Of a stretch of DNA of 52,385 nt, positions 1-52,385 are shown piece after piece. Positions within the stretch are counted from its first letter, which is position 1, and each line of letters begins with the position of its first letter. The notes below the pieces were generated by a model. The model did no database searches and was not told where the DNA came from. It worked only from the letters and a program-made list of their open reading frames with translations. The position numbers were made by a program, and so were the translations under genes. The DNA lies in IMG/VR virus record IMGVR_UViG_3300028840_001809; one strand, given 5' to 3'. The stretch is from a virus.

Positions 1-144
1 CGGCGCCATCCGTCTTGACGAATCGGAGGATATCGATCGGGTCGCCGAACTGGGCGCCCTGATCGCCGAACACGAAGAAGCGTTCGCGGCCTATGCCGAC
101 CACGTTGGCGTGGACTTCGCCACCGAAGAGGGCTTCGAGGATGC
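1..144. repeat. Terminal direct repeat, copy 1 (identical to 52242-52385)
   Basis: A base-by-base read shows that cggcgccatccgtcttgacg...ggcttcgaggatgc occurs at both ends. This indicates a circular assembly overlap or terminal redundancy. Confidence 0.95.
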
Positions 145-331
145 CTACTGCGGCGAGTGGGAGAGCGAAGAGGCGTATGGCGAACACGTCTTCGAGGAAC
201 TGTACGCCAATGATCTGCCGGACCATATCGCGGCCTACATCGACTACGCAGCCTTCGCCCGTGACCTGTTCATCAACGATTGCTTTAGCGTGGAGAGCCC
301 CTCGCGCGTCTACGTGTTCCACAACAGCTAA
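2..331 (+). CDS. ardA: Antirestriction protein ArdA, C-terminal part (continues the frame of 52054..52385 across the junction; full protein 172 aa)
   Basis: The frame is continuous with 52054 (offset 52241). The joined protein reads MNTTTDPPRIYVACLASYNAGHLHGEWIDA...AEEWAIHDFEGFG...YIDYAAFARDLF...VYVF, which matches the ArdA family pattern as I know it. It is strongly acidic. Confidence 0.9.
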   Translation, partial: GAIRLDESEDIDRVAELGALIAEHEEAFAAYADHVGVDFATEEGFEDAYCGEWESEEAYGEHVFEELYANDLPDHIAAYIDYAAFARDLFINDCFSVESPSRVYVFHNS

Positions 332-344
332 CAGAGGATACAGC

Positions 345-560
345 ATGAACGAGAAGTACATCCACTTTCTTAACCGCCCAATAGGCGCCATCCCGGTCGC
401 TTTCCGCGTCGGCCCATGGCCAAAAGCCAAGCCGCAGCAAGAAACGCGCAAGAGTACCCGTTGCCTGCGGCAGCGACGCTGTAACCCGCCGCGCCTGACT
501 ACCAAGGTCGCCAATCCGCCGATCAAGAAAGGGCGCCGTGAACACGACAGAGCAGCGTGA
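345..560 (+). CDS. Hypothetical small basic protein (71 aa)
   Basis: The ATG lies 14 nt after the ArdA stop and is preceded by AGAGGA. It is the only plus-strand ORF here. The C-terminal half is low-complexity and basic, so the call is uncertain. Confidence 0.4.
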   Translation: MNEKYIHFLNRPIGAIPVAFRVGPWPKAKPQQETRKSTRCLRQRRCNPPRLTTKVANPPIKKGRREHDRAA

Positions 561-666
561 AGAATGTAAGTGCCCACCTGAAAGGTTGTATGCATGGTTT
601 GCGGCAGACGGGACGTTATGTGTCTGCTGCTGTGAGTGCGGGGCCGTCTTGAAAGGGGCAGCGTAG
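538..666 (+). CDS. Possible Cys-rich mini-protein (42 aa; ...ECKCPPERLYAWFAADGTLCVCCCECGAVLKGAA)
   Basis: A GTG start follows AAGAAAGGG. It has eight Cys in 42 aa, and its TAG overlaps the GTG of the next ORF (TAGTG). It is below the ORF-track size cutoff and was found by hand translation. Confidence 0.3.
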   Translation: MNTTEQREECKCPPERLYAWFAADGTLCVCCCECGAVLKGAA

Positions 667-857
667 TGTCAACAGTCGAGCAGCGTGAAGACGGTTGGTG
701 GGTTATCGGACTTCCCGCAGGGACGGAACCTTGCGGGCCGTACGACACCAAGGCAGAAGCCGAGGACGACCGGCGAGGGATAGAGCGATTCTTCCGAGAC
801 ATAGACAAGCCAGCGACCTTCACGGTCGATTGGCGACAGGCAACAGAGAATGGCTAG
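666..857 (+). CDS. Hypothetical protein (63 aa from GTG 666; the ORF is open from 636)
   Basis: The composition is protein-like (VSTVEQREDGWWVIGLPAGTEPCGPYDTKAEAEDD...). AAGGGG lies 9 nt upstream of GTG 666. Confidence 0.5.
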   Translation: MSTVEQREDGWWVIGLPAGTEPCGPYDTKAEAEDDRRGIERFFRDIDKPATFTVDWRQATENG

Positions 858-860
858 GTA

Positions 861-1196
861 ATGTCGTACGAAGACTCGGTAGGCTACAGGAAGAAGTTCC
901 CGATACTCTGGCTTCGGCCGCGCTATCGGCAGTGCGACACTCCTGACGAGATAGCGGCACGGAGAGAATGTATCCTCGCTGTCAGGCAAGCGCTTTCTGA
1001 GATACCGCCGGAGCAAGCCGGTCTACTGGTCGTGCGGTACTGCGAGGGTATGACACTCCGCGACCTCGCAAAGTGGGAGGGCGTTGGGGTGTCTGCTGTC
1101 AGCGAACGTATCAAAGCGGCGGCAAGGCGGTTCCGCGTGGCGCTCCGCAGGAGGCGACCCGATCTTTGCCTGACCGATTTCTCGGAGGTTGTGTGA
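861..1196 (+). CDS. Sigma-70 region-4-like HTH protein (ECF/LuxR-type C-terminal domain only)
   Basis: It is 111 aa. LSEIPPEQAGLLVVRYCEGMTLRDLAKWEGVGVSAVSERIKAAARRF resembles sigma-70 region 4. I could not recognise a region 2. Confidence 0.6.
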   Translation: MSYEDSVGYRKKFPILWLRPRYRQCDTPDEIAARRECILAVRQALSEIPPEQAGLLVVRYCEGMTLRDLAKWEGVGVSAVSERIKAAARRFRVALRRRRPDLCLTDFSEVV

Positions 1197-1468
1197 AAGT
1201 TCCCACTAATCCATTCCGAATCCCAGCCCGCAAGAAGCGCAAGAAGAAGCCGGCCAAGCAAGAGGCTATCTACGCAATCCGGGGCTGCGCCGGCTGTGTG
1301 GCCGGCTGTAAGGCAGGCAATGAGTGCGTGCCGATCCGCGGTCACGTTCACGGCCGCTGCCTCGCGGCTTACTCGAAAGGCAGGTTCACTATGGCCTCGC
1401 TCGTGGACGATCGACCGGAGGGCGGCTGTCTGTACTGCAAAGAACCCTTGAGCGATAACGAAAGGTAA
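1193..1468 (+). CDS. Hypothetical basic, Cys-rich protein (91 aa)
   Basis: The GTG start overlaps the upstream TGA (GTGA). It has a Lys/Arg-rich N-terminus followed by CAGCVAGCKAGNEC...GRC...CLYC. Confidence 0.45.
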   Translation: MKVPTNPFRIPARKKRKKKPAKQEAIYAIRGCAGCVAGCKAGNECVPIRGHVHGRCLAAYSKGRFTMASLVDDRPEGGCLYCKEPLSDNER

Positions 1469-1470
1469 GC

Positions 1471-2049
1471 ATGAACAGAGAAGCCTGGCTAACAAAGTGC
1501 ATCGAACTCCTGCGCCCGGACTTCCGTGAGAACGGCGCCCCGCTGCCTAAGAAGATCCGTGCCTCGTGTTCGTGGCCAAGCAAGTCAGCACTGGCCCAGA
1601 AGAAGCGGCGAATCGGTGAGGCATGGAGCAGCAAGCAAAGCGCAGACGGCACCTTCGAGGTTTTCATTTCACCCTTCCTGAAAGACCCGATCGAGGTCGG
1701 GGCGACACTCGTGCATGAGCTGGTTCACTGTGCGGTTGGCCTCGATCAGCAACACAATAGGCATTTCGGCGCGCTGGCCAGAAGGCTCGGCCTGGAAGGT
1801 AAGCTGACTGCCACTGTGGCCGGCAAGGAATTGAAGACCCGCCTCCGCGGCGTCGTTAAAGAGATAGGCAAGTACCCGCATGCCGAGCTGAAGCACAGTA
1901 ACGCACCAAAGAAGCAATCGACTCGCATGCTAAAGCTGGAATGTGGAGACTGCGGGTACACGGTCCGAACGACCCGAAAATGGATTGAAGTGGGTCTGCC
2001 TGTGTGTCCGTGTGGGACAACGCTCTACCCTCTAGGCGATGACGGATAA
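1471..2049 (+). CDS. SprT-like zinc metallopeptidase domain protein with a C-terminal zinc ribbon
   Basis: It is 192 aa. It has the HExxH motif (LVHELVHCAV) in a SprT-like context and a C-terminal CGDCG...CPCG ribbon. GAAAGG precedes the ATG. Confidence 0.6.
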   Translation: MNREAWLTKCIELLRPDFRENGAPLPKKIRASCSWPSKSALAQKKRRIGEAWSSKQSADGTFEVFISPFLKDPIEVGATLVHELVHCAVGLDQQHNRHFGALARRLGLEGKLTATVAGKELKTRLRGVVKEIGKYPHAELKHSNAPKKQSTRMLKLECGDCGYTVRTTRKWIEVGLPVCPCGTTLYPLGDDG

Positions 2050-2110
2050 AGCCGCCCATGCCCAGCCCAGTCCGCATTAGGGCAGACAAGGTAAGCGCCG
2101 ATGCGGATCA

Positions 2111-2863
2111 TTACGCAGCCGCATTTCTTGCACGTCCTGGGAGTCTCTCGATTTCCAGGGCGTGTTCTTTTGCGATCTCTGAACAGTAGTCGCTGCTCTT
2201 CTCGATCAGGGTGCATTGTCGGTTGATTCTCCGGCAAACGCGGAGTGTAGTGCCTGTTCCTGCGAAGGGGTCAAGCACTGTTCCGCCTTCTTGCGTGCTG
2301 AGTTTGATACATCTCTCCACAAGCTCTTCATGCAACTGAGTAGGGCACCAGGGTCTTTTTTGGCGAGAGTTACCAGTGACCCGAGGAAAGTCGAACACAT
2401 CCCCAGGTACTCGCCCTCTCGGGTCGGCTCTCTTGTCTCCATTGAGCTGTCTCCAGGAAGGTACGCGGATCTGGTCAGGATAGAAGACAGCATCCTCACG
2501 CCACAGGCGAAGTAAGGGCCGGTAGTTATTTCCGAGATCGGTCTGGCGGTGCTGGCCGAACGTGAAGGTCTGGATGCACTGGCGTGCCCGTAACCACTTA
2601 AATGTCCGGAGCAGTGAGCTGACGATTGAGCCGACGCGAGCAAACCACTTCGCGTTGTAGCTCACCCACGTTATATCTGCCTTCCGGGCGAAGGCCGCGA
2701 TGCAGATCCCGAGCCAGCCAAGGTAGTCGTCCTCTGACCTGTTGTCTGTGTAGCCGGTGTATCTGAGGCCGATATTGTCTGGCGGGTCAGCGAACAAGCA
2801 AGTAGCCAGCGGGAGTGATTCAATCACGTCTTGGCAGTCGCCGTGAATCAGGCGATGTTTCAT
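2111..2863 (-). CDS. DNA methyltransferase, beta-class N6-adenine/N4-cytosine type (N6_N4_Mtase-like)
   Basis: It is 250 aa. The catalytic-position motif is FADPPDN near the N-terminus, and the AdoMet motif VLDPFAGTGTT lies near the C-terminus. The start forms an ATGA overlap with the upstream gene. Confidence 0.8.
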   Translation of the reverse strand: MKHRLIHGDCQDVIESLPLATCLFADPPDNIGLRYTGYTDNRSEDDYLGWLGICIAAFARKADITWVSYNAKWFARVGSIVSSLLRTFKWLRARQCIQTFTFGQHRQTDLGNNYRPLLRLWREDAVFYPDQIRVPSWRQLNGDKRADPRGRVPGDVFDFPRVTGNSRQKRPWCPTQLHEELVERCIKLSTQEGGTVLDPFAGTGTTLRVCRRINRQCTLIEKSSDYCSEIAKEHALEIERLPGRARNAAA

Positions 2864-3429
2864 TCTTCCTCCTCTATCGCCTCAGCCCTCAGGCTGGAGC
2901 CAGTGTGATTCAGGGTAATGCAGCTCGAAAAGTCGGTGAGCTGCGCTCGCAGGACGTTGACTCCGTATCGCGAGAGCTGGGTATCGAGCCGGCCAGTCAG
3001 CGAGCGGTTAATCGCCGTGCGGTCTTCTTGTAGCTCCGCGAACGTTTTGCCGGTCACGAATGCGCAGAGCACGCCCATTACCTCGTCGCCGAGCGAATCT
3101 TCGACGCTATCTGTGTCAATAAGGGCCTTGTGGACGGCTACTGGCGAGCGATCGAACTCGTATCGGACCATCACGCCGGCAACGACTGTCTTGCCGTCTG
3201 AAGTCGTCAGCGATTTCGTTGGTAGACTGATGGTCTGAATGTTCGCCGGCCGGGCGTAGTAGTTGGTCCAGAACGGCCAGATCAGCCGGAGCCCAGGCCG
3301 AAGCACCTTGACCCGAGTGCCGCGTGTCACAGTGACGCCGATCTCGGTACACTCAAGGTGCTTGACCTGCGGAATCCATTGGCCGATCCATTCGGCGAGC
3401 TGGCCAATCCAAGCGAAAGCGCTGGTCAT
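2860..3429 (-). CDS. SPFH/Band-7 (prohibitin-like) domain protein
   Basis: It is 189 aa from ATG 3429, which forms an ATGA overlap with the stop at 3426 and has AGGA 7 nt upstream. GLRLIWPF...LTTSDGKTVVAGVMVRYE...LSRYGVNV is the typical SPFH pattern. Confidence 0.6.
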   Translation of the reverse strand: MTSAFAWIGQLAEWIGQWIPQVKHLECTEIGVTVTRGTRVKVLRPGLRLIWPFWTNYYARPANIQTISLPTKSLTTSDGKTVVAGVMVRYEFDRSPVAVHKALIDTDSVEDSLGDEVMGVLCAFVTGKTFAELQEDRTAINRSLTGRLDTQLSRYGVNVLRAQLTDFSSCITLNHTGSSLRAEAIEEEE

Positions 3430-4070
3430 GCGGCGTCCTTCAGCCAATAGTCAAAGCCGAAAGGCTCGTTGATTCTTGGTGTACGCATTCGCTCCAAGCA
3501 AACTACTGTTTCCATGAATACATGCACCAGCGGTTCCTTGTATTTGGCGTGCAGTGTGTTCCATGGCCTCGGGAACAGTACAGCCTCGCCTCCATGCTTA
3601 CGGAACATCTCCACATTCTCGTCGCTGTCGTCGATCAGTATTCGGCCTACCCTAGCTAGCAGGTGCTTTTGCGGGCCGACAAGGAATTGCCTGTGTAACC
3701 ATCTCGGGCAATGCCTCTGAATCCATTCCGCCTTACCCGATAGACACTCAGGGTCGCTGACAGAGCTAGTCAGTATACAGATGTTTTTTCTGCCGACCAT
3801 TGCTTCGCAGAAGTTGAGTAGCGGCCAGAACTCCTTTGATTTCGGCGCCTGGGCCCAAACGTCTGGTCCATTGAGTTCACTCCATAGCCTCTCGGTATCG
3901 AAGTATAGCTCTTCGTGCAGCGCGTTCGCTGCCTGCGTGAGGTCGAAGCCCCATTTCGGGTCGTACTTACTGAGGGCGCCAGGCGTAACTGGGCAGCCAA
4001 GCATCTGGAGCGCGTGCATCGAGAACTGGTTGAGTACGTCATCTAGGTCGATGAAAATGCGTTTGATCAT
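3426..4070 (-). CDS. HAD-superfamily 5'(3')-deoxyribonucleotidase-like protein (NT5C-like)
   Basis: It is 214 aa. The N-terminal IFIDLDDVLNQF carries the DxDxV phosphoaspartate motif in an NT5C-like context. A strong AGGAGA RBS is present. Confidence 0.6.
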   Translation of the reverse strand: MIKRIFIDLDDVLNQFSMHALQMLGCPVTPGALSKYDPKWGFDLTQAANALHEELYFDTERLWSELNGPDVWAQAPKSKEFWPLLNFCEAMVGRKNICILTSSVSDPECLSGKAEWIQRHCPRWLHRQFLVGPQKHLLARVGRILIDDSDENVEMFRKHGGEAVLFPRPWNTLHAKYKEPLVHVFMETVVCLERMRTPRINEPFGFDYWLKDAA

Positions 4071-4080
4071 AATGTGTCTC

Positions 4081-4536
4081 CTAGGCGGCCCTTTTGTCTT
4101 CGCGGATACAGCAGTGGCAGCTCGTATCGTGTGAGCCTTGGTCTGCCATCTCGTCGCCGTATTGGCATGGAGCCGGAGGGATAGTACACGGCAGGGCCGC
4201 TAGCTCATGCAGGATAGCGAAGGCATTGAAGACTATCGCGCATGCTGCCTCACTCATGTTGATTTCATGGCCGTCCTTGCGATCGAAAGCGATATGGCCT
4301 CGGTTAATCTTCCAGAGGTCAACGGTATGCCGGAGTAGCGACTTCACGCACTCCTTAATCGGTATTCCCTTTTGCCAGCTATCGCTGTCTCGCTTCTTGC
4401 CGTCTGATTGGATGCGGTGTTTATGCAGGTACTCAGCGTACGTTTCTAGTGCGATGGGACAAATGAAACCTTCGTAATCGAGCTTGTCGTCGCTGTTGTC
4501 GCGGGTTGCCCCGCTAGAGAAAGTTCGCATGGTCAT
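4081..4536 (-). CDS. dATP/dGTP diphosphohydrolase-like N-terminal domain protein (DUF5664-like)
   Basis: It is 151 aa. SGATRD..KLDYEGFICPIALETYAEYLHKHR...DSWQKGIP...LLRHTVDLW matches my memory of this phage family. The start forms an ATGA overlap. Confidence 0.5.
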   Translation of the reverse strand: MTMRTFSSGATRDNSDDKLDYEGFICPIALETYAEYLHKHRIQSDGKKRDSDSWQKGIPIKECVKSLLRHTVDLWKINRGHIAFDRKDGHEINMSEAACAIVFNAFAILHELAALPCTIPPAPCQYGDEMADQGSHDTSCHCCIREDKRAA

Positions 4537-4838
4537 AGTGCTGGCTTCTGGGTGAGCGTGAAATACTGGAATGATACGCCGCCATTAGGTCTCTTTGCGT
4601 TTGTGACAGTGAGAATTCCGGCCCTAGCTAGCGATCTGAGCGCTTTTTCTGCCTTTTCTGGGCCCTTAAAGGCTTGCAGTCCTCTCTGTAGTTCGCGAAT
4701 GGTTACTCTCCCTCCCTTCTTCATCCGTATCCACGCTAGTAAGTAGTTCTGGTTATGAACGACAGGTGTTCCGGCTGCTTCCTCAAGCGCTGCCCTCCAT
4801 TGCTCAACTGTCGTATCTAGTTTTCCACCGTCTTTCAT
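4533..4838 (-). CDS. Hypothetical winged-helix-like protein (101 aa)
   Basis: RVTIRELQRGLQAFKGPEKAEKALRSLARAGILTV looks like a wHTH. It has ATGA overlaps at both ends. Confidence 0.45.
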   Translation of the reverse strand: MKDGGKLDTTVEQWRAALEEAAGTPVVHNQNYLLAWIRMKKGGRVTIRELQRGLQAFKGPEKAEKALRSLARAGILTVTNAKRPNGGVSFQYFTLTQKPAL

Positions 4839-5710
4839 GCTGCTTTCCTCACTGGCGCAACGGTAGGCACCTCAACCGGATCGCGATTCAAAGTCCAGAG
4901 GCAGTGGCGCGTGTAAACGTCCTCGTCTCCAGAGCGAACAAGCGTACCGCCGATTTGCGGCAGCGTTTGTCGGCCACCGACGATCCTGAAGACAAATGGT
5001 GTCTTGGCTTGCCAGCCGGCCGTGGTACAGGCCGTAGCGAAGCCGTGAGCCGACTGGATTCGCGTTTCCACGTTTCGGTGGCGGTGGCTACGCACAATCA
5101 CGTCGGGGTGCCTGTCGCCCCAGCGTGCTGCTTCAACGAACGCCTGCTCCAGCTCCTTGTGGACGGCCGTGGTTTCGTACGCGAGGCTCCCGGCAGTACC
5201 GATATGATGCGTCAGATGCACCAAGCCGACGCCGATCTCGATCCATAGCTCCCACCTGGCGAACCTGCCATCGGCGTCGGGGATCGCTCCGAGGCTCTCC
5301 GCGAGCTGTTCCTCGTTCTCGCCAGACGGCCCGACATGCGCCTCTGTGCCGCGGATATGGTAATATCGCCCCTCGCATGCCTTTACGACAGGCTTCAGGA
5401 CTTGCCTTGCAATTCGCGCCTGGTCGGCTAGGTTCTGTGAGACATGAGTGACGGCCCGGTGGTGCCGCCCATCGATGGCGTCGCCATTCAGAACGACAGC
5501 GAACGGCTCGCCGCGTGTCACCCGCGGCACCCAGTCGTTCCAGAATTCCTGCCAGCGCTTCCAGACATCGGCCTGAACTGGCGTATGATTGTAGATCGCT
5601 CCATCGTCGAGTATGACGGTCGGCGGACATAGGCCGAGCCTGCATCCGCAGTGCAGATCGGACACGACAATCAGGTTCGTGAGTTTTTCAGGCTGCTTTT
5701 TTCTCGACAT
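4835..5710 (-). CDS. Calcineurin-like metallophosphoesterase
   Basis: It is 291 aa from ATG 5710, which is preceded by GAGGAGGAG; the ORF is open to 5788. Motifs present are VVSDLHCG, LNGDAIDG, RGTEAH and VRSHRH. Confidence 0.7.
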   Translation of the reverse strand: MSRKKQPEKLTNLIVVSDLHCGCRLGLCPPTVILDDGAIYNHTPVQADVWKRWQEFWNDWVPRVTRGEPFAVVLNGDAIDGRHHRAVTHVSQNLADQARIARQVLKPVVKACEGRYYHIRGTEAHVGPSGENEEQLAESLGAIPDADGRFARWELWIEIGVGLVHLTHHIGTAGSLAYETTAVHKELEQAFVEAARWGDRHPDVIVRSHRHRNVETRIQSAHGFATACTTAGWQAKTPFVFRIVGGRQTLPQIGGTLVRSGDEDVYTRHCLWTLNRDPVEVPTVAPVRKAA

Positions 5711-5987
5711 TGAACTCCTCCTCAATAGATGCGTCATCGTAGTAGTAAGCCCATGGCCGGCATAACACACACGGCCAGTAGTAGACAAGTCCTCCGCATT
5801 CTGGGCACCGGCGCTTCACTCGTAGTTTGTAGGGTATCGCGGGCTTACTGCGTTTTCGTATCGCCGGGAGTCTGCTGATTTTGTGGACTACCCCAACGCT
5901 AACATGGAACTCCCTTGCAATATTCTCGAAGGTATTCCCTTCCTTTAGCGCCTTGCGAATCCCCACTTCTTTCCAGAGTGGCAGCAT
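5688..5987 (-). CDS. Hypothetical HTH plus zinc-ribbon protein (99 aa)
   Basis: It has the HTH-like segment NTFENIAREFHVSVGVVHKI followed by CPECGG...CVLC. Confidence 0.5.
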   Translation of the reverse strand: MLPLWKEVGIRKALKEGNTFENIAREFHVSVGVVHKISRLPAIRKRSKPAIPYKLRVKRRCPECGGLVYYWPCVLCRPWAYYYDDASIEEEFNVEKKAA

Positions 5988-6364
5988 TACTGTATCCTAC
6001 CGATCCATAACTCAACTCTCGGGTGGTCGCAATCGATCCCGAATTCCGGCCGCTCGCGCTGCATGTGCGTATGATCGTCGTCTGGTAACAGGCCGGCATC
6101 CACTATCCCGTCGTAGGCAGCCTTCAGGGAGGCGATAGCGTTGTCCTCGTCGCGGCGGCGCTTGGTCGGGAAAAAGAACCTGGGGGTCACAGATGCCTTT
6201 ATCCATGGTGTGAGCCGCTCTGCCTCAGTGGCCTCGCGTGCTAGCCGGCGATACCGTTTGGCTGCCGCTGCCTTCTTAAATCGCCCGCCTGGCGTGGCTA
6301 CGGCGCAATTTGGCGATAGGACTCTCGGCGGCAGCGGCAACACGACCACGATCGACTCACCCAT
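5987..6364 (-). CDS. rusA: RusA-family Holliday junction resolvase
   Basis: It is 125 aa. The LPLPPRVLSPN...RRRDEDN...KAAYDGIVDAGLLPDD pattern is typical of RusA. Confidence 0.75.
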   Translation of the reverse strand: MGESIVVVLPLPPRVLSPNCAVATPGGRFKKAAAAKRYRRLAREATEAERLTPWIKASVTPRFFFPTKRRRDEDNAIASLKAAYDGIVDAGLLPDDDHTHMQRERPEFGIDCDHPRVELWIGRIQ

Positions 6365-8672
6365 TCTTCTGGCCTTCTAAGTACGCCACATAATTGCCGG
6401 CCGTCCAATAGATCGTTGGTGGCCTGCCGTGCTTTCGTTTTGGACCAGGCTCCGATACGAGAATGTCAGCGTCGAGCATGTCGGCTATGTATCCATTTCG
6501 CGCCTTTTGATTCAGATGTTGTGTTCGCCTTGTGATTTCACGTTGCCTGCATCCGTTAATGCCGTGTTCTTCGACGATTCTGGCAATCTTACGCTTTTCA
6601 GCATCGACGCTGCATACAACCATCTCTGGGGCGATTGTATGCATGAATTGCCAAATGAGAAGTGAGATCAGATTACAGGCGTACTCTGCGACTTGCCAGG
6701 TGATCTCAGGGTGCTCGTAATTGAGGCCGGCAGCGATAATCAGCGCGACCTTACGGGCGTTTTCCTCTGCCTTGAGCCAGAGGTATTTCGACCGCTTGTC
6801 TTTGGCGCCAATTTCCCTGGCTGTATTGTCTAGGCTGATGAGCAGCCGCTCTGCCTCGTCTGTCGAGGGCACGAATAGCTGCGTCGGCGGCTGAAGCGTG
6901 GCTGAGTTCGCTCCGCCATGGACGACCGCATAGGAGTCTAGGTCTTCGTTCTTCGGCTTGATTCGTCGCCTGAACCATTTGGAGACCAGCTCACAAACCT
7001 CTTTGGGCGGCGGATCGTTGCACCTGTCTCTGGATTTCGGCGGCTGATTATCCTCGACGCGGAATACCAGGCACCGCGATAGCCAGCCATCAGACAACTC
7101 GCTCTCAGAGATGCCCTCAAGGAACCTGTCTGGAGTAGAGCTGCCGTAGATGCAACAGCAGGGCTGGATGATGCGGCGCTGCTTCTCGGCGTCGGCGTAC
7201 TCGCGACCTGTGAACGTCGAACCAGAAGATGAGTACAGGCGCATCAAAAGCGGTACGACACCTGTTTTGTGCGTGTCTCTGTTGGCTTTTAGGCTACGAA
7301 GTAGGAAGCCGATCTCGTCCCAAAGAAAGAGCGTCGCGGGGAATCGATGTATTCGTTCTTCGATACCAGCGTCCGAGGCCACCGTCTCGCCGCCCAACAA
7401 GTCCAGGGCGCCCGCTTGTAGGCAAAGCTTCCGGATTTGCCCAGGCGGCCAGTTCTTACCGGAGGATGAATCACCAACACCCATACAGTAGAGATTGGTC
7501 CTCGCGCCAGTCTTTTCTGTGACCTTTCGCCCAAAGAGCGAACCACAGAACGCGAGTGCGCAGCCAAGGGTAAGAAATGGCTGTCTGCATAGGGCCGTGG
7601 AGTTGATCCAATCGCATATTTCGCCGACCAGACCGGGGGGGCGCATTAGGTCGTTTTGGTTGATATCTTCTAGGGGCGTGACCAAACGAGCGGGAAATAC
7701 ACTCCTGCCGGCTAGAATTTGCTGCTGACTCTCGCGATGTGCCGCTAGCATCTCCGCCGCTCCATCGCGGACTTCCTGCGGGACCTCGCCGCGAAGATGT
7801 GCGTACTCCGGGTCATTGAGAATCCAGAGATACGGCAGGTCGCTCGGCGGATGCTTTCGGGCCTCTGTGATCTTACGAACGAAATCTCTGTAGTCCTTCT
7901 TCTCTTGGAGATTCCATGGCGGCGTACAGAATGGGTTGTATTGCCGGGAAAGGATGTCGAACGCCTGGCTGTCCGAGAGCCCAATGCCGTTGACCATGCA
8001 CTGCGCGGCCCAGAAGAGCTTGTCGTGTCCGCCTTGACCCTGAAAGGCTGGCTCGCAATGCTGGATGTACGCCTCGGCAATTTGCATCTTCACGTCGTCC
8101 CTCACACCAGTGGGGTCGAGGCGAGGCGACTGGGAGATCGGTGGCGCAACCCACGGCGCCTTCTCCGCCGGCCGCATGAAGTCGGGGAACTCGGCGATCT
8201 CGATCTGGCCGGGCCCCTGGTCCGGCGCCCAGACGTACCGGCCACCGTTCGGATGGATGGACGGACACGCGACCACGTAGTAGCCATCGCCTCGAATGTC
8301 GATCCCTGGCCGGAAGGAGTTCTTGTTCTTCGGCGGGTCGTCAGTGCGGTAGAAGGCGTGGAAGCCGCCTCGCGGAGTGTCCTGGCGAACGGTTTCCGGG
8401 AGTTCGTCGAACTCTTCCAGTGAATCGTAGCCGTTGACATCGCCGGCCTCGGTCACGTCCACATCAACCACGTAGACTCCGCTCTCCTTGCCGCACGCGA
8501 TTGCGACGTTGAACTGCGGATTCTGAGCCCACCACGCTTTGATCTGCTCAAGGTTGGTAGTGGCGTCTTTGACGCCGTGTGGAGTTGCCGGAATCTTCTG
8601 TTTCGGTCGGCAGGGCAAGACGCGCCAGCCTAGCTCGGCGTACTTTAGTGCTGCCTCAAGGAACTCGGTCAT
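6357..8672 (-). CDS. Bifunctional primase-polymerase (Prim-Pol/AEP) fused to a PriCT-like region and a P-loop helicase-like C-terminal region
   Basis: It is 771 aa. AEP motifs present are LGWRVLPC, VYVVDVDV (DxD) and GGFHAFY. There is a PriCT-like HDKLFWAAQC...CTPPW segment and the Walker-A-like GVGDSSSGKN. Confidence 0.8.
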   Translation of the reverse strand: MTEFLEAALKYAELGWRVLPCRPKQKIPATPHGVKDATTNLEQIKAWWAQNPQFNVAIACGKESGVYVVDVDVTEAGDVNGYDSLEEFDELPETVRQDTPRGGFHAFYRTDDPPKNKNSFRPGIDIRGDGYYVVACPSIHPNGGRYVWAPDQGPGQIEIAEFPDFMRPAEKAPWVAPPISQSPRLDPTGVRDDVKMQIAEAYIQHCEPAFQGQGGHDKLFWAAQCMVNGIGLSDSQAFDILSRQYNPFCTPPWNLQEKKDYRDFVRKITEARKHPPSDLPYLWILNDPEYAHLRGEVPQEVRDGAAEMLAAHRESQQQILAGRSVFPARLVTPLEDINQNDLMRPPGLVGEICDWINSTALCRQPFLTLGCALAFCGSLFGRKVTEKTGARTNLYCMGVGDSSSGKNWPPGQIRKLCLQAGALDLLGGETVASDAGIEERIHRFPATLFLWDEIGFLLRSLKANRDTHKTGVVPLLMRLYSSSGSTFTGREYADAEKQRRIIQPCCCIYGSSTPDRFLEGISESELSDGWLSRCLVFRVEDNQPPKSRDRCNDPPPKEVCELVSKWFRRRIKPKNEDLDSYAVVHGGANSATLQPPTQLFVPSTDEAERLLISLDNTAREIGAKDKRSKYLWLKAEENARKVALIIAAGLNYEHPEITWQVAEYACNLISLLIWQFMHTIAPEMVVCSVDAEKRKIARIVEEHGINGCRQREITRRTQHLNQKARNGYIADMLDADILVSEPGPKRKHGRPPTIYWTAGNYVAYLEGQKNG

Positions 8673-8854
8673 CCTAAGACCTCTATTTTGTCTGGTGAAA
8701 CTATGGTTTCTGCGTATCGTTTAGCATCTTTGAAGTGATTAAACTTCCTCGTGGTTTTCCACCCAGGATGCTCGATTACATACCAGTGAACGGCTCCAAT
8801 CATGCTGTGTCTTTGGATTGTTATCGAGTCAACTATGTCGCTATCTTCGCTCAT
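8669..8854 (-). CDS. Hypothetical protein (61 aa)
   Basis: It is start/stop coupled to both neighbours and has protein-like composition. Confidence 0.5.
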   Translation of the reverse strand: MSEDSDIVDSITIQRHSMIGAVHWYVIEHPGWKTTRKFNHFKDAKRYAETIVSPDKIEVLG

Positions 8855-10467
8855 GCTGCCTGCGCCTCTTTGACCGGCTGGTTGTAGTTAATCACCTCGA
8901 ACCACTTCCCGTTTCGACGAACGGTTACTGTCTTCGTCCATTCAAGTAGCTCCTGCGACAGAAAGAGGTTTTCGAGCGCCTTGTTGACCGTGATTGCTGA
9001 CGGCGACGGCCCAAATCGACGACGCCACCACTGTTGCGCTTTTCCGCCGGCATACCCAGGGTGATCCAGGCATACCCACTCCCTGTACATAGACAGCCCA
9101 CACCGATATTGCACGCAGATCGAATCAGGCGAACCTGCCTTCGCGTGCCGCCTGACGTGGACGGCATCGACCTTGTGAACCTCCGGCTCAGTCGAGAGGA
9201 TTGAGCGATCCGACGCCTTCTTGTCGTGCATCCGGCGTTCGCGCTCCTGCTGGTCCAGTCGCTCGATCTCGCGCTTCGGAATCTCCCAGCCGCAGGCTGG
9301 GCAAGCTCGGATCGCACGAGAGAACGATTCCCGGCATTGCTGACAGATAGCCATTACCGTCGCCTCGCCGCCCACGAGATCGATCGGGCCGTGCTGCTCA
9401 ATGCAGTTGGCGAAGTCCAGGATAAGGCAGTCTTGCTTGTTCTCATGGACCCGCAGGCCGCGTCCGACCATCTGTGAATAGAGGCCAGCGGAGAGTGTTG
9501 GACGCAGGAGCACGATACAGTCAACGTGCCGAGCGTTAAAGCCTTCCGTGTAGACATTGACGTTGCAGATAGCGTGTAAACGCCGTTCCTTAAACGCCCT
9601 GACAATCCTGTCTCGGTCGTCCTGTCGCGTCTTGCCGGTGACGACCGGCGCACAGATTCCATGATAGTCCAGCTCCCTGCTGACCTTGTGGCAATGCGTG
9701 ACATCGACGCAGAAGAAGACGACGGCCCTGCGCTGCTCTGCCTTGATGATTCGCGCAGCTTCGGCAACGGCCTCTCGAACGAGTAGCTCGCGATTCGTCG
9801 CCTCAGCCAGGCTCTTTAGGACGTACTCGCCGCCGGCCTTACGGACTTCCGTGAGATCAGGCTGCGTCACTGCCACCTTGGACCGTAGGTGGCACAGGTA
9901 GCCGTCGTGAATCAGGTCGGGGATCTTGGCTTCATAACAGATGTCCGTAAGAATGTGGTCCTTATGGCAAAGCTGGCCGCCGTCCATCCGAAACGGGGTT
10001 GCAGTCCAGCCAATCACCTTGAGTTCTGGATTGAATCGCCGGCTCCCATTGATGAATGTCCGGTACTTTCCCTCGCCCTTGAATGGGATGCGGTGTGCTT
10101 CATCGACCATGATTACGTCCCATGGCGGGAATTCCCCGGCTTTCCGGTAGACCGAATCGATCGAGGCGTACAGAATCCTCGCATCCCAGTCGCGCTGCTT
10201 TAGGGCTGCCGAGAAGATGCCGATATCCAGCTCAGGGGCGATCGCCCGAAGCTCGTCCACGTTCTGCTGAATCAGCTCCTTGCGGTGAGCGAGGATGATA
10301 CACCGGAACCACGGACATCGCTCCGACCAGCTCTGGATCGCCCAGGCTATCAGCAGGCTCTTACCGGCTCCGGTCGGCAGGACCGCGCAGGGATTGCCTT
10401 CCTGCTCGCAGATAAATCGGTGGAGCGCTTCGAGGCATTCAGCCTGGTAGGGGCGGGGCGTCAGCAA
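8851..10467 (-). CDS. Superfamily-2 DEAD/DEAH-box helicase with a C-terminal zinc ribbon
   Basis: It is 538 aa. Motifs present are RPYQ, LPTGAGKS (motif I), DEAH (motif II) and CQQC...CPACG. The start is apparently TTG 10467, with GAAGGA upstream. Confidence 0.85.
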   Translation of the reverse strand: MLTPRPYQAECLEALHRFICEQEGNPCAVLPTGAGKSLLIAWAIQSWSERCPWFRCIILAHRKELIQQNVDELRAIAPELDIGIFSAALKQRDWDARILYASIDSVYRKAGEFPPWDVIMVDEAHRIPFKGEGKYRTFINGSRRFNPELKVIGWTATPFRMDGGQLCHKDHILTDICYEAKIPDLIHDGYLCHLRSKVAVTQPDLTEVRKAGGEYVLKSLAEATNRELLVREAVAEAARIIKAEQRRAVVFFCVDVTHCHKVSRELDYHGICAPVVTGKTRQDDRDRIVRAFKERRLHAICNVNVYTEGFNARHVDCIVLLRPTLSAGLYSQMVGRGLRVHENKQDCLILDFANCIEQHGPIDLVGGEATVMAICQQCRESFSRAIRACPACGWEIPKREIERLDQQERERRMHDKKASDRSILSTEPEVHKVDAVHVRRHAKAGSPDSICVQYRCGLSMYREWVCLDHPGYAGGKAQQWWRRRFGPSPSAITVNKALENLFLSQELLEWTKTVTVRRNGKWFEVINYNQPVKEAQAA

Positions 10468-10540
10468 CGGCAGACATCCTTCGGCACGAGGAGCACGCCG
10501 TCAAACATGGTCATCACTGCCCAACTCCTTGCTTGATTCC

Positions 10541-10783
10541 TTAGCTGAAGTCGTAACCGATTTCTTCAATATGCAATGGCTGCTCGCGCCGGCCATCCCC
10601 GCCTGTCGAAATCACGGTGCAAACAGGCGGACCCCAGCAAGTCTCTAGGTTGATTACGTCGATAATCGCTTCCCTGATTTTTCTAATAAGAATGGGCATA
10701 CTCACTTCGCCGCACTCAACCATTGGCCAGATGTGCCCTAGCGTAATATCGAATCGCATCTCGTTGTGACCAACTTGCGTCAT
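10541..10783 (-). CDS. Hypothetical protein (80 aa)
   Basis: It is coupled by overlap to the upstream nuclease gene. I recognised no motif. Confidence 0.45.
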   Translation of the reverse strand: MTQVGHNEMRFDITLGHIWPMVECGEVSMPILIRKIREAIIDVINLETCWGPPVCTVISTGGDGRREQPLHIEEIGYDFS

Positions 10784-12108
10784 TCAACTCCCTCCCTAAT
10801 CTCCCCGAGTCCGCTATCACGCCAGACGATCGCCAGGCGACCGCCCTCGTACTCAATAACGCGGGCCTCGAAGTTGTTACAGGTAGCCAGCGGCTTCAGT
10901 TCCATGGGGTCCTCTTTGTACGTCGCCATCCATTGCTCCTTGATCTGTTTGGCGGGGCCCTTCCAGATCGTTCGCGAGTCCTCCTCCGGGTACCGCGACA
11001 GGATGTCGTCGGCGCAGTAGTCGGTCGGCTTCGCACCGAATTGCTCGCACGCCGCCTGGACGGCGCCATCCATTATTGCATCAGCCGGGGTCGTGATGAG
11101 CGCTTCGCTACTTATGCAGCCAGGTCCGTTTCCGTGTCGAAACGTCTTTCCGTCTTCTACTATGAACTCAACTCGCGCATTTCCGAGATCGTCTGTGTCG
11201 TAGGCGCCGACTTCCGCAAACATCACCAGGTCAGGAATCAGTAGATGGTGCTTACACGGGCTTACATCGCCGACTAGCCGCATGACGTTGCCATGCTTTT
11301 CGCAGCGCCAGTGGGCATTACCGCGATCGGTTAGTGGCGTGGCCCAGCAACATTGTCGGCATGAGAGGCGCGGAAGTGGAACAGCCGGCTCCGGCGCTGT
11401 GGTACCCCAGCAGATTGCCTTGGCGTCACAGAACCGACACTGGTAGTAGTCTGGCCGGCTGGAAATGCGAGAGGGCGGCTTCGATAATGCGATAATACGC
11501 AGAGCCTTTTCATAGAGATCCGTAGCGAACGCCTTGTCGTAACGGACTCGCTCTGCGTAGATTTCGTCCGTGTCCTTATTGACGGCCAGGTAAAGCGCCC
11601 TCCGCATGCCGGTCAGGTGCATCTCGATCTGCACCTGAGCGAAGTGTTTCGGGTGCGCTTTTTCGAGGCCATCTCTCCTGAGCTTCGCAAACGACTTGGC
11701 ATTATGCGTCTTGTACTCGACGACATGCCAGGTCTTCGGGGCCTCGGGGAGCCCGAGGCCGCAGCCGTCCATGTAGCCCTTCAGATGCCCGCCGTGACCC
11801 AGGACAAGGAATTGCCGGCCGGTCCGCTCGTCGATGACGTGAACTTCGCACCCGATCGCTCGGAGGTCGGTGGTTAACCTCGCCTCTTCGAGGTCTCCTC
11901 GCTCGAAGAGGCGGTACATGCGACCATCGAATTGCGGTTTGAAGCACTGGCGAAACGAGTACCAAAGATAGCGCTCACATGGATGACCGAGAAGCGAGAC
12001 ACTAAGCGTCTGGCTCATGTAGCCGTTGTCGCCTTGTGCCTTGTAATGGTCGTAGATCGCCTGGACGGTCTTCGTTTCTTTTGGGAGTGCGTCTTCGATG
12101 TCGCCCAT
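10780..12108 (-). CDS. Cas4/RecB-like PD-(D/E)XK nuclease with a 4-Cys cluster, fused to a Cys-rich C-terminal domain of unknown function
   Basis: It is 442 aa. It has the N-terminal Cys (GHPCERYLWY), the nuclease core YMDG...VVEYKT, and C-x2-C-x5-C (QCRFCDAKAIC) as in Cas4/AddB-type Fe-S nucleases. About 200 further residues carry CRQCC...RCEKHG...PCKHH. Confidence 0.7.
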   Translation of the reverse strand: MGDIEDALPKETKTVQAIYDHYKAQGDNGYMSQTLSVSLLGHPCERYLWYSFRQCFKPQFDGRMYRLFERGDLEEARLTTDLRAIGCEVHVIDERTGRQFLVLGHGGHLKGYMDGCGLGLPEAPKTWHVVEYKTHNAKSFAKLRRDGLEKAHPKHFAQVQIEMHLTGMRRALYLAVNKDTDEIYAERVRYDKAFATDLYEKALRIIALSKPPSRISSRPDYYQCRFCDAKAICWGTTAPEPAVPLPRLSCRQCCWATPLTDRGNAHWRCEKHGNVMRLVGDVSPCKHHLLIPDLVMFAEVGAYDTDDLGNARVEFIVEDGKTFRHGNGPGCISSEALITTPADAIMDGAVQAACEQFGAKPTDYCADDILSRYPEEDSRTIWKGPAKQIKEQWMATYKEDPMELKPLATCNNFEARVIEYEGGRLAIVWRDSGLGEIREGVE

Positions 12109-12114
12109 TCTTGG

Positions 12115-12507
12115 TTATTCCTCGTAGAGAACGCGCATGTGACACATGCATGTGTTACCATCAAACTTCAGCTTTTTCATGGTCTTGCGCATTCCGCCGG
12201 GAAGTTCGGCTGAAAACATGATATTGGAATCATAAACAGCATCACCGTCGAGGAGGCTAACGTCAAGCTCATGTCCATCGTAAGACCTTATGAGTCGTAC
12301 GCGAATTGATCCAGCTTGCCGCTTATGTGAGAATTCAAACCAGAGACTATTCGCTGTATCTGGCACCTCTATATGTTTTTTGAGCCAGTTCAGTGATAGC
12401 CTGCGAAACAGGCGTTCAGTCGGCATGTACTTGCCTGTCGCTGTCGAATAGAACATGCCATCATTGGCGTCTCGCTTAAACTCCTTAGTAATCACGGTGT
12501 CGTTCAT
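12115..12507 (-). CDS. Hypothetical protein (130 aa)
   Basis: A strong GAGGAGAGAA RBS is present and the composition is protein-like. Confidence 0.55.
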   Translation of the reverse strand: MNDTVITKEFKRDANDGMFYSTATGKYMPTERLFRRLSLNWLKKHIEVPDTANSLWFEFSHKRQAGSIRVRLIRSYDGHELDVSLLDGDAVYDSNIMFSAELPGGMRKTMKKLKFDGNTCMCHMRVLYEE

Positions 12508-12646
12508 CGTTTCTCTCCTCTAATTTCACGGAGCCACGTTTCTCTTCTCTAATTTCACGTAGCCACCAGCCAAATGCTGTGCCGCAGATGAACTCAAAGA
12601 TTCCGATCATCAAGACCACTACAATGACAAAGATGTGTTCGCTCAT
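12485..12646 (-). CDS. Small single-pass membrane protein (53 aa)
   Basis: ATG 12646 forms an ATGA overlap with the stop at 12643. The hydrophobic segment is IFVIVVVLMIGIFEFICGTAFGWWL. Confidence 0.5.
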   Translation of the reverse strand: MSEHIFVIVVVLMIGIFEFICGTAFGWWLREIREEKRGSVKLEERNDERHRDY

Positions 12647-12861
12647 TGTTTTGGCTCCCTTCGCAGCTCTGCGGCACGCTCCTTGGAATCGGCGTACAGG
12701 CCGGCAAGTCCTATTTTGCACAGCTCAGATGCAGTGTATTCGCCTTCTCCTCGCTTCACTCGCGGCATTCCGATTGACACTCCTGGGAAAATATCCATGA
12801 TGGTCGCGGCGTCCTGGAGCGTCACATTGGACAACCACACCTTCCTGTTCTTCTTACTCAT
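12643..12861 (-). CDS. Hypothetical protein (72 aa)
   Basis: It is start/stop coupled on both sides. Confidence 0.5.
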   Translation of the reverse strand: MSKKNRKVWLSNVTLQDAATIMDIFPGVSIGMPRVKRGEGEYTASELCKIGLAGLYADSKERAAELRREPKQ

Positions 12862-13310
12862 TGCTTACCCTTTACGGTTACAGAGGTTTTAGCGGGCTTC
12901 ACGCTGACGTGCTCTGCCATCGCCCTCCATGCCGCAGGGGCGTTGTCGCGGTACCAGCGATAGCCTGCCACGTCTAGTGTGTGCGTTGTCTTCGAGTTAA
13001 TCGGTATGTGATACCGATTGCCGTCTACGAGGCCCTGCTTGTTAAGGGCAGACCTGATCCCATCGAAGTCGGCGCTGTAGAGCAGGCTCCGCTTGACCGT
13101 GAGCTTGAGATCGCCTACCGAGAACGTCTTTTGGCCTTCTTCGGCGGTCTCGACGAGCGCAGCAATCTTCTCCTCGGCCTCAATCCGCGCCTGCTTTGCT
13201 TCCTGTTCTTTAGTCTTGGTTTCCAGTAGGTTATCGACGAGCTTCGCGAGTTCGAGGTTTTGTTTCATAGATCCAACCACGTCGAACTGGTCATTCTGTT
13301 GGGTACTCAT
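12858..13310 (-). CDS. Hypothetical coiled-coil protein (150 aa) in the recombination module
   Basis: The N-terminal coiled coil is LELAKLVDNLLETKTKEQEAKQARIEAEEKIAAL. The architecture recalls the Gam or Gp157-like accessory proteins found beside Sak4 modules, but I saw no diagnostic motif. Confidence 0.55.
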   Translation of the reverse strand: MSTQQNDQFDVVGSMKQNLELAKLVDNLLETKTKEQEAKQARIEAEEKIAALVETAEEGQKTFSVGDLKLTVKRSLLYSADFDGIRSALNKQGLVDGNRYHIPINSKTTHTLDVAGYRWYRDNAPAAWRAMAEHVSVKPAKTSVTVKGKQ

Positions 13311-13311
13311 G

Positions 13312-13407
13312 CTACCGACAACTCCTCGAATTCAAATGGGGTTTCCAGGGCGTCGTGAATCGAAATCTGCGGGCCGTCCATTGAGCCAGCGTCAGTGTGT
13401 CGTTCAT
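13312..13407 (-). CDS. Possible 31-aa basic peptide
   Basis: It was hand-translated as MNDTLTLAQWTARRFRFTTPWKPHLNSRSCR. GAGGAG lies 9 nt upstream, and it fills the gap between two genes. Confidence 0.25.
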   Translation of the reverse strand: MNDTLTLAQWTARRFRFTTPWKPHLNSRSCR

Positions 13408-13420
13408 CGGGTCAAACTCC

Positions 13421-13585
13421 TCACTTAAAGGCGTTCAAAAGGAACCAGATGGCAGTGGCTATAGTCGTGATAGTCAAGATAACCCCAACGAAATAACACC
13501 CCATTACTGCCAGTATTGTCTTCCGTCCAAATTGCGTAAGCCGATCCACACGCTTATCAAAATCCAGAAAAGGGTCTCGTGCCAT
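13421..13585 (-). CDS. Small membrane protein (54 aa)
   Basis: It starts at ATG 13585. The C-terminal TM segment is ILAVMGCYFVGVILTITTIATAIWFLL. Confidence 0.45.
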   Translation of the reverse strand: MARDPFLDFDKRVDRLTQFGRKTILAVMGCYFVGVILTITTIATAIWFLLNAFK

Positions 13586-13694
13586 TGCGATAGTCCTCGT
13601 AGATGGAGAAAACCCGCGGCGGGGCGCAGCCGTGCCTTCGATCATCGCTCAGCGTGTCGAGAGCCACGCCCTTCCGCCGCGAGCAACAAATGGA

Positions 13695-14366
13695 TTAGGC
13701 GGCGCGTCTTGCCGTCTCCCATGGCGGCAGACCAGCCGGTGCGGTTCGGGCCTGCACTGGAACAGTGGCCGGCTGCGACGGGGCTCCGGGGCCGGCATGC
13801 GTGCCGTACGCCTCGACCCCCGGCGCCGCCGAGCCCGCGGGGAGCGGGGCGGGCCCGGCGGCTTGCGGCGCGGCAACAGGGACAGGAGCGGGCTGAGCGG
13901 GGGCCGGGAGGCCAGCATCGCCGGTTTGCGGCTGGGCCTCGCTGGGCGCCTTGTATTCGCGAACGACGTTCTGGTCGCCGTAGTTTTTGTCGTTCTTCAC
14001 GGCAACTTTTGCGGCGACAACCTGATTAAGAAGTTGCTCGGTGGCCCTGATCTTCTGGCCGCCAAGGGCCCGGCCGAGAGAAGCAAGGGCTTTCATACCG
14101 ATCTCGACGCACTGGACGTTAGGATTCGCCAGATTGATGTTATCCCAGAGCTTCCGGCCCTTGAATTGGCCATCGAGCACCTGGAGAGTCAGCTTGAGGT
14201 AGCTGCCGTCACCCTTCTTTGTTTCCCTGATCTCTGCCTGCTCGATCAGCACCGGGTAATCACCCGGCGGAAGCGGATCGAAGCTACTGGACGGCTCCAC
14301 AGCCATCGGATCGAACTCGTGACCGCCAAAGACAGCTTGGATGTCACCGTAATCGTCGAAATTCAT
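13695..14366 (-). CDS. DUF669-family protein (phage ssDNA-binding partner of Sak4) with a long Pro/Ala-rich tail
   Basis: It is 223 aa. FDPLPPGDYPVLIEQAEIRETKKGDGSYLKLTLQVLDGQFKGRKLWDNINL matches the DUF669 pattern. It lies next to the AAA_24 ATPase, as expected for this family. Confidence 0.7.
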   Translation of the reverse strand: MNFDDYGDIQAVFGGHEFDPMAVEPSSSFDPLPPGDYPVLIEQAEIRETKKGDGSYLKLTLQVLDGQFKGRKLWDNINLANPNVQCVEIGMKALASLGRALGGQKIRATEQLLNQVVAAKVAVKNDKNYGDQNVVREYKAPSEAQPQTGDAGLPAPAQPAPVPVAAPQAAGPAPLPAGSAAPGVEAYGTHAGPGAPSQPATVPVQARTAPAGLPPWETARRAA

Positions 14367-14387
14367 AGTGGTCTCCTCGTGGGTGTG

Positions 14388-14618
14388 TTAAGCGATGTCG
14401 TGAATCGCTCGAATCGCCATTGCTGCTACCTGTACAAGCTCTTTCCTGAGTTCACGTAGATCGTGCTTCTTCTTCTTGACTTCATCCCAGAATTCATCAA
14501 GCTCTTCTAGGATGATTCCGTATGCCTCATGTGGCGTAACAATTGGGCCGTGAAGCTTTGTTGCCCTACCGAATTCAGCTTCGACTTCGCAGAGTATTGA
14601 GATAATATCGATACTCAC
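14388..14618 (-). CDS. MazG-like all-alpha NTP pyrophosphohydrolase-like protein (76 aa)
   Basis: GTG 14618 has AGGAG 8 nt upstream; the ORF is open to 14675. HEAYGIILEELDEFWDEVKK contains an EExxE-type motif. Confidence 0.45.
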   Translation of the reverse strand: MSIDIISILCEVEAEFGRATKLHGPIVTPHEAYGIILEELDEFWDEVKKKKHDLRELRKELVQVAAMAIRAIHDIA

Positions 14619-14635
14619 CGTGATAACTCCTGCGG

Positions 14636-15415
14636 TTACATTGCCGCTACAACTGCGTTCTGGAAAGCCTCCCATGAGAGAGGCAGCTCATAGGGGAGGT
14701 GGCCGTATACGCCTCGCCCGCCGCCGGGATGCGATGGGCGCTTCTGAGTGAAGAGGAAACGGGAGCCAGGGGCGATCTCAATACCGGTCTTCTTCACGTT
14801 ATCTTTGTGGAAGCCGAGCTTCTCGTGCCTGACCACGACCTTTGTATTCGCGAACAGGATGCAATCGGCCCAGCGATAGAGAAGGTTGGCTGTCTTTTCG
14901 TGAACGTCCCATTGGTATCTGTCGTACGACTCGCCTTCCGGGTCGTCAAACCGACCAACTTTGACGTGCCCGATTAAGATCGAGGTCATGTTGAGACGCG
15001 CACGAATCGAATCGAGCCACGCTGTAATGGACCGCCAGGTGCTAAGGGCCTGCTCGCGACCGCGACCGAAGCCGCCGTCCACATCCGAGAGGCTCTTGAC
15101 GCCGGCCCTTTCACATAAGCCCTCCTCGATCAACGCCTCAAGCGTACTCGCGGAGTCGATAACGACGGTCTTCCAGTCATTTTCTTGATCCCGTGTCGTT
15201 TTCAGCCAACCAAAGACATCGTTTACTGAGTTGCAGACCGGGGTTTTGGCTACGTCGATTTCGTCAATTCCTTCCTCGCCCTTGATAGGCAGGAACACCG
15301 GGTTATTGGCTCCGGCGGCAAACGTGCTCTTCCCAATCTTCTCAACGCCAAGTAGGATGATTCGCGGTGCCCGCATGATTCGGCCGGCTGAAATTTCGCT
15401 TAGATCGTAGGCCAT
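14636..15415 (-). CDS. Sak4-like RecA-fold ATPase (AAA_24 family), single-strand annealing/recombination
   Basis: It is 259 aa with the Walker A motif ILLGVEKIGKST. Its size and its pairing with a DUF669 protein are typical of Sak4. Confidence 0.75.
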   Translation of the reverse strand: MAYDLSEISAGRIMRAPRIILLGVEKIGKSTFAAGANNPVFLPIKGEEGIDEIDVAKTPVCNSVNDVFGWLKTTRDQENDWKTVVIDSASTLEALIEEGLCERAGVKSLSDVDGGFGRGREQALSTWRSITAWLDSIRARLNMTSILIGHVKVGRFDDPEGESYDRYQWDVHEKTANLLYRWADCILFANTKVVVRHEKLGFHKDNVKKTGIEIAPGSRFLFTQKRPSHPGGGRGVYGHLPYELPLSWEAFQNAVVAAM

Positions 15416-15540
15416 TCGTCTTCCCCTTGTTCTTCTTTTTGTTCTTCTTTGTGTTCCCAGATCGTCAGTCCATCCAGGTCGTCTGTTCCGTAGTCGTCGT
15501 CAAGCATCCGCCAACCGTCTTCTAGTCGTTGATTCCACAT
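15400..15540 (-). CDS. Possible small acidic protein (46 aa)
   Basis: It was hand-translated as MWNQRLEDGWRMLDDDYGTDDLDGLTIWEHKEEQKEEQGEDEWPTI. It has a GAGGAG RBS, and its end overlaps the start of the Sak4 gene. Confidence 0.45.
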   Translation of the reverse strand: MWNQRLEDGWRMLDDDYGTDDLDGLTIWEHKEEQKEEQGEDEWPTI

Positions 15541-15551
15541 TTCTTCGCTCC

Positions 15552-15779
15552 TCATGGAATTCGTCTCCGCCTATGCCGCCGACGAGGCGGCTGATCCACT
15601 TGGCGTTCCTTCCGCCGGGCAGCAATGAAAAGAAGGAGGTCGGCCTCGTCAACGCGGATACTCTGCCGCTTGCCAGACGAGACGTTTACGTGCGCCAGAT
15701 GCCCGCCGCCAATCAGTCGGCGAACCGTGTGCGTAGAGACGGCGAGTTGCTCGGCGACCTGAGAAAGTGTGAGAAGCAT
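15552..15779 (-). CDS. Excisionase-family / MerR-like HTH DNA-binding protein
   Basis: It is 75 aa. MLLTLSQVAEQLAVSTHTVRRLIGGGHLAHVNV resembles the excisionase-family HTH, and the tail is Arg-rich. Confidence 0.65.
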   Translation of the reverse strand: MLLTLSQVAEQLAVSTHTVRRLIGGGHLAHVNVSSGKRQSIRVDEADLLLFIAARRKERQVDQPPRRRHRRRRIP

Positions 15780-15866
15780 GATAGGATCGGAGACGAGTAT
15801 CGAAGGGTCGATACTTCGATCCTATCAGGTCGGTGCGTCACATCTGTGACGTGATCGCGTCACAAA
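15780..15866. promoter_or_regulatory. Dense inverted-repeat region: a nested 10-bp + 8-bp palindrome abutting the xis-like ATG, plus three CGTCAC/GTGACG half-sites
   Basis: GATAGGATCG (15780-15789) pairs with CGATCCTATC (15817-15826). Inside it, AGTATCGA (15796-15803) pairs with TCGATACT (15808-15815). The half-sites are CGTCAC 15836-41, GTGACG 15846-51 and CGTCAC 15858-63. Confidence 0.6.
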
Positions 15867-16265
15867 TCAAGAAAGGACTTCTTCGATAAGAATACCGCCG
15901 TTTCGCGTGAGAACCGCGAGTGGAATGTCGGCGTCAAGAAGTCGTGTTGAGAGTCGCGAGCATGTCTTACGTATCGTGGCATCGGAAACATTACGATGCC
16001 ATACGGCGTCCTGGGCCTCCTCGAAGCTCGTGCGACCATGCTCGTAGATATACTGAAGAAGACCGAACTCTTTATTCCAGAGCCGAGCACTCTGGCTGCC
16101 ATGGTGAACAGTGCGTGAATTCTTAGCGAAAGAGAGATGCGGCCGACTGGTATTTGCGCTGGCAAGATGCGAGTCAGGAATGTCAATCAGGAGCATCCCG
16201 TCGTCACGGCGTATCGAGGTCCGCAGAAACTCAACGGCCTCGTTGTCCGTTAAGGCGAATTGCAT
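15867..16265 (-). CDS. Putative winged-helix transcriptional regulator (OmpR/PhoB-type DNA-binding domain-like)
   Basis: It is 132 aa. LWNKEFGLLQYIYEHGRTSFEEAQDAVWH...DATIRKTCSRLSTRL resembles the Trans_reg_C pattern. Confidence 0.45.
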   Translation of the reverse strand: MQFALTDNEAVEFLRTSIRRDDGMLLIDIPDSHLASANTSRPHLSFAKNSRTVHHGSQSARLWNKEFGLLQYIYEHGRTSFEEAQDAVWHRNVSDATIRKTCSRLSTRLLDADIPLAVLTRNGGILIEEVLS

Positions 16266-16303
16266 TCAGGCGCAGAATCAACGCAGAAGTGGGGAGTCAA
16301 GAA

Positions 16304-16332
16304 CAAAAAAAGGCGGCCCGAATGGGCCGCCT
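16304..16332 (-). terminator. Rho-independent terminator after the XRE gene
   Basis: On the minus strand, the stem AGGCGGCCC / GGGCCGCCT (9 bp, 4-nt loop) is followed by TTTTTTT. Confidence 0.75.
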
Positions 16333-16342
16333 ACGGTACCTG

Positions 16343-16591
16343 TCAGATTGGCGGGCCTAGGCCCTTTAGCTCAATATCCAGTTCGCAGCCAAGGGCGCGA
16401 GCCACAGCCTCGATCGTACTTAGCTTAACGTCACCTGGGCTATCGCCGAGGAGATTGCAAATCGTACTTTCGGCGAGTCCAGTCCTGGAGGCGAGTTCGC
16501 GCTGAGAGATGTCGCGTTCAAACATCTCTCTCCGGATGGCACGGCGAAGTCGAGGCGGCATAGGCATTTGGTACGACGCTCCATTTTTCAT
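16343..16591 (-). CDS. XRE-family (Cro/CI-type) HTH regulator
   Basis: It is 82 aa from ATG 16591; the ORF is open to 16660. ISQRELASRTGLAESTICNLLGD is the XRE HTH. It lies immediately downstream of the integrase. Confidence 0.7.
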   Translation of the reverse strand: MKNGASYQMPMPPRLRRAIRREMFERDISQRELASRTGLAESTICNLLGDSPGDVKLSTIEAVARALGCELDIELKGLGPPI

Positions 16592-16649
16592 GTTGCGACC
16601 TTCTTCTCTAGCATACATCGCAACAGGCTTAGTGTCAAGGCAAATTCCG

Positions 16650-17819
16650 TTAGCCTCCATTGAACAGCCAATTCCGCACTGTGCCGGCGACGACTGCTAG
16701 CCTTTCTAGCTCTTGGAGATTGAGTTGCGAATAGACACGTTTCTGGAGTGACTTGTTCGTGTGCCCCATCGTTAGATCGATCATGGCCTGATCTGGCACG
16801 AGGTCCACAACGGTCCCGTACGTGTGACGTAGGCTCCCTAGGCTCACTGCCCTGGGGCGATCCCCGATTGAGTCCAGTAAGAGGCTGAACGACTTTAGTA
16901 GCACAAGGCCCCCACGTTTCCCGTAACCCTCCCGCCACCTGGACAGCAGTAATCGCTGCTCAAATGAGTTGGCCGGCCTGCGATGGTTGTCCCGGTAATC
17001 CCGAATCGCCTCCACTGTCTCCGGCCACAATGCTGCCATCCGGCGCTGGCTGTTCTTGACGCGCCGGAAGTCGTGGTAGGGAATCTCGCCGTCCAGGTGC
17101 AGGCGATCCATAGGGATGGCGACAGTATCTCCTGGGTAGAAACCGCAGTTGATCCCAAGAAGAATCGCGACCTTCATCTTGGGGTTTGCACGATCCATCG
17201 CCGTGAGAATCAGCTCCCGGTCCAGGAAACGACAGGCACCATTCTGCTCTTGCTCGGCCTCGATGGCATTGAGCGGCGGCGCCACGAACCGCGGGCCGTA
17301 GCGAATTTCCCGATCGATCATCCCCATCTGCCGCCCCCAGTTGAAAATGACCTTGATGGCAATAATGAGGTTCTTCTGGGTCCGCAGGCCGCGCCCGGAT
17401 CGCTCCAGGATGCTCTGAAGCACGGTGAAATGCTCGGGCCCGATAGAGCTAACAGGCATCCCGGAGAGGCGAGCGTCGTCGAACAACTTGCCGGCCACAG
17501 CGTAACCTGATCGCGACCTGAACTTCATCCGGCCGGCGGCGATCCTGCTGTCCACATCAGCCAGGTGCCTGGCGGCCAGCTCGCCAACAGTCAGGCCATC
17601 ATTCCAGGTCGGCGGCTCCAGGCCAGCTTCGAGGTATTCTCGTTCGCTGTCCCAAAGCTTGAGCGCGGCTTGCGGGTCGTCGAGCTTACCGAAGTAGTGA
17701 GTCTTCCCGCGGATCTTCTTCGACCAGCGACCGCTCGGGTGGACGGTTAGTGGGTAGCTCGGGTGCCCCTTCTTCCAGGCTCGATACTCTCGCACTCGTC
17801 TTTGCATTACTGCATTCAT
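16650..17819 (-). CDS. int: Tyrosine recombinase / phage integrase
   Basis: It is 389 aa. The C-terminal catalytic signature is ...LRHTYGT...MGHTNKSLQKRVY. The N-terminal region looks like a SAM-like/arm-binding domain. Confidence 0.85.
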   Translation of the reverse strand: MNAVMQRRVREYRAWKKGHPSYPLTVHPSGRWSKKIRGKTHYFGKLDDPQAALKLWDSEREYLEAGLEPPTWNDGLTVGELAARHLADVDSRIAAGRMKFRSRSGYAVAGKLFDDARLSGMPVSSIGPEHFTVLQSILERSGRGLRTQKNLIIAIKVIFNWGRQMGMIDREIRYGPRFVAPPLNAIEAEQEQNGACRFLDRELILTAMDRANPKMKVAILLGINCGFYPGDTVAIPMDRLHLDGEIPYHDFRRVKNSQRRMAALWPETVEAIRDYRDNHRRPANSFEQRLLLSRWREGYGKRGGLVLLKSFSLLLDSIGDRPRAVSLGSLRHTYGTVVDLVPDQAMIDLTMGHTNKSLQKRVYSQLNLQELERLAVVAGTVRNWLFNGG

Positions 17820-18161
17820 CGCAATTGCATCCCGATTATCAAGTGTACCTTGTTTTGGCGGCAGTCTTTCCTTGATTGACTACCACTACAGAACGGCTGG
17901 GTGTCAAACGGGTGTCTTTCGTTGTTTAGCCGACTTGCCCGGTTCACATAAAGCCTTGTTTGTCAACAGGTGTCGGCGCACCATTCAAGTATATCCTCCG
18001 ATCCCAACACCTGCAACTGTTTTCTTTGGCATTACAGTAAAGTGCTTGTCACACAAAGACTTACGGCGACGGCCTGAATCGCCGTAAGTGACAGAAATGA
18101 GCAGATTTTGCCAGGTACCGGGTGTCTTGACACCCGCGCTGTTTGCTCGCCGAATAGCGCG
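17820..18161. promoter_or_regulatory. Integrase-proximal non-coding region; candidate attP with repeated GGGTGTC sites and hairpins
   Basis: GGGTGTC occurs at 17899 and 17910 (11 bp apart) and AGGTGTC at 17968. There is the palindrome CGGGTGTC-TT-GACACCCG (18119-18136), an 11-bp hairpin (18059-18069 / 18079-18089), and a perfect 22-bp palindrome GCCGAATAGCGCGCTATTCGGC (18149-18170). Confidence 0.5.
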
Positions 18162-18635
18162 CTATTCGGCATCAGGCAGTGTGAGATTAGCGGCAATCCA
18201 GTCTTCAATGAACTCCTTGGTTGCCAGGTGAGCGGTGTCACGAACAGACTGCCAGTTTCCGTGAGTTGAGCGATATTGGCGAGACGCCCAGGTCGTGGCC
18301 GGCAGCTCGCGTGCGACCCGCTCACGGTCAACGCTTCGCTCGAACTGACCGAATTCAACGAGTCTGGCGTTGAGTCGCCCAAGCATCAATATCGGTGCGT
18401 CGGCCGCTGAATCATACGCGGAAGTGGCTTTGATTCCGACAAGCCGCAGCCTAGCTATAACTTCGGCTATCAGTTGGTCTTTCTGCTTTGCATTCCCGTC
18501 ATCAATCCACACAGACACATGTTCAAGGCCACGAAGCCGATGACGATTCAAGTATACAGAAGCGTTTTCCTCTGCCGGTGCGAAACGCGTAAACACTGCA
18601 ACGAGCACGACCACTATCAATACATACCGCCTCAT
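18162..18635 (-). CDS. Secreted hypothetical protein (157 aa); candidate moron / lysogenic-conversion gene
   Basis: ATG 18635 has GAAAGAGG upstream. The signal-peptide-like N-terminus is MRRYVLIVVVLVAVFTRFAPAEE. The gene is bracketed by hairpins and sits next to the attP-like region. Confidence 0.6.
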   Translation of the reverse strand: MRRYVLIVVVLVAVFTRFAPAEENASVYLNRHRLRGLEHVSVWIDDGNAKQKDQLIAEVIARLRLVGIKATSAYDSAADAPILMLGRLNARLVEFGQFERSVDRERVARELPATTWASRQYRSTHGNWQSVRDTAHLATKEFIEDWIAANLTLPDAE

Positions 18636-18670
18636 GTCGTCGCCTCTTTCTTGGGTCATTGCCCCACTCA

Positions 18671-18700
18671 AGTATACCGCGCAAAGAATGAGCCGGCCAA
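18671..18700 (-). promoter_or_regulatory. Possible sigma-70-type promoter for the moron gene
   Basis: On the minus strand: TTGGCC (18700-18695), an 18-nt spacer, then TATACT (18676-18671). The -35 element lies inside the upstream terminator stem. Confidence 0.3.
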
Positions 18701-18714
18701 TCGTTGGCCGGCTC
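18690..18714 (-). terminator. Stem-loop after the holin-like gene (putative terminator)
   Basis: The perfect 11-bp stem GAGCCGGCCAA / TTGGCCGGCTC has a 3-nt loop. On the minus strand it is followed by ATTCTTTG, which is only modestly T-rich. Confidence 0.5.
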
Positions 18715-18742
18715 GAAATCCGGACGAGCTGGAATGTCTGTG

Positions 18743-19012
18743 TCAACGATCGCGGCCAACGAGTGCCGTGATTAGATCGCGAGTCTCCTTGCGCTCCGCC
18801 TCCAGCGTCCGAAGGAATGCCTCCCGCTGGTCCTTCAGGGCCGCCGTGTGGGCCGGGAAGGTCTTAGTTAGCAGATACCAGACGACGCTCCCGAGGATCG
18901 CCAAGGCGCCGCCCTGGACGACGAGCGGAGCGAGTCCGGCCGCCGGGCCCGCGGCGTCCGCGGCGGCCAGCAAAGCCGTAGATGAGAGGACGCTGTAGGC
19001 TGCGAACCGCAT
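18743..19012 (-). CDS. Holin-like membrane protein (89 aa; two hydrophobic segments and a charged C-terminus)
   Basis: AAYSVLSSTALLAAADAAGPAAGLAPLVV and GGALAILGSVVWYLL are followed by KDQREAFLRTLEAERKETRD. It is coupled by a TAATG overlap to the upstream lipoprotein gene. Confidence 0.45.
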   Translation of the reverse strand: MRFAAYSVLSSTALLAAADAAGPAAGLAPLVVQGGALAILGSVVWYLLTKTFPAHTAALKDQREAFLRTLEAERKETRDLITALVGRDR

Positions 19013-19980
19013 TAGGGGCCCTCCTCATAGAACCTTCTCAGCTCATCCGCCGAGCGTACTCCCGACAGCGTATCACCTTTTCGATTGACATAAGCAGGGA
19101 GAGCGCCAATATCATACAACTCAGCAAGAACAGTGTTGTGATCATAGTCGAGCACCTGAATCCCGAGGCCAGAGTCAATGAGTCCCTGGATGATCCCCTT
19201 AGCTTCCTTGCAATGATTACACCAATCGGCAGTAAAGAAGTATCCGAGCATATCCTCTCGGCTGCCAATCAATTCGACTTCTTTTACAAAGTCCTCACAC
19301 CGAACGGCATAGCCGGTACTCTTTCTGTCGGAACCCCAGAGGATACCAACGATCTTACCGTCCATGAAAATGCCTGAGCCAGATCGTCCACCTTTTGGTG
19401 GAGGTACAAACGTAAAGCTCGTAACGCCTCCATTGTAGTTCTTGGACATGCCAACTTCTCCGAGTACGTGACCCTCGAATAGCGATTGCCAGCTCAGACC
19501 AGGGCAGCCAACAGATATAATCACGTCACCAGATTTTACTCCTTCTCTTGCGACCGGGATTGCGTTAGGCAGTACCTCAAATAGCTTGCGCTCCACAGTG
19601 AGTACGGCGGCATCAACTTTCAGAACGCGCACGACTTTCGCTGGGTACTTCTTACTGACTACTCCGTCCACCCAGAACTCGACTTTGGCCGTCTTGTTGC
19701 TTCCGGCGACGTGTCGGCACGTCAGGATATAGACGAACTGCTCATCGATCTTAAAGCATGTACCGGAACCACCGCTGTTTCCAGCGTACACCCGGCAGCA
19801 AGCATCGAGATAGTAGCCGTACTCGTCAGTCGGGTCTTCGACCGGCGGCGCTGGCTCCACGGGAGTTTCCACGGGAGTTTCGATCTGCCAATCTTCGACT
19901 GGCCACACATCACTATTGTCTGGGCAGCCGGCGAAAGCCAGCACAGCCAGCACCCAGACAGCCAGAAAAAGCCTCTTCAT
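19012..19980 (-). CDS. Lipoprotein fusing a trypsin-like serine peptidase domain to a C-terminal thioredoxin-like domain
   Basis: It is 322 aa. It has a lipobox (LAFAGC), the S1-like triad context TCRHV (His), VDAAVL (Asp) and GGRSGSGIF (Ser), then the thioredoxin CxxC motif FFTADWCNHCKEAK and cis-Pro-like ALPAYV. A strong GGAGGGG RBS is present. Confidence 0.65.
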   Translation of the reverse strand: MKRLFLAVWVLAVLAFAGCPDNSDVWPVEDWQIETPVETPVEPAPPVEDPTDEYGYYLDACCRVYAGNSGGSGTCFKIDEQFVYILTCRHVAGSNKTAKVEFWVDGVVSKKYPAKVVRVLKVDAAVLTVERKLFEVLPNAIPVAREGVKSGDVIISVGCPGLSWQSLFEGHVLGEVGMSKNYNGGVTSFTFVPPPKGGRSGSGIFMDGKIVGILWGSDRKSTGYAVRCEDFVKEVELIGSREDMLGYFFTADWCNHCKEAKGIIQGLIDSGLGIQVLDYDHNTVLAELYDIGALPAYVNRKGDTLSGVRSADELRRFYEEGP

Positions 19981-19994
19981 CTGCCCCTCCTTTC

Positions 19995-20369
19995 TTATGC
20001 AGCGGTACGCAACTGACGACGCTCACGAAGCATCTTCAGCAACACCTGGGCGGCCTGGATTGCGAAGAGAATCCACATCGGATTGAATGCGCACTTTTCA
20101 ATGCCATTCTTTGTGGCCGTAAGCTCGATCTTCGCAGTCAGCGCATCAAGCGCATCCCAGACTTCGGCATTACTCAGGACTTGCTCAACGAACGCGAGCG
20201 CTTGGTCGTCCAGCTCAGTCACCGAATACTCGGCGAGCACTTGCAGCGTGTCCACGACAGCCATCGCCCATGGGCGGACTTGCTTCATGTCACGGAAATC
20301 ATCCGGCGTATCCATCAGCGCACGAATCGGAATGCGGCGAACAATGTTCAGTAGTTGCAGCAGTTTCAT
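19995..20369 (-). CDS. Hypothetical protein (124 aa)
   Basis: It has a GAGGAG RBS and a helical, protein-like composition. Confidence 0.5.
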   Translation of the reverse strand: MKLLQLLNIVRRIPIRALMDTPDDFRDMKQVRPWAMAVVDTLQVLAEYSVTELDDQALAFVEQVLSNAEVWDALDALTAKIELTATKNGIEKCAFNPMWILFAIQAAQVLLKMLRERRQLRTAA

Positions 20370-20389
20370 GGTGCTACTCCTCGGGGTTA

Positions 20390-23300
20390 CTACAGGTTAC
20401 CTAAGTTTCTCGCACGCTCCATCGCAGTGTTCCGCTTATATCCTTGCGTCAGCATTCGTGTGAATGCAGCCTTGGCAGCCTCATTGGCCGGCACATCCAT
20501 GTCACGGAGGTACTGCCTGGCTGACTCGACTGTCTCTTTGGTCTTCGGGTTAATCCATCCACGCGGTCCGCGGATATTCCGGGAGGCTGTGGAAGCCTTC
20601 ATGCCGATATGGTCACGGACCACCTTGGCTACGACCTCCGGGAGCCCGCTTGGGTCGGCCAGCGGATTCGGATACCGCTCTAGCGGTTCGCGGTCCAGTG
20701 CCTTACGCGCCAGACCCGTCAGGGCCAGATCGGTCACGCGGCGTTCCTCTGCGCTGCCGGCCTTCGCCTCATTCAACATTTGAGTCATCAGCGAGGACAC
20801 TGCCTCGAAGCGACGCCATCGAGGTAGGTCTTCCTCTCGTTTTGGTTTGCCTCGCTTTTCCAGTAGCCGGTTCGATTCGTGGCGCTGAGCGAGGCGCCCG
20901 CGCTCGGCGTAGAAGTCGTCTACTGATTTTGCGTAATCCCCCCTGAATGTCACCTGTCCCAAACCAGGCACATCGCTCGCCGCCCACTCCTCCTCGCTGC
21001 CAGCCACTTTCTCGACCGGCTTAACTAACCTCCGGTACCCGCCGCCCGTTAGGCCGTCCGCTAAATGATCGATCTTCGCCGGGCTGAGATTCACACGTTC
21101 GCGGCTGTATTCATAAAGGAACATTGCAGCCTGCCTGGCGAGTTTCGTTGTGTGATCGTAGTATTGATCGACAGGTTCGAGTTTCTGGAGTCGTCTCGAA
21201 ACAACTGGCCTATTGCCGAACGAGGAATAATTAAACATCGTCTCGAACAACGGCGTGATACCGGCCGGATAGTTATTCGGCAGCACTGTTCCGATAGCCT
21301 GCTTAAACCACCGCTCAATTGGCTCAGGGTCCTTCTCGTATATTGCATCTAGCATTCGCTCGATAGCCGAGTCAATGAGGCCCCATTCGTGTGGCTTCGG
21401 AATACGGACGATTGGGTTGCCATCTTCATCTGGGAACGTCCAGAACCCGTCCTGCCACTCGGGCCGCTCCCGGTAGTCGTCATCGTTATGCCGGAACCAC
21501 CAGTAAGTCAGCGCTAGCGGGATACGATTCATCACAACACGCAAGGCTGTCCGCCCCGGATACTTTCTGAATGTCCTGACCGTCTTGTCGAAACCTTCGA
21601 GCTGAGCGTTCAGGAACGGGATGTAGTAGTTGAGATACCGGCCCCACTTGCCCATGCGCCGGAAATCCACTGTCACATCATGTGCGGCGTTGATCGCCCG
21701 AATAAGTACAGGCATCGGAGGTGTCTCGCCGCGCTTGGCACGATCAAGCCAGCCCTCGCGATGGAGCACCTGCGCGAACTCCGCGAGCCGGGAAGCAACC
21801 TCTGGCGTCCCGGCGATATTCAAGCCAGTCGCTAGGTAATCTTGGCGGCCGGCTCTAGCGCGGCGCACCCCTTTTCTGAGTCTGTCGCGGTCGAGGCCAG
21901 TGTAGGTGGATAGCTCACCGCCCATCCGCTTATAGAGTCGCACAACCGGATCGCCTACCTCTCCAGATGCGGCGCGCATTTCAGATAGGACGTAGGCCGT
22001 CGCCCAATGTGCTGGGTCGAATACACCACGTAGTCCCCTTTCTCCCTGTATCAGGAAAGTTTGCAGATCGCGTAGAGCGTTCGTGAGAATGAAGTCAGGA
22101 TTGGCTCGCGTTGCCCCGATCTTGACCGCCTTGTTTAGTCCCCTGAAGACCCGCGTAACGATTCCGAGATTCTGAAGCGTATCGAGCCCGCCGAGTGACT
22201 TGTGCAGCTCCGGGTGTAGCTGGTAGAACTGCTGCTGCCCATCGATCATAATCCTGGCGATCGGCTCGCCGCTCTTATCAGTCATTAGATCCGGGCGCCA
22301 GACGGTTAGCGCAGTATACGGATTGACTTGACTGAGGATCGTGTCAATCTCTTCCTTAGTGAATCCGCCCTCCCCGAATTCGTCGGCCAGTATCCCGGAT
22401 AGTTGATCCTTGATCTCACTGATAGTGAATTTCGTCGGCAGGTTCTTTGTCGGCACCCTCTCTACCCAGATACCGAGCCCCTTAGTTTCCCTGGCAACCC
22501 GCACGATCTTGTCGGTAACGACTTGCTTTGCCGCTCGCTCATAGAGCTGAATGGCCCGCGAGAGCGTCGCTTCAAGCGGATCAATGATTTGGAGGCCGCT
22601 ACCACTACGGCCCCGGAGCGGCTTTGACAGGTCCACGAGTTTCCTGCCGCCGCCAACACCACCCCTGCGCCTTGCCCTGCGGAGCGGAATATACGTTTGA
22701 TAGTACCCTTTGATTTTGGCGGCCTCTGCTACCTCAAGGGCACCTGAGTCAACCAGTACATCGATCAGAGCATCATTGAATGCCGTAATCTTCGCGGCAG
22801 CTCGCTCATACCTCGGATCGTAGAGTTGCTTCTGCGTCTCCTGGGCGTCCTGGAGAGTGATACCCGGATCTTTACCTTTACTCCATGACTCAACTGCGTG
22901 GCGTGCGTAAGCCCAGGCCACGAAATTCTCATAGTCCTCGTCATCCTCGATCTCGGCCAGCGCTTCGATGAGTGACGGGCCAATCATTTGATGGTCAGAC
23001 AACCGGAAGACACCGTGCTCAATCGCATTTGCGGCGAAGTGCGGCCCAATCTGACGCAGCGCTGAGTAGTCCTCGAACGGGTCGGTTTCCTTGCCGGGTA
23101 TATACCCGCGCTTCTTCGCCTCCTCGACGAACCTCGCGACCGGCCGACCCTCTTCCTTAATGCGAGTGTATAGGAGCTCTTTCCACTCATTTACACGCTT
23201 CTTGAGTGGCGGCTGTATCTCCGCCACGTCGCGGCCGGTCTTACTGATCTGCCCCTTCACTCGGCCGACTGCGCCAGCCCGGCGGTAGGCATCGAAGAGT

Positions 23301-25138
23301 GGCTTGGTTGCCACCATCTTCTGCTTGATATCGGGATGCTTGTCGAGCCATGCTTCGAAGTGCCGCGTGAACTCCGGCGCCTGTGCCCTCACATCGATGC
23401 CGCCACGAGCAATCTCAATCCCGCCGGTCAGGTAGCCGCGCAGGTACTCAGAAAGCCCTTCAGAAGCCCGTTGCTTCGTCTGGTCATAATCAAACTGCCC
23501 AAGCTCAGCCAGCGCTGCTTTCGGGATATCGCCCTTCAGGATTCGCGTCTCGGAGTCGAGGTAGTGCCCGATCGCCTCATGGACGGCCACGGCACCGGAA
23601 GCTTCCTCGCCGCGCGCCAGCCGGGCAACCTGCGGCTTCATCTTAAAGATGCCCCCGCGGCGCCCACCGACACGTCCCTCGCGGATCGGCACTCCCCAGA
23701 TTTGCCCGATCCGGCGCACAACCTCACGAGCGCTGACCCGCTCACCAGTGCCCTTGACCTCGGCTGGGAAGTCATGTTCAATCGGCCCCACCTGACGAAC
23801 CACCGCCGGCTCAGCCTCTTCTTGAGGGACTACGGCTGGCTTCTTGGCGGGGGTAGTAGTAACCTCCGGCGCGATCGGCTGCCCGGCCGCCGATTCCAAG
23901 GCCGCTGACTCTTGCTCAGTGGCCGCAGGCGGCTCGCTGGCGGCCTCCGCCCCCATGGCCGGCTCCTGAGTCGTCTCCGCCACCGGCGCCACAGGAGCCT
24001 CTGTGAGCTGCGTAGCAGCCTCCCTGACGGCCTTGAGCATCGTGGCAAGATGCTGCGTGACTTCCCGCCGTTGCTTAGCTGACTTCCCGGCTTCCGGGTC
24101 CATACCCCAGCGCTTCCAGGTCTTCCGGGATGGAGCCCGCTTCTCCTCCGCATGGGCGACAATCTCCGCTTCCCGTGCCGCGGCCCTCCGGCTCTGGGCG
24201 GCCCGCGCCACGCCGGGCGCCCCGGCCATGCCGACCGTAAGAACCGTCTGGACAGTGGTGTCCTCGACGATCTGGCGCAGGCTGTCCTTCGTGAGGCTCT
24301 CGGGGTCTACGCCGGCCACCTTGGCGGCGACGGCATGGCCGATCTCGGTCACCAGCTCCTCGGGGACCTCTTCCGCGACGGCCATACCCATCCGCTTCAG
24401 GGCCTCACGGACCCCGGATGCCACGGCCTGCTTACCGGCCACCAGGGATTCAGTACCACCTAAGCCGACCCGCTGCATTACCATGGCCGGCGCAGCCTCG
24501 ATAACCCCCTGACTGACTGCATAGCCGGCCAGCTCAGTGCCTCGCAGCCCTGCGTCCTTGCCCTCCGTAATTGCCCTGTTGGTCTCTTGGCCGGCAGCCA
24601 CTCCGATGGCAGCGTACGGCCCCCCGACCATCCCGGCGCCAGCCATGGAAGTCAGGGACCGCCCCGCGCCCCGAACCCCCCGCTGGAGGACATCGGGGAT
24701 CAGCCCGCCTACCTCGCGCTTCTGTTGAGCCTGCTCGATGGCGTCTGCCCAGCGAACCATCCGGTCAGCGTACTCGCCCTTTCCGGCCAGCCTGGCAAGC
24801 GGGGATACGATATCGGCCCCGGCCTCGATCGAGTACGCCCTGACGCTCGGGAGCGCCGTCTCGCCGAGTTCTTTGTGGGCCTGTGCCAGTAGCCGCTCTT
24901 CCTCGGCCCGGCGGAGAGCTTCCTCGCGTTCGGCCGGCGTGAGCTTCGGTCGCAGCTCTTCCTCCGGTGCTTCCTCGATGTACTTGTCAGCCCACCGAAG
25001 GACATCCAGGTCCACGCCGCCGGTACGATGAGTCTCGGTGTACTCGTCAGCCCACCGGAGAACATCAGCGTCCACGCCACCGGCGCGACGAACCTTCTTT
25101 CTGGCGTCAAGTTCAAGTAGTGACAGATCGAGTGGCAT
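20390..25138 (-). CDS. Giant internal virion / ejection-type protein (1582 aa) with an HExxH motif
   Basis: It has the N-terminal tandem repeat GGVD(A/L)DVLRWAD(E/K)Y, Gly/Ala-rich hydrophobic stretches, a Pro/Ala/Glu linker and AVAVHEAIGHYLD (HExxH). Its position is analogous to the large internal core proteins of podoviruses. Confidence 0.55.
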   Translation of the reverse strand: MPLDLSLLELDARKKVRRAGGVDADVLRWADEYTETHRTGGVDLDVLRWADKYIEEAPEEELRPKLTPAEREEALRRAEEERLLAQAHKELGETALPSVRAYSIEAGADIVSPLARLAGKGEYADRMVRWADAIEQAQQKREVGGLIPDVLQRGVRGAGRSLTSMAGAGMVGGPYAAIGVAAGQETNRAITEGKDAGLRGTELAGYAVSQGVIEAAPAMVMQRVGLGGTESLVAGKQAVASGVREALKRMGMAVAEEVPEELVTEIGHAVAAKVAGVDPESLTKDSLRQIVEDTTVQTVLTVGMAGAPGVARAAQSRRAAAREAEIVAHAEEKRAPSRKTWKRWGMDPEAGKSAKQRREVTQHLATMLKAVREAATQLTEAPVAPVAETTQEPAMGAEAASEPPAATEQESAALESAAGQPIAPEVTTTPAKKPAVVPQEEAEPAVVRQVGPIEHDFPAEVKGTGERVSAREVVRRIGQIWGVPIREGRVGGRRGGIFKMKPQVARLARGEEASGAVAVHEAIGHYLDSETRILKGDIPKAALAELGQFDYDQTKQRASEGLSEYLRGYLTGGIEIARGGIDVRAQAPEFTRHFEAWLDKHPDIKQKMVATKPLFDAYRRAGAVGRVKGQISKTGRDVAEIQPPLKKRVNEWKELLYTRIKEEGRPVARFVEEAKKRGYIPGKETDPFEDYSALRQIGPHFAANAIEHGVFRLSDHQMIGPSLIEALAEIEDDEDYENFVAWAYARHAVESWSKGKDPGITLQDAQETQKQLYDPRYERAAAKITAFNDALIDVLVDSGALEVAEAAKIKGYYQTYIPLRRARRRGGVGGGRKLVDLSKPLRGRSGSGLQIIDPLEATLSRAIQLYERAAKQVVTDKIVRVARETKGLGIWVERVPTKNLPTKFTISEIKDQLSGILADEFGEGGFTKEEIDTILSQVNPYTALTVWRPDLMTDKSGEPIARIMIDGQQQFYQLHPELHKSLGGLDTLQNLGIVTRVFRGLNKAVKIGATRANPDFILTNALRDLQTFLIQGERGLRGVFDPAHWATAYVLSEMRAASGEVGDPVVRLYKRMGGELSTYTGLDRDRLRKGVRRARAGRQDYLATGLNIAGTPEVASRLAEFAQVLHREGWLDRAKRGETPPMPVLIRAINAAHDVTVDFRRMGKWGRYLNYYIPFLNAQLEGFDKTVRTFRKYPGRTALRVVMNRIPLALTYWWFRHNDDDYRERPEWQDGFWTFPDEDGNPIVRIPKPHEWGLIDSAIERMLDAIYEKDPEPIERWFKQAIGTVLPNNYPAGITPLFETMFNYSSFGNRPVVSRRLQKLEPVDQYYDHTTKLARQAAMFLYEYSRERVNLSPAKIDHLADGLTGGGYRRLVKPVEKVAGSEEEWAASDVPGLGQVTFRGDYAKSVDDFYAERGRLAQRHESNRLLEKRGKPKREEDLPRWRRFEAVSSLMTQMLNEAKAGSAEERRVTDLALTGLARKALDREPLERYPNPLADPSGLPEVVAKVVRDHIGMKASTASRNIRGPRGWINPKTKETVESARQYLRDMDVPANEAAKAAFTRMLTQGYKRNTAMERARNLGNL

Positions 25139-25139
25139 G

Positions 25140-26192
25140 CTATCCCCTGTTATGCCTCCGCAGCATATCCTTAGCTCGTTTGATCGCCTGCGCGGCGCCA
25201 GATGACAGCCTCTCGCCGTGCTCTTTACGCCGACGCATCTCCTTTAAGAACGCCTGGGCATTGGCGACTTCAATCGGTAAGTCTTCCTCATCCCTGCCTG
25301 GGCTGACGCCCATCATTCGGTTCCGACCGATAAACTCACGGGACAAGTCTTTGCCTGCCTCATTGGCCACTTGAGGTGCTTGCTTCAATTCCGCGACCCG
25401 CTGCCTTAACAGCTCCTCTTCCTCGGGCGTACCATACTCCGGCACATCACCCGAAATCACGGCCATCATCCGATCGACATCTTCTTTCTCGGGAAGTCGC
25501 TGATTATCGGGTGGCCCGATAGGAGTCTTAGTTATCTGATGGCGAATGTCGAGTAGCTTCAGCTCTTTATCGCGAGCTGCCTTCTGCTCGACGTACTCTC
25601 TTGTCTGGTCATATCGCACAAGGAGCTTCTTCTCGCCTTCTGGCGTGACGGTGTACCACGAACCATCCGGCTCTTGGAATGTGTCACCTGGCCCATGTCC
25701 AGGCGGATACTGCGGAGCACTTGGATCGCGAGGAATGCCGGTCGGCAAGATTGAATCAATCTGCGCGTCGATCTCACGCCCCATGAGTTGCTTTTCGACA
25801 TCAGTAAGTCGATTGTTCCGCAGCAGGTCTTGCTTGGCATTCTGAAGCCTGGCGATCTCGGCTTTCTGCTTTGCTGTGTATTTGAAATCGACTGGAACCG
25901 CGGCCTGCCGTGCCTCCTCTTGGAGGCGCATCTTCTTTTCGATCTCCATCTGCTGAGTCTTTGTCTCAGCCATTCGCTCGCCGGCGGTTGGGTACTTGAT
26001 CCGGCCGTAATCCTCCAGGCGCGGAGCACGAGACGGGTATCGCCGGCCGCCACCGCCTCCGCCAACTCGCGGCGCACCCTGCGGGAACACACTCGGCACT
26101 TGAGGTGCCTCTGCCTGTGCGGCTCCGGCCAGTGCCGCCAACTGCACCAGCGCTCCGAGGTCCGCCTCACCATGCTTAACTCGTATCGCCAT
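25140..26192 (-). CDS. Hypothetical virion-module protein (350 aa), coiled-coil rich
   Basis: It lies in the internal-protein cluster and has a Gly-run (GGGGGRRYP) and charged helices. Confidence 0.5.
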   Translation of the reverse strand: MAIRVKHGEADLGALVQLAALAGAAQAEAPQVPSVFPQGAPRVGGGGGGRRYPSRAPRLEDYGRIKYPTAGERMAETKTQQMEIEKKMRLQEEARQAAVPVDFKYTAKQKAEIARLQNAKQDLLRNNRLTDVEKQLMGREIDAQIDSILPTGIPRDPSAPQYPPGHGPGDTFQEPDGSWYTVTPEGEKKLLVRYDQTREYVEQKAARDKELKLLDIRHQITKTPIGPPDNQRLPEKEDVDRMMAVISGDVPEYGTPEEEELLRQRVAELKQAPQVANEAGKDLSREFIGRNRMMGVSPGRDEEDLPIEVANAQAFLKEMRRRKEHGERLSSGAAQAIKRAKDMLRRHNRG

Positions 26193-26194
26193 GA

Positions 26195-26884
26195 TTATGC
26201 CCTTGCTCCGTATCGCGTTACTCCGCCTAGCCTTGGCGCGCCGGTAGTCCTAGTTGGTCCGCCACCGCCACCACTACCTATCGCCGGCGCACCGGAGCCG
26301 GTTAAGGTGATGTTCCCGAGTGCACTAAAGAGATCAGCGTTTCCAGTACCCTGCCCGAGAGCGTTGACAAGCGATACGATTACGTCAGAACTCGGATACT
26401 CATCCTCGCGCCGCTCGATGATCCCGAGCTTCGTCCCTTGCATCTCGTCAGCAAGGCGATTCAACGCCGATTGCTTTTCGCGCTCCACTCCAAGGCCCAG
26501 TACTGAACCAACTGTCGAGCCACCCCACCTGGCGAGTTGCTGTATGATGTCCGCCTCACGGCCAGCGTAGTCGCTGCGAATGTCAGCTTCCCGCTGCCCA
26601 GTGGTCTGGTCGGCAATGTCGAGGAGCTGCTTATACCGCTGCTCATTCGCCGCCTTTGCCTGGCCATATGCTGTGTTGTACTGGTTGATGAGTCGGCTCA
26701 AGCTGCCGCCTAGCTGCTCGGATTGCTTGGCCTGCTGTTCATAAAGCCGCTTCTGCCAGTCCCATTGCTCCTGCGCAAGCCTCTGTTGCATGGCCGCACC
26801 AGCATCGTACGACGAAGAAGTCATTCCAAACGGGCCGGTTGTCGTGGACATACCAAACCCAGAACCGCCGCCCCACATACCCAT
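26195..26884 (-). CDS. Hypothetical virion-module protein (229 aa from ATG 26884; ORF open to 26902), Gly-rich ends with a coiled-coil centre
   Basis: GGGAAGGG lies 8 nt before ATG 26884. The sequence reads MGMWGGGSGFG...GGGGGPTRTTG. Confidence 0.5.
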   Translation of the reverse strand: MGMWGGGSGFGMSTTTGPFGMTSSSYDAGAAMQQRLAQEQWDWQKRLYEQQAKQSEQLGGSLSRLINQYNTAYGQAKAANEQRYKQLLDIADQTTGQREADIRSDYAGREADIIQQLARWGGSTVGSVLGLGVEREKQSALNRLADEMQGTKLGIIERREDEYPSSDVIVSLVNALGQGTGNADLFSALGNITLTGSGAPAIGSGGGGGPTRTTGAPRLGGVTRYGARA

Positions 26885-26889
26885 ATTAC

Positions 26890-27837
26890 TTACCCTTCCC
26901 ATCCAGAGAAAACAACAGACCTATTGTCTATGTTGATGTAAACGTACGACGTTACCTTGCCTCCGTGTGGATCGATCGTGAAGCTATACTCTTCCTCTTC
27001 GGTGCTGTCGTCATCTCTTGTAATCACTGCGTTAAAGGTAACACAAAGGCCGGCGTTACCAACTGTATCTGCATCAAGTGTGATGCTGTAAACCTTACCT
27101 TCTACGGGCGAGGTACATACGGCAGTAATCGACGAATAGCTTGCCGAGCAAGTGAATTCACTAATCTCGTTATATGAAGTATCGTCAGACCACCAGATTG
27201 GATCGCCGTAGTAGCAGACCGCGCCAAACTGAGGCCAATCTATCTGCTCTGTTGGTGTCCGCGAAACCTTAACCCTGAGTTTCGGCGACGATGGACTGCT
27301 GATTTCATGGTCAGTCAATGTAAGCGTAACGCTAATCGACTTGATTGCCTCCAAGACAACAGCAGCTATAATCGGAATCTCGTCTTCTTCCGAAACAGAG
27401 TAACCAAAGGCATCGCCGTCTTCCGCGCACAACACGATACTATCGCCTATGTCGGCAGCACTGATGTCAAAGTAGAAGGATGGTTCACTTCCCCAGAAAT
27501 CACCAGTCAGATTCGAGTAATCCTTCTCTATTGAATCAGCGAAATCGTCACCGACATCCTCCTTAAGCTGGACAGTATCGCCAGTGCTCTTGAGAGTTGC
27601 TGTCCATGTGGTGTTGCCACTTGGCTCTCCAGTTCCGTAATCCGTATGGTCTGTCAACTTCCCGATAACCCCAGTTGCCTGCTCGCCTGGCACAACATAC
27701 GACGGCACAGTGAGTCCCATAGCCAACTCTGGCACGTACCCAGGTGGATATGGGCCAGGAAACAACCAGTCACCCCAGCCTGGCGGAACTTCCGGCGAAG
27801 ACGAGGCGGCAACTTTCGCTGTGTATGCTCCGGCCAT
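26890..27837 (-). CDS. Hypothetical structural protein (315 aa)
   Basis: It is directly downstream of the tail fibre gene and has a beta-rich, Asp/Ser/Thr-rich composition. Confidence 0.5.
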   Translation of the reverse strand: MAGAYTAKVAASSSPEVPPGWGDWLFPGPYPPGYVPELAMGLTVPSYVVPGEQATGVIGKLTDHTDYGTGEPSGNTTWTATLKSTGDTVQLKEDVGDDFADSIEKDYSNLTGDFWGSEPSFYFDISAADIGDSIVLCAEDGDAFGYSVSEEDEIPIIAAVVLEAIKSISVTLTLTDHEISSPSSPKLRVKVSRTPTEQIDWPQFGAVCYYGDPIWWSDDTSYNEISEFTCSASYSSITAVCTSPVEGKVYSITLDADTVGNAGLCVTFNAVITRDDDSTEEEEYSFTIDPHGGKVTSYVYINIDNRSVVFSGWEG

Positions 27838-27838
27838 G

Positions 27839-30800
27839 TCAGTTAATGACGTACGATTCGATGTTCCCGAGTGTATTTAGCGCAGGCGACGACACCGTGC
27901 CATTTCCTGTGAATGTTGAAGTCGATGCGTTGATGATTGTGTTGATCGTTGCATACGTACCATACGCCTGGTTGTATGTAATTTTTGCTGGGGTTGTTAT
28001 GCCGATCGTAGACGATGAAGTAGCGTACACTCCACTTTGCGTGTTCCCACTGACTACAGCGCCATAAGTATTCAGGATGCTGGTTATCGCATAAATGCTT
28101 CCAAACGTGCCGTCAGACCCAGAGAACACGCCGCGAACTGTTCTCCCGGTCCCAAAATTCAGTTGGAGATTTTGCGTATCATTTCCACAGGACATCAAGT
28201 AATCACCCTCAAGATGCCCAAACGATAGAACCCGCACACCAATATCAAACGAGGACACACCAACAGTGCTTCCAAGCTGCAAGAACGCCTTGCCAGTCAC
28301 GCTAATTCCGTATGTCCCGCCGGTCTTGTCGCCGACGAAAACAACCTTGTTGAGATTGCCAAGCGCACGAAGCTCGCCTATCTCTAGGCCAGTGCATCCA
28401 GAATACCCCAAGATTGTCTTGACGATTGTAACTGTTCCAGCCACCGCACCGCTCGGAGCCGAACTATGCTGATGCAATGACAGGATCGTTATCCTTGTGT
28501 TCACTGCATCGACGTTAGTGACCTCCCAGCAACCACACAGGCATTCAGGCAGGGTCCCACCAGAGACGTTATACGCCACCATCGCATAGTCGCCGACTTC
28601 AATGTTCGCCACACTATCCAGGTTCAGGATGATCGACCATGCGCCAGCAGAGCCAGAGGAGCTTTGAATCGAGCTTAACGTCTTGCTGTATGTGTTCTCT
28701 CCTACGATAGATATCCTTTTTCCGTCTTGATGCTCAAACACGTCAGTGGAAGACCACGCATACGTGCCATCACCAAGCTGAATCGTCACAGTGGCGCCTG
28801 GCCCGATCAGATAGTCGCCGATGTAAGTGAGCGCCTTGGCTAGCGTCGCCCATGGGCTGCCAACCGAGCCGTCTCCAGTCGTATCATCGCCACCATTCCC
28901 TGGCGTGGCGATGTAGTACGTAGTGTTTGTCTTGATGGCAGGCAGTGCATCTGAACCAAGCGTCACGTAATCGCCACCGTCCGTATACGTCAAAGGCGAG
29001 GCGGCTCGCAATACACCATCATTCGATGCAGCACCGATATATCCGGCTGTTGCGCCAGAATCCACTTTTACCTTTGCATCAGTATGCTCATCAGCAACAA
29101 AGCCAGTCAACGAATCATGGTCGATGTCGGCATCGTTAATCATTGTCGCATCGATATGCCCACCAGCGTCAAGCACGATTGGCTTGCCCGCATCGCCAGC
29201 ACCAGCGCTGCTGTTGAGATACTCGCTCTTCAGATAGTAAGTAACCTCAGAGCCATCGGCCGGCCCAGTCGTAAGAAACACTCCAGACTTGTGAATCTTG
29301 CCAGCAGAGCCAGCCAGCGCAGTACCCTCACCCGCATTGGCTACCTCGTACACAACAGACGAGTAGATGTTGCCGAGATCGGTCCAGGTAGCACCGTAGT
29401 CAGTTGACCGAAGCACCTTGCCGCCTATGGAAGTTCCGGCGATGCAAATGCCATGAGTCAGATAAGCGATTCCCTCAATCGATGCCTGACTGGCCTGCTG
29501 CCCAAGATCGGACCAATTCTCACCGTAGTCAGTAGACCTGAAAATGTGGCCATTCGGAGAAGTGCCAGCAAGCACTATGCCGTCGCCAACGTAGCAAATC
29601 GCCCACACACTCGTCGCTGAACCAAGCTGCCCCTTGCTTGACCATGTAGCCCCACGATCAGACGATTTTAGAATCAGGCCACCATTCGCAGTTCCCGCCA
29701 GGACCACCCCACTGCCGAGATAACATAGCGAGTAGATAATAGATTGCGAAAACTGCTGGCCAAGATCGGTCCAATTCTGCCCGTTATCGGTAGATCGAAA
29801 AATTCGACCTGAGCCTTCGCCAATTAGAACCGTGTCATCCCCAACGAAACATGCAGCCCAGAGGTTCGCGGCACTGTGCTGCTGCCCGAGATCGCTCCAT
29901 GTTGCGCCGTAATCAGTGGACCGCAATACCTTTCCACCAGCCCTGGTCGCAGCCACGACAACGCCACTTCCACAATTGGCGAGCCCTTCGACGTATGTTG
30001 TACTATGCTGCTGCCCGAGGTCGGTCCAGTTCTCTCCATAGTCCGTAGAGCGTAAGACGCGCCCGCCGCCACCACCTGCCAGCACGATACCATTGCCGAG
30101 ATACGAGAACGCCTTAATGTAGTATCCTGAGTTGTCAACTTCGTACCAATCAAGACCGATCTCTTCGGTAAACACTACCTGGCCATCGTCAGCAAAGCCA
30201 CCACTGGCCGCTGACGGAACCATTGTCGGGTCCACCAGGCCGACTGCATTCAAGACTATTGGCTTTCCGGCATCCGAAGACCCGGAGCTGCTATTGATGT
30301 GTTCAGCTTCAGTAAAGTACAGGCTATTAAGCTGCCCGCCATCGAGTTCCGTTTCAGTGTAGTATCGATTGTCAAGCTGACCACCGTCGAGTTCCGTCTC
30401 CGTATAGTATCTCGCATCACCACGCGTATCGTTATGATACTGAGGATGGTCGTCGTCATTGAGGCCGCTAACTGAACCATGGTCGATGCCGGATTGATCC
30501 AATCCAACGGTATCGTCAGTCAGCGTTATCGGCGCAGTAACAGCCAGATTTGTGTCATCAGAGATGTCGATCCCACTCAGACTAGCTCCAGTGTGCGTGT
30601 GCCCAGGGTCGGCGCCGCTGGTAACATTGACCCCCGTGATCGCTCCGGTCGTCGAGAGGTTCTCGTCATTGAAGCTAATCGCGCCAGTATCGCTCGTAAT
30701 CGTCGCACCATCGATCGTGATGTTGTCGATGTTCAAGAGGCCACCTGTGATCGATCCAGTTGTCGAGAGATTCTCGTCTCCGAAACTGATCGCCCCAGTA

Positions 30801-31021
30801 TCACTTGTGATTGCCGCACCATTGACTGTGATGTTGTCAACAGTCAGCAACGTCAATCCAGTTAGCTGCGTGCCCCATGCTGGCGCAGACCCTACGCCAA
30901 TCCCGACCAAGACTTCACCAGCGGCGCCATCCGTCAAAACGCCAGTGTCCTCCACTAAATATTGAAACGCCTGGCGAACCTCTGTCGGAACCTCTGGATG
31001 TGGAATACGACGCCTGGTCAT
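27839..31021 (-). CDS. Tail fibre/spike with N-terminal tandem repeats, a six-repeat BNR/Asp-box beta-propeller and a C-terminal beta-rich domain
   Basis: It is 1060 aa from ATG 31021, which forms an ATGA overlap with the upstream stop; the ORF is open to 31231. The six Asp-boxes are RSTDYGENW, RSTDYGATW, RSTDNGQNW, KSSDRGATW, RSTDYGENW and RSTDYGATW. Internal repeats are ITSDTGAISF(G/N)DENLSTTG x2 and YYTETELDGGQL x2. Confidence 0.75.
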   Translation of the reverse strand: MTRRRIPHPEVPTEVRQAFQYLVEDTGVLTDGAAGEVLVGIGVGSAPAWGTQLTGLTLLTVDNITVNGAAITSDTGAISFGDENLSTTGSITGGLLNIDNITIDGATITSDTGAISFNDENLSTTGAITGVNVTSGADPGHTHTGASLSGIDISDDTNLAVTAPITLTDDTVGLDQSGIDHGSVSGLNDDDHPQYHNDTRGDARYYTETELDGGQLDNRYYTETELDGGQLNSLYFTEAEHINSSSGSSDAGKPIVLNAVGLVDPTMVPSAASGGFADDGQVVFTEEIGLDWYEVDNSGYYIKAFSYLGNGIVLAGGGGGRVLRSTDYGENWTDLGQQHSTTYVEGLANCGSGVVVAATRAGGKVLRSTDYGATWSDLGQQHSAANLWAACFVGDDTVLIGEGSGRIFRSTDNGQNWTDLGQQFSQSIIYSLCYLGSGVVLAGTANGGLILKSSDRGATWSSKGQLGSATSVWAICYVGDGIVLAGTSPNGHIFRSTDYGENWSDLGQQASQASIEGIAYLTHGICIAGTSIGGKVLRSTDYGATWTDLGNIYSSVVYEVANAGEGTALAGSAGKIHKSGVFLTTGPADGSEVTYYLKSEYLNSSAGAGDAGKPIVLDAGGHIDATMINDADIDHDSLTGFVADEHTDAKVKVDSGATAGYIGAASNDGVLRAASPLTYTDGGDYVTLGSDALPAIKTNTTYYIATPGNGGDDTTGDGSVGSPWATLAKALTYIGDYLIGPGATVTIQLGDGTYAWSSTDVFEHQDGKRISIVGENTYSKTLSSIQSSSGSAGAWSIILNLDSVANIEVGDYAMVAYNVSGGTLPECLCGCWEVTNVDAVNTRITILSLHQHSSAPSGAVAGTVTIVKTILGYSGCTGLEIGELRALGNLNKVVFVGDKTGGTYGISVTGKAFLQLGSTVGVSSFDIGVRVLSFGHLEGDYLMSCGNDTQNLQLNFGTGRTVRGVFSGSDGTFGSIYAITSILNTYGAVVSGNTQSGVYATSSSTIGITTPAKITYNQAYGTYATINTIINASTSTFTGNGTVSSPALNTLGNIESYVIN

Positions 31022-33357
31022 GCGATTCTCCGCCGACCTGAATCCATCACAGTGGCGATCGCATTCTCGAACGCCCAAGCGCTCCCTGCCGTGCCAGTCA
31101 ACTTCAGGATACACGCCTGCCCACGGCATGGCCGGCGCACTGTGGCGTTCAGGCCGCCGCTCCACGTTCCAGTGGCGGAGGCCGTGGCCGTGGTCGCCCC
31201 TTCGAACGTCAGCGCCGGCTGAATCGCCCACGTCACATCTGCACTATCTGCTGCCAACACGCCGTCCAATTCAAGCAGCGTCCCAACGTGTCCGTCGCTT
31301 GCCAGCGGCAGCGGCCCCATCTCTACGTAAGACGAGAACGTGGTCCCGCAGTCGTTCTCTGCAAGCCCGGAAAATCGCCGGAGGTAGCCGTCTCGCCCAC
31401 CAAGGAGAACAGAGGAGTCCTCCACACACGTCGCCTGGTAATTACAGGTCGCCAGGGGTTCGTGATCTGCGGATAGAGTAACCGGCCAGAAGGTCTTGCG
31501 GCCCCAGTGAAAGAACCAGTGTGTTCGTGCATTTGATGAGTCCGGGCACAGGAAGATATGGACGCCGTTGTTCTCGGTGTCGAACTCCATGGAAATCGTG
31601 GTCGTCTCCGGATGGAGATTCTTGAATTCCCGAGGGAGAATATCGTGCGAAACAGGAACAGGTTTCGCGCCACCACCGGCCGGCAGGATATACAGGCCAT
31701 CAAGTGTCAGGAAAACCAACTCACCCTCTGGTCCGATGCACCAAGCTGTTGGCCCAACGATTCCGACAATATGACTGACAGCATCAAGGTCTGGTGCGTA
31801 GACCGGATCGCCGCGCATCATCCATAGCTCATTCCGGCATCCAAGAATCAGATAGTCGTCGCTATGAGCTGCAATTGCCGTCAGCGGCCCACCAGGCGTA
31901 CCAGCCTCAGAGGCAGTGCCAGCTACAGCGCGCTGGCTGTCTTCTTGCGAATAGTCCCAATCATCTTCGTCACTCTGCCTGGCCGCATACCAGACGTGCG
32001 GCGCAATGTCGGCGCCACCCAGGAAGATTCGATCCAGGAACCTGGCGATCAATGGACAGCCCGTCGGCGCCTGTAAACTCGGCGCACCTTCGGCCGTGAG
32101 AAGCGAGAGAGTGCCGGCTGATGGATCATAGACCTTCGGGCCACGCTCTACGCGAAACGTGCAGGTTCCATCGCCGGGCGCATCATTGAGCGTAATAGCT
32201 CCGGCCGCAATCGAATCGATAGTGTAAGTGCCATCGGTCGTATCTCCGGTTCCATTTGAAATGACTACGACATCATCATGCGCACTGATACTGTGAGCCG
32301 TCCAATCAGCAACACTAGCAGCGTCCAGATCATTACCGGAGACCGTGCCATCTGTGCCTGTCACCCGAAGCCCATAGTCGGCGATGTAGAGCTTCTGTCC
32401 AGATTGGACGGCGTTGACTGGCTTGTCGCTGGCCAAAGTTAGGTCTGTAGTAAGCTCCGTCATCGTGCCATAGGTCTCTTCGTAGTAGAGCTTCCCACCG
32501 GCCGAAGCGACAAGCATTGTTCGCGAACCACTGATTGTGCTGGTCGAGAAATACTGAACACGGAACGTGTTCACCAGGCAGATACCGCCGGCCTCAGTGC
32601 ATTCGAGCCCGAAGCCAACACGGGCACCAGAGTGCGAATCCACAGTCCCCGAGAGAATCTTCGTGCCGTGCCAGTACACATCCACATCGTCCCCGCTTAC
32701 TACAGCCGAGAGCCAGCCCGGCGCCGGCGTCGTAATCGTTCCTGAATCCGAGTCAGTTGTCGTGGCGACCGAGCCGGTGTAGGACTTCAGGGTCCCTGAC
32801 CACGAGCCATCCGAGCCCGTCATGGTCAGCTCGATTTGCACGCCGTCCGTGGCGTAGGCCGGTGTCGTGTCGTCGAGCCGCAGGTAGAGCCGGTACTTGC
32901 CGTGGAACTCACCGTCATACGGCACGATGAACATCTCGACAGTGTAGTTCTCTGACGTGTCGATCGAGAGTGCATCGCGAACGACCTCGCCTTCGCTTGT
33001 GCTGTAGTCCACAGACGCAAGCGCAAATGGCAGGATGTCCGGAGTATCGTCAGCCCACGATGCCTGCGACCATACTGAGGCGAGTGCCGTGCCTGCGAAG
33101 ACATCGCTCCAGGCCGTGAAGTTGTCGCCAAGCGCCAGCGTCATCGGATAGAGAAGTCGCACATTCGATCCGAGATCAGTAATGTGCGACTTGATTAAGC
33201 CCGGCCTGCTGCCCCCTCGCTCTCTACTTTCAAGTGGGCCACGCGGCCAGACATTCAGCATGTCCTGCGAAGTATACGGAGGTTGCTGTCGATAGGCCCC
33301 CTCGCGATTGAGGCCGGCAAGAGGGAACTGGATGTTGAGTCTACGCTTTCGCCCCAT
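31018..33357 (-). CDS. Large tail/nozzle-type structural protein (779 aa)
   Basis: Its size and its position just before the fibre gene are like the tail tubular B / nozzle proteins of podoviruses. I recognised no motif. Confidence 0.5.
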   Translation of the reverse strand: MGRKRRLNIQFPLAGLNREGAYRQQPPYTSQDMLNVWPRGPLESRERGGSRPGLIKSHITDLGSNVRLLYPMTLALGDNFTAWSDVFAGTALASVWSQASWADDTPDILPFALASVDYSTSEGEVVRDALSIDTSENYTVEMFIVPYDGEFHGKYRLYLRLDDTTPAYATDGVQIELTMTGSDGSWSGTLKSYTGSVATTTDSDSGTITTPAPGWLSAVVSGDDVDVYWHGTKILSGTVDSHSGARVGFGLECTEAGGICLVNTFRVQYFSTSTISGSRTMLVASAGGKLYYEETYGTMTELTTDLTLASDKPVNAVQSGQKLYIADYGLRVTGTDGTVSGNDLDAASVADWTAHSISAHDDVVVISNGTGDTTDGTYTIDSIAAGAITLNDAPGDGTCTFRVERGPKVYDPSAGTLSLLTAEGAPSLQAPTGCPLIARFLDRIFLGGADIAPHVWYAARQSDEDDWDYSQEDSQRAVAGTASEAGTPGGPLTAIAAHSDDYLILGCRNELWMMRGDPVYAPDLDAVSHIVGIVGPTAWCIGPEGELVFLTLDGLYILPAGGGAKPVPVSHDILPREFKNLHPETTTISMEFDTENNGVHIFLCPDSSNARTHWFFHWGRKTFWPVTLSADHEPLATCNYQATCVEDSSVLLGGRDGYLRRFSGLAENDCGTTFSSYVEMGPLPLASDGHVGTLLELDGVLAADSADVTWAIQPALTFEGATTATASATGTWSGGLNATVRRPCRGQACILKLTGTAGSAWAFENAIATVMDSGRRRIA

Positions 33358-33369
33358 CGTCTACCTATG

Positions 33370-33405
33370 AAAACCGGCGGCCCCGCGCTGAGGCCGGACC
33401 GCCGG
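33370..33405 (-). terminator. Rho-independent terminator-like hairpin just upstream of the 779-aa gene
   Basis: On the minus strand, CCGGCGG...CCGCCGG (7-bp outer stem, GC-rich interior) is followed by TTTTC. Confidence 0.5.
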
Positions 33406-33427
33406 GTATGTGTTTCGTCCAGGTACG

Positions 33428-33835
33428 TCAAGCCGCCTCGGCGAGCGCGAGTTCCACTGACTCCGAGAAGAATGGCAGCAATACATCAACCTCCTGCGGT
33501 GTCAGTTCATTCTCCTGATTCTCGCCAATGGCATCCAGCACTTTGTCGAAGTTCAAGTCGATCTTTCTGAGATCGCAGTCCGTTTCCATGATCTCCATGA
33601 ATCGCTTAGTATACTTCGCGAACTCAGGTGTCCCCTGCTGTATCGAAGCTGGCTGCCCTTCCGGAACGCCGGACAGTTCGTGAATCAGCGCCACACGCTG
33701 TTTCTCAGTGAACTCCCATTCAGCAGAAACTTCCTTGGCATACTTGGCCAGCCGATAAGCCATTCTCGGCTTCATTCGCAAACTAGCGAGTTTCCTCCAA
33801 GCGTCGATTGCTCCAAAGATGTAACCGAGCTTCAT
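33428..33835 (-). CDS. Hypothetical helical protein (135 aa from ATG 33835)
   Basis: It has an AAGGAGA RBS, and the ORF is open to 33955. Hairpins flank it on both sides. Confidence 0.55.
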   Translation of the reverse strand: MKLGYIFGAIDAWRKLASLRMKPRMAYRLAKYAKEVSAEWEFTEKQRVALIHELSGVPEGQPASIQQGTPEFAKYTKRFMEIMETDCDLRKIDLNFDKVLDAIGENQENELTPQEVDVLLPFFSESVELALAEAA

Positions 33836-33855
33836 GTGTCTCTCCTTACGAACAG

Positions 33856-33895
33856 GAAAAGGGCAGCCCGGCGCCCCGAGCAAGCAAGGGGCGCC
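33856..33895 (-). terminator. GC-rich hairpin (weak terminator candidate)
   Basis: The stem is GGCGCCCC (33870-33877) / GGGGCGCC (33888-33895). On the minus strand a TTTTCC run follows after a 9-nt gap. Confidence 0.3.
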
Positions 33896-33914
33896 AGGCG
33901 CAATCGTTACCTGA

Positions 33915-34106
33915 CTACACGTCAGTTTCGTCCACGCTAACCATGAGACATGCACTCCATTCCTTACCCGCTGGTACCTCGACGTTCAGGATCTCTGTTC
34001 CACCAGGACTTGTCTCAATCTTGAGTGTAGTTCCAGCAGGCAATACAACCTCCTCGGTACCGGATCGCTTGACATGAGTGTGAACTACAGATTCGCTCAA
34101 CTGCAT
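33915..34106 (-). CDS. Hypothetical small beta-rich protein (63 aa)
   Basis: It lies within the structural operon directly after the 488-aa gene. Confidence 0.45.
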   Translation of the reverse strand: MQLSESVVHTHVKRSGTEEVVLPAGTTLKIETSPGGTEILNVEVPAGKEWSACLMVSVDETDV

Positions 34107-34111
34107 GTCAA

Positions 34112-35578
34112 TTACCTATACAATGCGAGGTAATACTGCTTTCCGTCGTAATAGACCTTAATCCTGGCGTCCTGGGTTCCAGGCACCGCCTCTGTCGTGA
34201 TGCACGTTCCTGCGCCAGAATTAAACGTCTCGTCGAAGTAGAGAAGCTGATCGTACCCGGACGAGGTGGTCTCGAAGCCAATGAAGGCATCGGGCCGACT
34301 GGCACCAGTCGTGGCGAAGATACCATATTCCTCACCAGAGACGGTCCCACTCATTTGGTTATCGACCCAAGCACAGGCCACACGAGACCCTGAGTCACAC
34401 ACGGCGGTTCCTGAAGCAGCCACCTTCAGCCAGGCAGCATACATACCAGCAGTCGCATCACCACCTAAAGTCACCAAGTGCGCACCGGAACTCTGAGCCC
34501 CGAGATGTGCAATAAACTGTGCTGCCTGGAGTTTCCTTGGCCCAGTGCCCGTGTTATTCGCCTCTGCCAATCCGGCAACCGGAAAAGCAGCCTTCGCGCC
34601 AGTCGTCTCGGTGTAGATGAAGATACCACGATCGTAACTACTGCTGTCTCCAGAGCACGTCGAATAAAGACGCATCATGCCGCTCTGGTGGTTATCAGCA
34701 CCGTAATCGATCGGGCTCGCATACGTTCCCGCACGAATGAAACAAGGACCGTTCGAGCCGGTCGGGTCGATCGTCGCATTTGAGAAGTCGATCGCATTGC
34801 CAGTGTACGTGCCGCTGAAATTGAGGCCAGTAGTGGCAGTCCCAATATCAATGCCAATCGTCGAATTCAGGACATACAGACCCATCGGCCAATCGGCCGC
34901 GCCAGCCGCCTTGTCGATCAAAATACCTGCGCACGTGCCGTTATTGGTGATCGTGCCAGCACCAGTCGTCTCAACGTGGATACCACACGCTTCGCCACCG
35001 ACATTCGTTGTGAGCTTGGTGCCGATCTCCAGGCTTGCATCGATACACGACAGGGTGGCACCATTCTTGGCGATATGCGTGCCGGCCAGCTCCAGGTAGC
35101 CCTGACTTGCAGTGTAGATGCCAGTTTCGACATCCACGCCATCAGCACACTTCAGTTGTGCCATGAGAGCACGGATCGAAGCACCGGCTTGATCGACAGT
35201 CAGCAAAAGCCGCGTTCGCAGGTTGTAGACATTCGAGGCTATGCTCAATCCATTATCGTCACCATAAACAGCAACGGCAGATCGATCGTCTGAAGAAAGA
35301 GCAATTCCGCTCCCTGCATCAAGCGAAGAGAATTCACCAACATCCAATGACACATCGATGTCGCCTGCGTCGATTGGATTAAAGTCACATGACGTAACGC
35401 TCCCTTCATTCAAGTAGAGAGCAGTACCAGCCCCGCCATCAGTGTGTTGAAAAAGACATCCCACCTGGTACCCATCGGTCCCGTCAGTCGGAACCGTTGC
35501 ACCAGACGCGAACAACAGCCCTCGGTTCGTAATGACTGGCGGCTGCATGCGCAGCAAACTACAGACTCGTTGAATCAT
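34112..35578 (-). CDS. Hypothetical virion structural protein (488 aa), Gly/Thr/Ala-rich and beta-rich
   Basis: It lies in the structural operon. The C-terminal ...ARIKVYYDGKQYYLALYR ending recalls phage structural proteins. The alternative start ATG 35548 is possible. Confidence 0.5.
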   Translation of the reverse strand: MIQRVCSLLRMQPPVITNRGLLFASGATVPTDGTDGYQVGCLFQHTDGGAGTALYLNEGSVTSCDFNPIDAGDIDVSLDVGEFSSLDAGSGIALSSDDRSAVAVYGDDNGLSIASNVYNLRTRLLLTVDQAGASIRALMAQLKCADGVDVETGIYTASQGYLELAGTHIAKNGATLSCIDASLEIGTKLTTNVGGEACGIHVETTGAGTITNNGTCAGILIDKAAGAADWPMGLYVLNSTIGIDIGTATTGLNFSGTYTGNAIDFSNATIDPTGSNGPCFIRAGTYASPIDYGADNHQSGMMRLYSTCSGDSSSYDRGIFIYTETTGAKAAFPVAGLAEANNTGTGPRKLQAAQFIAHLGAQSSGAHLVTLGGDATAGMYAAWLKVAASGTAVCDSGSRVACAWVDNQMSGTVSGEEYGIFATTGASRPDAFIGFETTSSGYDQLLYFDETFNSGAGTCITTEAVPGTQDARIKVYYDGKQYYLALYR

Positions 35579-35651
35579 CGATTTGCCCCTTACTCAGAAA
35601 CCAAGAAACCTCCAGCGTCCCAGCAGCACAAAGACCCTCCTTAACGCAAAC

Positions 35652-35759
35652 CTACGAAAACAGAACCTTCAGGACGACGAGAATCGCAACACCAGTCGCC
35701 ACAAAGAAGGCCCACGTTGGAATCCCAGTCTTCTCGGACCATTCAGTGAATTTGCTCAT
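35652..35759 (-). CDS. Possible 35-aa membrane peptide
   Basis: It was hand-translated as MSKFTEWSEKTGIPTWAFFVATGVAILVVLKVLFS, with AGGAGA 7 nt upstream. Confidence 0.4.
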   Translation of the reverse strand: MSKFTEWSEKTGIPTWAFFVATGVAILVVLKVLFS

Positions 35760-35781
35760 TTACTCGTCTCCTGTGTGTTTC

Positions 35782-36462
35782 TTACAGCATTCCCGTGGTG
35801 AAGTTCCAGGTTGTCTCGTCTGTGATTCCGGCCCATGGGGTCGAATCCTCATTCGTGAGAATGCCTGGCGTGGCCTTGATGTAGTACTCAGTGGCCGGAG
35901 TCAATGGCGCAAGCAAAGAGAATTCACAAGTTCCTCCATCGACTGTTGCGTCGCCTATATCGACTGTCTCAACTACTGAATCATCACTTGCCAAATGCAG
36001 CGTGAAACTGCCGGCACCAGCGACCACGTTCATATCGAATATGAGAAGGAACGGGTCCCAGGTTGTCACGACCGCATCGTAATCATCCAATGGAGAAGCA
36101 TGGATGAGTTCCGGTCCATGCCCTTGTTCCGGTAACTTCTGCCAGATTGGATAGTTGAGCGTATGCCTATACTCAATACTCGTGTGTGTTTCAATACCTC
36201 CAGAGGCATTGGCAGCACTCAGGGCATACACTGCCAGCCTCGCCTTTGCTCCAAGCACACGTACCGTATGGCCAATACTGCCAAGGAAAAGGCCGCTTTC
36301 ACTGACAGCATCCTCACCAAAACCCAGGAACACCGGGTCTGCACCATCTGCGGCCATGCTCTGTAACTGGATAAGCATCTCATCGCGATACTCATCGGCA
36401 GCAAGAATCAATGCACTGTCGGCGCCGCCGACAACAGCCCAAGAAGATGCGGACATTCTCAA
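35782..36462 (-). CDS. Structural protein (226 aa): N-terminal domain paralogous to the upstream 101-aa protein, plus a C-terminal Ig-like domain
   Basis: PVFLGFGE.AV...VRV.GAKARLAVY...GGIET...EYR is shared with 36459..36764. The C-terminal ...ATEYYIKATPGILTNEDSTPWAGITDETTWNFTT is like a bacterial Ig-like domain. Confidence 0.55.
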   Translation of the reverse strand: MRMSASSWAVVGGADSALILAADEYRDEMLIQLQSMAADGADPVFLGFGEDAVSESGLFLGSIGHTVRVLGAKARLAVYALSAANASGGIETHTSIEYRHTLNYPIWQKLPEQGHGPELIHASPLDDYDAVVTTWDPFLLIFDMNVVAGAGSFTLHLASDDSVVETVDIGDATVDGGTCEFSLLAPLTPATEYYIKATPGILTNEDSTPWAGITDETTWNFTTGML

Positions 36463-36764
36463 TACCCGTATGCGTACGATCCAGGGCGGTACTCAACGTC
36501 TTCCGTTGTTTCGATTCCTACCGTCCCGCCAGTGCCAGTAGGCTCAATTCCGTATACAGCCAACCGTGCTTTGGCGCCAGTGACCCTCACTGAGCAACCA
36601 GGATAAATCAGCTTGATGCCTTTGTTGTTCACGGCAGTTTCACCAAATCCGAGAAACACCGGCGCAGATGTCGTATGATTCTGAATCGTGATATGATCGC
36701 GATTCTCATCAGCAGCAATAATCTGCTCGCTATCAGTGCCAGAAAACGTGTGACTATCCAGCAT
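36459..36764 (-). CDS. Structural protein (101 aa), a paralog of the N-terminal domain of 35782..36462
   Basis: ATG 36764 follows GGAGGG, and the ORF is open to 36818. The shared motif block is described in the previous entry. Confidence 0.55.
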   Translation of the reverse strand: MLDSHTFSGTDSEQIIAADENRDHITIQNHTTSAPVFLGFGETAVNNKGIKLIYPGCSVRVTGAKARLAVYGIEPTGTGGTVGIETTEDVEYRPGSYAYGY

Positions 36765-36766
36765 CA

Positions 36767-37051
36767 CTACCCTCCGAGTGCTTGTATCAAGTTCCTGAGG
36801 CCTGGAACCCGTTCCCATACCTGCCGACGCCGCTGCTCCGCCTCAGCGATATCGATTTCACGCTGCGTCGGCTGCTGCACTGGTTGCGCCGCTTGCTCAG
36901 CAGCGCGAGCCTGTTGCCGGGCAGCCAGTTGCTCGTTAATGAACTGATCTTCTTGCTGCCGCTTCGCTCTGTACCTAAGTTTCATAAGAACTTCTGGATC
37001 AATGCCGAGCTTCTCGGAATCCATCAGCAATTCGCGGTTATATCGCGGCAT
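36767..37051 (-). CDS. Hypothetical Gln/Arg-rich helical protein (94 aa)
   Basis: The start forms an ATGA overlap with the upstream stop at 37051. Confidence 0.45.
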   Translation of the reverse strand: MPRYNRELLMDSEKLGIDPEVLMKLRYRAKRQQEDQFINEQLAARQQARAAEQAAQPVQQPTQREIDIAEAEQRRRQVWERVPGLRNLIQALGG

Positions 37052-38055
37052 CAAATCAACTCCCCTGAGTAGGTGATTGGGTACGTGCCACCAGTATCAC
37101 CCCTGGCTCGGCGCTCCCTGTGTGTTTTAGGCTGACCCATGCGTCCGTAGTACCTGGCGGAGCGCTTACGGTCTCTGGTAACCGCATCAGTCAAAAATGC
37201 CTGATATGCCTGAGTGTGCAGACCAACCTCATCGTTAAAGCGCTGCTCGGCAACCGCCAGGCAGCTCTCGATATACAGCTCCGCCAGTTCCATGCCGCCG
37301 AGTGGATAGGGGTAACTGTCAGACAACGCTCCACTGTATGCCTCATACTCACAGTAGAGCGTGTAGCTGGTGTCCGGTCTTGGCCAAAACAAGATTTCCC
37401 AGCGCTGGCCAGTAGTTCGATCCCAGGCTTTAGGCCGAACTGCCGCGAAAGCCGGCGCCCCGGTACGGTCCTCGATGGCCCGCATCTCCAGCATATCGGC
37501 GACGGAGCACACCTTGACCGCGGCGTACTGGTCGTCTGGCTTGAAGTGCAACTCGCCGATAAGCCGCCCAAAATCGTCGGGCAGCGAGTAATTCGCAGGA
37601 CTCCGACCGACGAGAAACGTAAGACTCGATCCGTCGCCGGGAGACGAGCCGAGCGTAATGGCCCCGATCGCCACAGACGAGATCGTGTACTCATCAAGCG
37701 GAGTATCGCCAGAGCCGACTGCCGAGATCGTCACGGTGTCGTCGGTGGTGATACCCTGGGTCACCCAATTCGTATAGGTGGCCGAATCAAACTGGTCGCC
37801 AGTAATCGTTCCGTCGCTTCCAGACGCTCCGAGGTAGATGATGCTTGTCGGCCGCAACCACGACCATTCATAGCCGGCGATGCCTGGCGTCTGGCTGACT
37901 GGGTAATAGACCCGCCTGACACCAGACTGAACAATACTCTCTATCTCACTAGTCTGATCCTCGCTCCAGGCTGTGGGGTCGCGACCATACCCCATGAACC
38001 AGCCGACTTCCTTCTTGAAGTCAGACCAACCAAGGCTAAGACCACTCTCTGCCAT
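37051..38055 (-). CDS. Hypothetical head-tail/structural protein (334 aa from ATG 38055)
   Basis: It lies in the structural operon. It carries a roughly 45-aa module (37603-37737) that is also present in the 779-aa tail protein. Confidence 0.55.
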   Translation of the reverse strand: MAESGLSLGWSDFKKEVGWFMGYGRDPTAWSEDQTSEIESIVQSGVRRVYYPVSQTPGIAGYEWSWLRPTSIIYLGASGSDGTITGDQFDSATYTNWVTQGITTDDTVTISAVGSGDTPLDEYTISSVAIGAITLGSSPGDGSSLTFLVGRSPANYSLPDDFGRLIGELHFKPDDQYAAVKVCSVADMLEMRAIEDRTGAPAFAAVRPKAWDRTTGQRWEILFWPRPDTSYTLYCEYEAYSGALSDSYPYPLGGMELAELYIESCLAVAEQRFNDEVGLHTQAYQAFLTDAVTRDRKRSARYYGRMGQPKTHRERRARGDTGGTYPITYSGELI

Positions 38056-38059
38056 CAAG

Positions 38060-38130
38060 ACCCCCGGCTAGGACTCGAACCTAGATGTCATCTTCTACGA
38101 AGTGGGCTCTACCAGTTGAACTACCGAGGG
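38060..38130 (-). tRNA. tRNA-like element / probable degenerate tRNA: canonical acceptor, D and T arms but a non-canonical anticodon arm
   Basis: The minus strand reads CCCTCGG-TA-GTTC-AACTGGTA-GAGC-C-CACTTCGTAGAAGATG-ACAT-CTAGG-TTCGAGT-CCTAG-CCGGGGG-T. It has a 7-bp acceptor stem (one G-U) and a perfect T arm with GGTTCGAGTCC. The anticodon region is 2 nt short, so only a 5-nt loop or a GUA triloop is possible. No CCA is encoded. Confidence 0.5.
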
Positions 38131-38136
38131 ACCACT

Positions 38137-38174
38137 GGGGTCCGCCAGGCGAAGAGAGAAACCTGGCGGACCCC
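38137..38174 (-). other. Perfect 13-bp stem-loop between the decoration-like gene and the tRNA-like element
   Basis: GGGGTCCGCCAGG (38137-38149) pairs with CCTGGCGGACCCC (38162-38174) around a 12-nt loop. No T-run follows on the minus strand. Confidence 0.7.
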
Positions 38175-38194
38175 CTGCCCCGATCCTGCCCCGC

Positions 38195-38998
38195 TTACGA
38201 AACCAGGGTGCAACCATTCGCACCGCGAATGTTCCAACTATTGGCGGCCCATTCCAGGACGCACTGATCGCCAACAGCGCCAAGTTCAAGACCATCGAGG
38301 TCTTGGGTACCGTCAGCAGGCTCGTTACCATCGTCGTTCTCGATATTGACCCGAGCCTCGTTGGTGGTCACGGCCGTAGTGATAATCTCGACCTTCTTGA
38401 GAAGGCCCTCGATCGTGCCGTCAACAATCTCCTCGGCCGGCGATGAAGTGGTACAGGCCGCCCCGATTAGGAGCGATGTGCCTCCGACCATCATTACAAA
38501 CGCGGTATCGTCCACGAGCTGAACCACCTCGACGCCACCGGACTGCGGGCCTTCCATCAGCCTACAGAGCACTAGGCCGGCATCGGTGGACCGATCGACC
38601 GTCTGAAGCGGACGAGCTGACCCCTTGCCTGGGAGCCCTTCGTATCGGAACCAGCCTTCGTACGAGCTGGTCACGTCGAACGTCAGGAGCCCAACACCAA
38701 TCGTGCAATCGGCCTTACAATAGACACTGCAAATGCTACCGGGGCCGAAAATCTCGATAAGCTGGCCAGTAGACTTGGCACTGTACGCCCTGGCTGCCAC
38801 GCCAGCGAAATGCTGGGCGTTCGTGGTGGACGGCAGCTCGACACGGTTGTACCGGCGAGCATCAGCCGCCGAATCCGTGCCGTAATCCCAGTTGTAGCAC
38901 ACCGCCTGACCTTCCTTCAGTGCGGTGGCTCCTTCAAACCAAACCCACAAAGACCGAGTGTTGGCCTTCTTCTGGTGGGCGTTAATTGACATGTCCAT
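38195..38998 (-). CDS. Hypothetical capsid-associated (decoration-like) protein (267 aa)
   Basis: It lies immediately downstream of the putative major capsid gene. I recognised no motif. Confidence 0.45.
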   Translation of the reverse strand: MDMSINAHQKKANTRSLWVWFEGATALKEGQAVCYNWDYGTDSAADARRYNRVELPSTTNAQHFAGVAARAYSAKSTGQLIEIFGPGSICSVYCKADCTIGVGLLTFDVTSSYEGWFRYEGLPGKGSARPLQTVDRSTDAGLVLCRLMEGPQSGGVEVVQLVDDTAFVMMVGGTSLLIGAACTTSSPAEEIVDGTIEGLLKKVEIITTAVTTNEARVNIENDDGNEPADGTQDLDGLELGAVGDQCVLEWAANSWNIRGANGCTLVS

Positions 38999-39055
38999 GT
39001 TTATTCCTTTCTCAAGTTGAGTTGTTCGTTAAAGACGAACCGACAGCTACGCGGC

Positions 39056-40093
39056 TTACGGCTTATACAGGATGCCCTGACGACGGAGGTTTGTGCAGAC
39101 GACATTCAGCGTCACATCGAGATCGACTCGCCGGACAGTATGCCTATTAGGCACCATATACGGCTTCGACAAGTTATTCTGCCAACCGGCGAGAACACCA
39201 ATCGCCATCCATTTCCAATCAATCATGTACACCGGGTCCTCGGCGTCGTTGTCAAGGTATGGTGCGTACGTGACCGGCGTGCTCTTAAAGAGCGTCTTGC
39301 CGTCCTTACTCGCCAGATCGTTACCGAGGTTCATATTCTGAGCCTCAAGCAACTCCTCCGTGATTCCAATCACGTCGTCATTCGTGTAGATGCCGTTACG
39401 CATCTTGCCAAGCTGCGGCGTGGCGTGTGAAATCGGCGACCGGAACTTCGTCTGCCGGTGACACTTTCGCATCTTGCGAATCAGGTCTTCCTTGCTAACC
39501 GCAGCGTAGTCATCAGCCCAGTTACCCCATCGGGTATAGGTCGTCGAATCGATACCGCCGCGACCCGAAGCAAAGCCAGACGGATTCGATGCGTCGAAAG
39601 TCCCGGTGGTGTTTCGTGTAATCCAGTAGTTTTTGAGACCAAACGGCGTCTTCTCATCTGAGCTATCGGCCGCACCTTCCCAAATGAACTCTTCGAGCTT
39701 CTCGAAGAAACTCACCATCATGGCGACATATCGAGTCTTGACGAGATCGACGATCGCTACGCCACCGCGCTGGAACGCCTTCTCGCGTTGATCGAAGATG
39801 TAATGAGCGTTGACGTGCCGCGGCTGGACTCGGCCACGAACCATGGTATCCGTCAACGAACTACCGTCCGTCTCGTACAACTCAACCGCACGGGCACTAT
39901 GGTTGTGGTCTGTCTGAGCTTCCCACTCCCAATCATCGCCACCCGTGAACTTCTTGACGCGGTTCTTCCACATCTCCCGAACCGCAACATGGTCTTGCAG
40001 GTCGGTCTGCAAGTCCACAAACGCACCACGCTTGATGAGATTCTGCTGAGTCAGCAGAACAGCATCGGGAATATCAGCATACTGAAGACCCAT
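39056..40093 (-). CDS. Putative major capsid protein (345 aa)
   Basis: The call rests on position (terminase, portal, scaffold, then this gene), on size, and on the absence of other candidates. It was not verified by motif. Confidence 0.65.
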   Translation of the reverse strand: MGLQYADIPDAVLLTQQNLIKRGAFVDLQTDLQDHVAVREMWKNRVKKFTGGDDWEWEAQTDHNHSARAVELYETDGSSLTDTMVRGRVQPRHVNAHYIFDQREKAFQRGGVAIVDLVKTRYVAMMVSFFEKLEEFIWEGAADSSDEKTPFGLKNYWITRNTTGTFDASNPSGFASGRGGIDSTTYTRWGNWADDYAAVSKEDLIRKMRKCHRQTKFRSPISHATPQLGKMRNGIYTNDDVIGITEELLEAQNMNLGNDLASKDGKTLFKSTPVTYAPYLDNDAEDPVYMIDWKWMAIGVLAGWQNNLSKPYMVPNRHTVRRVDLDVTLNVVCTNLRRQGILYKP

Positions 40094-40119
40094 TCTCTGC
40101 CCCTAGTATTCAGCGAAGA

Positions 40120-41148
40120 TCAGACGCCGAATTTCGCTTTCAGCGCGTCGGCCGCCTCCTCTTCTGGTGTCGATTTACTCTTAGCTTTCGGCCCGGCAAC
40201 TCGCTGAACGTGCTTCAAGGCACGCTTCGCCAGCTTCCCAGCCAATCGTTCCTGCCCAACCTGCTGATACTTGTCTCTAAGCACCAGCCTTGCCGCCGCA
40301 TCGAACACCTGTTCTCGTGGAGGCGCTTCCTGGCCCATGGCCTGATAGCCGGCCATCATCACGGCCATTTGATTCGCAATCGCCTCTCGATTGGCGAACT
40401 GCGAACTTCCTCGGTCCAGCGACCTGTAGCCGCCGGAGCCAAGGGCATCGGCGAAATCCTCACCGAGTTCCTTAACCTGCCCGTCGAACCACCGTTCGAC
40501 TTCCTGCGCAGCCGCCATCTCGGCGTTGCGCGATGTCTGCTCTTGCTGCTGCTCGAATTCCTTGATCTTGCCATACTGGCCAGCCAAGACTTTCTTGACC
40601 TTACCGAACAGCTCGACGACTTCGGGGTCGTACTTCTCGGGGTCGAGGTCCAGATCGGCGAACGGGTCCTCTTTCTCTTTCAGCGCCTCCTTCTTCTCTG
40701 GCTCTTGCCTGGCCGGCTGCCGCCCACGCTCCATCGCCGACACAATCCGATCGAGCGACTGTTCACTCGGGAATGCCAAGGCGTCCTTGAGATCCATCCC
40801 TGCATTGAGTGCTCTCGCAATGATTTCGTCGCTCAACTCAGGGGCGTCATCGCTGTCACTCTCTTCAGCCTCCGACTCATCCTCCTGCTCGTCGTCCTGC
40901 TCGCCGTCCTGTCCTACCTCCGACTCTGATTCGCTCTCTTGGCTGTCATCCTCAATCGACTCAGCTTCAGAAGTAGTGCTGTCCTCTTCTGAATCCTCAT
41001 CAGGTTTCGCGAGCTGTTCATCGAATTCACCTCCGACCACCTGTTCATCAGGGGCCCTCTCCTCTGGATCGCTGGCAATCCCCTGGTTCTCGAACGATAC
41101 GTTCTCGACTGCCTTCTCGATTTCCGCAGTCAGCTTGTCACTGGGCAT
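40120..41148 (-). CDS. Putative scaffolding protein (342 aa), highly acidic N-terminal half and a coiled coil
   Basis: It has long D/E/S runs (EDDSQESESESEVGQDGEQDDEQEDESEAEESDSDD) and lies between the portal and capsid genes. Confidence 0.6.
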   Translation of the reverse strand: MPSDKLTAEIEKAVENVSFENQGIASDPEERAPDEQVVGGEFDEQLAKPDEDSEEDSTTSEAESIEDDSQESESESEVGQDGEQDDEQEDESEAEESDSDDAPELSDEIIARALNAGMDLKDALAFPSEQSLDRIVSAMERGRQPARQEPEKKEALKEKEDPFADLDLDPEKYDPEVVELFGKVKKVLAGQYGKIKEFEQQQEQTSRNAEMAAAQEVERWFDGQVKELGEDFADALGSGGYRSLDRGSSQFANREAIANQMAVMMAGYQAMGQEAPPREQVFDAAARLVLRDKYQQVGQERLAGKLAKRALKHVQRVAGPKAKSKSTPEEEAADALKAKFGV

Positions 41149-41157
41149 GTCTCTCTC

Positions 41158-41532
41158 CTAACAAAAAGAGTTTCTGACATTCATGCCGCGCACAGCCAAA
41201 GCCTTCTTTTGATGTGTGGCTGATTCATAGACAGGGTCACCATTCCTGTTTACCTCTGTTGGAACGCCACGCTTACGCAAATAATCCCGGAGTTCACCTG
41301 CCTGATCCGGATGAACGCCGGAGGCGTAACAAGTCATTGGCCACGCAGCCTTGCTATGCCGTCCACTACCGGCACGAACGGAGATCGTCGAGCCGGCGAG
41401 TTCTGCCCGGAGGTCACGGACGGCCCGAGCGCCATCGACCTCCACCTCGCCAGGGGCCTCCCCGAACGGAAAGACCCGATCGACAATCTCGCCTTCAGCG
41501 GTACGGTAGCAGTACGTAGGCATACCTTCCAC
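41158..41532 (-). CDS. Hypothetical protein (124 aa from GTG 41532, or 121 aa from ATG 41523)
   Basis: It lies between the portal and scaffold genes and begins MPTYCYRTAEGEIV. Confidence 0.45.
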   Translation of the reverse strand: MEGMPTYCYRTAEGEIVDRVFPFGEAPGEVEVDGARAVRDLRAELAGSTISVRAGSGRHSKAAWPMTCYASGVHPDQAGELRDYLRKRGVPTEVNRNGDPVYESATHQKKALAVRGMNVRNSFC

Positions 41533-41624
41533 ACTACCAGAAGAACCGGCAAAAAAAGCGTTGGCGTGAAAATGCTAACCGCAGAGACATAACGTGTTCT
41601 TGTGGCGGTACTTACAGAGAAAAC

Positions 41625-41673
41625 GTGTCAGATATGACACAACTTTCAAGGGAAACCACGCCAGATATGACAC
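41625..41673. promoter_or_regulatory. Duplicated 12-mer CAGATATGACAC (41629-41640 and 41662-41673); the first copy lies in the palindrome GTGTCA-GATA-TGACAC
   Basis: There are two exact copies 33 bp apart in the 150-bp gap after the portal gene. This is one of the few intergenic gaps in the late operon. Confidence 0.5.
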
Positions 41674-41682
41674 GATTTTCGT

Positions 41683-43434
41683 CTAAGCGCTCCGGCGACC
41701 CAGCGATGCCACCTCACTCCCTTGAGGCTGCCCACCCATAAGGGCATCCTGGAGGATCTGGCTCTTGCCGTGGTCCGTAGCGCCTGGCCGATTGACTCGC
41801 TCATAAGTCCGCGTCGTGTGAATCGGCATCCCAGGAGGTTCAGCGCCAGGCGCATGAGCCTGGTCGGCCCAGATGATTAGCCTCCTTAGCTCGTCGAAGT
41901 CCGAGTACTTCGCAATAATCTCAAAGAGCAACTGGATATCAAGTACGCCACCAACTTCTTGAATCTGCGGCATCATTGGCGACACGAAACGCTGAAGAAT
42001 CATTTCGAGCTTCTGCATCTTCGCCGCCGGCGAGTCGTCCTGAAGCGAGTACACGTCGATGTCGAGATCATAGAAATCGAACTGCCCTTGCTTTGAGGAT
42101 TGATCCCATGGAACGACGATCGAGAGGTTCGTACCGGGAATCCCCTTCGTGAGCACACGCCGTCGAACTGGGTCACTCCACTCGTGATAGGCGAGGACAC
42201 CGAAGAGCTTCTTTGAGAAGTCAATAACCTGAAGGGCCATGTCGCGGAGCTGAGCGTTCGACGCCTCGGCCATGAGCTTATCCTGCCCCAGTGTCTCGGC
42301 CTGCGGCGCGAGGCCACCGAGCGAATCAAGGTTAGATGCGAAATAGCTGGCAATGTCACGGCACTGCAACCAGAACGCTAGGCCCAACTGATCCACGCCA
42401 CCGACCTGCAAGCTCTTCGGCTCGGCACCGTTGTACGTAATCCCATCGCAGTCATTGGCGCCCTGGAATTGCTTAGCGCTCTCCTCATCGCCACCAGAAA
42501 ACCCAAGGACCGACTTCTGGGCGTCGGCTTGATCGCCAAGCTTACGGAACAATGAGTTGGCCATCTCATGGAGGTCGCGCCACATAGCCACCGGCGGAAG
42601 TGGCATGAGGTTACCCGGAACATGATCGAAGCCAAGCCCGATATAGGGGCCGTGCTTCGGTTCGTCCTGCTCGACTACCTTCAGTCGCTTCTCCGCCCTA
42701 ACGGCGTATGTCACCATCAACCGCTCTTTCGGCAGCCATACATCACGTAGCTTGATCTTCTCGCGGAACACCTCAGCCGACGAGTTTATCGAGATACTCT
42801 CAGCACGATCCTCGCCGGCAGAACCAATGACCGTAAACTCATCGGCCTTCAGATCGCGCTTCGCATTCTTTGGGAACCAATCGGAGTCCATTACGTCTTC
42901 GTAGTCCACCCAGTATTCGTTGCCGATATACTGAATCTGATCCATTCTCGTCGCGGCCATATCAATCAAGAGATCGTCCAGCGTCACGATATCAACAAAC
43001 GGCTGGCCATAGTCGTGCCCGAGAATCTCGCCAACCGTATGCAGCCCGGTCTTCACCCAACCAGACGAGAACAGGGCCTCGATAACGACATTCCGGAGGG
43101 TATGCTGTAAATCAATCTCGGCTGGTATCTGATTAAGTGCCAACTCAAAGTTCGCAGCTACCGGCTCGAAGCCAGGTTCGTTCGTTCCGATAAGGACCCT
43201 TGGTGCCCGAGGCGCTAGTAACCGTGCGAAGATCGTCACGGCCAGCTTTAAGAACGGAGTCGGTACACGCTTCTCGGCACCTTCCTCGGAATAGTGATAT
43301 CCAACAAACTCCTTAATCGCCTCCACTCGCTTACTGCGAGGGAACTCTAACTGTTGCTGCGACCACTCAATGCTCTTATGAAGCCGCTCGAACTCTCTGG
43401 CTTTCAGCGGATTTGTCTCTGCCATTACCCCCAT
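41683..43434 (-). CDS. Putative portal protein (583 aa)
   Basis: It lies directly after, and overlaps, the large terminase gene, and its size is typical of a portal. The alternative start ATG 43424 is possible. Confidence 0.65.
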   Translation of the reverse strand: MGVMAETNPLKAREFERLHKSIEWSQQQLEFPRSKRVEAIKEFVGYHYSEEGAEKRVPTPFLKLAVTIFARLLAPRAPRVLIGTNEPGFEPVAANFELALNQIPAEIDLQHTLRNVVIEALFSSGWVKTGLHTVGEILGHDYGQPFVDIVTLDDLLIDMAATRMDQIQYIGNEYWVDYEDVMDSDWFPKNAKRDLKADEFTVIGSAGEDRAESISINSSAEVFREKIKLRDVWLPKERLMVTYAVRAEKRLKVVEQDEPKHGPYIGLGFDHVPGNLMPLPPVAMWRDLHEMANSLFRKLGDQADAQKSVLGFSGGDEESAKQFQGANDCDGITYNGAEPKSLQVGGVDQLGLAFWLQCRDIASYFASNLDSLGGLAPQAETLGQDKLMAEASNAQLRDMALQVIDFSKKLFGVLAYHEWSDPVRRRVLTKGIPGTNLSIVVPWDQSSKQGQFDFYDLDIDVYSLQDDSPAAKMQKLEMILQRFVSPMMPQIQEVGGVLDIQLLFEIIAKYSDFDELRRLIIWADQAHAPGAEPPGMPIHTTRTYERVNRPGATDHGKSQILQDALMGGQPQGSEVASLGRRSA

Positions 43435-45242
43435 CCATCTGCATGTAGCAGTTCTCTGTTTGGTTTACGTTCATCCTGTTCGCGCATCTGTCGCCGCCAT
43501 GCAAGACTGCCGACCGGAATCTTGCGTTGTTCATGTTGCTCCGGCCTCGACTTCCGGTCGGTGATACCGCGCCACGCCAAGGCGTCGGCAATCACACGGT
43601 CACCGTGGTTCCCTTTCGCGCCGGTCGGGTCCACCTTGTTATCCTCAATCGAGTGCGAGACGCCGCCCTTGTTATCGAAGAGATATTCGAGCGTCTCCTG
43701 AAGCGCGATCTTCGACCTGTTTACACAGGCAAACTTCTCGACAGCCGCGCGATACTCGCCCATCAGTACGAGCTTCGTCTCCTTCGTGCTGGCCCATCCC
43801 GGCACATCCGAAACCTTCTTCGAGATCGATTCCTCACGGCGCCGGTAGTAGATGTTCCCGTACTTCAGCTCTAAAACCCGCGATCCGAATTGCCGGCCTG
43901 GGCCATTACTCTCCCAGATAATCAGAGCACCATCGAACCACCTGGCAAGCGCCACAACCTGCCTGGCAAACTCCTCGGGGCGAATGTACGGATTGGCGTA
44001 CTCGAAGAGCTTCTCGTTCGTCACGGCGTCATAGCCACAGGCGCACGAGTTCGATGAGCCGGTTCCAGCCGATACGTCCACGCCGATGACAACGCGGTGT
44101 TCCCGCGGCGGGTTGCCGTCTTTATTGAGCAGACACCAGAGGTGAAGCCGACCATCCTGGCACTCACGGAAAGCGACAGGTTCAGCCGTGATGGAGTCGT
44201 ATTCCAGATCACCCACTAGGCTCGGCGGCCGGGCGAAGCGGCGAATGGCTTCCTGAATCGCAGTGGCCGAGAAATACTGGTAGCCGGAGCCGAGATAGTC
44301 GATATCCAGCTCGGTCGCGATCTCACGCTCTGAGACGGTGCGCTTGCACTCATTGTCATACCACGGTGACCGGAGCTTGCCGTCCAAGATCGGATGGTAG
44401 TTAGCCGGATACCCGCTGTAGTCGAAGACTTCCAGCCCGCCGTCATCGGCTGTCTTGTAGAGCCCATGGTTCTTCAGCGGGTGCTCGCTCCAATGGAAGC
44501 GAAGCTTCTGAATGCCAGTCTGCCGTATATCGTAATATGCATTACCTACGCCGTTCGGCGTCGAGTTGAAGAGCCGGCATTTCGTGGCGTCTCGGGTAGC
44601 ATTCAAGACACGATGCCCGAACTCATCGACGGCAGCGAACTCATCTAAGAGGATTCCAGACCGCCGGTCACCACGAGCGAAGTTGGCTGTCGTACTCTCG
44701 CCGTCGATGACGCTCTCGGTCTGCGGGTTGTAGATGTGCATCTTAGAGCGGCACGATCTATCAAAGCCCCGCGGCATCAGCCAACCCGGAAGGTTCTTAT
44801 GGATAAAGTCCACCTTCCAGAAGAGTGACTTGGGGTTATCTGACTTATCGACGTACTCCTCGACCCGACTACCCATCAGAAACGAGAGCATCTCGTGGAA
44901 ATGCCAAGCCCACTCGAAGCCGAGGATACACAGCCACGAGGCCCCCATGTCTCGTGACTTCTCGACCAGCAGATCGTGGTCATTGATCGCCAGAATGATC
45001 TCCCTAAGCCCGTATTCCTGAAACGGGTAGAGAATCATCGGGACCTTTGGGAAAGGCTCCCTGCGCGGATCGTACGTCCACACGAACCCGTTAACGTAGA
45101 AGATTGGGTCCTGCCTACATGCGTCCCAGATTACGTCCGCATACGACTGATCTTCCATGACCTGACGATAGACGTTCGCCCGCCACCGCATATTCTCAGC
45201 GAGGTCGGTCGGAACCCGATACGAGAGCTGAGAGAAATGCAC
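43425..45242 (-). CDS. terL: Terminase large subunit
   Basis: It is 605 aa, with a Walker-A-like VEKSRDMGASW and Walker B GILLDEFAAV, followed by a nuclease-sized C-terminal half. The start is GTG 45242, overlapping the upstream TAG. Confidence 0.85.
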   Translation of the reverse strand: MHFSQLSYRVPTDLAENMRWRANVYRQVMEDQSYADVIWDACRQDPIFYVNGFVWTYDPRREPFPKVPMILYPFQEYGLREIILAINDHDLLVEKSRDMGASWLCILGFEWAWHFHEMLSFLMGSRVEEYVDKSDNPKSLFWKVDFIHKNLPGWLMPRGFDRSCRSKMHIYNPQTESVIDGESTTANFARGDRRSGILLDEFAAVDEFGHRVLNATRDATKCRLFNSTPNGVGNAYYDIRQTGIQKLRFHWSEHPLKNHGLYKTADDGGLEVFDYSGYPANYHPILDGKLRSPWYDNECKRTVSEREIATELDIDYLGSGYQYFSATAIQEAIRRFARPPSLVGDLEYDSITAEPVAFRECQDGRLHLWCLLNKDGNPPREHRVVIGVDVSAGTGSSNSCACGYDAVTNEKLFEYANPYIRPEEFARQVVALARWFDGALIIWESNGPGRQFGSRVLELKYGNIYYRRREESISKKVSDVPGWASTKETKLVLMGEYRAAVEKFACVNRSKIALQETLEYLFDNKGGVSHSIEDNKVDPTGAKGNHGDRVIADALAWRGITDRKSRPEQHEQRKIPVGSLAWRRQMREQDERKPNRELLHADGWG

Positions 45243-45859
45243 TACGCGGCCATACTGCCTTCCCTCTCTTCTTGGCCTTGGATTCGCGAAAGCATCCTCT
45301 CAATCTCCTCGACGCTCCGTCGCCCAGCCTTGCGTGTCCGCCGGTCCTCTTCTTCGATCGGATCAACCTTCGACTCGACCTGACCGAGGCGCTGCATAAA
45401 CTCCTTTGGCTGCTCCTTCGCCTGGATATAGAGGAAGTACGCCTGGTCGTTCGGGCAGCTCTTCGGCTCCTCGCCTTTCCGTAGGAACACCCCGGCAGCC
45501 GTAAGAGCCCACGAGATGTTCTCCCGGTAAGACAATTCTTCGCCCTCGCAACGGACCGCTCGCTCCTTCTTGTCTGGCTTCGGAGTCTTAGGATGTGAGT
45601 CTGGGTGCGGGTCGTACTGTGACACGTCATACTCGCGGAAGAGCTGATTGAGGCACGGGAAGTCCTTGGCCGCCTGAACGGTGGCCTGATTCAGTGTCAT
45701 CGCCCCACCCTTCTGGAACTCCTCGGTCAATCGCTGGAACTTCAGATAGGTCAGCTTCTCCCGGTCGGTCTTGCCGGGGTCCTGGCGCCAGAGGATCGAC
45801 CGGGCCCGCGATCGAAACTCCTTGATTGCAGCAGACGGCGACAGGCCCTTACCCGGCAC
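45242..45859 (-). CDS. Hypothetical protein (205 aa from GTG 45859); a small terminase candidate by position only
   Basis: It lies immediately upstream of terL, and AGAGAGGG precedes GTG 45859. I recognised no DNA-binding motif. Confidence 0.35.
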   Translation of the reverse strand: MPGKGLSPSAAIKEFRSRARSILWRQDPGKTDREKLTYLKFQRLTEEFQKGGAMTLNQATVQAAKDFPCLNQLFREYDVSQYDPHPDSHPKTPKPDKKERAVRCEGEELSYRENISWALTAAGVFLRKGEEPKSCPNDQAYFLYIQAKEQPKEFMQRLGQVESKVDPIEEEDRRTRKAGRRSVEEIERMLSRIQGQEEREGSMAA

Positions 45860-46022
45860 GGCGCAACCCTCTCTTTCCGTAGCTTGGGCACCCCGTATTT
45901 GGACACACACTCAGAACTGTCCAGGCGCCGCAATAGCGACACCGAAACTCAGCGCGGCGACTAGCCCTCTCTTGGCGGTAGGCGCGCTGAGCCTGCATGA
46001 GTGTATCGCCTTCCTTACTCAT
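45849..46022 (-). CDS. Small zinc-ribbon protein (57 aa)
   Basis: ATG 46022 follows GGAGAGGAGAG. The Cys pairs are CRYCG...CPNTGC. Confidence 0.5.
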   Translation of the reverse strand: MSKEGDTLMQAQRAYRQERASRRAEFRCRYCGAWTVLSVCPNTGCPSYGKRGLRRAG

Positions 46023-46117
46023 ATTCTCTCCTCTCCCCTGCGACCAGGAAGCAACATCAGAACGAGCCAGGTAGCCCATACGGTCGCATAGAAAGCCCAT
46101 TGCATTAAGTCATTCAT
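46019..46117 (-). CDS. Possible 32-aa membrane peptide
   Basis: It was hand-translated as MNDLMQWAFYATVWATWLVLMLLPGRRGEERI. It has ATGA overlaps at both ends. Confidence 0.35.
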   Translation of the reverse strand: MNDLMQWAFYATVWATWLVLMLLPGRRGEERI

Positions 46118-46197
46118 GGATCACCACGCATGCCGATGATGGCTATGATCGTAACGACAGCAATGACGCTGGCCACTAGGAGCAGACCGCCAATCAT
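46114..46197 (-). CDS. Possible 27-aa membrane peptide
   Basis: It was hand-translated as MIGGLLLVASVIAVVTIIAIIGMRGDP. It has ATGA overlaps at both ends. Confidence 0.35.
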   Translation of the reverse strand: MIGGLLLVASVIAVVTIIAIIGMRGDP

Positions 46198-46328
46198 TTC
46201 TTCCTTCTCTCTTCGCGCTTCTTGAGTTTCTTACGAATCTCGGAACCGTACTTCTCGGTCCAGCGGCGAGCGATACTGGGGTGCTTGGCCCAGAGATACC
46301 TACGCTGCTTTTCGCTCTTGAAAGGCAT
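46194..46328 (-). CDS. Small basic protein (44 aa)
   Basis: ATG 46328 follows GAGGTGG. The sequence is MPFKSEKQRRYLWAKHPSIARRWTEKYGSEIRKKLKKREERRKK. The KSxxQxR start resembles a small phage protein family (DUF3008-like), from memory only. Confidence 0.45.
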   Translation of the reverse strand: MPFKSEKQRRYLWAKHPSIARRWTEKYGSEIRKKLKKREERRKK

Positions 46329-47418
46329 CGTCCACCTCGCGAATGATATTTGCAAGTTGCATGTAATCCGACTCAGCGGACTCCATAGCCTGCTCAGCAT
46401 AATGCCGGCAATTATCCAGCGCAACTCTCCATCGCTTCAGCTTCTCGCCGGCATCCTCACCACCGCGCAACTTCAGTACTTCGAGGGCTTGCTCGGAGAT
46501 GATCTCGTAGAGCCGCTCGACATCGAACTGGCCGATCTGCTCGACCTGGCGCTTCAGCTTGTCCCTTTCATCGATGGCCTCGCGGTATCGCCGCTGAAGA
46601 TCGCGGTTGACTTCTAGCGCATTATCGCATGTCTTGCGTTCGTCATTCGCGATGTCATCCAGGCTCCTGATGATGTTAATCGCGCATTCGGCAATATCCT
46701 CGCCGTCAGAAGGCTCACCTTTCACCTCCTCAGTGAAAAGGAGCTTATCGATTTCAGCCTTCTGCTCCCTGCATTGAGAACTAAGCTTGATACACTCCTC
46801 TCGCCACACCTTAGCGGAATTACTCTCCTCTTCTGGTGCCTTAGCGTCCTCGATGGACTTTTCGAGCTGCTGGAATTTATCCTGCCACATCTTAATAGCG
46901 GCCTGCTTGATCGAGAGGAGATTGATGAGTTGCTCGATGTCGGAGTCGTACTCGTCACACTCTTGCTCTCTCTCTTCGAGCAACCTTTTCGTCTCTTCGA
47001 GCTGACTCGCTGCACGATAACGCTTACCCTCGATGAAGTCGCGCTCGTTACGCAGCTTCTTGGCCAGCTCAGCCCCTTCCTTAAGCAATTCGGCCACCTC
47101 ATCGAACCGCGTGTACAGACGCCCGATTTCTTGATTCGACATTTCCGCTTGCCAAAAGAGATCGCGCCTTAATCGCCGCACTCGCCACGGTGAGCTGACC
47201 AGCCGGACGACCAGGCGGAGCGGTGTGAAAGCGAGTCTGATCAGGAAGCGGACGATCAACAAAAGGCGCCAGAGGAACCAGCGAACAGGGCGACTAGGCT
47301 TCTCGGTCACTCGGTCGGTCAGCTTAGCAAGCTGATTCATAGTGTCGGGGTCCACAAACACAGCGGTGTCTCTGAGTAGCGATGACTCATGCACGGGCAT
47401 ACGGAACAGGTCGCTCAT
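46300..47418 (-). CDS. Membrane-anchored coiled-coil protein (372 aa); first gene of the minus-strand block
   Basis: It has a GAGGAGA RBS, the hydrophobic/basic segment WFLWRLLLIVRFLIRLAF, and a long acidic coiled coil. Confidence 0.6.
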   Translation of the reverse strand: MSDLFRMPVHESSLLRDTAVFVDPDTMNQLAKLTDRVTEKPSRPVRWFLWRLLLIVRFLIRLAFTPLRLVVRLVSSPWRVRRLRRDLFWQAEMSNQEIGRLYTRFDEVAELLKEGAELAKKLRNERDFIEGKRYRAASQLEETKRLLEEREQECDEYDSDIEQLINLLSIKQAAIKMWQDKFQQLEKSIEDAKAPEEESNSAKVWREECIKLSSQCREQKAEIDKLLFTEEVKGEPSDGEDIAECAINIIRSLDDIANDERKTCDNALEVNRDLQRRYREAIDERDKLKRQVEQIGQFDVERLYEIISEQALEVLKLRGGEDAGEKLKRWRVALDNCRHYAEQAMESAESDYMQLANIIREVDDAFQERKAA

Positions 47419-47638
47419 GGTGTCTCTCCTCTGGGGGCTGGGAATCGATCTTCAGTCCAGCCTACCAGGCGACCGGGCCGAAAATCCGCCGACGTGAAAA
47501 CTGCGGGGCCCCAGGGATGCGCCGGCCAGTAGGCGAGGACGAGGGCAGAGCGTCCTGCCCCATAGAGGGAGTTAGAACTACAATCCCAGAGGGATCGGTC
47601 GGCGCTCGAGGTCAGCCGTCCAATCGGTCGATCCGGCC

Positions 47639-47689
47639 CCATGGACCATGGAGCCTGGCCCGCTTCCATGGAGCCAGGGGCCCCATGGA
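47639..47689. repeat. Four CCATGGA(G/C) units within 51 bp (iteron-like)
   Basis: The copies start at 47639, 47646, 47666 and 47683. Two of them extend to CCATGGAGCC(T/A)GG. Confidence 0.8.
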
Positions 47690-47761
47690 GCAACGCATGC
47701 GCATGAGCCGGGCCCCTGGCCGCTCAGCCACATTCCGGCGGGGCCCCGTATTCCCAGTTGG

Positions 47762-47787
47762 GAATGATCGAGAATGATCGAGAATCG
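47762..47787. repeat. Tandem repeat GAATGATCGA x2 plus a partial GAATCG
   Basis: Read directly from ggaatgatcgagaatgatcgagaatcg. Confidence 0.85.
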
Positions 47788-48029
47788 TACCCCCCGTAGG
47801 TTTAAGGGGCATCAGTGGCACAGAGTTACGACACTAGCAGGTAGGGGGAGAGTTCGATGCAAGCTTGTGTCGCATTTAACCTCTTAGCTTTACTGGAGTT
47901 ACGTGCTAATGTCATATAGTCAGGGGTTCTCTAGGTATAAGGGGAAAAAAGGGAGGTGCTGGAAGAGGTGAGAAACGAGGTGCTTGACGCTGTGACGGAC
48001 TGGGGGGAGAGGGGGGGAGAGCGAAGCTC

Positions 48030-48062
48030 TATATATATAACTATATATATATATTATACTTA
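48030..48062. repeat. (TA)n-rich AT tract, the only such tract noticed in the genome
   Basis: The sequence is tatatatataactatatatatatattatactta. It is preceded by GGGGGGAGAGGGGGGGAGAG. Confidence 0.85.
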
Positions 48063-48825
48063 CATCTTCTGGGGTTCAAACGGGGTTGACGGATTGACGT
48101 TTAGAAAGAATTGGTACCGCAAGGACTTACGGCGATGACGTTTTTAATGCGTCACTTCTGAAATACATCAGACTTGCTTCTGATTGATTCCTGACCACTT
48201 TCCTGCCACGTTCAGGTGGGTGGTTGTCTTGGTTGGGGCCCCTTACTTTGAGGGCGGTGTTTTTGGGAATTCCCGTGGTGGGGGAGGTGGGCTAACTGCT
48301 AGTAGGGGAAGGGAGCGACCGGGGTGGGTTGGTAAGGATTTTGAGGGTTATGGGGCCCCCCCTGGCCGCCGAGGGCATGTCCTGAGAGTGCCATACTCTC
48401 AGTGCATAACAGCGCAACTCTATGGCACACAATAGTTTATGTGTGTGCATGCCGTAGGGGAGACACCTGGCGCCGGGTGTCGAGGGCGTCCTCGCCCTGC
48501 ATGGCCGGCTGATCTGGCCAGCCCAGAGGGAGCGCGAACTTAGTCAGGCTGTCTGACTTGAAATACGCCCAGCCCCTCTCCGCCTCTCTCACGCACTCAC
48601 CCTCTCCACGTCCCAGAACACCTGCGCTGCCCTCGGATGCCCTTAGACGGGCTCTCCGGGCTCGCAATGGGCTCTCACGACCACTCTGATCGGCATGATT
48701 GCCGATCGGTCCAGAATTCGCGGTAATCGTTTCGGATTTCTGCTGGACAACCACAGAATTCGTGTCCAGACTTGAAATAGACCAGTTTACACGAATCCGT
48801 ATCACTGACCAAGGGGGGGGAATCG

Positions 48826-48984
48826 ATGAGTGACAGACACAAGGCCCAAGCCATCGCCAACCGTGAGGGCCGATCAATCTGGGTGATTCGCCCGGACATG
48901 TCCGGCTACTGGGTGCGCCCTCGCTCCGATGGCCGGCGCGATCACTTCCGTAACCTGCTGAGCATCCGGAGGGCAATCGCATGA
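48826..48984 (+). CDS. Hypothetical protein (52 aa); first gene of the plus-strand early block
   Basis: It was hand-translated as MSDRHKAQAIANREGRSIWVIRPDMSGYWVRPRSDGRRDHFRNLLSIRRAIA. AAGGGGGGGG lies 6 nt upstream, and its TGA overlaps the next ATG. Confidence 0.5.
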   Translation: MSDRHKAQAIANREGRSIWVIRPDMSGYWVRPRSDGRRDHFRNLLSIRRAIA

Positions 48985-49205
48985 TGTTTCGTATGACCAT
49001 CCGCTGCGACAATGCCGCATTTGACGGAGAGAACCTCGGATCAGAACTAGCCCGTATCTTGCGTCACGAGGCAGATGCGATTCAAGAGGCAGGCATGCCA
49101 GAATGCGGGTGCAATGTGATTCTCGATTGCAATGGCAATCGCGTGGGGCTGGCCGTTCTCACAACTGTTGACTTTGCATTTGGCTTAGAGGGGAACACCG
49201 TATGA
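48981..49205 (+). CDS. Hypothetical protein (74 aa)
   Basis: It has coupled ATGA junctions on both sides and protein-like composition. Confidence 0.55.
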   Translation: MMFRMTIRCDNAAFDGENLGSELARILRHEADAIQEAGMPECGCNVILDCNGNRVGLAVLTTVDFAFGLEGNTV

Positions 49206-49459
49206 CTGACACCGCGCACACACTCCAAGGCCCTCATGTAGTCGATACCACGCGAACCGTAATCATCGAAGACGGTTCGCGCAGTATGACCTGTGTTCTT
49301 CGCGAACCGATGGACCTACACGCCATCCGGCGCTTGTTCGCATGCCATGGCCGGCGCCGGAGCGACTGCGACCGTCACCCGTATTGTGCGATGGTCGCAG
49401 GAACGGCTGTCCTGCGCTTTGAACCGCAACCCGAGACAGAAAGGGGGATGGTTGTATGA
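49202..49459 (+). CDS. Hypothetical protein (85 aa)
   Basis: It has coupled ATGA junctions on both sides. Confidence 0.5.
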   Translation: MTDTAHTLQGPHVVDTTRTVIIEDGSRSMTCVLREPMDLHAIRRLFACHGRRRSDCDRHPYCAMVAGTAVLRFEPQPETERGMVV

Positions 49460-49713
49460 GGTTCTCTACTTCACACCTGCTCACCCATGGCTCCGGCGCA
49501 CTTCGGCAATGGTCTGTCGAGTGGCGCGGCCGCAAGGGCAGAGTACGATGCCTGCGCTTCTCTGTCGGAGGATACGGCAACGTGCGCCCTCCTGTGGGTT
49601 TCTGGCGATGGTATCCCAGTCTGACTGTCTACCATCGGACAGCCTACTATCTCCACTGGCTTTCCTTCTCTCTGGCTTTCCTTCCGAACCGATGGGGGAG
49701 TTGGGCATGCTAG
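49456..49713 (+). CDS. Doubtful ORF (85 aa, Trp/Arg-rich); the coding frame of 49460-49700 is uncertain
   Basis: The start forms an ATGA overlap, but the composition is odd and a second frame (part of ORF 49293..50072) is also open here. Confidence 0.3.
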   Translation: MRFSTSHLLTHGSGALRQWSVEWRGRKGRVRCLRFSVGGYGNVRPPVGFWRWYPSLTVYHRTAYYLHWLSFSLAFLPNRWGSWAC

Positions 49714-50072
49714 CCTACATCTACGCTGCCGACATCTACTGCAAGGAATGCGGCGAGGCAATCCGGGAGCGGATTACGCAAGAGGGTAACGCGCCGGCCG
49801 ACCCGGATGATGAGCGGAGCTACGATTCCGACGAATTCCCGAAAGGCCCATACCCAGACGGAGGCGGGGAAGCAGATTCCCCGCAACACTGTGGCTCCGG
49901 TGAGGAGTGTATCAACGCCATCGAGCTATCGGACGGAACGAAGATCGGCGCGTGGCTGGAGAATGACCTTACCTCGGATGGCGTTGACTACGTTCGCGAG
50001 GCAATCCGTGAGGGCGGGGAGGTGGCCGAACTGTGGGCCGATTTCTACGGCGACTATGACCTGCAACTGTGA
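49707..50072 (+). CDS. Hypothetical acidic CxxC protein (121 aa)
   Basis: GGGGGAG lies 8 nt before ATG 49707. The sequence reads MLAYIYAADIYCKECGEAI...DSDEFPKGPYPDGGGEADSPQHCGSGEEC.... Confidence 0.55.
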   Translation: MLAYIYAADIYCKECGEAIRERITQEGNAPADPDDERSYDSDEFPKGPYPDGGGEADSPQHCGSGEECINAIELSDGTKIGAWLENDLTSDGVDYVREAIREGGEVAELWADFYGDYDLQL

Positions 50073-50083
50073 GGGCGACACCT

Positions 50084-50938
50084 ATGACGACAGAGCAAGT
50101 GGACGCAACGGCCCAGAAGCTAGCCGAAATGCTCCAAGAGAACACGGGCCGGAGCATCCTGGACTCGGGCGACTACTATGGTCGCCACTGGCAACGCAAT
50201 CAGGGGGTGGACTTTGAGAAGCAGTCGGAGGGCCGGCTGGAATGCTGGGCCCGTGACGGGGAGCTAGATATGCTCCCCGTGGTCAGCGTCTACCACTTCC
50301 TCAAGGATCGGTTGCAGTACAACCCGGAGCTTGACGAACGCTTCCGGGAGTGGTGCGAGGACGCGGGGGCAACTGGTCTCAACCTGGCGATCGGCTTTGT
50401 CACCTCCATCGGCGGAAAGGGGATCTACGGGGACGGAGAGCCCATGGTCATCAACACCTACAATGGCGAAGACCTGCTCTCCCAGACTCTCCAGTATATC
50501 TACTGGACCGACGAGAACGATGAGACTCACGTTCTCTTGCAGATTCACGGGGGCTGCGATGTGCGCGGGGGCTATACAGACCCGGTTGCGTTTGACGTGA
50601 CCGACTGCGATGGGACTTCCATCTTCGACAACGCCCGGGCAACCATCTACTGCGACGATTGCGGAAAACATTGGGACACGGACAACGGTTGCCATTGGGC
50701 GCCCGATGGTTGCTACGGCCGGGGATACAAGCAACTGCAAGACTACCCCGCAACCGACGAACGGCCGTGCTACCCCCAGAAACCAGACCCGGCGCAGCGC
50801 GTCATATGGGATAACTGGGGTCCGATGGACCCAAATCGGCCGGAGCCCTGCGCGGGTGTCGTTTGGGTGGACGAAGACAATAACGGCCATTGTCCTTTCT
50901 GCGGTGGGCTGTTGCACGTTGTACCTTGGCCCTGCTGA
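50084..50938 (+). CDS. Hypothetical Cys-rich protein (284 aa from ATG 50084; GTG 50069 is also possible)
   Basis: GAGGG lies 8 nt before the ATG. Multiple Cys/His clusters are present: IHGGCDVRGGY, CDDCGKHWDTDNGCHW and NGHCPFCGG. Confidence 0.6.
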   Translation: MTTEQVDATAQKLAEMLQENTGRSILDSGDYYGRHWQRNQGVDFEKQSEGRLECWARDGELDMLPVVSVYHFLKDRLQYNPELDERFREWCEDAGATGLNLAIGFVTSIGGKGIYGDGEPMVINTYNGEDLLSQTLQYIYWTDENDETHVLLQIHGGCDVRGGYTDPVAFDVTDCDGTSIFDNARATIYCDDCGKHWDTDNGCHWAPDGCYGRGYKQLQDYPATDERPCYPQKPDPAQRVIWDNWGPMDPNRPEPCAGVVWVDEDNNGHCPFCGGLLHVVPWPC

Positions 50939-50946
50939 TTCCCCTT

Positions 50947-50987
50947 CGCCCCGAAGCGCGTAACCGGAATTCGCAACCGGCGGGGCG
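50947..50987 (+). terminator. Conserved intergenic hairpin, copy A (attenuator/terminator-like)
   Basis: The outer stem is CGCCCCG / CGGGGCG and the inner stem is CCGG / CCGG. It is followed by CTTGTCTC. The sequence is about 80% similar to copy B. Confidence 0.45.
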
Positions 50988-51026
50988 CTTGTCTCACTTC
51001 ACCACTCTATTCGCAAAGGGGAACGT

Positions 51027-51389
51027 ATGACCGACTTTCTAACCGACGAGGACAAGCAGAACCCGGCGCTTGTCGAGGCGATGGAAGCTTTCGACGAGGC
51101 AGGTGGAGTCTACGCGCTTGTCGAAGACCTGCTTGACCTATCGCAGGAAGCTTCCGAATTCGACCCGGCCGACATTGCAGACGACGATGGTAATCCGTCT
51201 ATCGATTGTCGTCTGCGATATCACGATGGCGCGTGGTCGTTCCTGACTGGAGACTCATCGTACGATCAAGACCATCGGGGCCATTGGGGTGCATCATCGG
51301 TTGGCGTGGGGCTTACCCGTATTGGGGCGAACAGTATCGCCTATGATCTTGTCGAACAGGTCTTGGATTCCATTGCGCAGGGCGAATAG
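51027..51389 (+). CDS. Hypothetical highly acidic protein (120 aa)
   Basis: It has an AAGGGGA RBS and an Asp/Glu-rich N-terminal half (EDLLDLSQEASEFDPADIADDDGNPS). Confidence 0.6.
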   Translation: MTDFLTDEDKQNPALVEAMEAFDEAGGVYALVEDLLDLSQEASEFDPADIADDDGNPSIDCRLRYHDGAWSFLTGDSSYDQDHRGHWGASSVGVGLTRIGANSIAYDLVEQVLDSIAQGE

Positions 51390-51399
51390 ACAGCCGGCC

Positions 51400-51440
51400 A
51401 GCCCCGAAAGCGCAACCGGGATTCGCGACCCGGCGGGGCT
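51400..51440 (+). terminator. Conserved intergenic hairpin, copy B (attenuator/terminator-like)
   Basis: The outer stem is AGCCCCG / CGGGGCT and the inner stem is CCGGG / CCCGG. It is followed by CTTGTTTCCCGTTTC. Confidence 0.45.
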
Positions 51441-51484
51441 CTTGTTTCCCGTTTCGATCCTGTAACAGAGAAAGGCAGGCAACC

Positions 51485-51616
51485 ATGGCGAAAACCTGCG
51501 ACAAGTGTGGTGGACCGCGTGTGCGGTATACCGTCGTGAATCAGAAGACCGGCTATCGCACCCGATATTGTCGGGCCTGCGCGAGGCAATATAAGGCAAG
51601 CATGAAAGGTAAGTAA
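51485..51616 (+). CDS. Small zinc-ribbon protein (43 aa)
   Basis: It was hand-translated as MAKTCDKCGGPRVRYTVVNQKTGYRTRYCRACARQYKASMKGK, giving the pattern CxxC...CxxC. GAGAAAGG lies upstream. Confidence 0.5.
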   Translation: MAKTCDKCGGPRVRYTVVNQKTGYRTRYCRACARQYKASMKGK

Positions 51617-51621
51617 GCGGC

Positions 51622-52020
51622 ATGACATACACCAACTTAGACGCCTTTACGGTCGCATACCTCGAATGCGCCTTGTGGGCAGAGACCGACAACGCAGACG
51701 AATCTGGGGGTGAGCCACTCGATGCTAACTACGTGATTAGCGACTTCGCCTCCGAGGCCGTGAAGAAGGCAATCAGCGATTGCCGGCGCTTTCAGGAAGA
51801 TAACGCAGAGCTACTGCAAAAAGCGGAGTATGGCCACCCAGGATACACGGACGATGAAATGGCCGGCCATGACTTCTGGCTGACCCGCAACGGACACGGC
51901 GCCGGATTTTGGGATGGCGACTTGCCGGGGGATATCGGCGATAAGCTGACTAATGCCTGCAAGGCATTCGGCGAGTGCTGGATTACGGTTGGCGATGATG
52001 GCCGGCTTTACATTGACTGA
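51622..52020 (+). CDS. Hypothetical protein (132 aa) directly upstream of ardA
   Basis: It has FTVAYLECALWAETD... and GHDFWLTRNGHGAGFWDGD. It resembles uncharacterised proteins I recall beside antirestriction genes on plasmids and ICEs, from memory only. Confidence 0.6.
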   Translation: MTYTNLDAFTVAYLECALWAETDNADESGGEPLDANYVISDFASEAVKKAISDCRRFQEDNAELLQKAEYGHPGYTDDEMAGHDFWLTRNGHGAGFWDGDLPGDIGDKLTNACKAFGECWITVGDDGRLYID

Positions 52021-52053
52021 AACCCTGTTTTACACCACTGGAGAATGCAACTA

Positions 52054-52385
52054 ATGAACACCACAACCGACCCGCCCAGAATCTACGTTGCCTGCCTGGC
52101 AAGCTACAATGCCGGCCACCTCCACGGAGAGTGGATCGACGCAACCGACGCCGAGACCATCCGGGAGGCAATCCAAGCAATGCTCAAGCGCTCGCCCTGC
52201 CCGGGCGCCGAAGAGTGGGCAATCCACGATTTCGAGGGTTTCGGCGCCATCCGTCTTGACGAATCGGAGGATATCGATCGGGTCGCCGAACTGGGCGCCC
52301 TGATCGCCGAACACGAAGAAGCGTTCGCGGCCTATGCCGACCACGTTGGCGTGGACTTCGCCACCGAAGAGGGCTTCGAGGATGC
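52054..52385 (+). CDS. ardA: Antirestriction protein ArdA, N-terminal part (continues at 145..331 after the junction)
   Basis: It starts at ATG 52054. MNTTTDPPRIYVACLASYNAGHLHGEWIDATDAETIREAIQAMLKRSPCPGAEEWAIHDFEGFG is the hallmark ArdA N-terminus. Confidence 0.9.
   Translation, partial: MNTTTDPPRIYVACLASYNAGHLHGEWIDATDAETIREAIQAMLKRSPCPGAEEWAIHDFEGFGAIRLDESEDIDRVAELGALIAEHEEAFAAYADHVGVDFATEEGFED
52242..52385. repeat. Terminal direct repeat, copy 2 (identical to 1-144)
   Basis: See copy 1. Confidence 0.95.

Follow-up and report, generated by a model that had tools for sequence, protein, structure and literature searches.

The gene-free interval and its gene context

The window, by which we mean the whole stretch of DNA analyzed (52,385 bases), is a complete circular assembly of a phage of about 52.2 kb, which is uncultivated, tailed and probably temperate. 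The ends of the assembly overlap by 144 bp inside a gene encoding an ArdA antirestriction protein, and because this gene reads through the repeat we ruled out that it is a genuine terminal repeat. The largest gap in the gene map (positions 47419-48825, 1,407 bp, hereafter the hub) parts a rightward early block, encoding ArdA, a sigma region-4 protein (858-1193) and small proteins, from a leftward block of packaging and structural genes. The early side of the hub is bordered by the first early gene, on the plus strand, with its ATG at 48826, and the late side by a minus-strand gene encoding a 372-aa protein, which ends at 47418, where the packaging block starts; our search returned no relatives of this protein, giving weak coiled-coil/SMC-like matches alone. 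Within the late block lies the TerL gene (43425-45242), whose closest database relatives are T4-like or headful-type terminases, and directly upstream of it is encoded a conserved 222-aa protein, some homologues of which carry HTH domains. Searches of this protein against Pfam, PHROGs and NCBIfam, and fold searches against PDB and BFVD, were negative for a small terminase. The phage also has genes for an XRE HTH protein (16343-16660) and for a tyrosine integrase-like protein, and its relatives include integrated prophages. An attP within the hub was ruled out because the integrase-like gene and another repeat-rich gap sit at 16650-18161. A scan for tRNA and tmRNA genes found a single tRNA-Tyr (38059-38130), far from the hub.

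A preliminary description of this DNA had placed a gene-free interval between two divergent blocks, and both parts of that claim are borne out, given that the early and late blocks are transcribed in opposite directions and that no ORF in the interval has a coding signature or a conserved homologue. Candidate ORFs of the hub lack the GC1/GC2/GC3 pattern of real genes, and a translated search with all hub reading frames against 79 related loci gave no conserved match and one marginal match; homology searching and codon-position GC thus yielded no conserved protein gene. At the matching place in three relatives (L067, L068 and L076) gene prediction left 1,233-1,396 bp without genes, and a gene-free hub of 1.2-1.6 kb is kept in relatives with TerL identity of only 57-72%. 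A blastn search of the hub against 50,697 phage records gave no match. Among related phages the interval is conserved in position, size and module order, which runs from the early-proximal block, through GGGGGCCCCAT with an element of about 110 nt and then the repeats and AT tract, to CTCCATGGAG palindromes by the late genes. The oppositely transcribed early and late genes are separated by a non-coding control region that is conserved.

Palindromes, repeats and strand asymmetry

Each of the seven features listed in the preliminary description was confirmed at its coordinates. The 8-bp palindrome GGGGCCCC occurs at 47505, 47677, 47740, 48235 and 48352, and nowhere else in the 52,385 bases, all five of the genome's copies lying inside 850 bp. 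Under Markov models of order 1 to 3 only 0.5-1.0 copies per genome are expected, and the probability of at least five in 850 bp is about 4e-13. The copy at 47505-47512 precedes the start of the 372-aa gene by 87 bp. GGGGCCCC is the most widely shared 8-mer of the hubs (25 copies in nine of ten phages), and in the relatives it was found at every locus that has the 222-aa protein and sufficient upstream sequence, 2.3-4.4 kb upstream of TerL, being degenerate in two lineages and present as one copy each in L067 and L068. A literature search for GGGGCCCC in phages returned nothing relevant. Both GGGGCCCC and CCATGGAG are genuine conserved motifs, as would be expected for the sites of dimeric DNA-binding proteins.

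A longer element that marks the clade lies on the minus strand at 48235-48361 and aligns with 12 relatives, including one 38%-GC phage, so that it is alignable across 13 phages. On this strand it consists, in order, of GGGGGCCCCAT (48351-48361), AAAATCCTTACCAACCC, a C-rich stretch, GTTAGCCCACCTCC, CCACCACGG, AATTCCC and GGGGCCCC (48235-48242). This signature element comprises about 110 nt led by the palindrome GGGGGCCCCAT, and is often closed or followed by extra GGGGCCCC copies; in 12 of 14 cases its late-sense strand is rich in C. A pattern search for it, in which a gap of N45-75 was used, detected it on further viral contigs of 48-54 kb. On the best reading the GGGGCCCC element is a putative protein-binding platform.

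Toward the late genes there is a palindrome array (47635-47747) in which four CCATGGA(G/C) units (47639-47690), confirmed at 47639, 47646, 47666 and 47683, are interleaved with the GGGGCCCC copies at 47677 and 47740 and with GGGCCCC at 47710. Counting both strands, CCATGGA has five sites in 60 bp, which is the genome-wide maximum, and GGGCCCCTGGCCGC at 47710 is a second copy of the sequence flanking the signature element (repeat D15). In L068, L076 and L078/L079 the first late gene is preceded, at a distance of about 100-270 bp, by tandem CTCCATGGAG-type palindromes, which in L067 are degenerate. The tandem GAATGATCGA repeat described previously is present on the plus strand at 47762-47787, as two full copies (47762 and 47772) and a partial third, and was not seen in the relatives.

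Toward the early genes, a block on the plus strand (48689-48825) is collinear with L067 (61% identity) and L068 (64%) and could serve as an early promoter/operator with a 5' UTR. It contains an inverted repeat formed by GAATTCGTGT (48756-48765) and ACACGAATCC (48789-48798), between which lies the second copy of GACTTGAAATA (48769-48779), and alignment of the early-proximal sequences by eye revealed that they share, about 45-55 nt before the start codon of the first early gene, a core resembling ACTTCAAT.AGACCGAT. The first copy of GACTTGAAATA (48555-48565) is followed on the same strand by two C-rich direct repeats of about 22 nt (48565-48586 and 48591-48612), the whole spanning 48555-48612. 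The repetition of this 11-mer at 48555 and 48769, which had been noticed by reading, has an expectation of 0.01; the two blocks are 214 bp apart and both face the early genes, and the upstream one may be a second early promoter-like copy. A palindrome absent from the preliminary description, CTGATCGGCA-tgat-TGCCGATCGG (48686-48709), can form a hairpin with a perfect 10-bp stem (-16.9 kcal/mol).

Between the early-proximal sequences and the signature element there are four hairpins or inverted repeats on the plus strand (48375-48500), including CTGAGAGT/ACTCTCAG (48382-48402) and GACACC-N7-GGGTGTC (48462-48481). All four fold as had been described, and the GAGAGT/ACTCTC hairpin is the sole member of the cluster common to L067, the whole cluster not being conserved in most relatives. 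The strand asymmetry of the hub, also pointed out earlier, is real: the GC skew of +0.35 in the 541-bp window from 47801 (to about 48341) is the genome maximum, and 48565-48640 is 53% C. This skew was discarded as evidence for an origin since it is confounded with gene orientation, and replication and transcription, which it cannot tell apart, both change direction at the hub. The G-rich stretch contains the sole canonical G-quadruplex motif on the plus strand, at 48305. Motifs of this type (G3+N1-7) occur somewhere in the hubs of L002 and L031 and are absent from those of 11 of the 13 relatives, which argues against a functional G-quadruplex.

The AT tract, its flanking repeats and a candidate initiator

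The center of the hub is occupied by a 20-nt purine run (48002-48021) and, directly after it, a (TA)n-type AT tract (48030-48062) that is a candidate DNA-unwinding element. The claim that it is the only long tract of its kind holds, since the genome has a single run of at least 12 A/T bases, beginning at 48042, and its AT-richest 60-bp window begins at 48030. This region is also the sole part of the hub with conservation at the blastn level (84% to L008/L009, and 70% over 169 bp to L067). In the relatives the tract consists of (TA)n, (GTA)n-like sequence or poly(T) (T50), often with a purine run on one side and a pyrimidine run on the other; its position is kept and its sequence varies.

Six TGACG repeats, which were not among the features listed earlier, flank the tract at 47985, 47993, 48087, 48095, 48136 and 48150. 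Those on the left (47983-47999) are TTGACG (47984) and GTGACGG (47992), and those on the right (48085-48156) are TTGACGG (48086), TTGACGT (48094), ATGACGT (48135) and the inverted GCGTCAC (48149-48155), five of the six copies having the same direction. Six copies in 180 bp is the maximum for TGACG, yet in an unbiased scan some 5-mer reaches six copies in 0.6% of windows, and the cluster is tied with about seven other loci; the evidence from this window alone is therefore modest. The relatives have phage-specific repeats at the same position, namely GTGTCA(A) in L067/L009, GGACAC (11 times) in L004, ACTTCA in L038 and CTCCGA in L079. When scanned in the same unbiased manner, the repeat window beside the tract is the top scorer of the locus in five of 13 relatives and second in one more, and exact 6-mer repeats beside the tract do not stand out in seven of the 13. 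None of the other intergenic gaps of the window joins an AT-rich tract with repeats. Repeats of the GTGTC type are also present in the gaps at 17820-18161 and 41533-41682, and it is therefore possible that in the relatives they are operator sites instead of iterons.

The preliminary description had suggested an origin in this interval. The hub does contain an AT-rich element with short repeats on its flanks, as iteron origins do; the CCATGGA units proposed as iterons found no support, being located in the late-proximal module and not beside the AT tract.

A candidate for the initiator is a 771-aa protein (6357-8672) with a Prim-Pol domain. In a fold search with its AlphaFold2 model (pLDDT 89.9) the N-terminus matched the pRN1/NrS-1 PrimPol and the C-terminus the AAA+ proteins of the MCM/ORC/Cdc6 group, and the model ends in a helix-helix-helix-strand-strand unit that is winged-helix-like. 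The C-terminal domain covers about residues 685-771. A PDB sequence search with this PrimPol-helicase gave no match, only the fold search being informative. The gene is about 40 kb from the hub and does not adjoin it, and the gap downstream of the gene (5789-5986) contains no repeats.

This combination is reminiscent of the origins of SaPIs, in which 6-12 penta- or hexanucleotide iterons are split around an AT-rich region and are bound by the winged-helix domain of Rep (PMC9371898). Both systems have element-specific penta- or hexanucleotide repeats on either side of a central AT-rich region, and both encode a primase together with an AAA+ helicase, fused or linked to it, that has a winged-helix domain at its C-terminus, a domain which in this phage is predicted from the fold (PMC9371898). 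They differ in that the SaPI origin is immediately downstream of rep, whereas about 40 kb separate the hub from the candidate initiator gene, in that the repeats of the window are few and mostly in one direction, and in that the GGGGCCCC element is missing from the SaPI origin. The Ceduovirus origin, in turn, is placed in the non-coding region from which the early and late blocks diverge, and includes a non-coding stretch between two early promoters (PMC7150918). Like the hub, this region of the Ceduovirus Lactococcus phage c2 is ORF-free and variable in sequence among otherwise similar phages (PMC7150918). However, the c2 region is shorter, AT-rich throughout, without sequence similarity to the hub and able to replicate plasmids without phage proteins, and c2 is a 22-kb lytic cos phage without a PrimPol-helicase.

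Repeated short sites adjoining a meltable region also characterize P4 ori/crr, served by the alpha primase-helicase, and lambda ori, in which the DNA-binding domain of the initiator recognizes repeated short sites beside an easily melted region. The P4 iterons are octamers at two distant sites and lambda ori lies inside the initiator gene O; unlike the clade studied here, neither is known to have a clade-wide GC palindrome. As an analogy only, the control region of the polyomavirus SV40 combines inverted pentanucleotide repeats and an AT tract between divergent early and late promoters with GC boxes that bind the host protein Sp1. Its likeness to the hub, with its putative origin core and candidate initiator, lies in an origin core with an AT tract, repeated GC-rich boxes and an AAA+ helicase as initiator; SV40 is a eukaryotic virus without homology to this phage, and the comparison bears on how the hub might function, no membership being claimed. 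Short repeats on both sides of a central region are also a feature of P1 pac, where hexanucleotide repeats are bound by the small terminase and Dam methylation of the GATC-containing hexamers regulates the site; P1 pac differs from the hub in lying within pacA and in being Dam-regulated.

Possible functions of the hub

We give about even chances to the hub being a composite control region, acting at the DNA level and containing the origin, in which protein-binding modules are arranged in a row whose order is conserved in the clade. The analysis establishes that the hub is non-coding, and it gives the motif statistics, the conserved order and the predicted fold of the candidate initiator; the binding partners of the modules and the origin activity are inferred. 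The early-proximal block would be the promoter/operator module, and the palindromes of the signature element would be the sites of a conserved dimeric protein. By analogy with SaPI Rep, the winged-helix-like end of the PrimPol-MCM/Orc-like ATPase could bind the repeats and melt the AT tract, and the late-proximal CTCCATGGAG-type palindromes would probably control the late operon. The preliminary description had seen in this interval the control center of the phage, and what survives of that proposal is a conserved non-coding region with origin-like architecture between divergent blocks; the long structured non-coding RNA, a functional G-quadruplex and the CCATGGA iterons found no support.

A possible alternative, to which we assign clearly less weight, is that the region is purely transcriptional, with divergent promoters, operator arrays (GTGTC/TGACG, CTCCATGGAG and GGGGCCCC) and an AT tract that acts as a bendable or UP-like spacer, the origin being elsewhere. 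The hub does lie between divergent operons, and many of the relatives' repeats are palindromes of the operator type, such as GTGTCA-A-TGACAC and TTGACAC-N5-GTGTCAA in L067. Sites with GGGTGTC, including the palindrome GGGTGTCTTGACACCC, cluster in the 17820-18161 gap by the integrase and XRE genes, and one inverted GGGTGTC pair is inside the hub (48462-48481). Regulators are available as well, given that the phage encodes XRE HTH and sigma region-4 proteins and that the first late-side genes of L068 encode XRE HTH proteins. However, a scan of the hub detected no sigma-70-like promoter, and this explanation does not account for an AT tract that changes among (TA)n, (GTA)n and T50 while it retains its place between flanking repeats. 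Transcriptional control is, moreover, compatible with a co-resident origin, the two functions being found together in Ceduovirus (PMC7150918).

It is unlikely, in our estimation, that the hub is a packaging initiation site (pac or cos) at which the small terminase binds the signature element or, as at P1 pac, the repeats flanking the tract, and cuts nearby. Several features agree with such a site: the hub is upstream of the packaging genes, the loci with GGGGCCCC are precisely those in which the 222-aa protein, some of whose homologues have HTH domains, is encoded directly before TerL, and the signature element has the same orientation relative to TerL throughout. The conserved core GGAGGCGGGGTAAG may also bear some resemblance to the cos end of P2, GGCGAGGCGGGGAAAGCAC, and the closest database relatives of TerL are T4-like or headful-type, headful packaging being consistent with the circular assembly. 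Nevertheless, the signature element is 2.3-3.1 kb from TerL with variable genes between them, L067 and L068 have a single GGGGCCCC copy, and cutting at a palindrome would produce self-complementary ends, an unusual arrangement. Among small terminases of solved or predicted structure none matched the fold of the 222-aa protein, and no relative's contig ends at the signature element; the ends are scattered, with one break at poly(T) that is an assembly effect.

Somewhat more doubtful still is the proposal that the strand-asymmetric element of about 110 nt led by GGGGGCCCCAT represents a new class of phage cis-element specific to the PrimPol-MCM clade, in which GGGGCCCC would bind a dimeric protein not yet recognized. 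Such an element could be a directional initiation site, whose C-rich strand would be the template for a primer-independent or R-loop-assisted start by the PrimPol beside the unwinding tract, or else a novel packaging recognition site.

We regard as improbable that the G-rich plus strand gives rise to a long structured leader or non-coding RNA, as had also been suggested, with the hairpin cluster and the G-rich element acting as RNA, for example in antitermination or as an R-loop or primer RNA. The 131-nt hairpin cluster is more stably folded than shuffled sequences, the difference being larger on the plus strand (z = -4.0) than on the minus strand (z = -2.5), the plus strand has a strong skew of G over C with an asymmetry kept in 12 of 14 relatives, and the two GACTTGAAATA blocks 214 bp apart recall the stretch between two early promoters at the Ceduovirus origin (PMC7150918). 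Against this, Rfam 15 gave no match at the gathering score over the whole window, and a permissive search of 47200-49000 with E up to 5 gave only two matches at chance level (E of 0.25 and 2). RNAalifold with 7-12 homologues of the conserved element found at most 11 pairs, essentially no covariation or compensatory changes and no consensus fold on either strand, the hairpin cluster, judged by its z-scores, is not conserved in most relatives, and most of them lack the G-quadruplex motif.

It is very improbable that a telomere-resolution site or genome terminus is built on the (TA)n palindrome: in some relatives (e.g. L067 and L010) the purine run, (TA)n and the pyrimidine run do make up a long imperfect palindrome, but the tract of the window is asymmetric and lacks the pyrimidine arm, poly(T) or (GTA)n replaces it in relatives, none of 43 window proteins scanned against Pfam matched a protelomerase, the genome circularizes through a coding gene, and the integrase-like gene and the integrated prophages among the relatives also speak against it.

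Annotation almost never covers the intergenic control regions of uncultivated phages, and the hub provides a concrete and testable map of cis-elements for a large clade, which comprises more than 300 PrimPol-helicase homologues, many on contigs of about 50 kb and some as prophages in bacterial genomes. More than 100 complete genomes of about 50 kb have the PrimPol homologue. This clade can easily be recognized in sequence data by the invariant GGGGCCCC element. Should the AT tract with its repeats prove to be the origin, the self-loading-helicase design of the SaPI type would extend to full-size tailed phages, with the origin located between early and late promoters. In that case the different repeats of the relatives (TGACG, GTGTCA, GGACAC, CTCCGA and others) would represent natural swaps of specificity, in which the co-evolution of initiator and iterons could be studied.

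A conserved gene-free region between divergent gene blocks

No gap in the genome is larger than the interval 47419-48825, hereafter the hub, which is a real and conserved non-coding control region made up of several modules. Its ORFs show no coding pattern, with flat GC1/GC2/GC3 values where real genes give about 0.6/0.4/0.7, and none of its translated reading frames had a conserved match in the related loci. The features listed in the preliminary description were recovered: all five genome copies of the 8-bp palindrome GGGGCCCC fall within 47505-48359, against a Markov expectation of 0.5-1 per genome (P ~4e-13), the CCATGGA cluster is the densest of the whole genome, and the tandem GAATGATCGA (47762-47787) and both copies of GACTTGAAATA (48555 and 48769) are exact matches. 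Within the hub lie the genome's only A/T run of at least 12 bases and its sole plus-strand G4 motif; the 60-bp window with the highest AT content is also found here, and G-over-C skew reaches its genome maximum. The four hairpins fold as had been described (z = -4.0).

No close relative was found among cultured phages, whose TerL proteins reach 32% identity at best, and this along part of the sequence; a blastn search of phage records with the hub gave zero matches. Searches of viral, metagenome and genome collections seeded with TerL and the 222-aa protein encoded upstream of it recovered loci (L002, L067 and so on: phages, prophages or contigs) with TerL identities of 57-72%. According to independent gene calls, the same position is gene-free in L067 (1,396 bp), L068 (1,376 bp) and L076 (1,233 bp), and ORF inspection revealed similar hubs of 0.9-1.7 kb in L002, L004, L005, L009, L010, L011, L017, L031, L038 and L066. 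Both the gene-free state and an identical module order are kept across all these hubs, though their primary sequence is mostly unalignable. The flanking genes are highly mosaic; the first late-side gene encodes a 372-aa coiled-coil protein in the window, one of two XRE proteins in L068, and a small CxxC...CxxC zinc-ribbon protein in relatives including L009 (2867-3085), L010 (2042-2341) and L017 (7517-7800).

The AT tract and a putative origin

The likeliest reading of the hub, to which we give about an even chance, is that its AT tract and flanking repeats form a putative phage origin served by a PrimPol-MCM-like protein. A low-complexity AT-rich tract lies 215-510 bp late-side of the signature copy of GGGGCCCC in every relative except L066, as (TA)n in the window, L004, L005, L009, L010, L011 and L067, and as a (GTA)n-like tract in L017, L068 and L076; in L002 it is a poly(T) stretch of about 90 nt. 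At L002 7900-7985, L009 1720-1750, L068 2985-3040 and L017 6935-6990 the type of simple sequence varies between this ~90-nt poly(T), (GT)n and (GTA)n, and the L003 contig breaks exactly at its poly(T) tract, so that such tracts are assembly breakpoints too. The tract is frequently flanked by a purine run and a pyrimidine run, and blastn-level similarity to the window is retained in this module alone, which is flipped in L008/L009.

Short repeats of a phage-specific type lie on either side of the tract: TGACG in the window, GTGTCA(A) in L067 and L009, GTGACA in L011, GGACAC (eleven copies) in L004, ACTTCA in L038, GCTTCA in L002 and CTCCGA in L079. In an unbiased per-locus scan the tract-adjacent window was the best repeat window in L004, L009, L031, L067 and L079, second best in L038 and unremarkable in the other seven relatives; in the focal genome the six TGACG copies are the maximum for that word, but a scan open to every word makes such a cluster unexceptional. 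The GTGTCA core seen in relatives also occurs three times (41625, 41635 and 41668) in the least GC-rich intergenic gap of the window (41533-41682, 150 bp, 45%), downstream of the portal gene.

This layout of repeats around an AT tract is the architecture described for SaPI origins, in which iterons of five or six nucleotides, 6-12 in number, lie to either side of an AT-rich region and bind the winged-helix domain of the Rep helicase, a self-loading enzyme that is sometimes fused to its primase (PMC9371898). A candidate initiator of the SaPI Rep kind, judging from its predicted structure, is a 771-aa protein (6357-8672, minus strand) that fuses PrimPol and MCM/ORC/Cdc6-like AAA+ domains to a winged-helix-like C-terminus. 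In the AF2 model (pLDDT 89.9) its N-terminal domain matches the pRN1 and NrS-1 PrimPol, and its C-terminal half matches MCM, ORC and Cdc6 AAA+ proteins and ends in a helix-helix-helix-strand-strand unit. A precedent for the placement is provided by Ceduovirus, whose origin lies within a non-coding region between divergent early and late blocks (PMC7150918), and no other gap of the genome contains an AT tract with repeats. GC skew was discarded as origin evidence because it is confounded with gene orientation.

Against an origin stand the distance of the 771-aa gene from the hub and the presence of GTGTC-type sites in two other regulatory gaps of the window, which implies that such repeats in the relatives could be operators; a purely transcriptional role of the repeats is a serious, if less probable, alternative. 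The preliminary suggestion of an origin is compatible with the AT tract, but the CCATGGA units it had named as iterons do not adjoin the tract and are therefore not the origin iterons.

Palindromes and other control elements of the hub

The CCATGGA(G/C) units belong instead to a conserved motif: in L068, L076 and L078/L079, and in degenerate form in L067, tandem CTCCATGGAG-type palindromes precede the first late-side gene by 100-270 bp, and they probably serve the late operon as operator or activator sites. On the early side, 48689-48829 aligns collinearly with its counterparts in L067 and L068. Some 50 nt before the start codon of the first early gene, GACTTGAAATA matches a core common to these blocks, and it has a second copy 214 bp further upstream. 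No sigma-70 promoter was recognisable in the hub. Candidate binders of the hub motifs are an XRE-type HTH protein (16343-16660, minus strand), adjoining the integrase-like gene, and a 112-aa protein consisting of sigma-70 region 4 alone (858-1193, plus strand).

GGGGCCCC is the most widely shared hub 8-mer (25 copies in nine of ten phages) and is essentially hub-confined in the fetched loci of the clade. Its early-most copy, extended to (CTCTCA)G-GGGGGCCCC-AT, starts an alignable element of about 110 nt (48235-48361, minus strand) that continues with AAATCCTTACCAACCCC, a C-rich stretch, (G)TTAGCCCGCCTCC, GGCGCCAC and ATTTC. This signature element is still recognisable in a relative of 38% GC whose palindrome has decayed to GAGGACCCAC. 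Its orientation relative to TerL is constant, its late-sense strand is C-rich in 12 of the 14 phages, and a pattern derived from it matches further viral contigs of 48-54 kb. Three further GGGGCCCC copies lie on the late side in the window, one of which (47710; repeat D15) repeats the sequence flanking the signature copy, and L067 and L068 have one copy each. The element contains stop codons, and indels whose lengths are not divisible by three, so it is not coding. Because a perfect palindrome is invariant within otherwise fluid DNA, GGGGCCCC is most simply read, from sequence comparison, as a putative binding site for a clade-conserved dimeric protein; no described counterpart of the element was found in the literature on phages.

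The signature element co-occurs with the conserved 222-aa protein (45242-45910, minus strand), which overlaps the TerL start by 1 nt and is perhaps a small terminase of a divergent or new type, so that a packaging site, compatible with the other readings, is conceivable but rather improbable. The protein is all-helical with a long C-terminal helix (AF2 model, pLDDT 85.9), and some longer homologues contain HTH domains, but a fold search against solved and predicted small terminases gave zero matches, and the co-occurrence could be mere phylogeny.

The structured ncRNA that had also been proposed is disfavoured: although the hairpins at 48375-48500 form a cluster of significant thermodynamic stability in the window, the cluster is not conserved in the relatives, and of it only the GAGAGT/ACTCTC stem beside the signature palindrome recurs, in L067. 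For the signature element Rfam is silent, and RNAalifold found neither a consensus fold nor compensatory changes on either strand. Also disfavoured are a telomere site and a functional G-quadruplex, the G4 motif not being conserved among relatives.

Genome organization, lifestyle and the wider clade

The last 144 bp of the 52,385-base window copy its own start, and an ArdA antirestriction gene runs uninterrupted across the junction (52088-52385 plus 1-328; Pfam E = 2e-41), which excludes a true terminal repeat. The 144-bp repeat is an assembly overlap, and the window is a complete assembly of a genome, about 52.2 kb long, that is circular or circularly permuted. Minus-strand genes run from 47418 down to 2111, in the order 372-aa coiled-coil protein, 222-aa protein, TerL (43425-45242), portal, head and tail genes, tyrosine-recombinase-like gene, XRE regulator, replication module and DNA methylase; plus-strand genes run from 48826 via the junction to 2049 and are small and early-type, among them ArdA and the sigma region-4 protein. 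A single tRNA-Tyr (GTA) gene lies within the structural block (38059-38130, minus strand).

The phage is probably temperate, given that a 389-aa protein (16650-17819, minus strand) has tyrosine-recombinase motifs and shares 50% identity with the protein encoded at one end of a syntenic prophage (L074 2042-3226, on an 8.76-Mb bacterial contig). A candidate attP/operator region is the gap upstream of its gene (17820-18161, 342 bp), where GGGTGTC occurs four times, in part as the palindrome GGGTGTCTTGACACCC (18120-18135). Two MAG matches suggest Sedimentisphaerales or Anaerolineales as hosts, but phage contigs are not reliably binned. The minus-strand replication module ends with a weak dATP/dGTP diphosphohydrolase-like domain (4081-4536), an NT5C-like nucleotidase (3426-4070), an SPFH/Band 7 protein (2860-3447) and an N6/N4 DNA methylase (2111-2863), a set that might point to nucleotide-pool or DNA-modification chemistry. 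In the prophage relatives L074 and L075 the diphosphohydrolase-like domain is syntenic in both, with the methylase in L074 and a weak NT5C match in L075.

Metagenomic homologues of the 771-aa protein (44-58% identity) number more than 300; many are encoded on ~50-kb contigs and some on bacterial contigs of Mb size, which points to a large, undescribed clade of phages and prophages. The hub is a variation on known designs, the SaPI-type and Ceduovirus-type origins. An origin in the hub would have early control elements on one side and late ones on the other, and the GGGGCCCC element would act as a clade-wide protein-binding platform.
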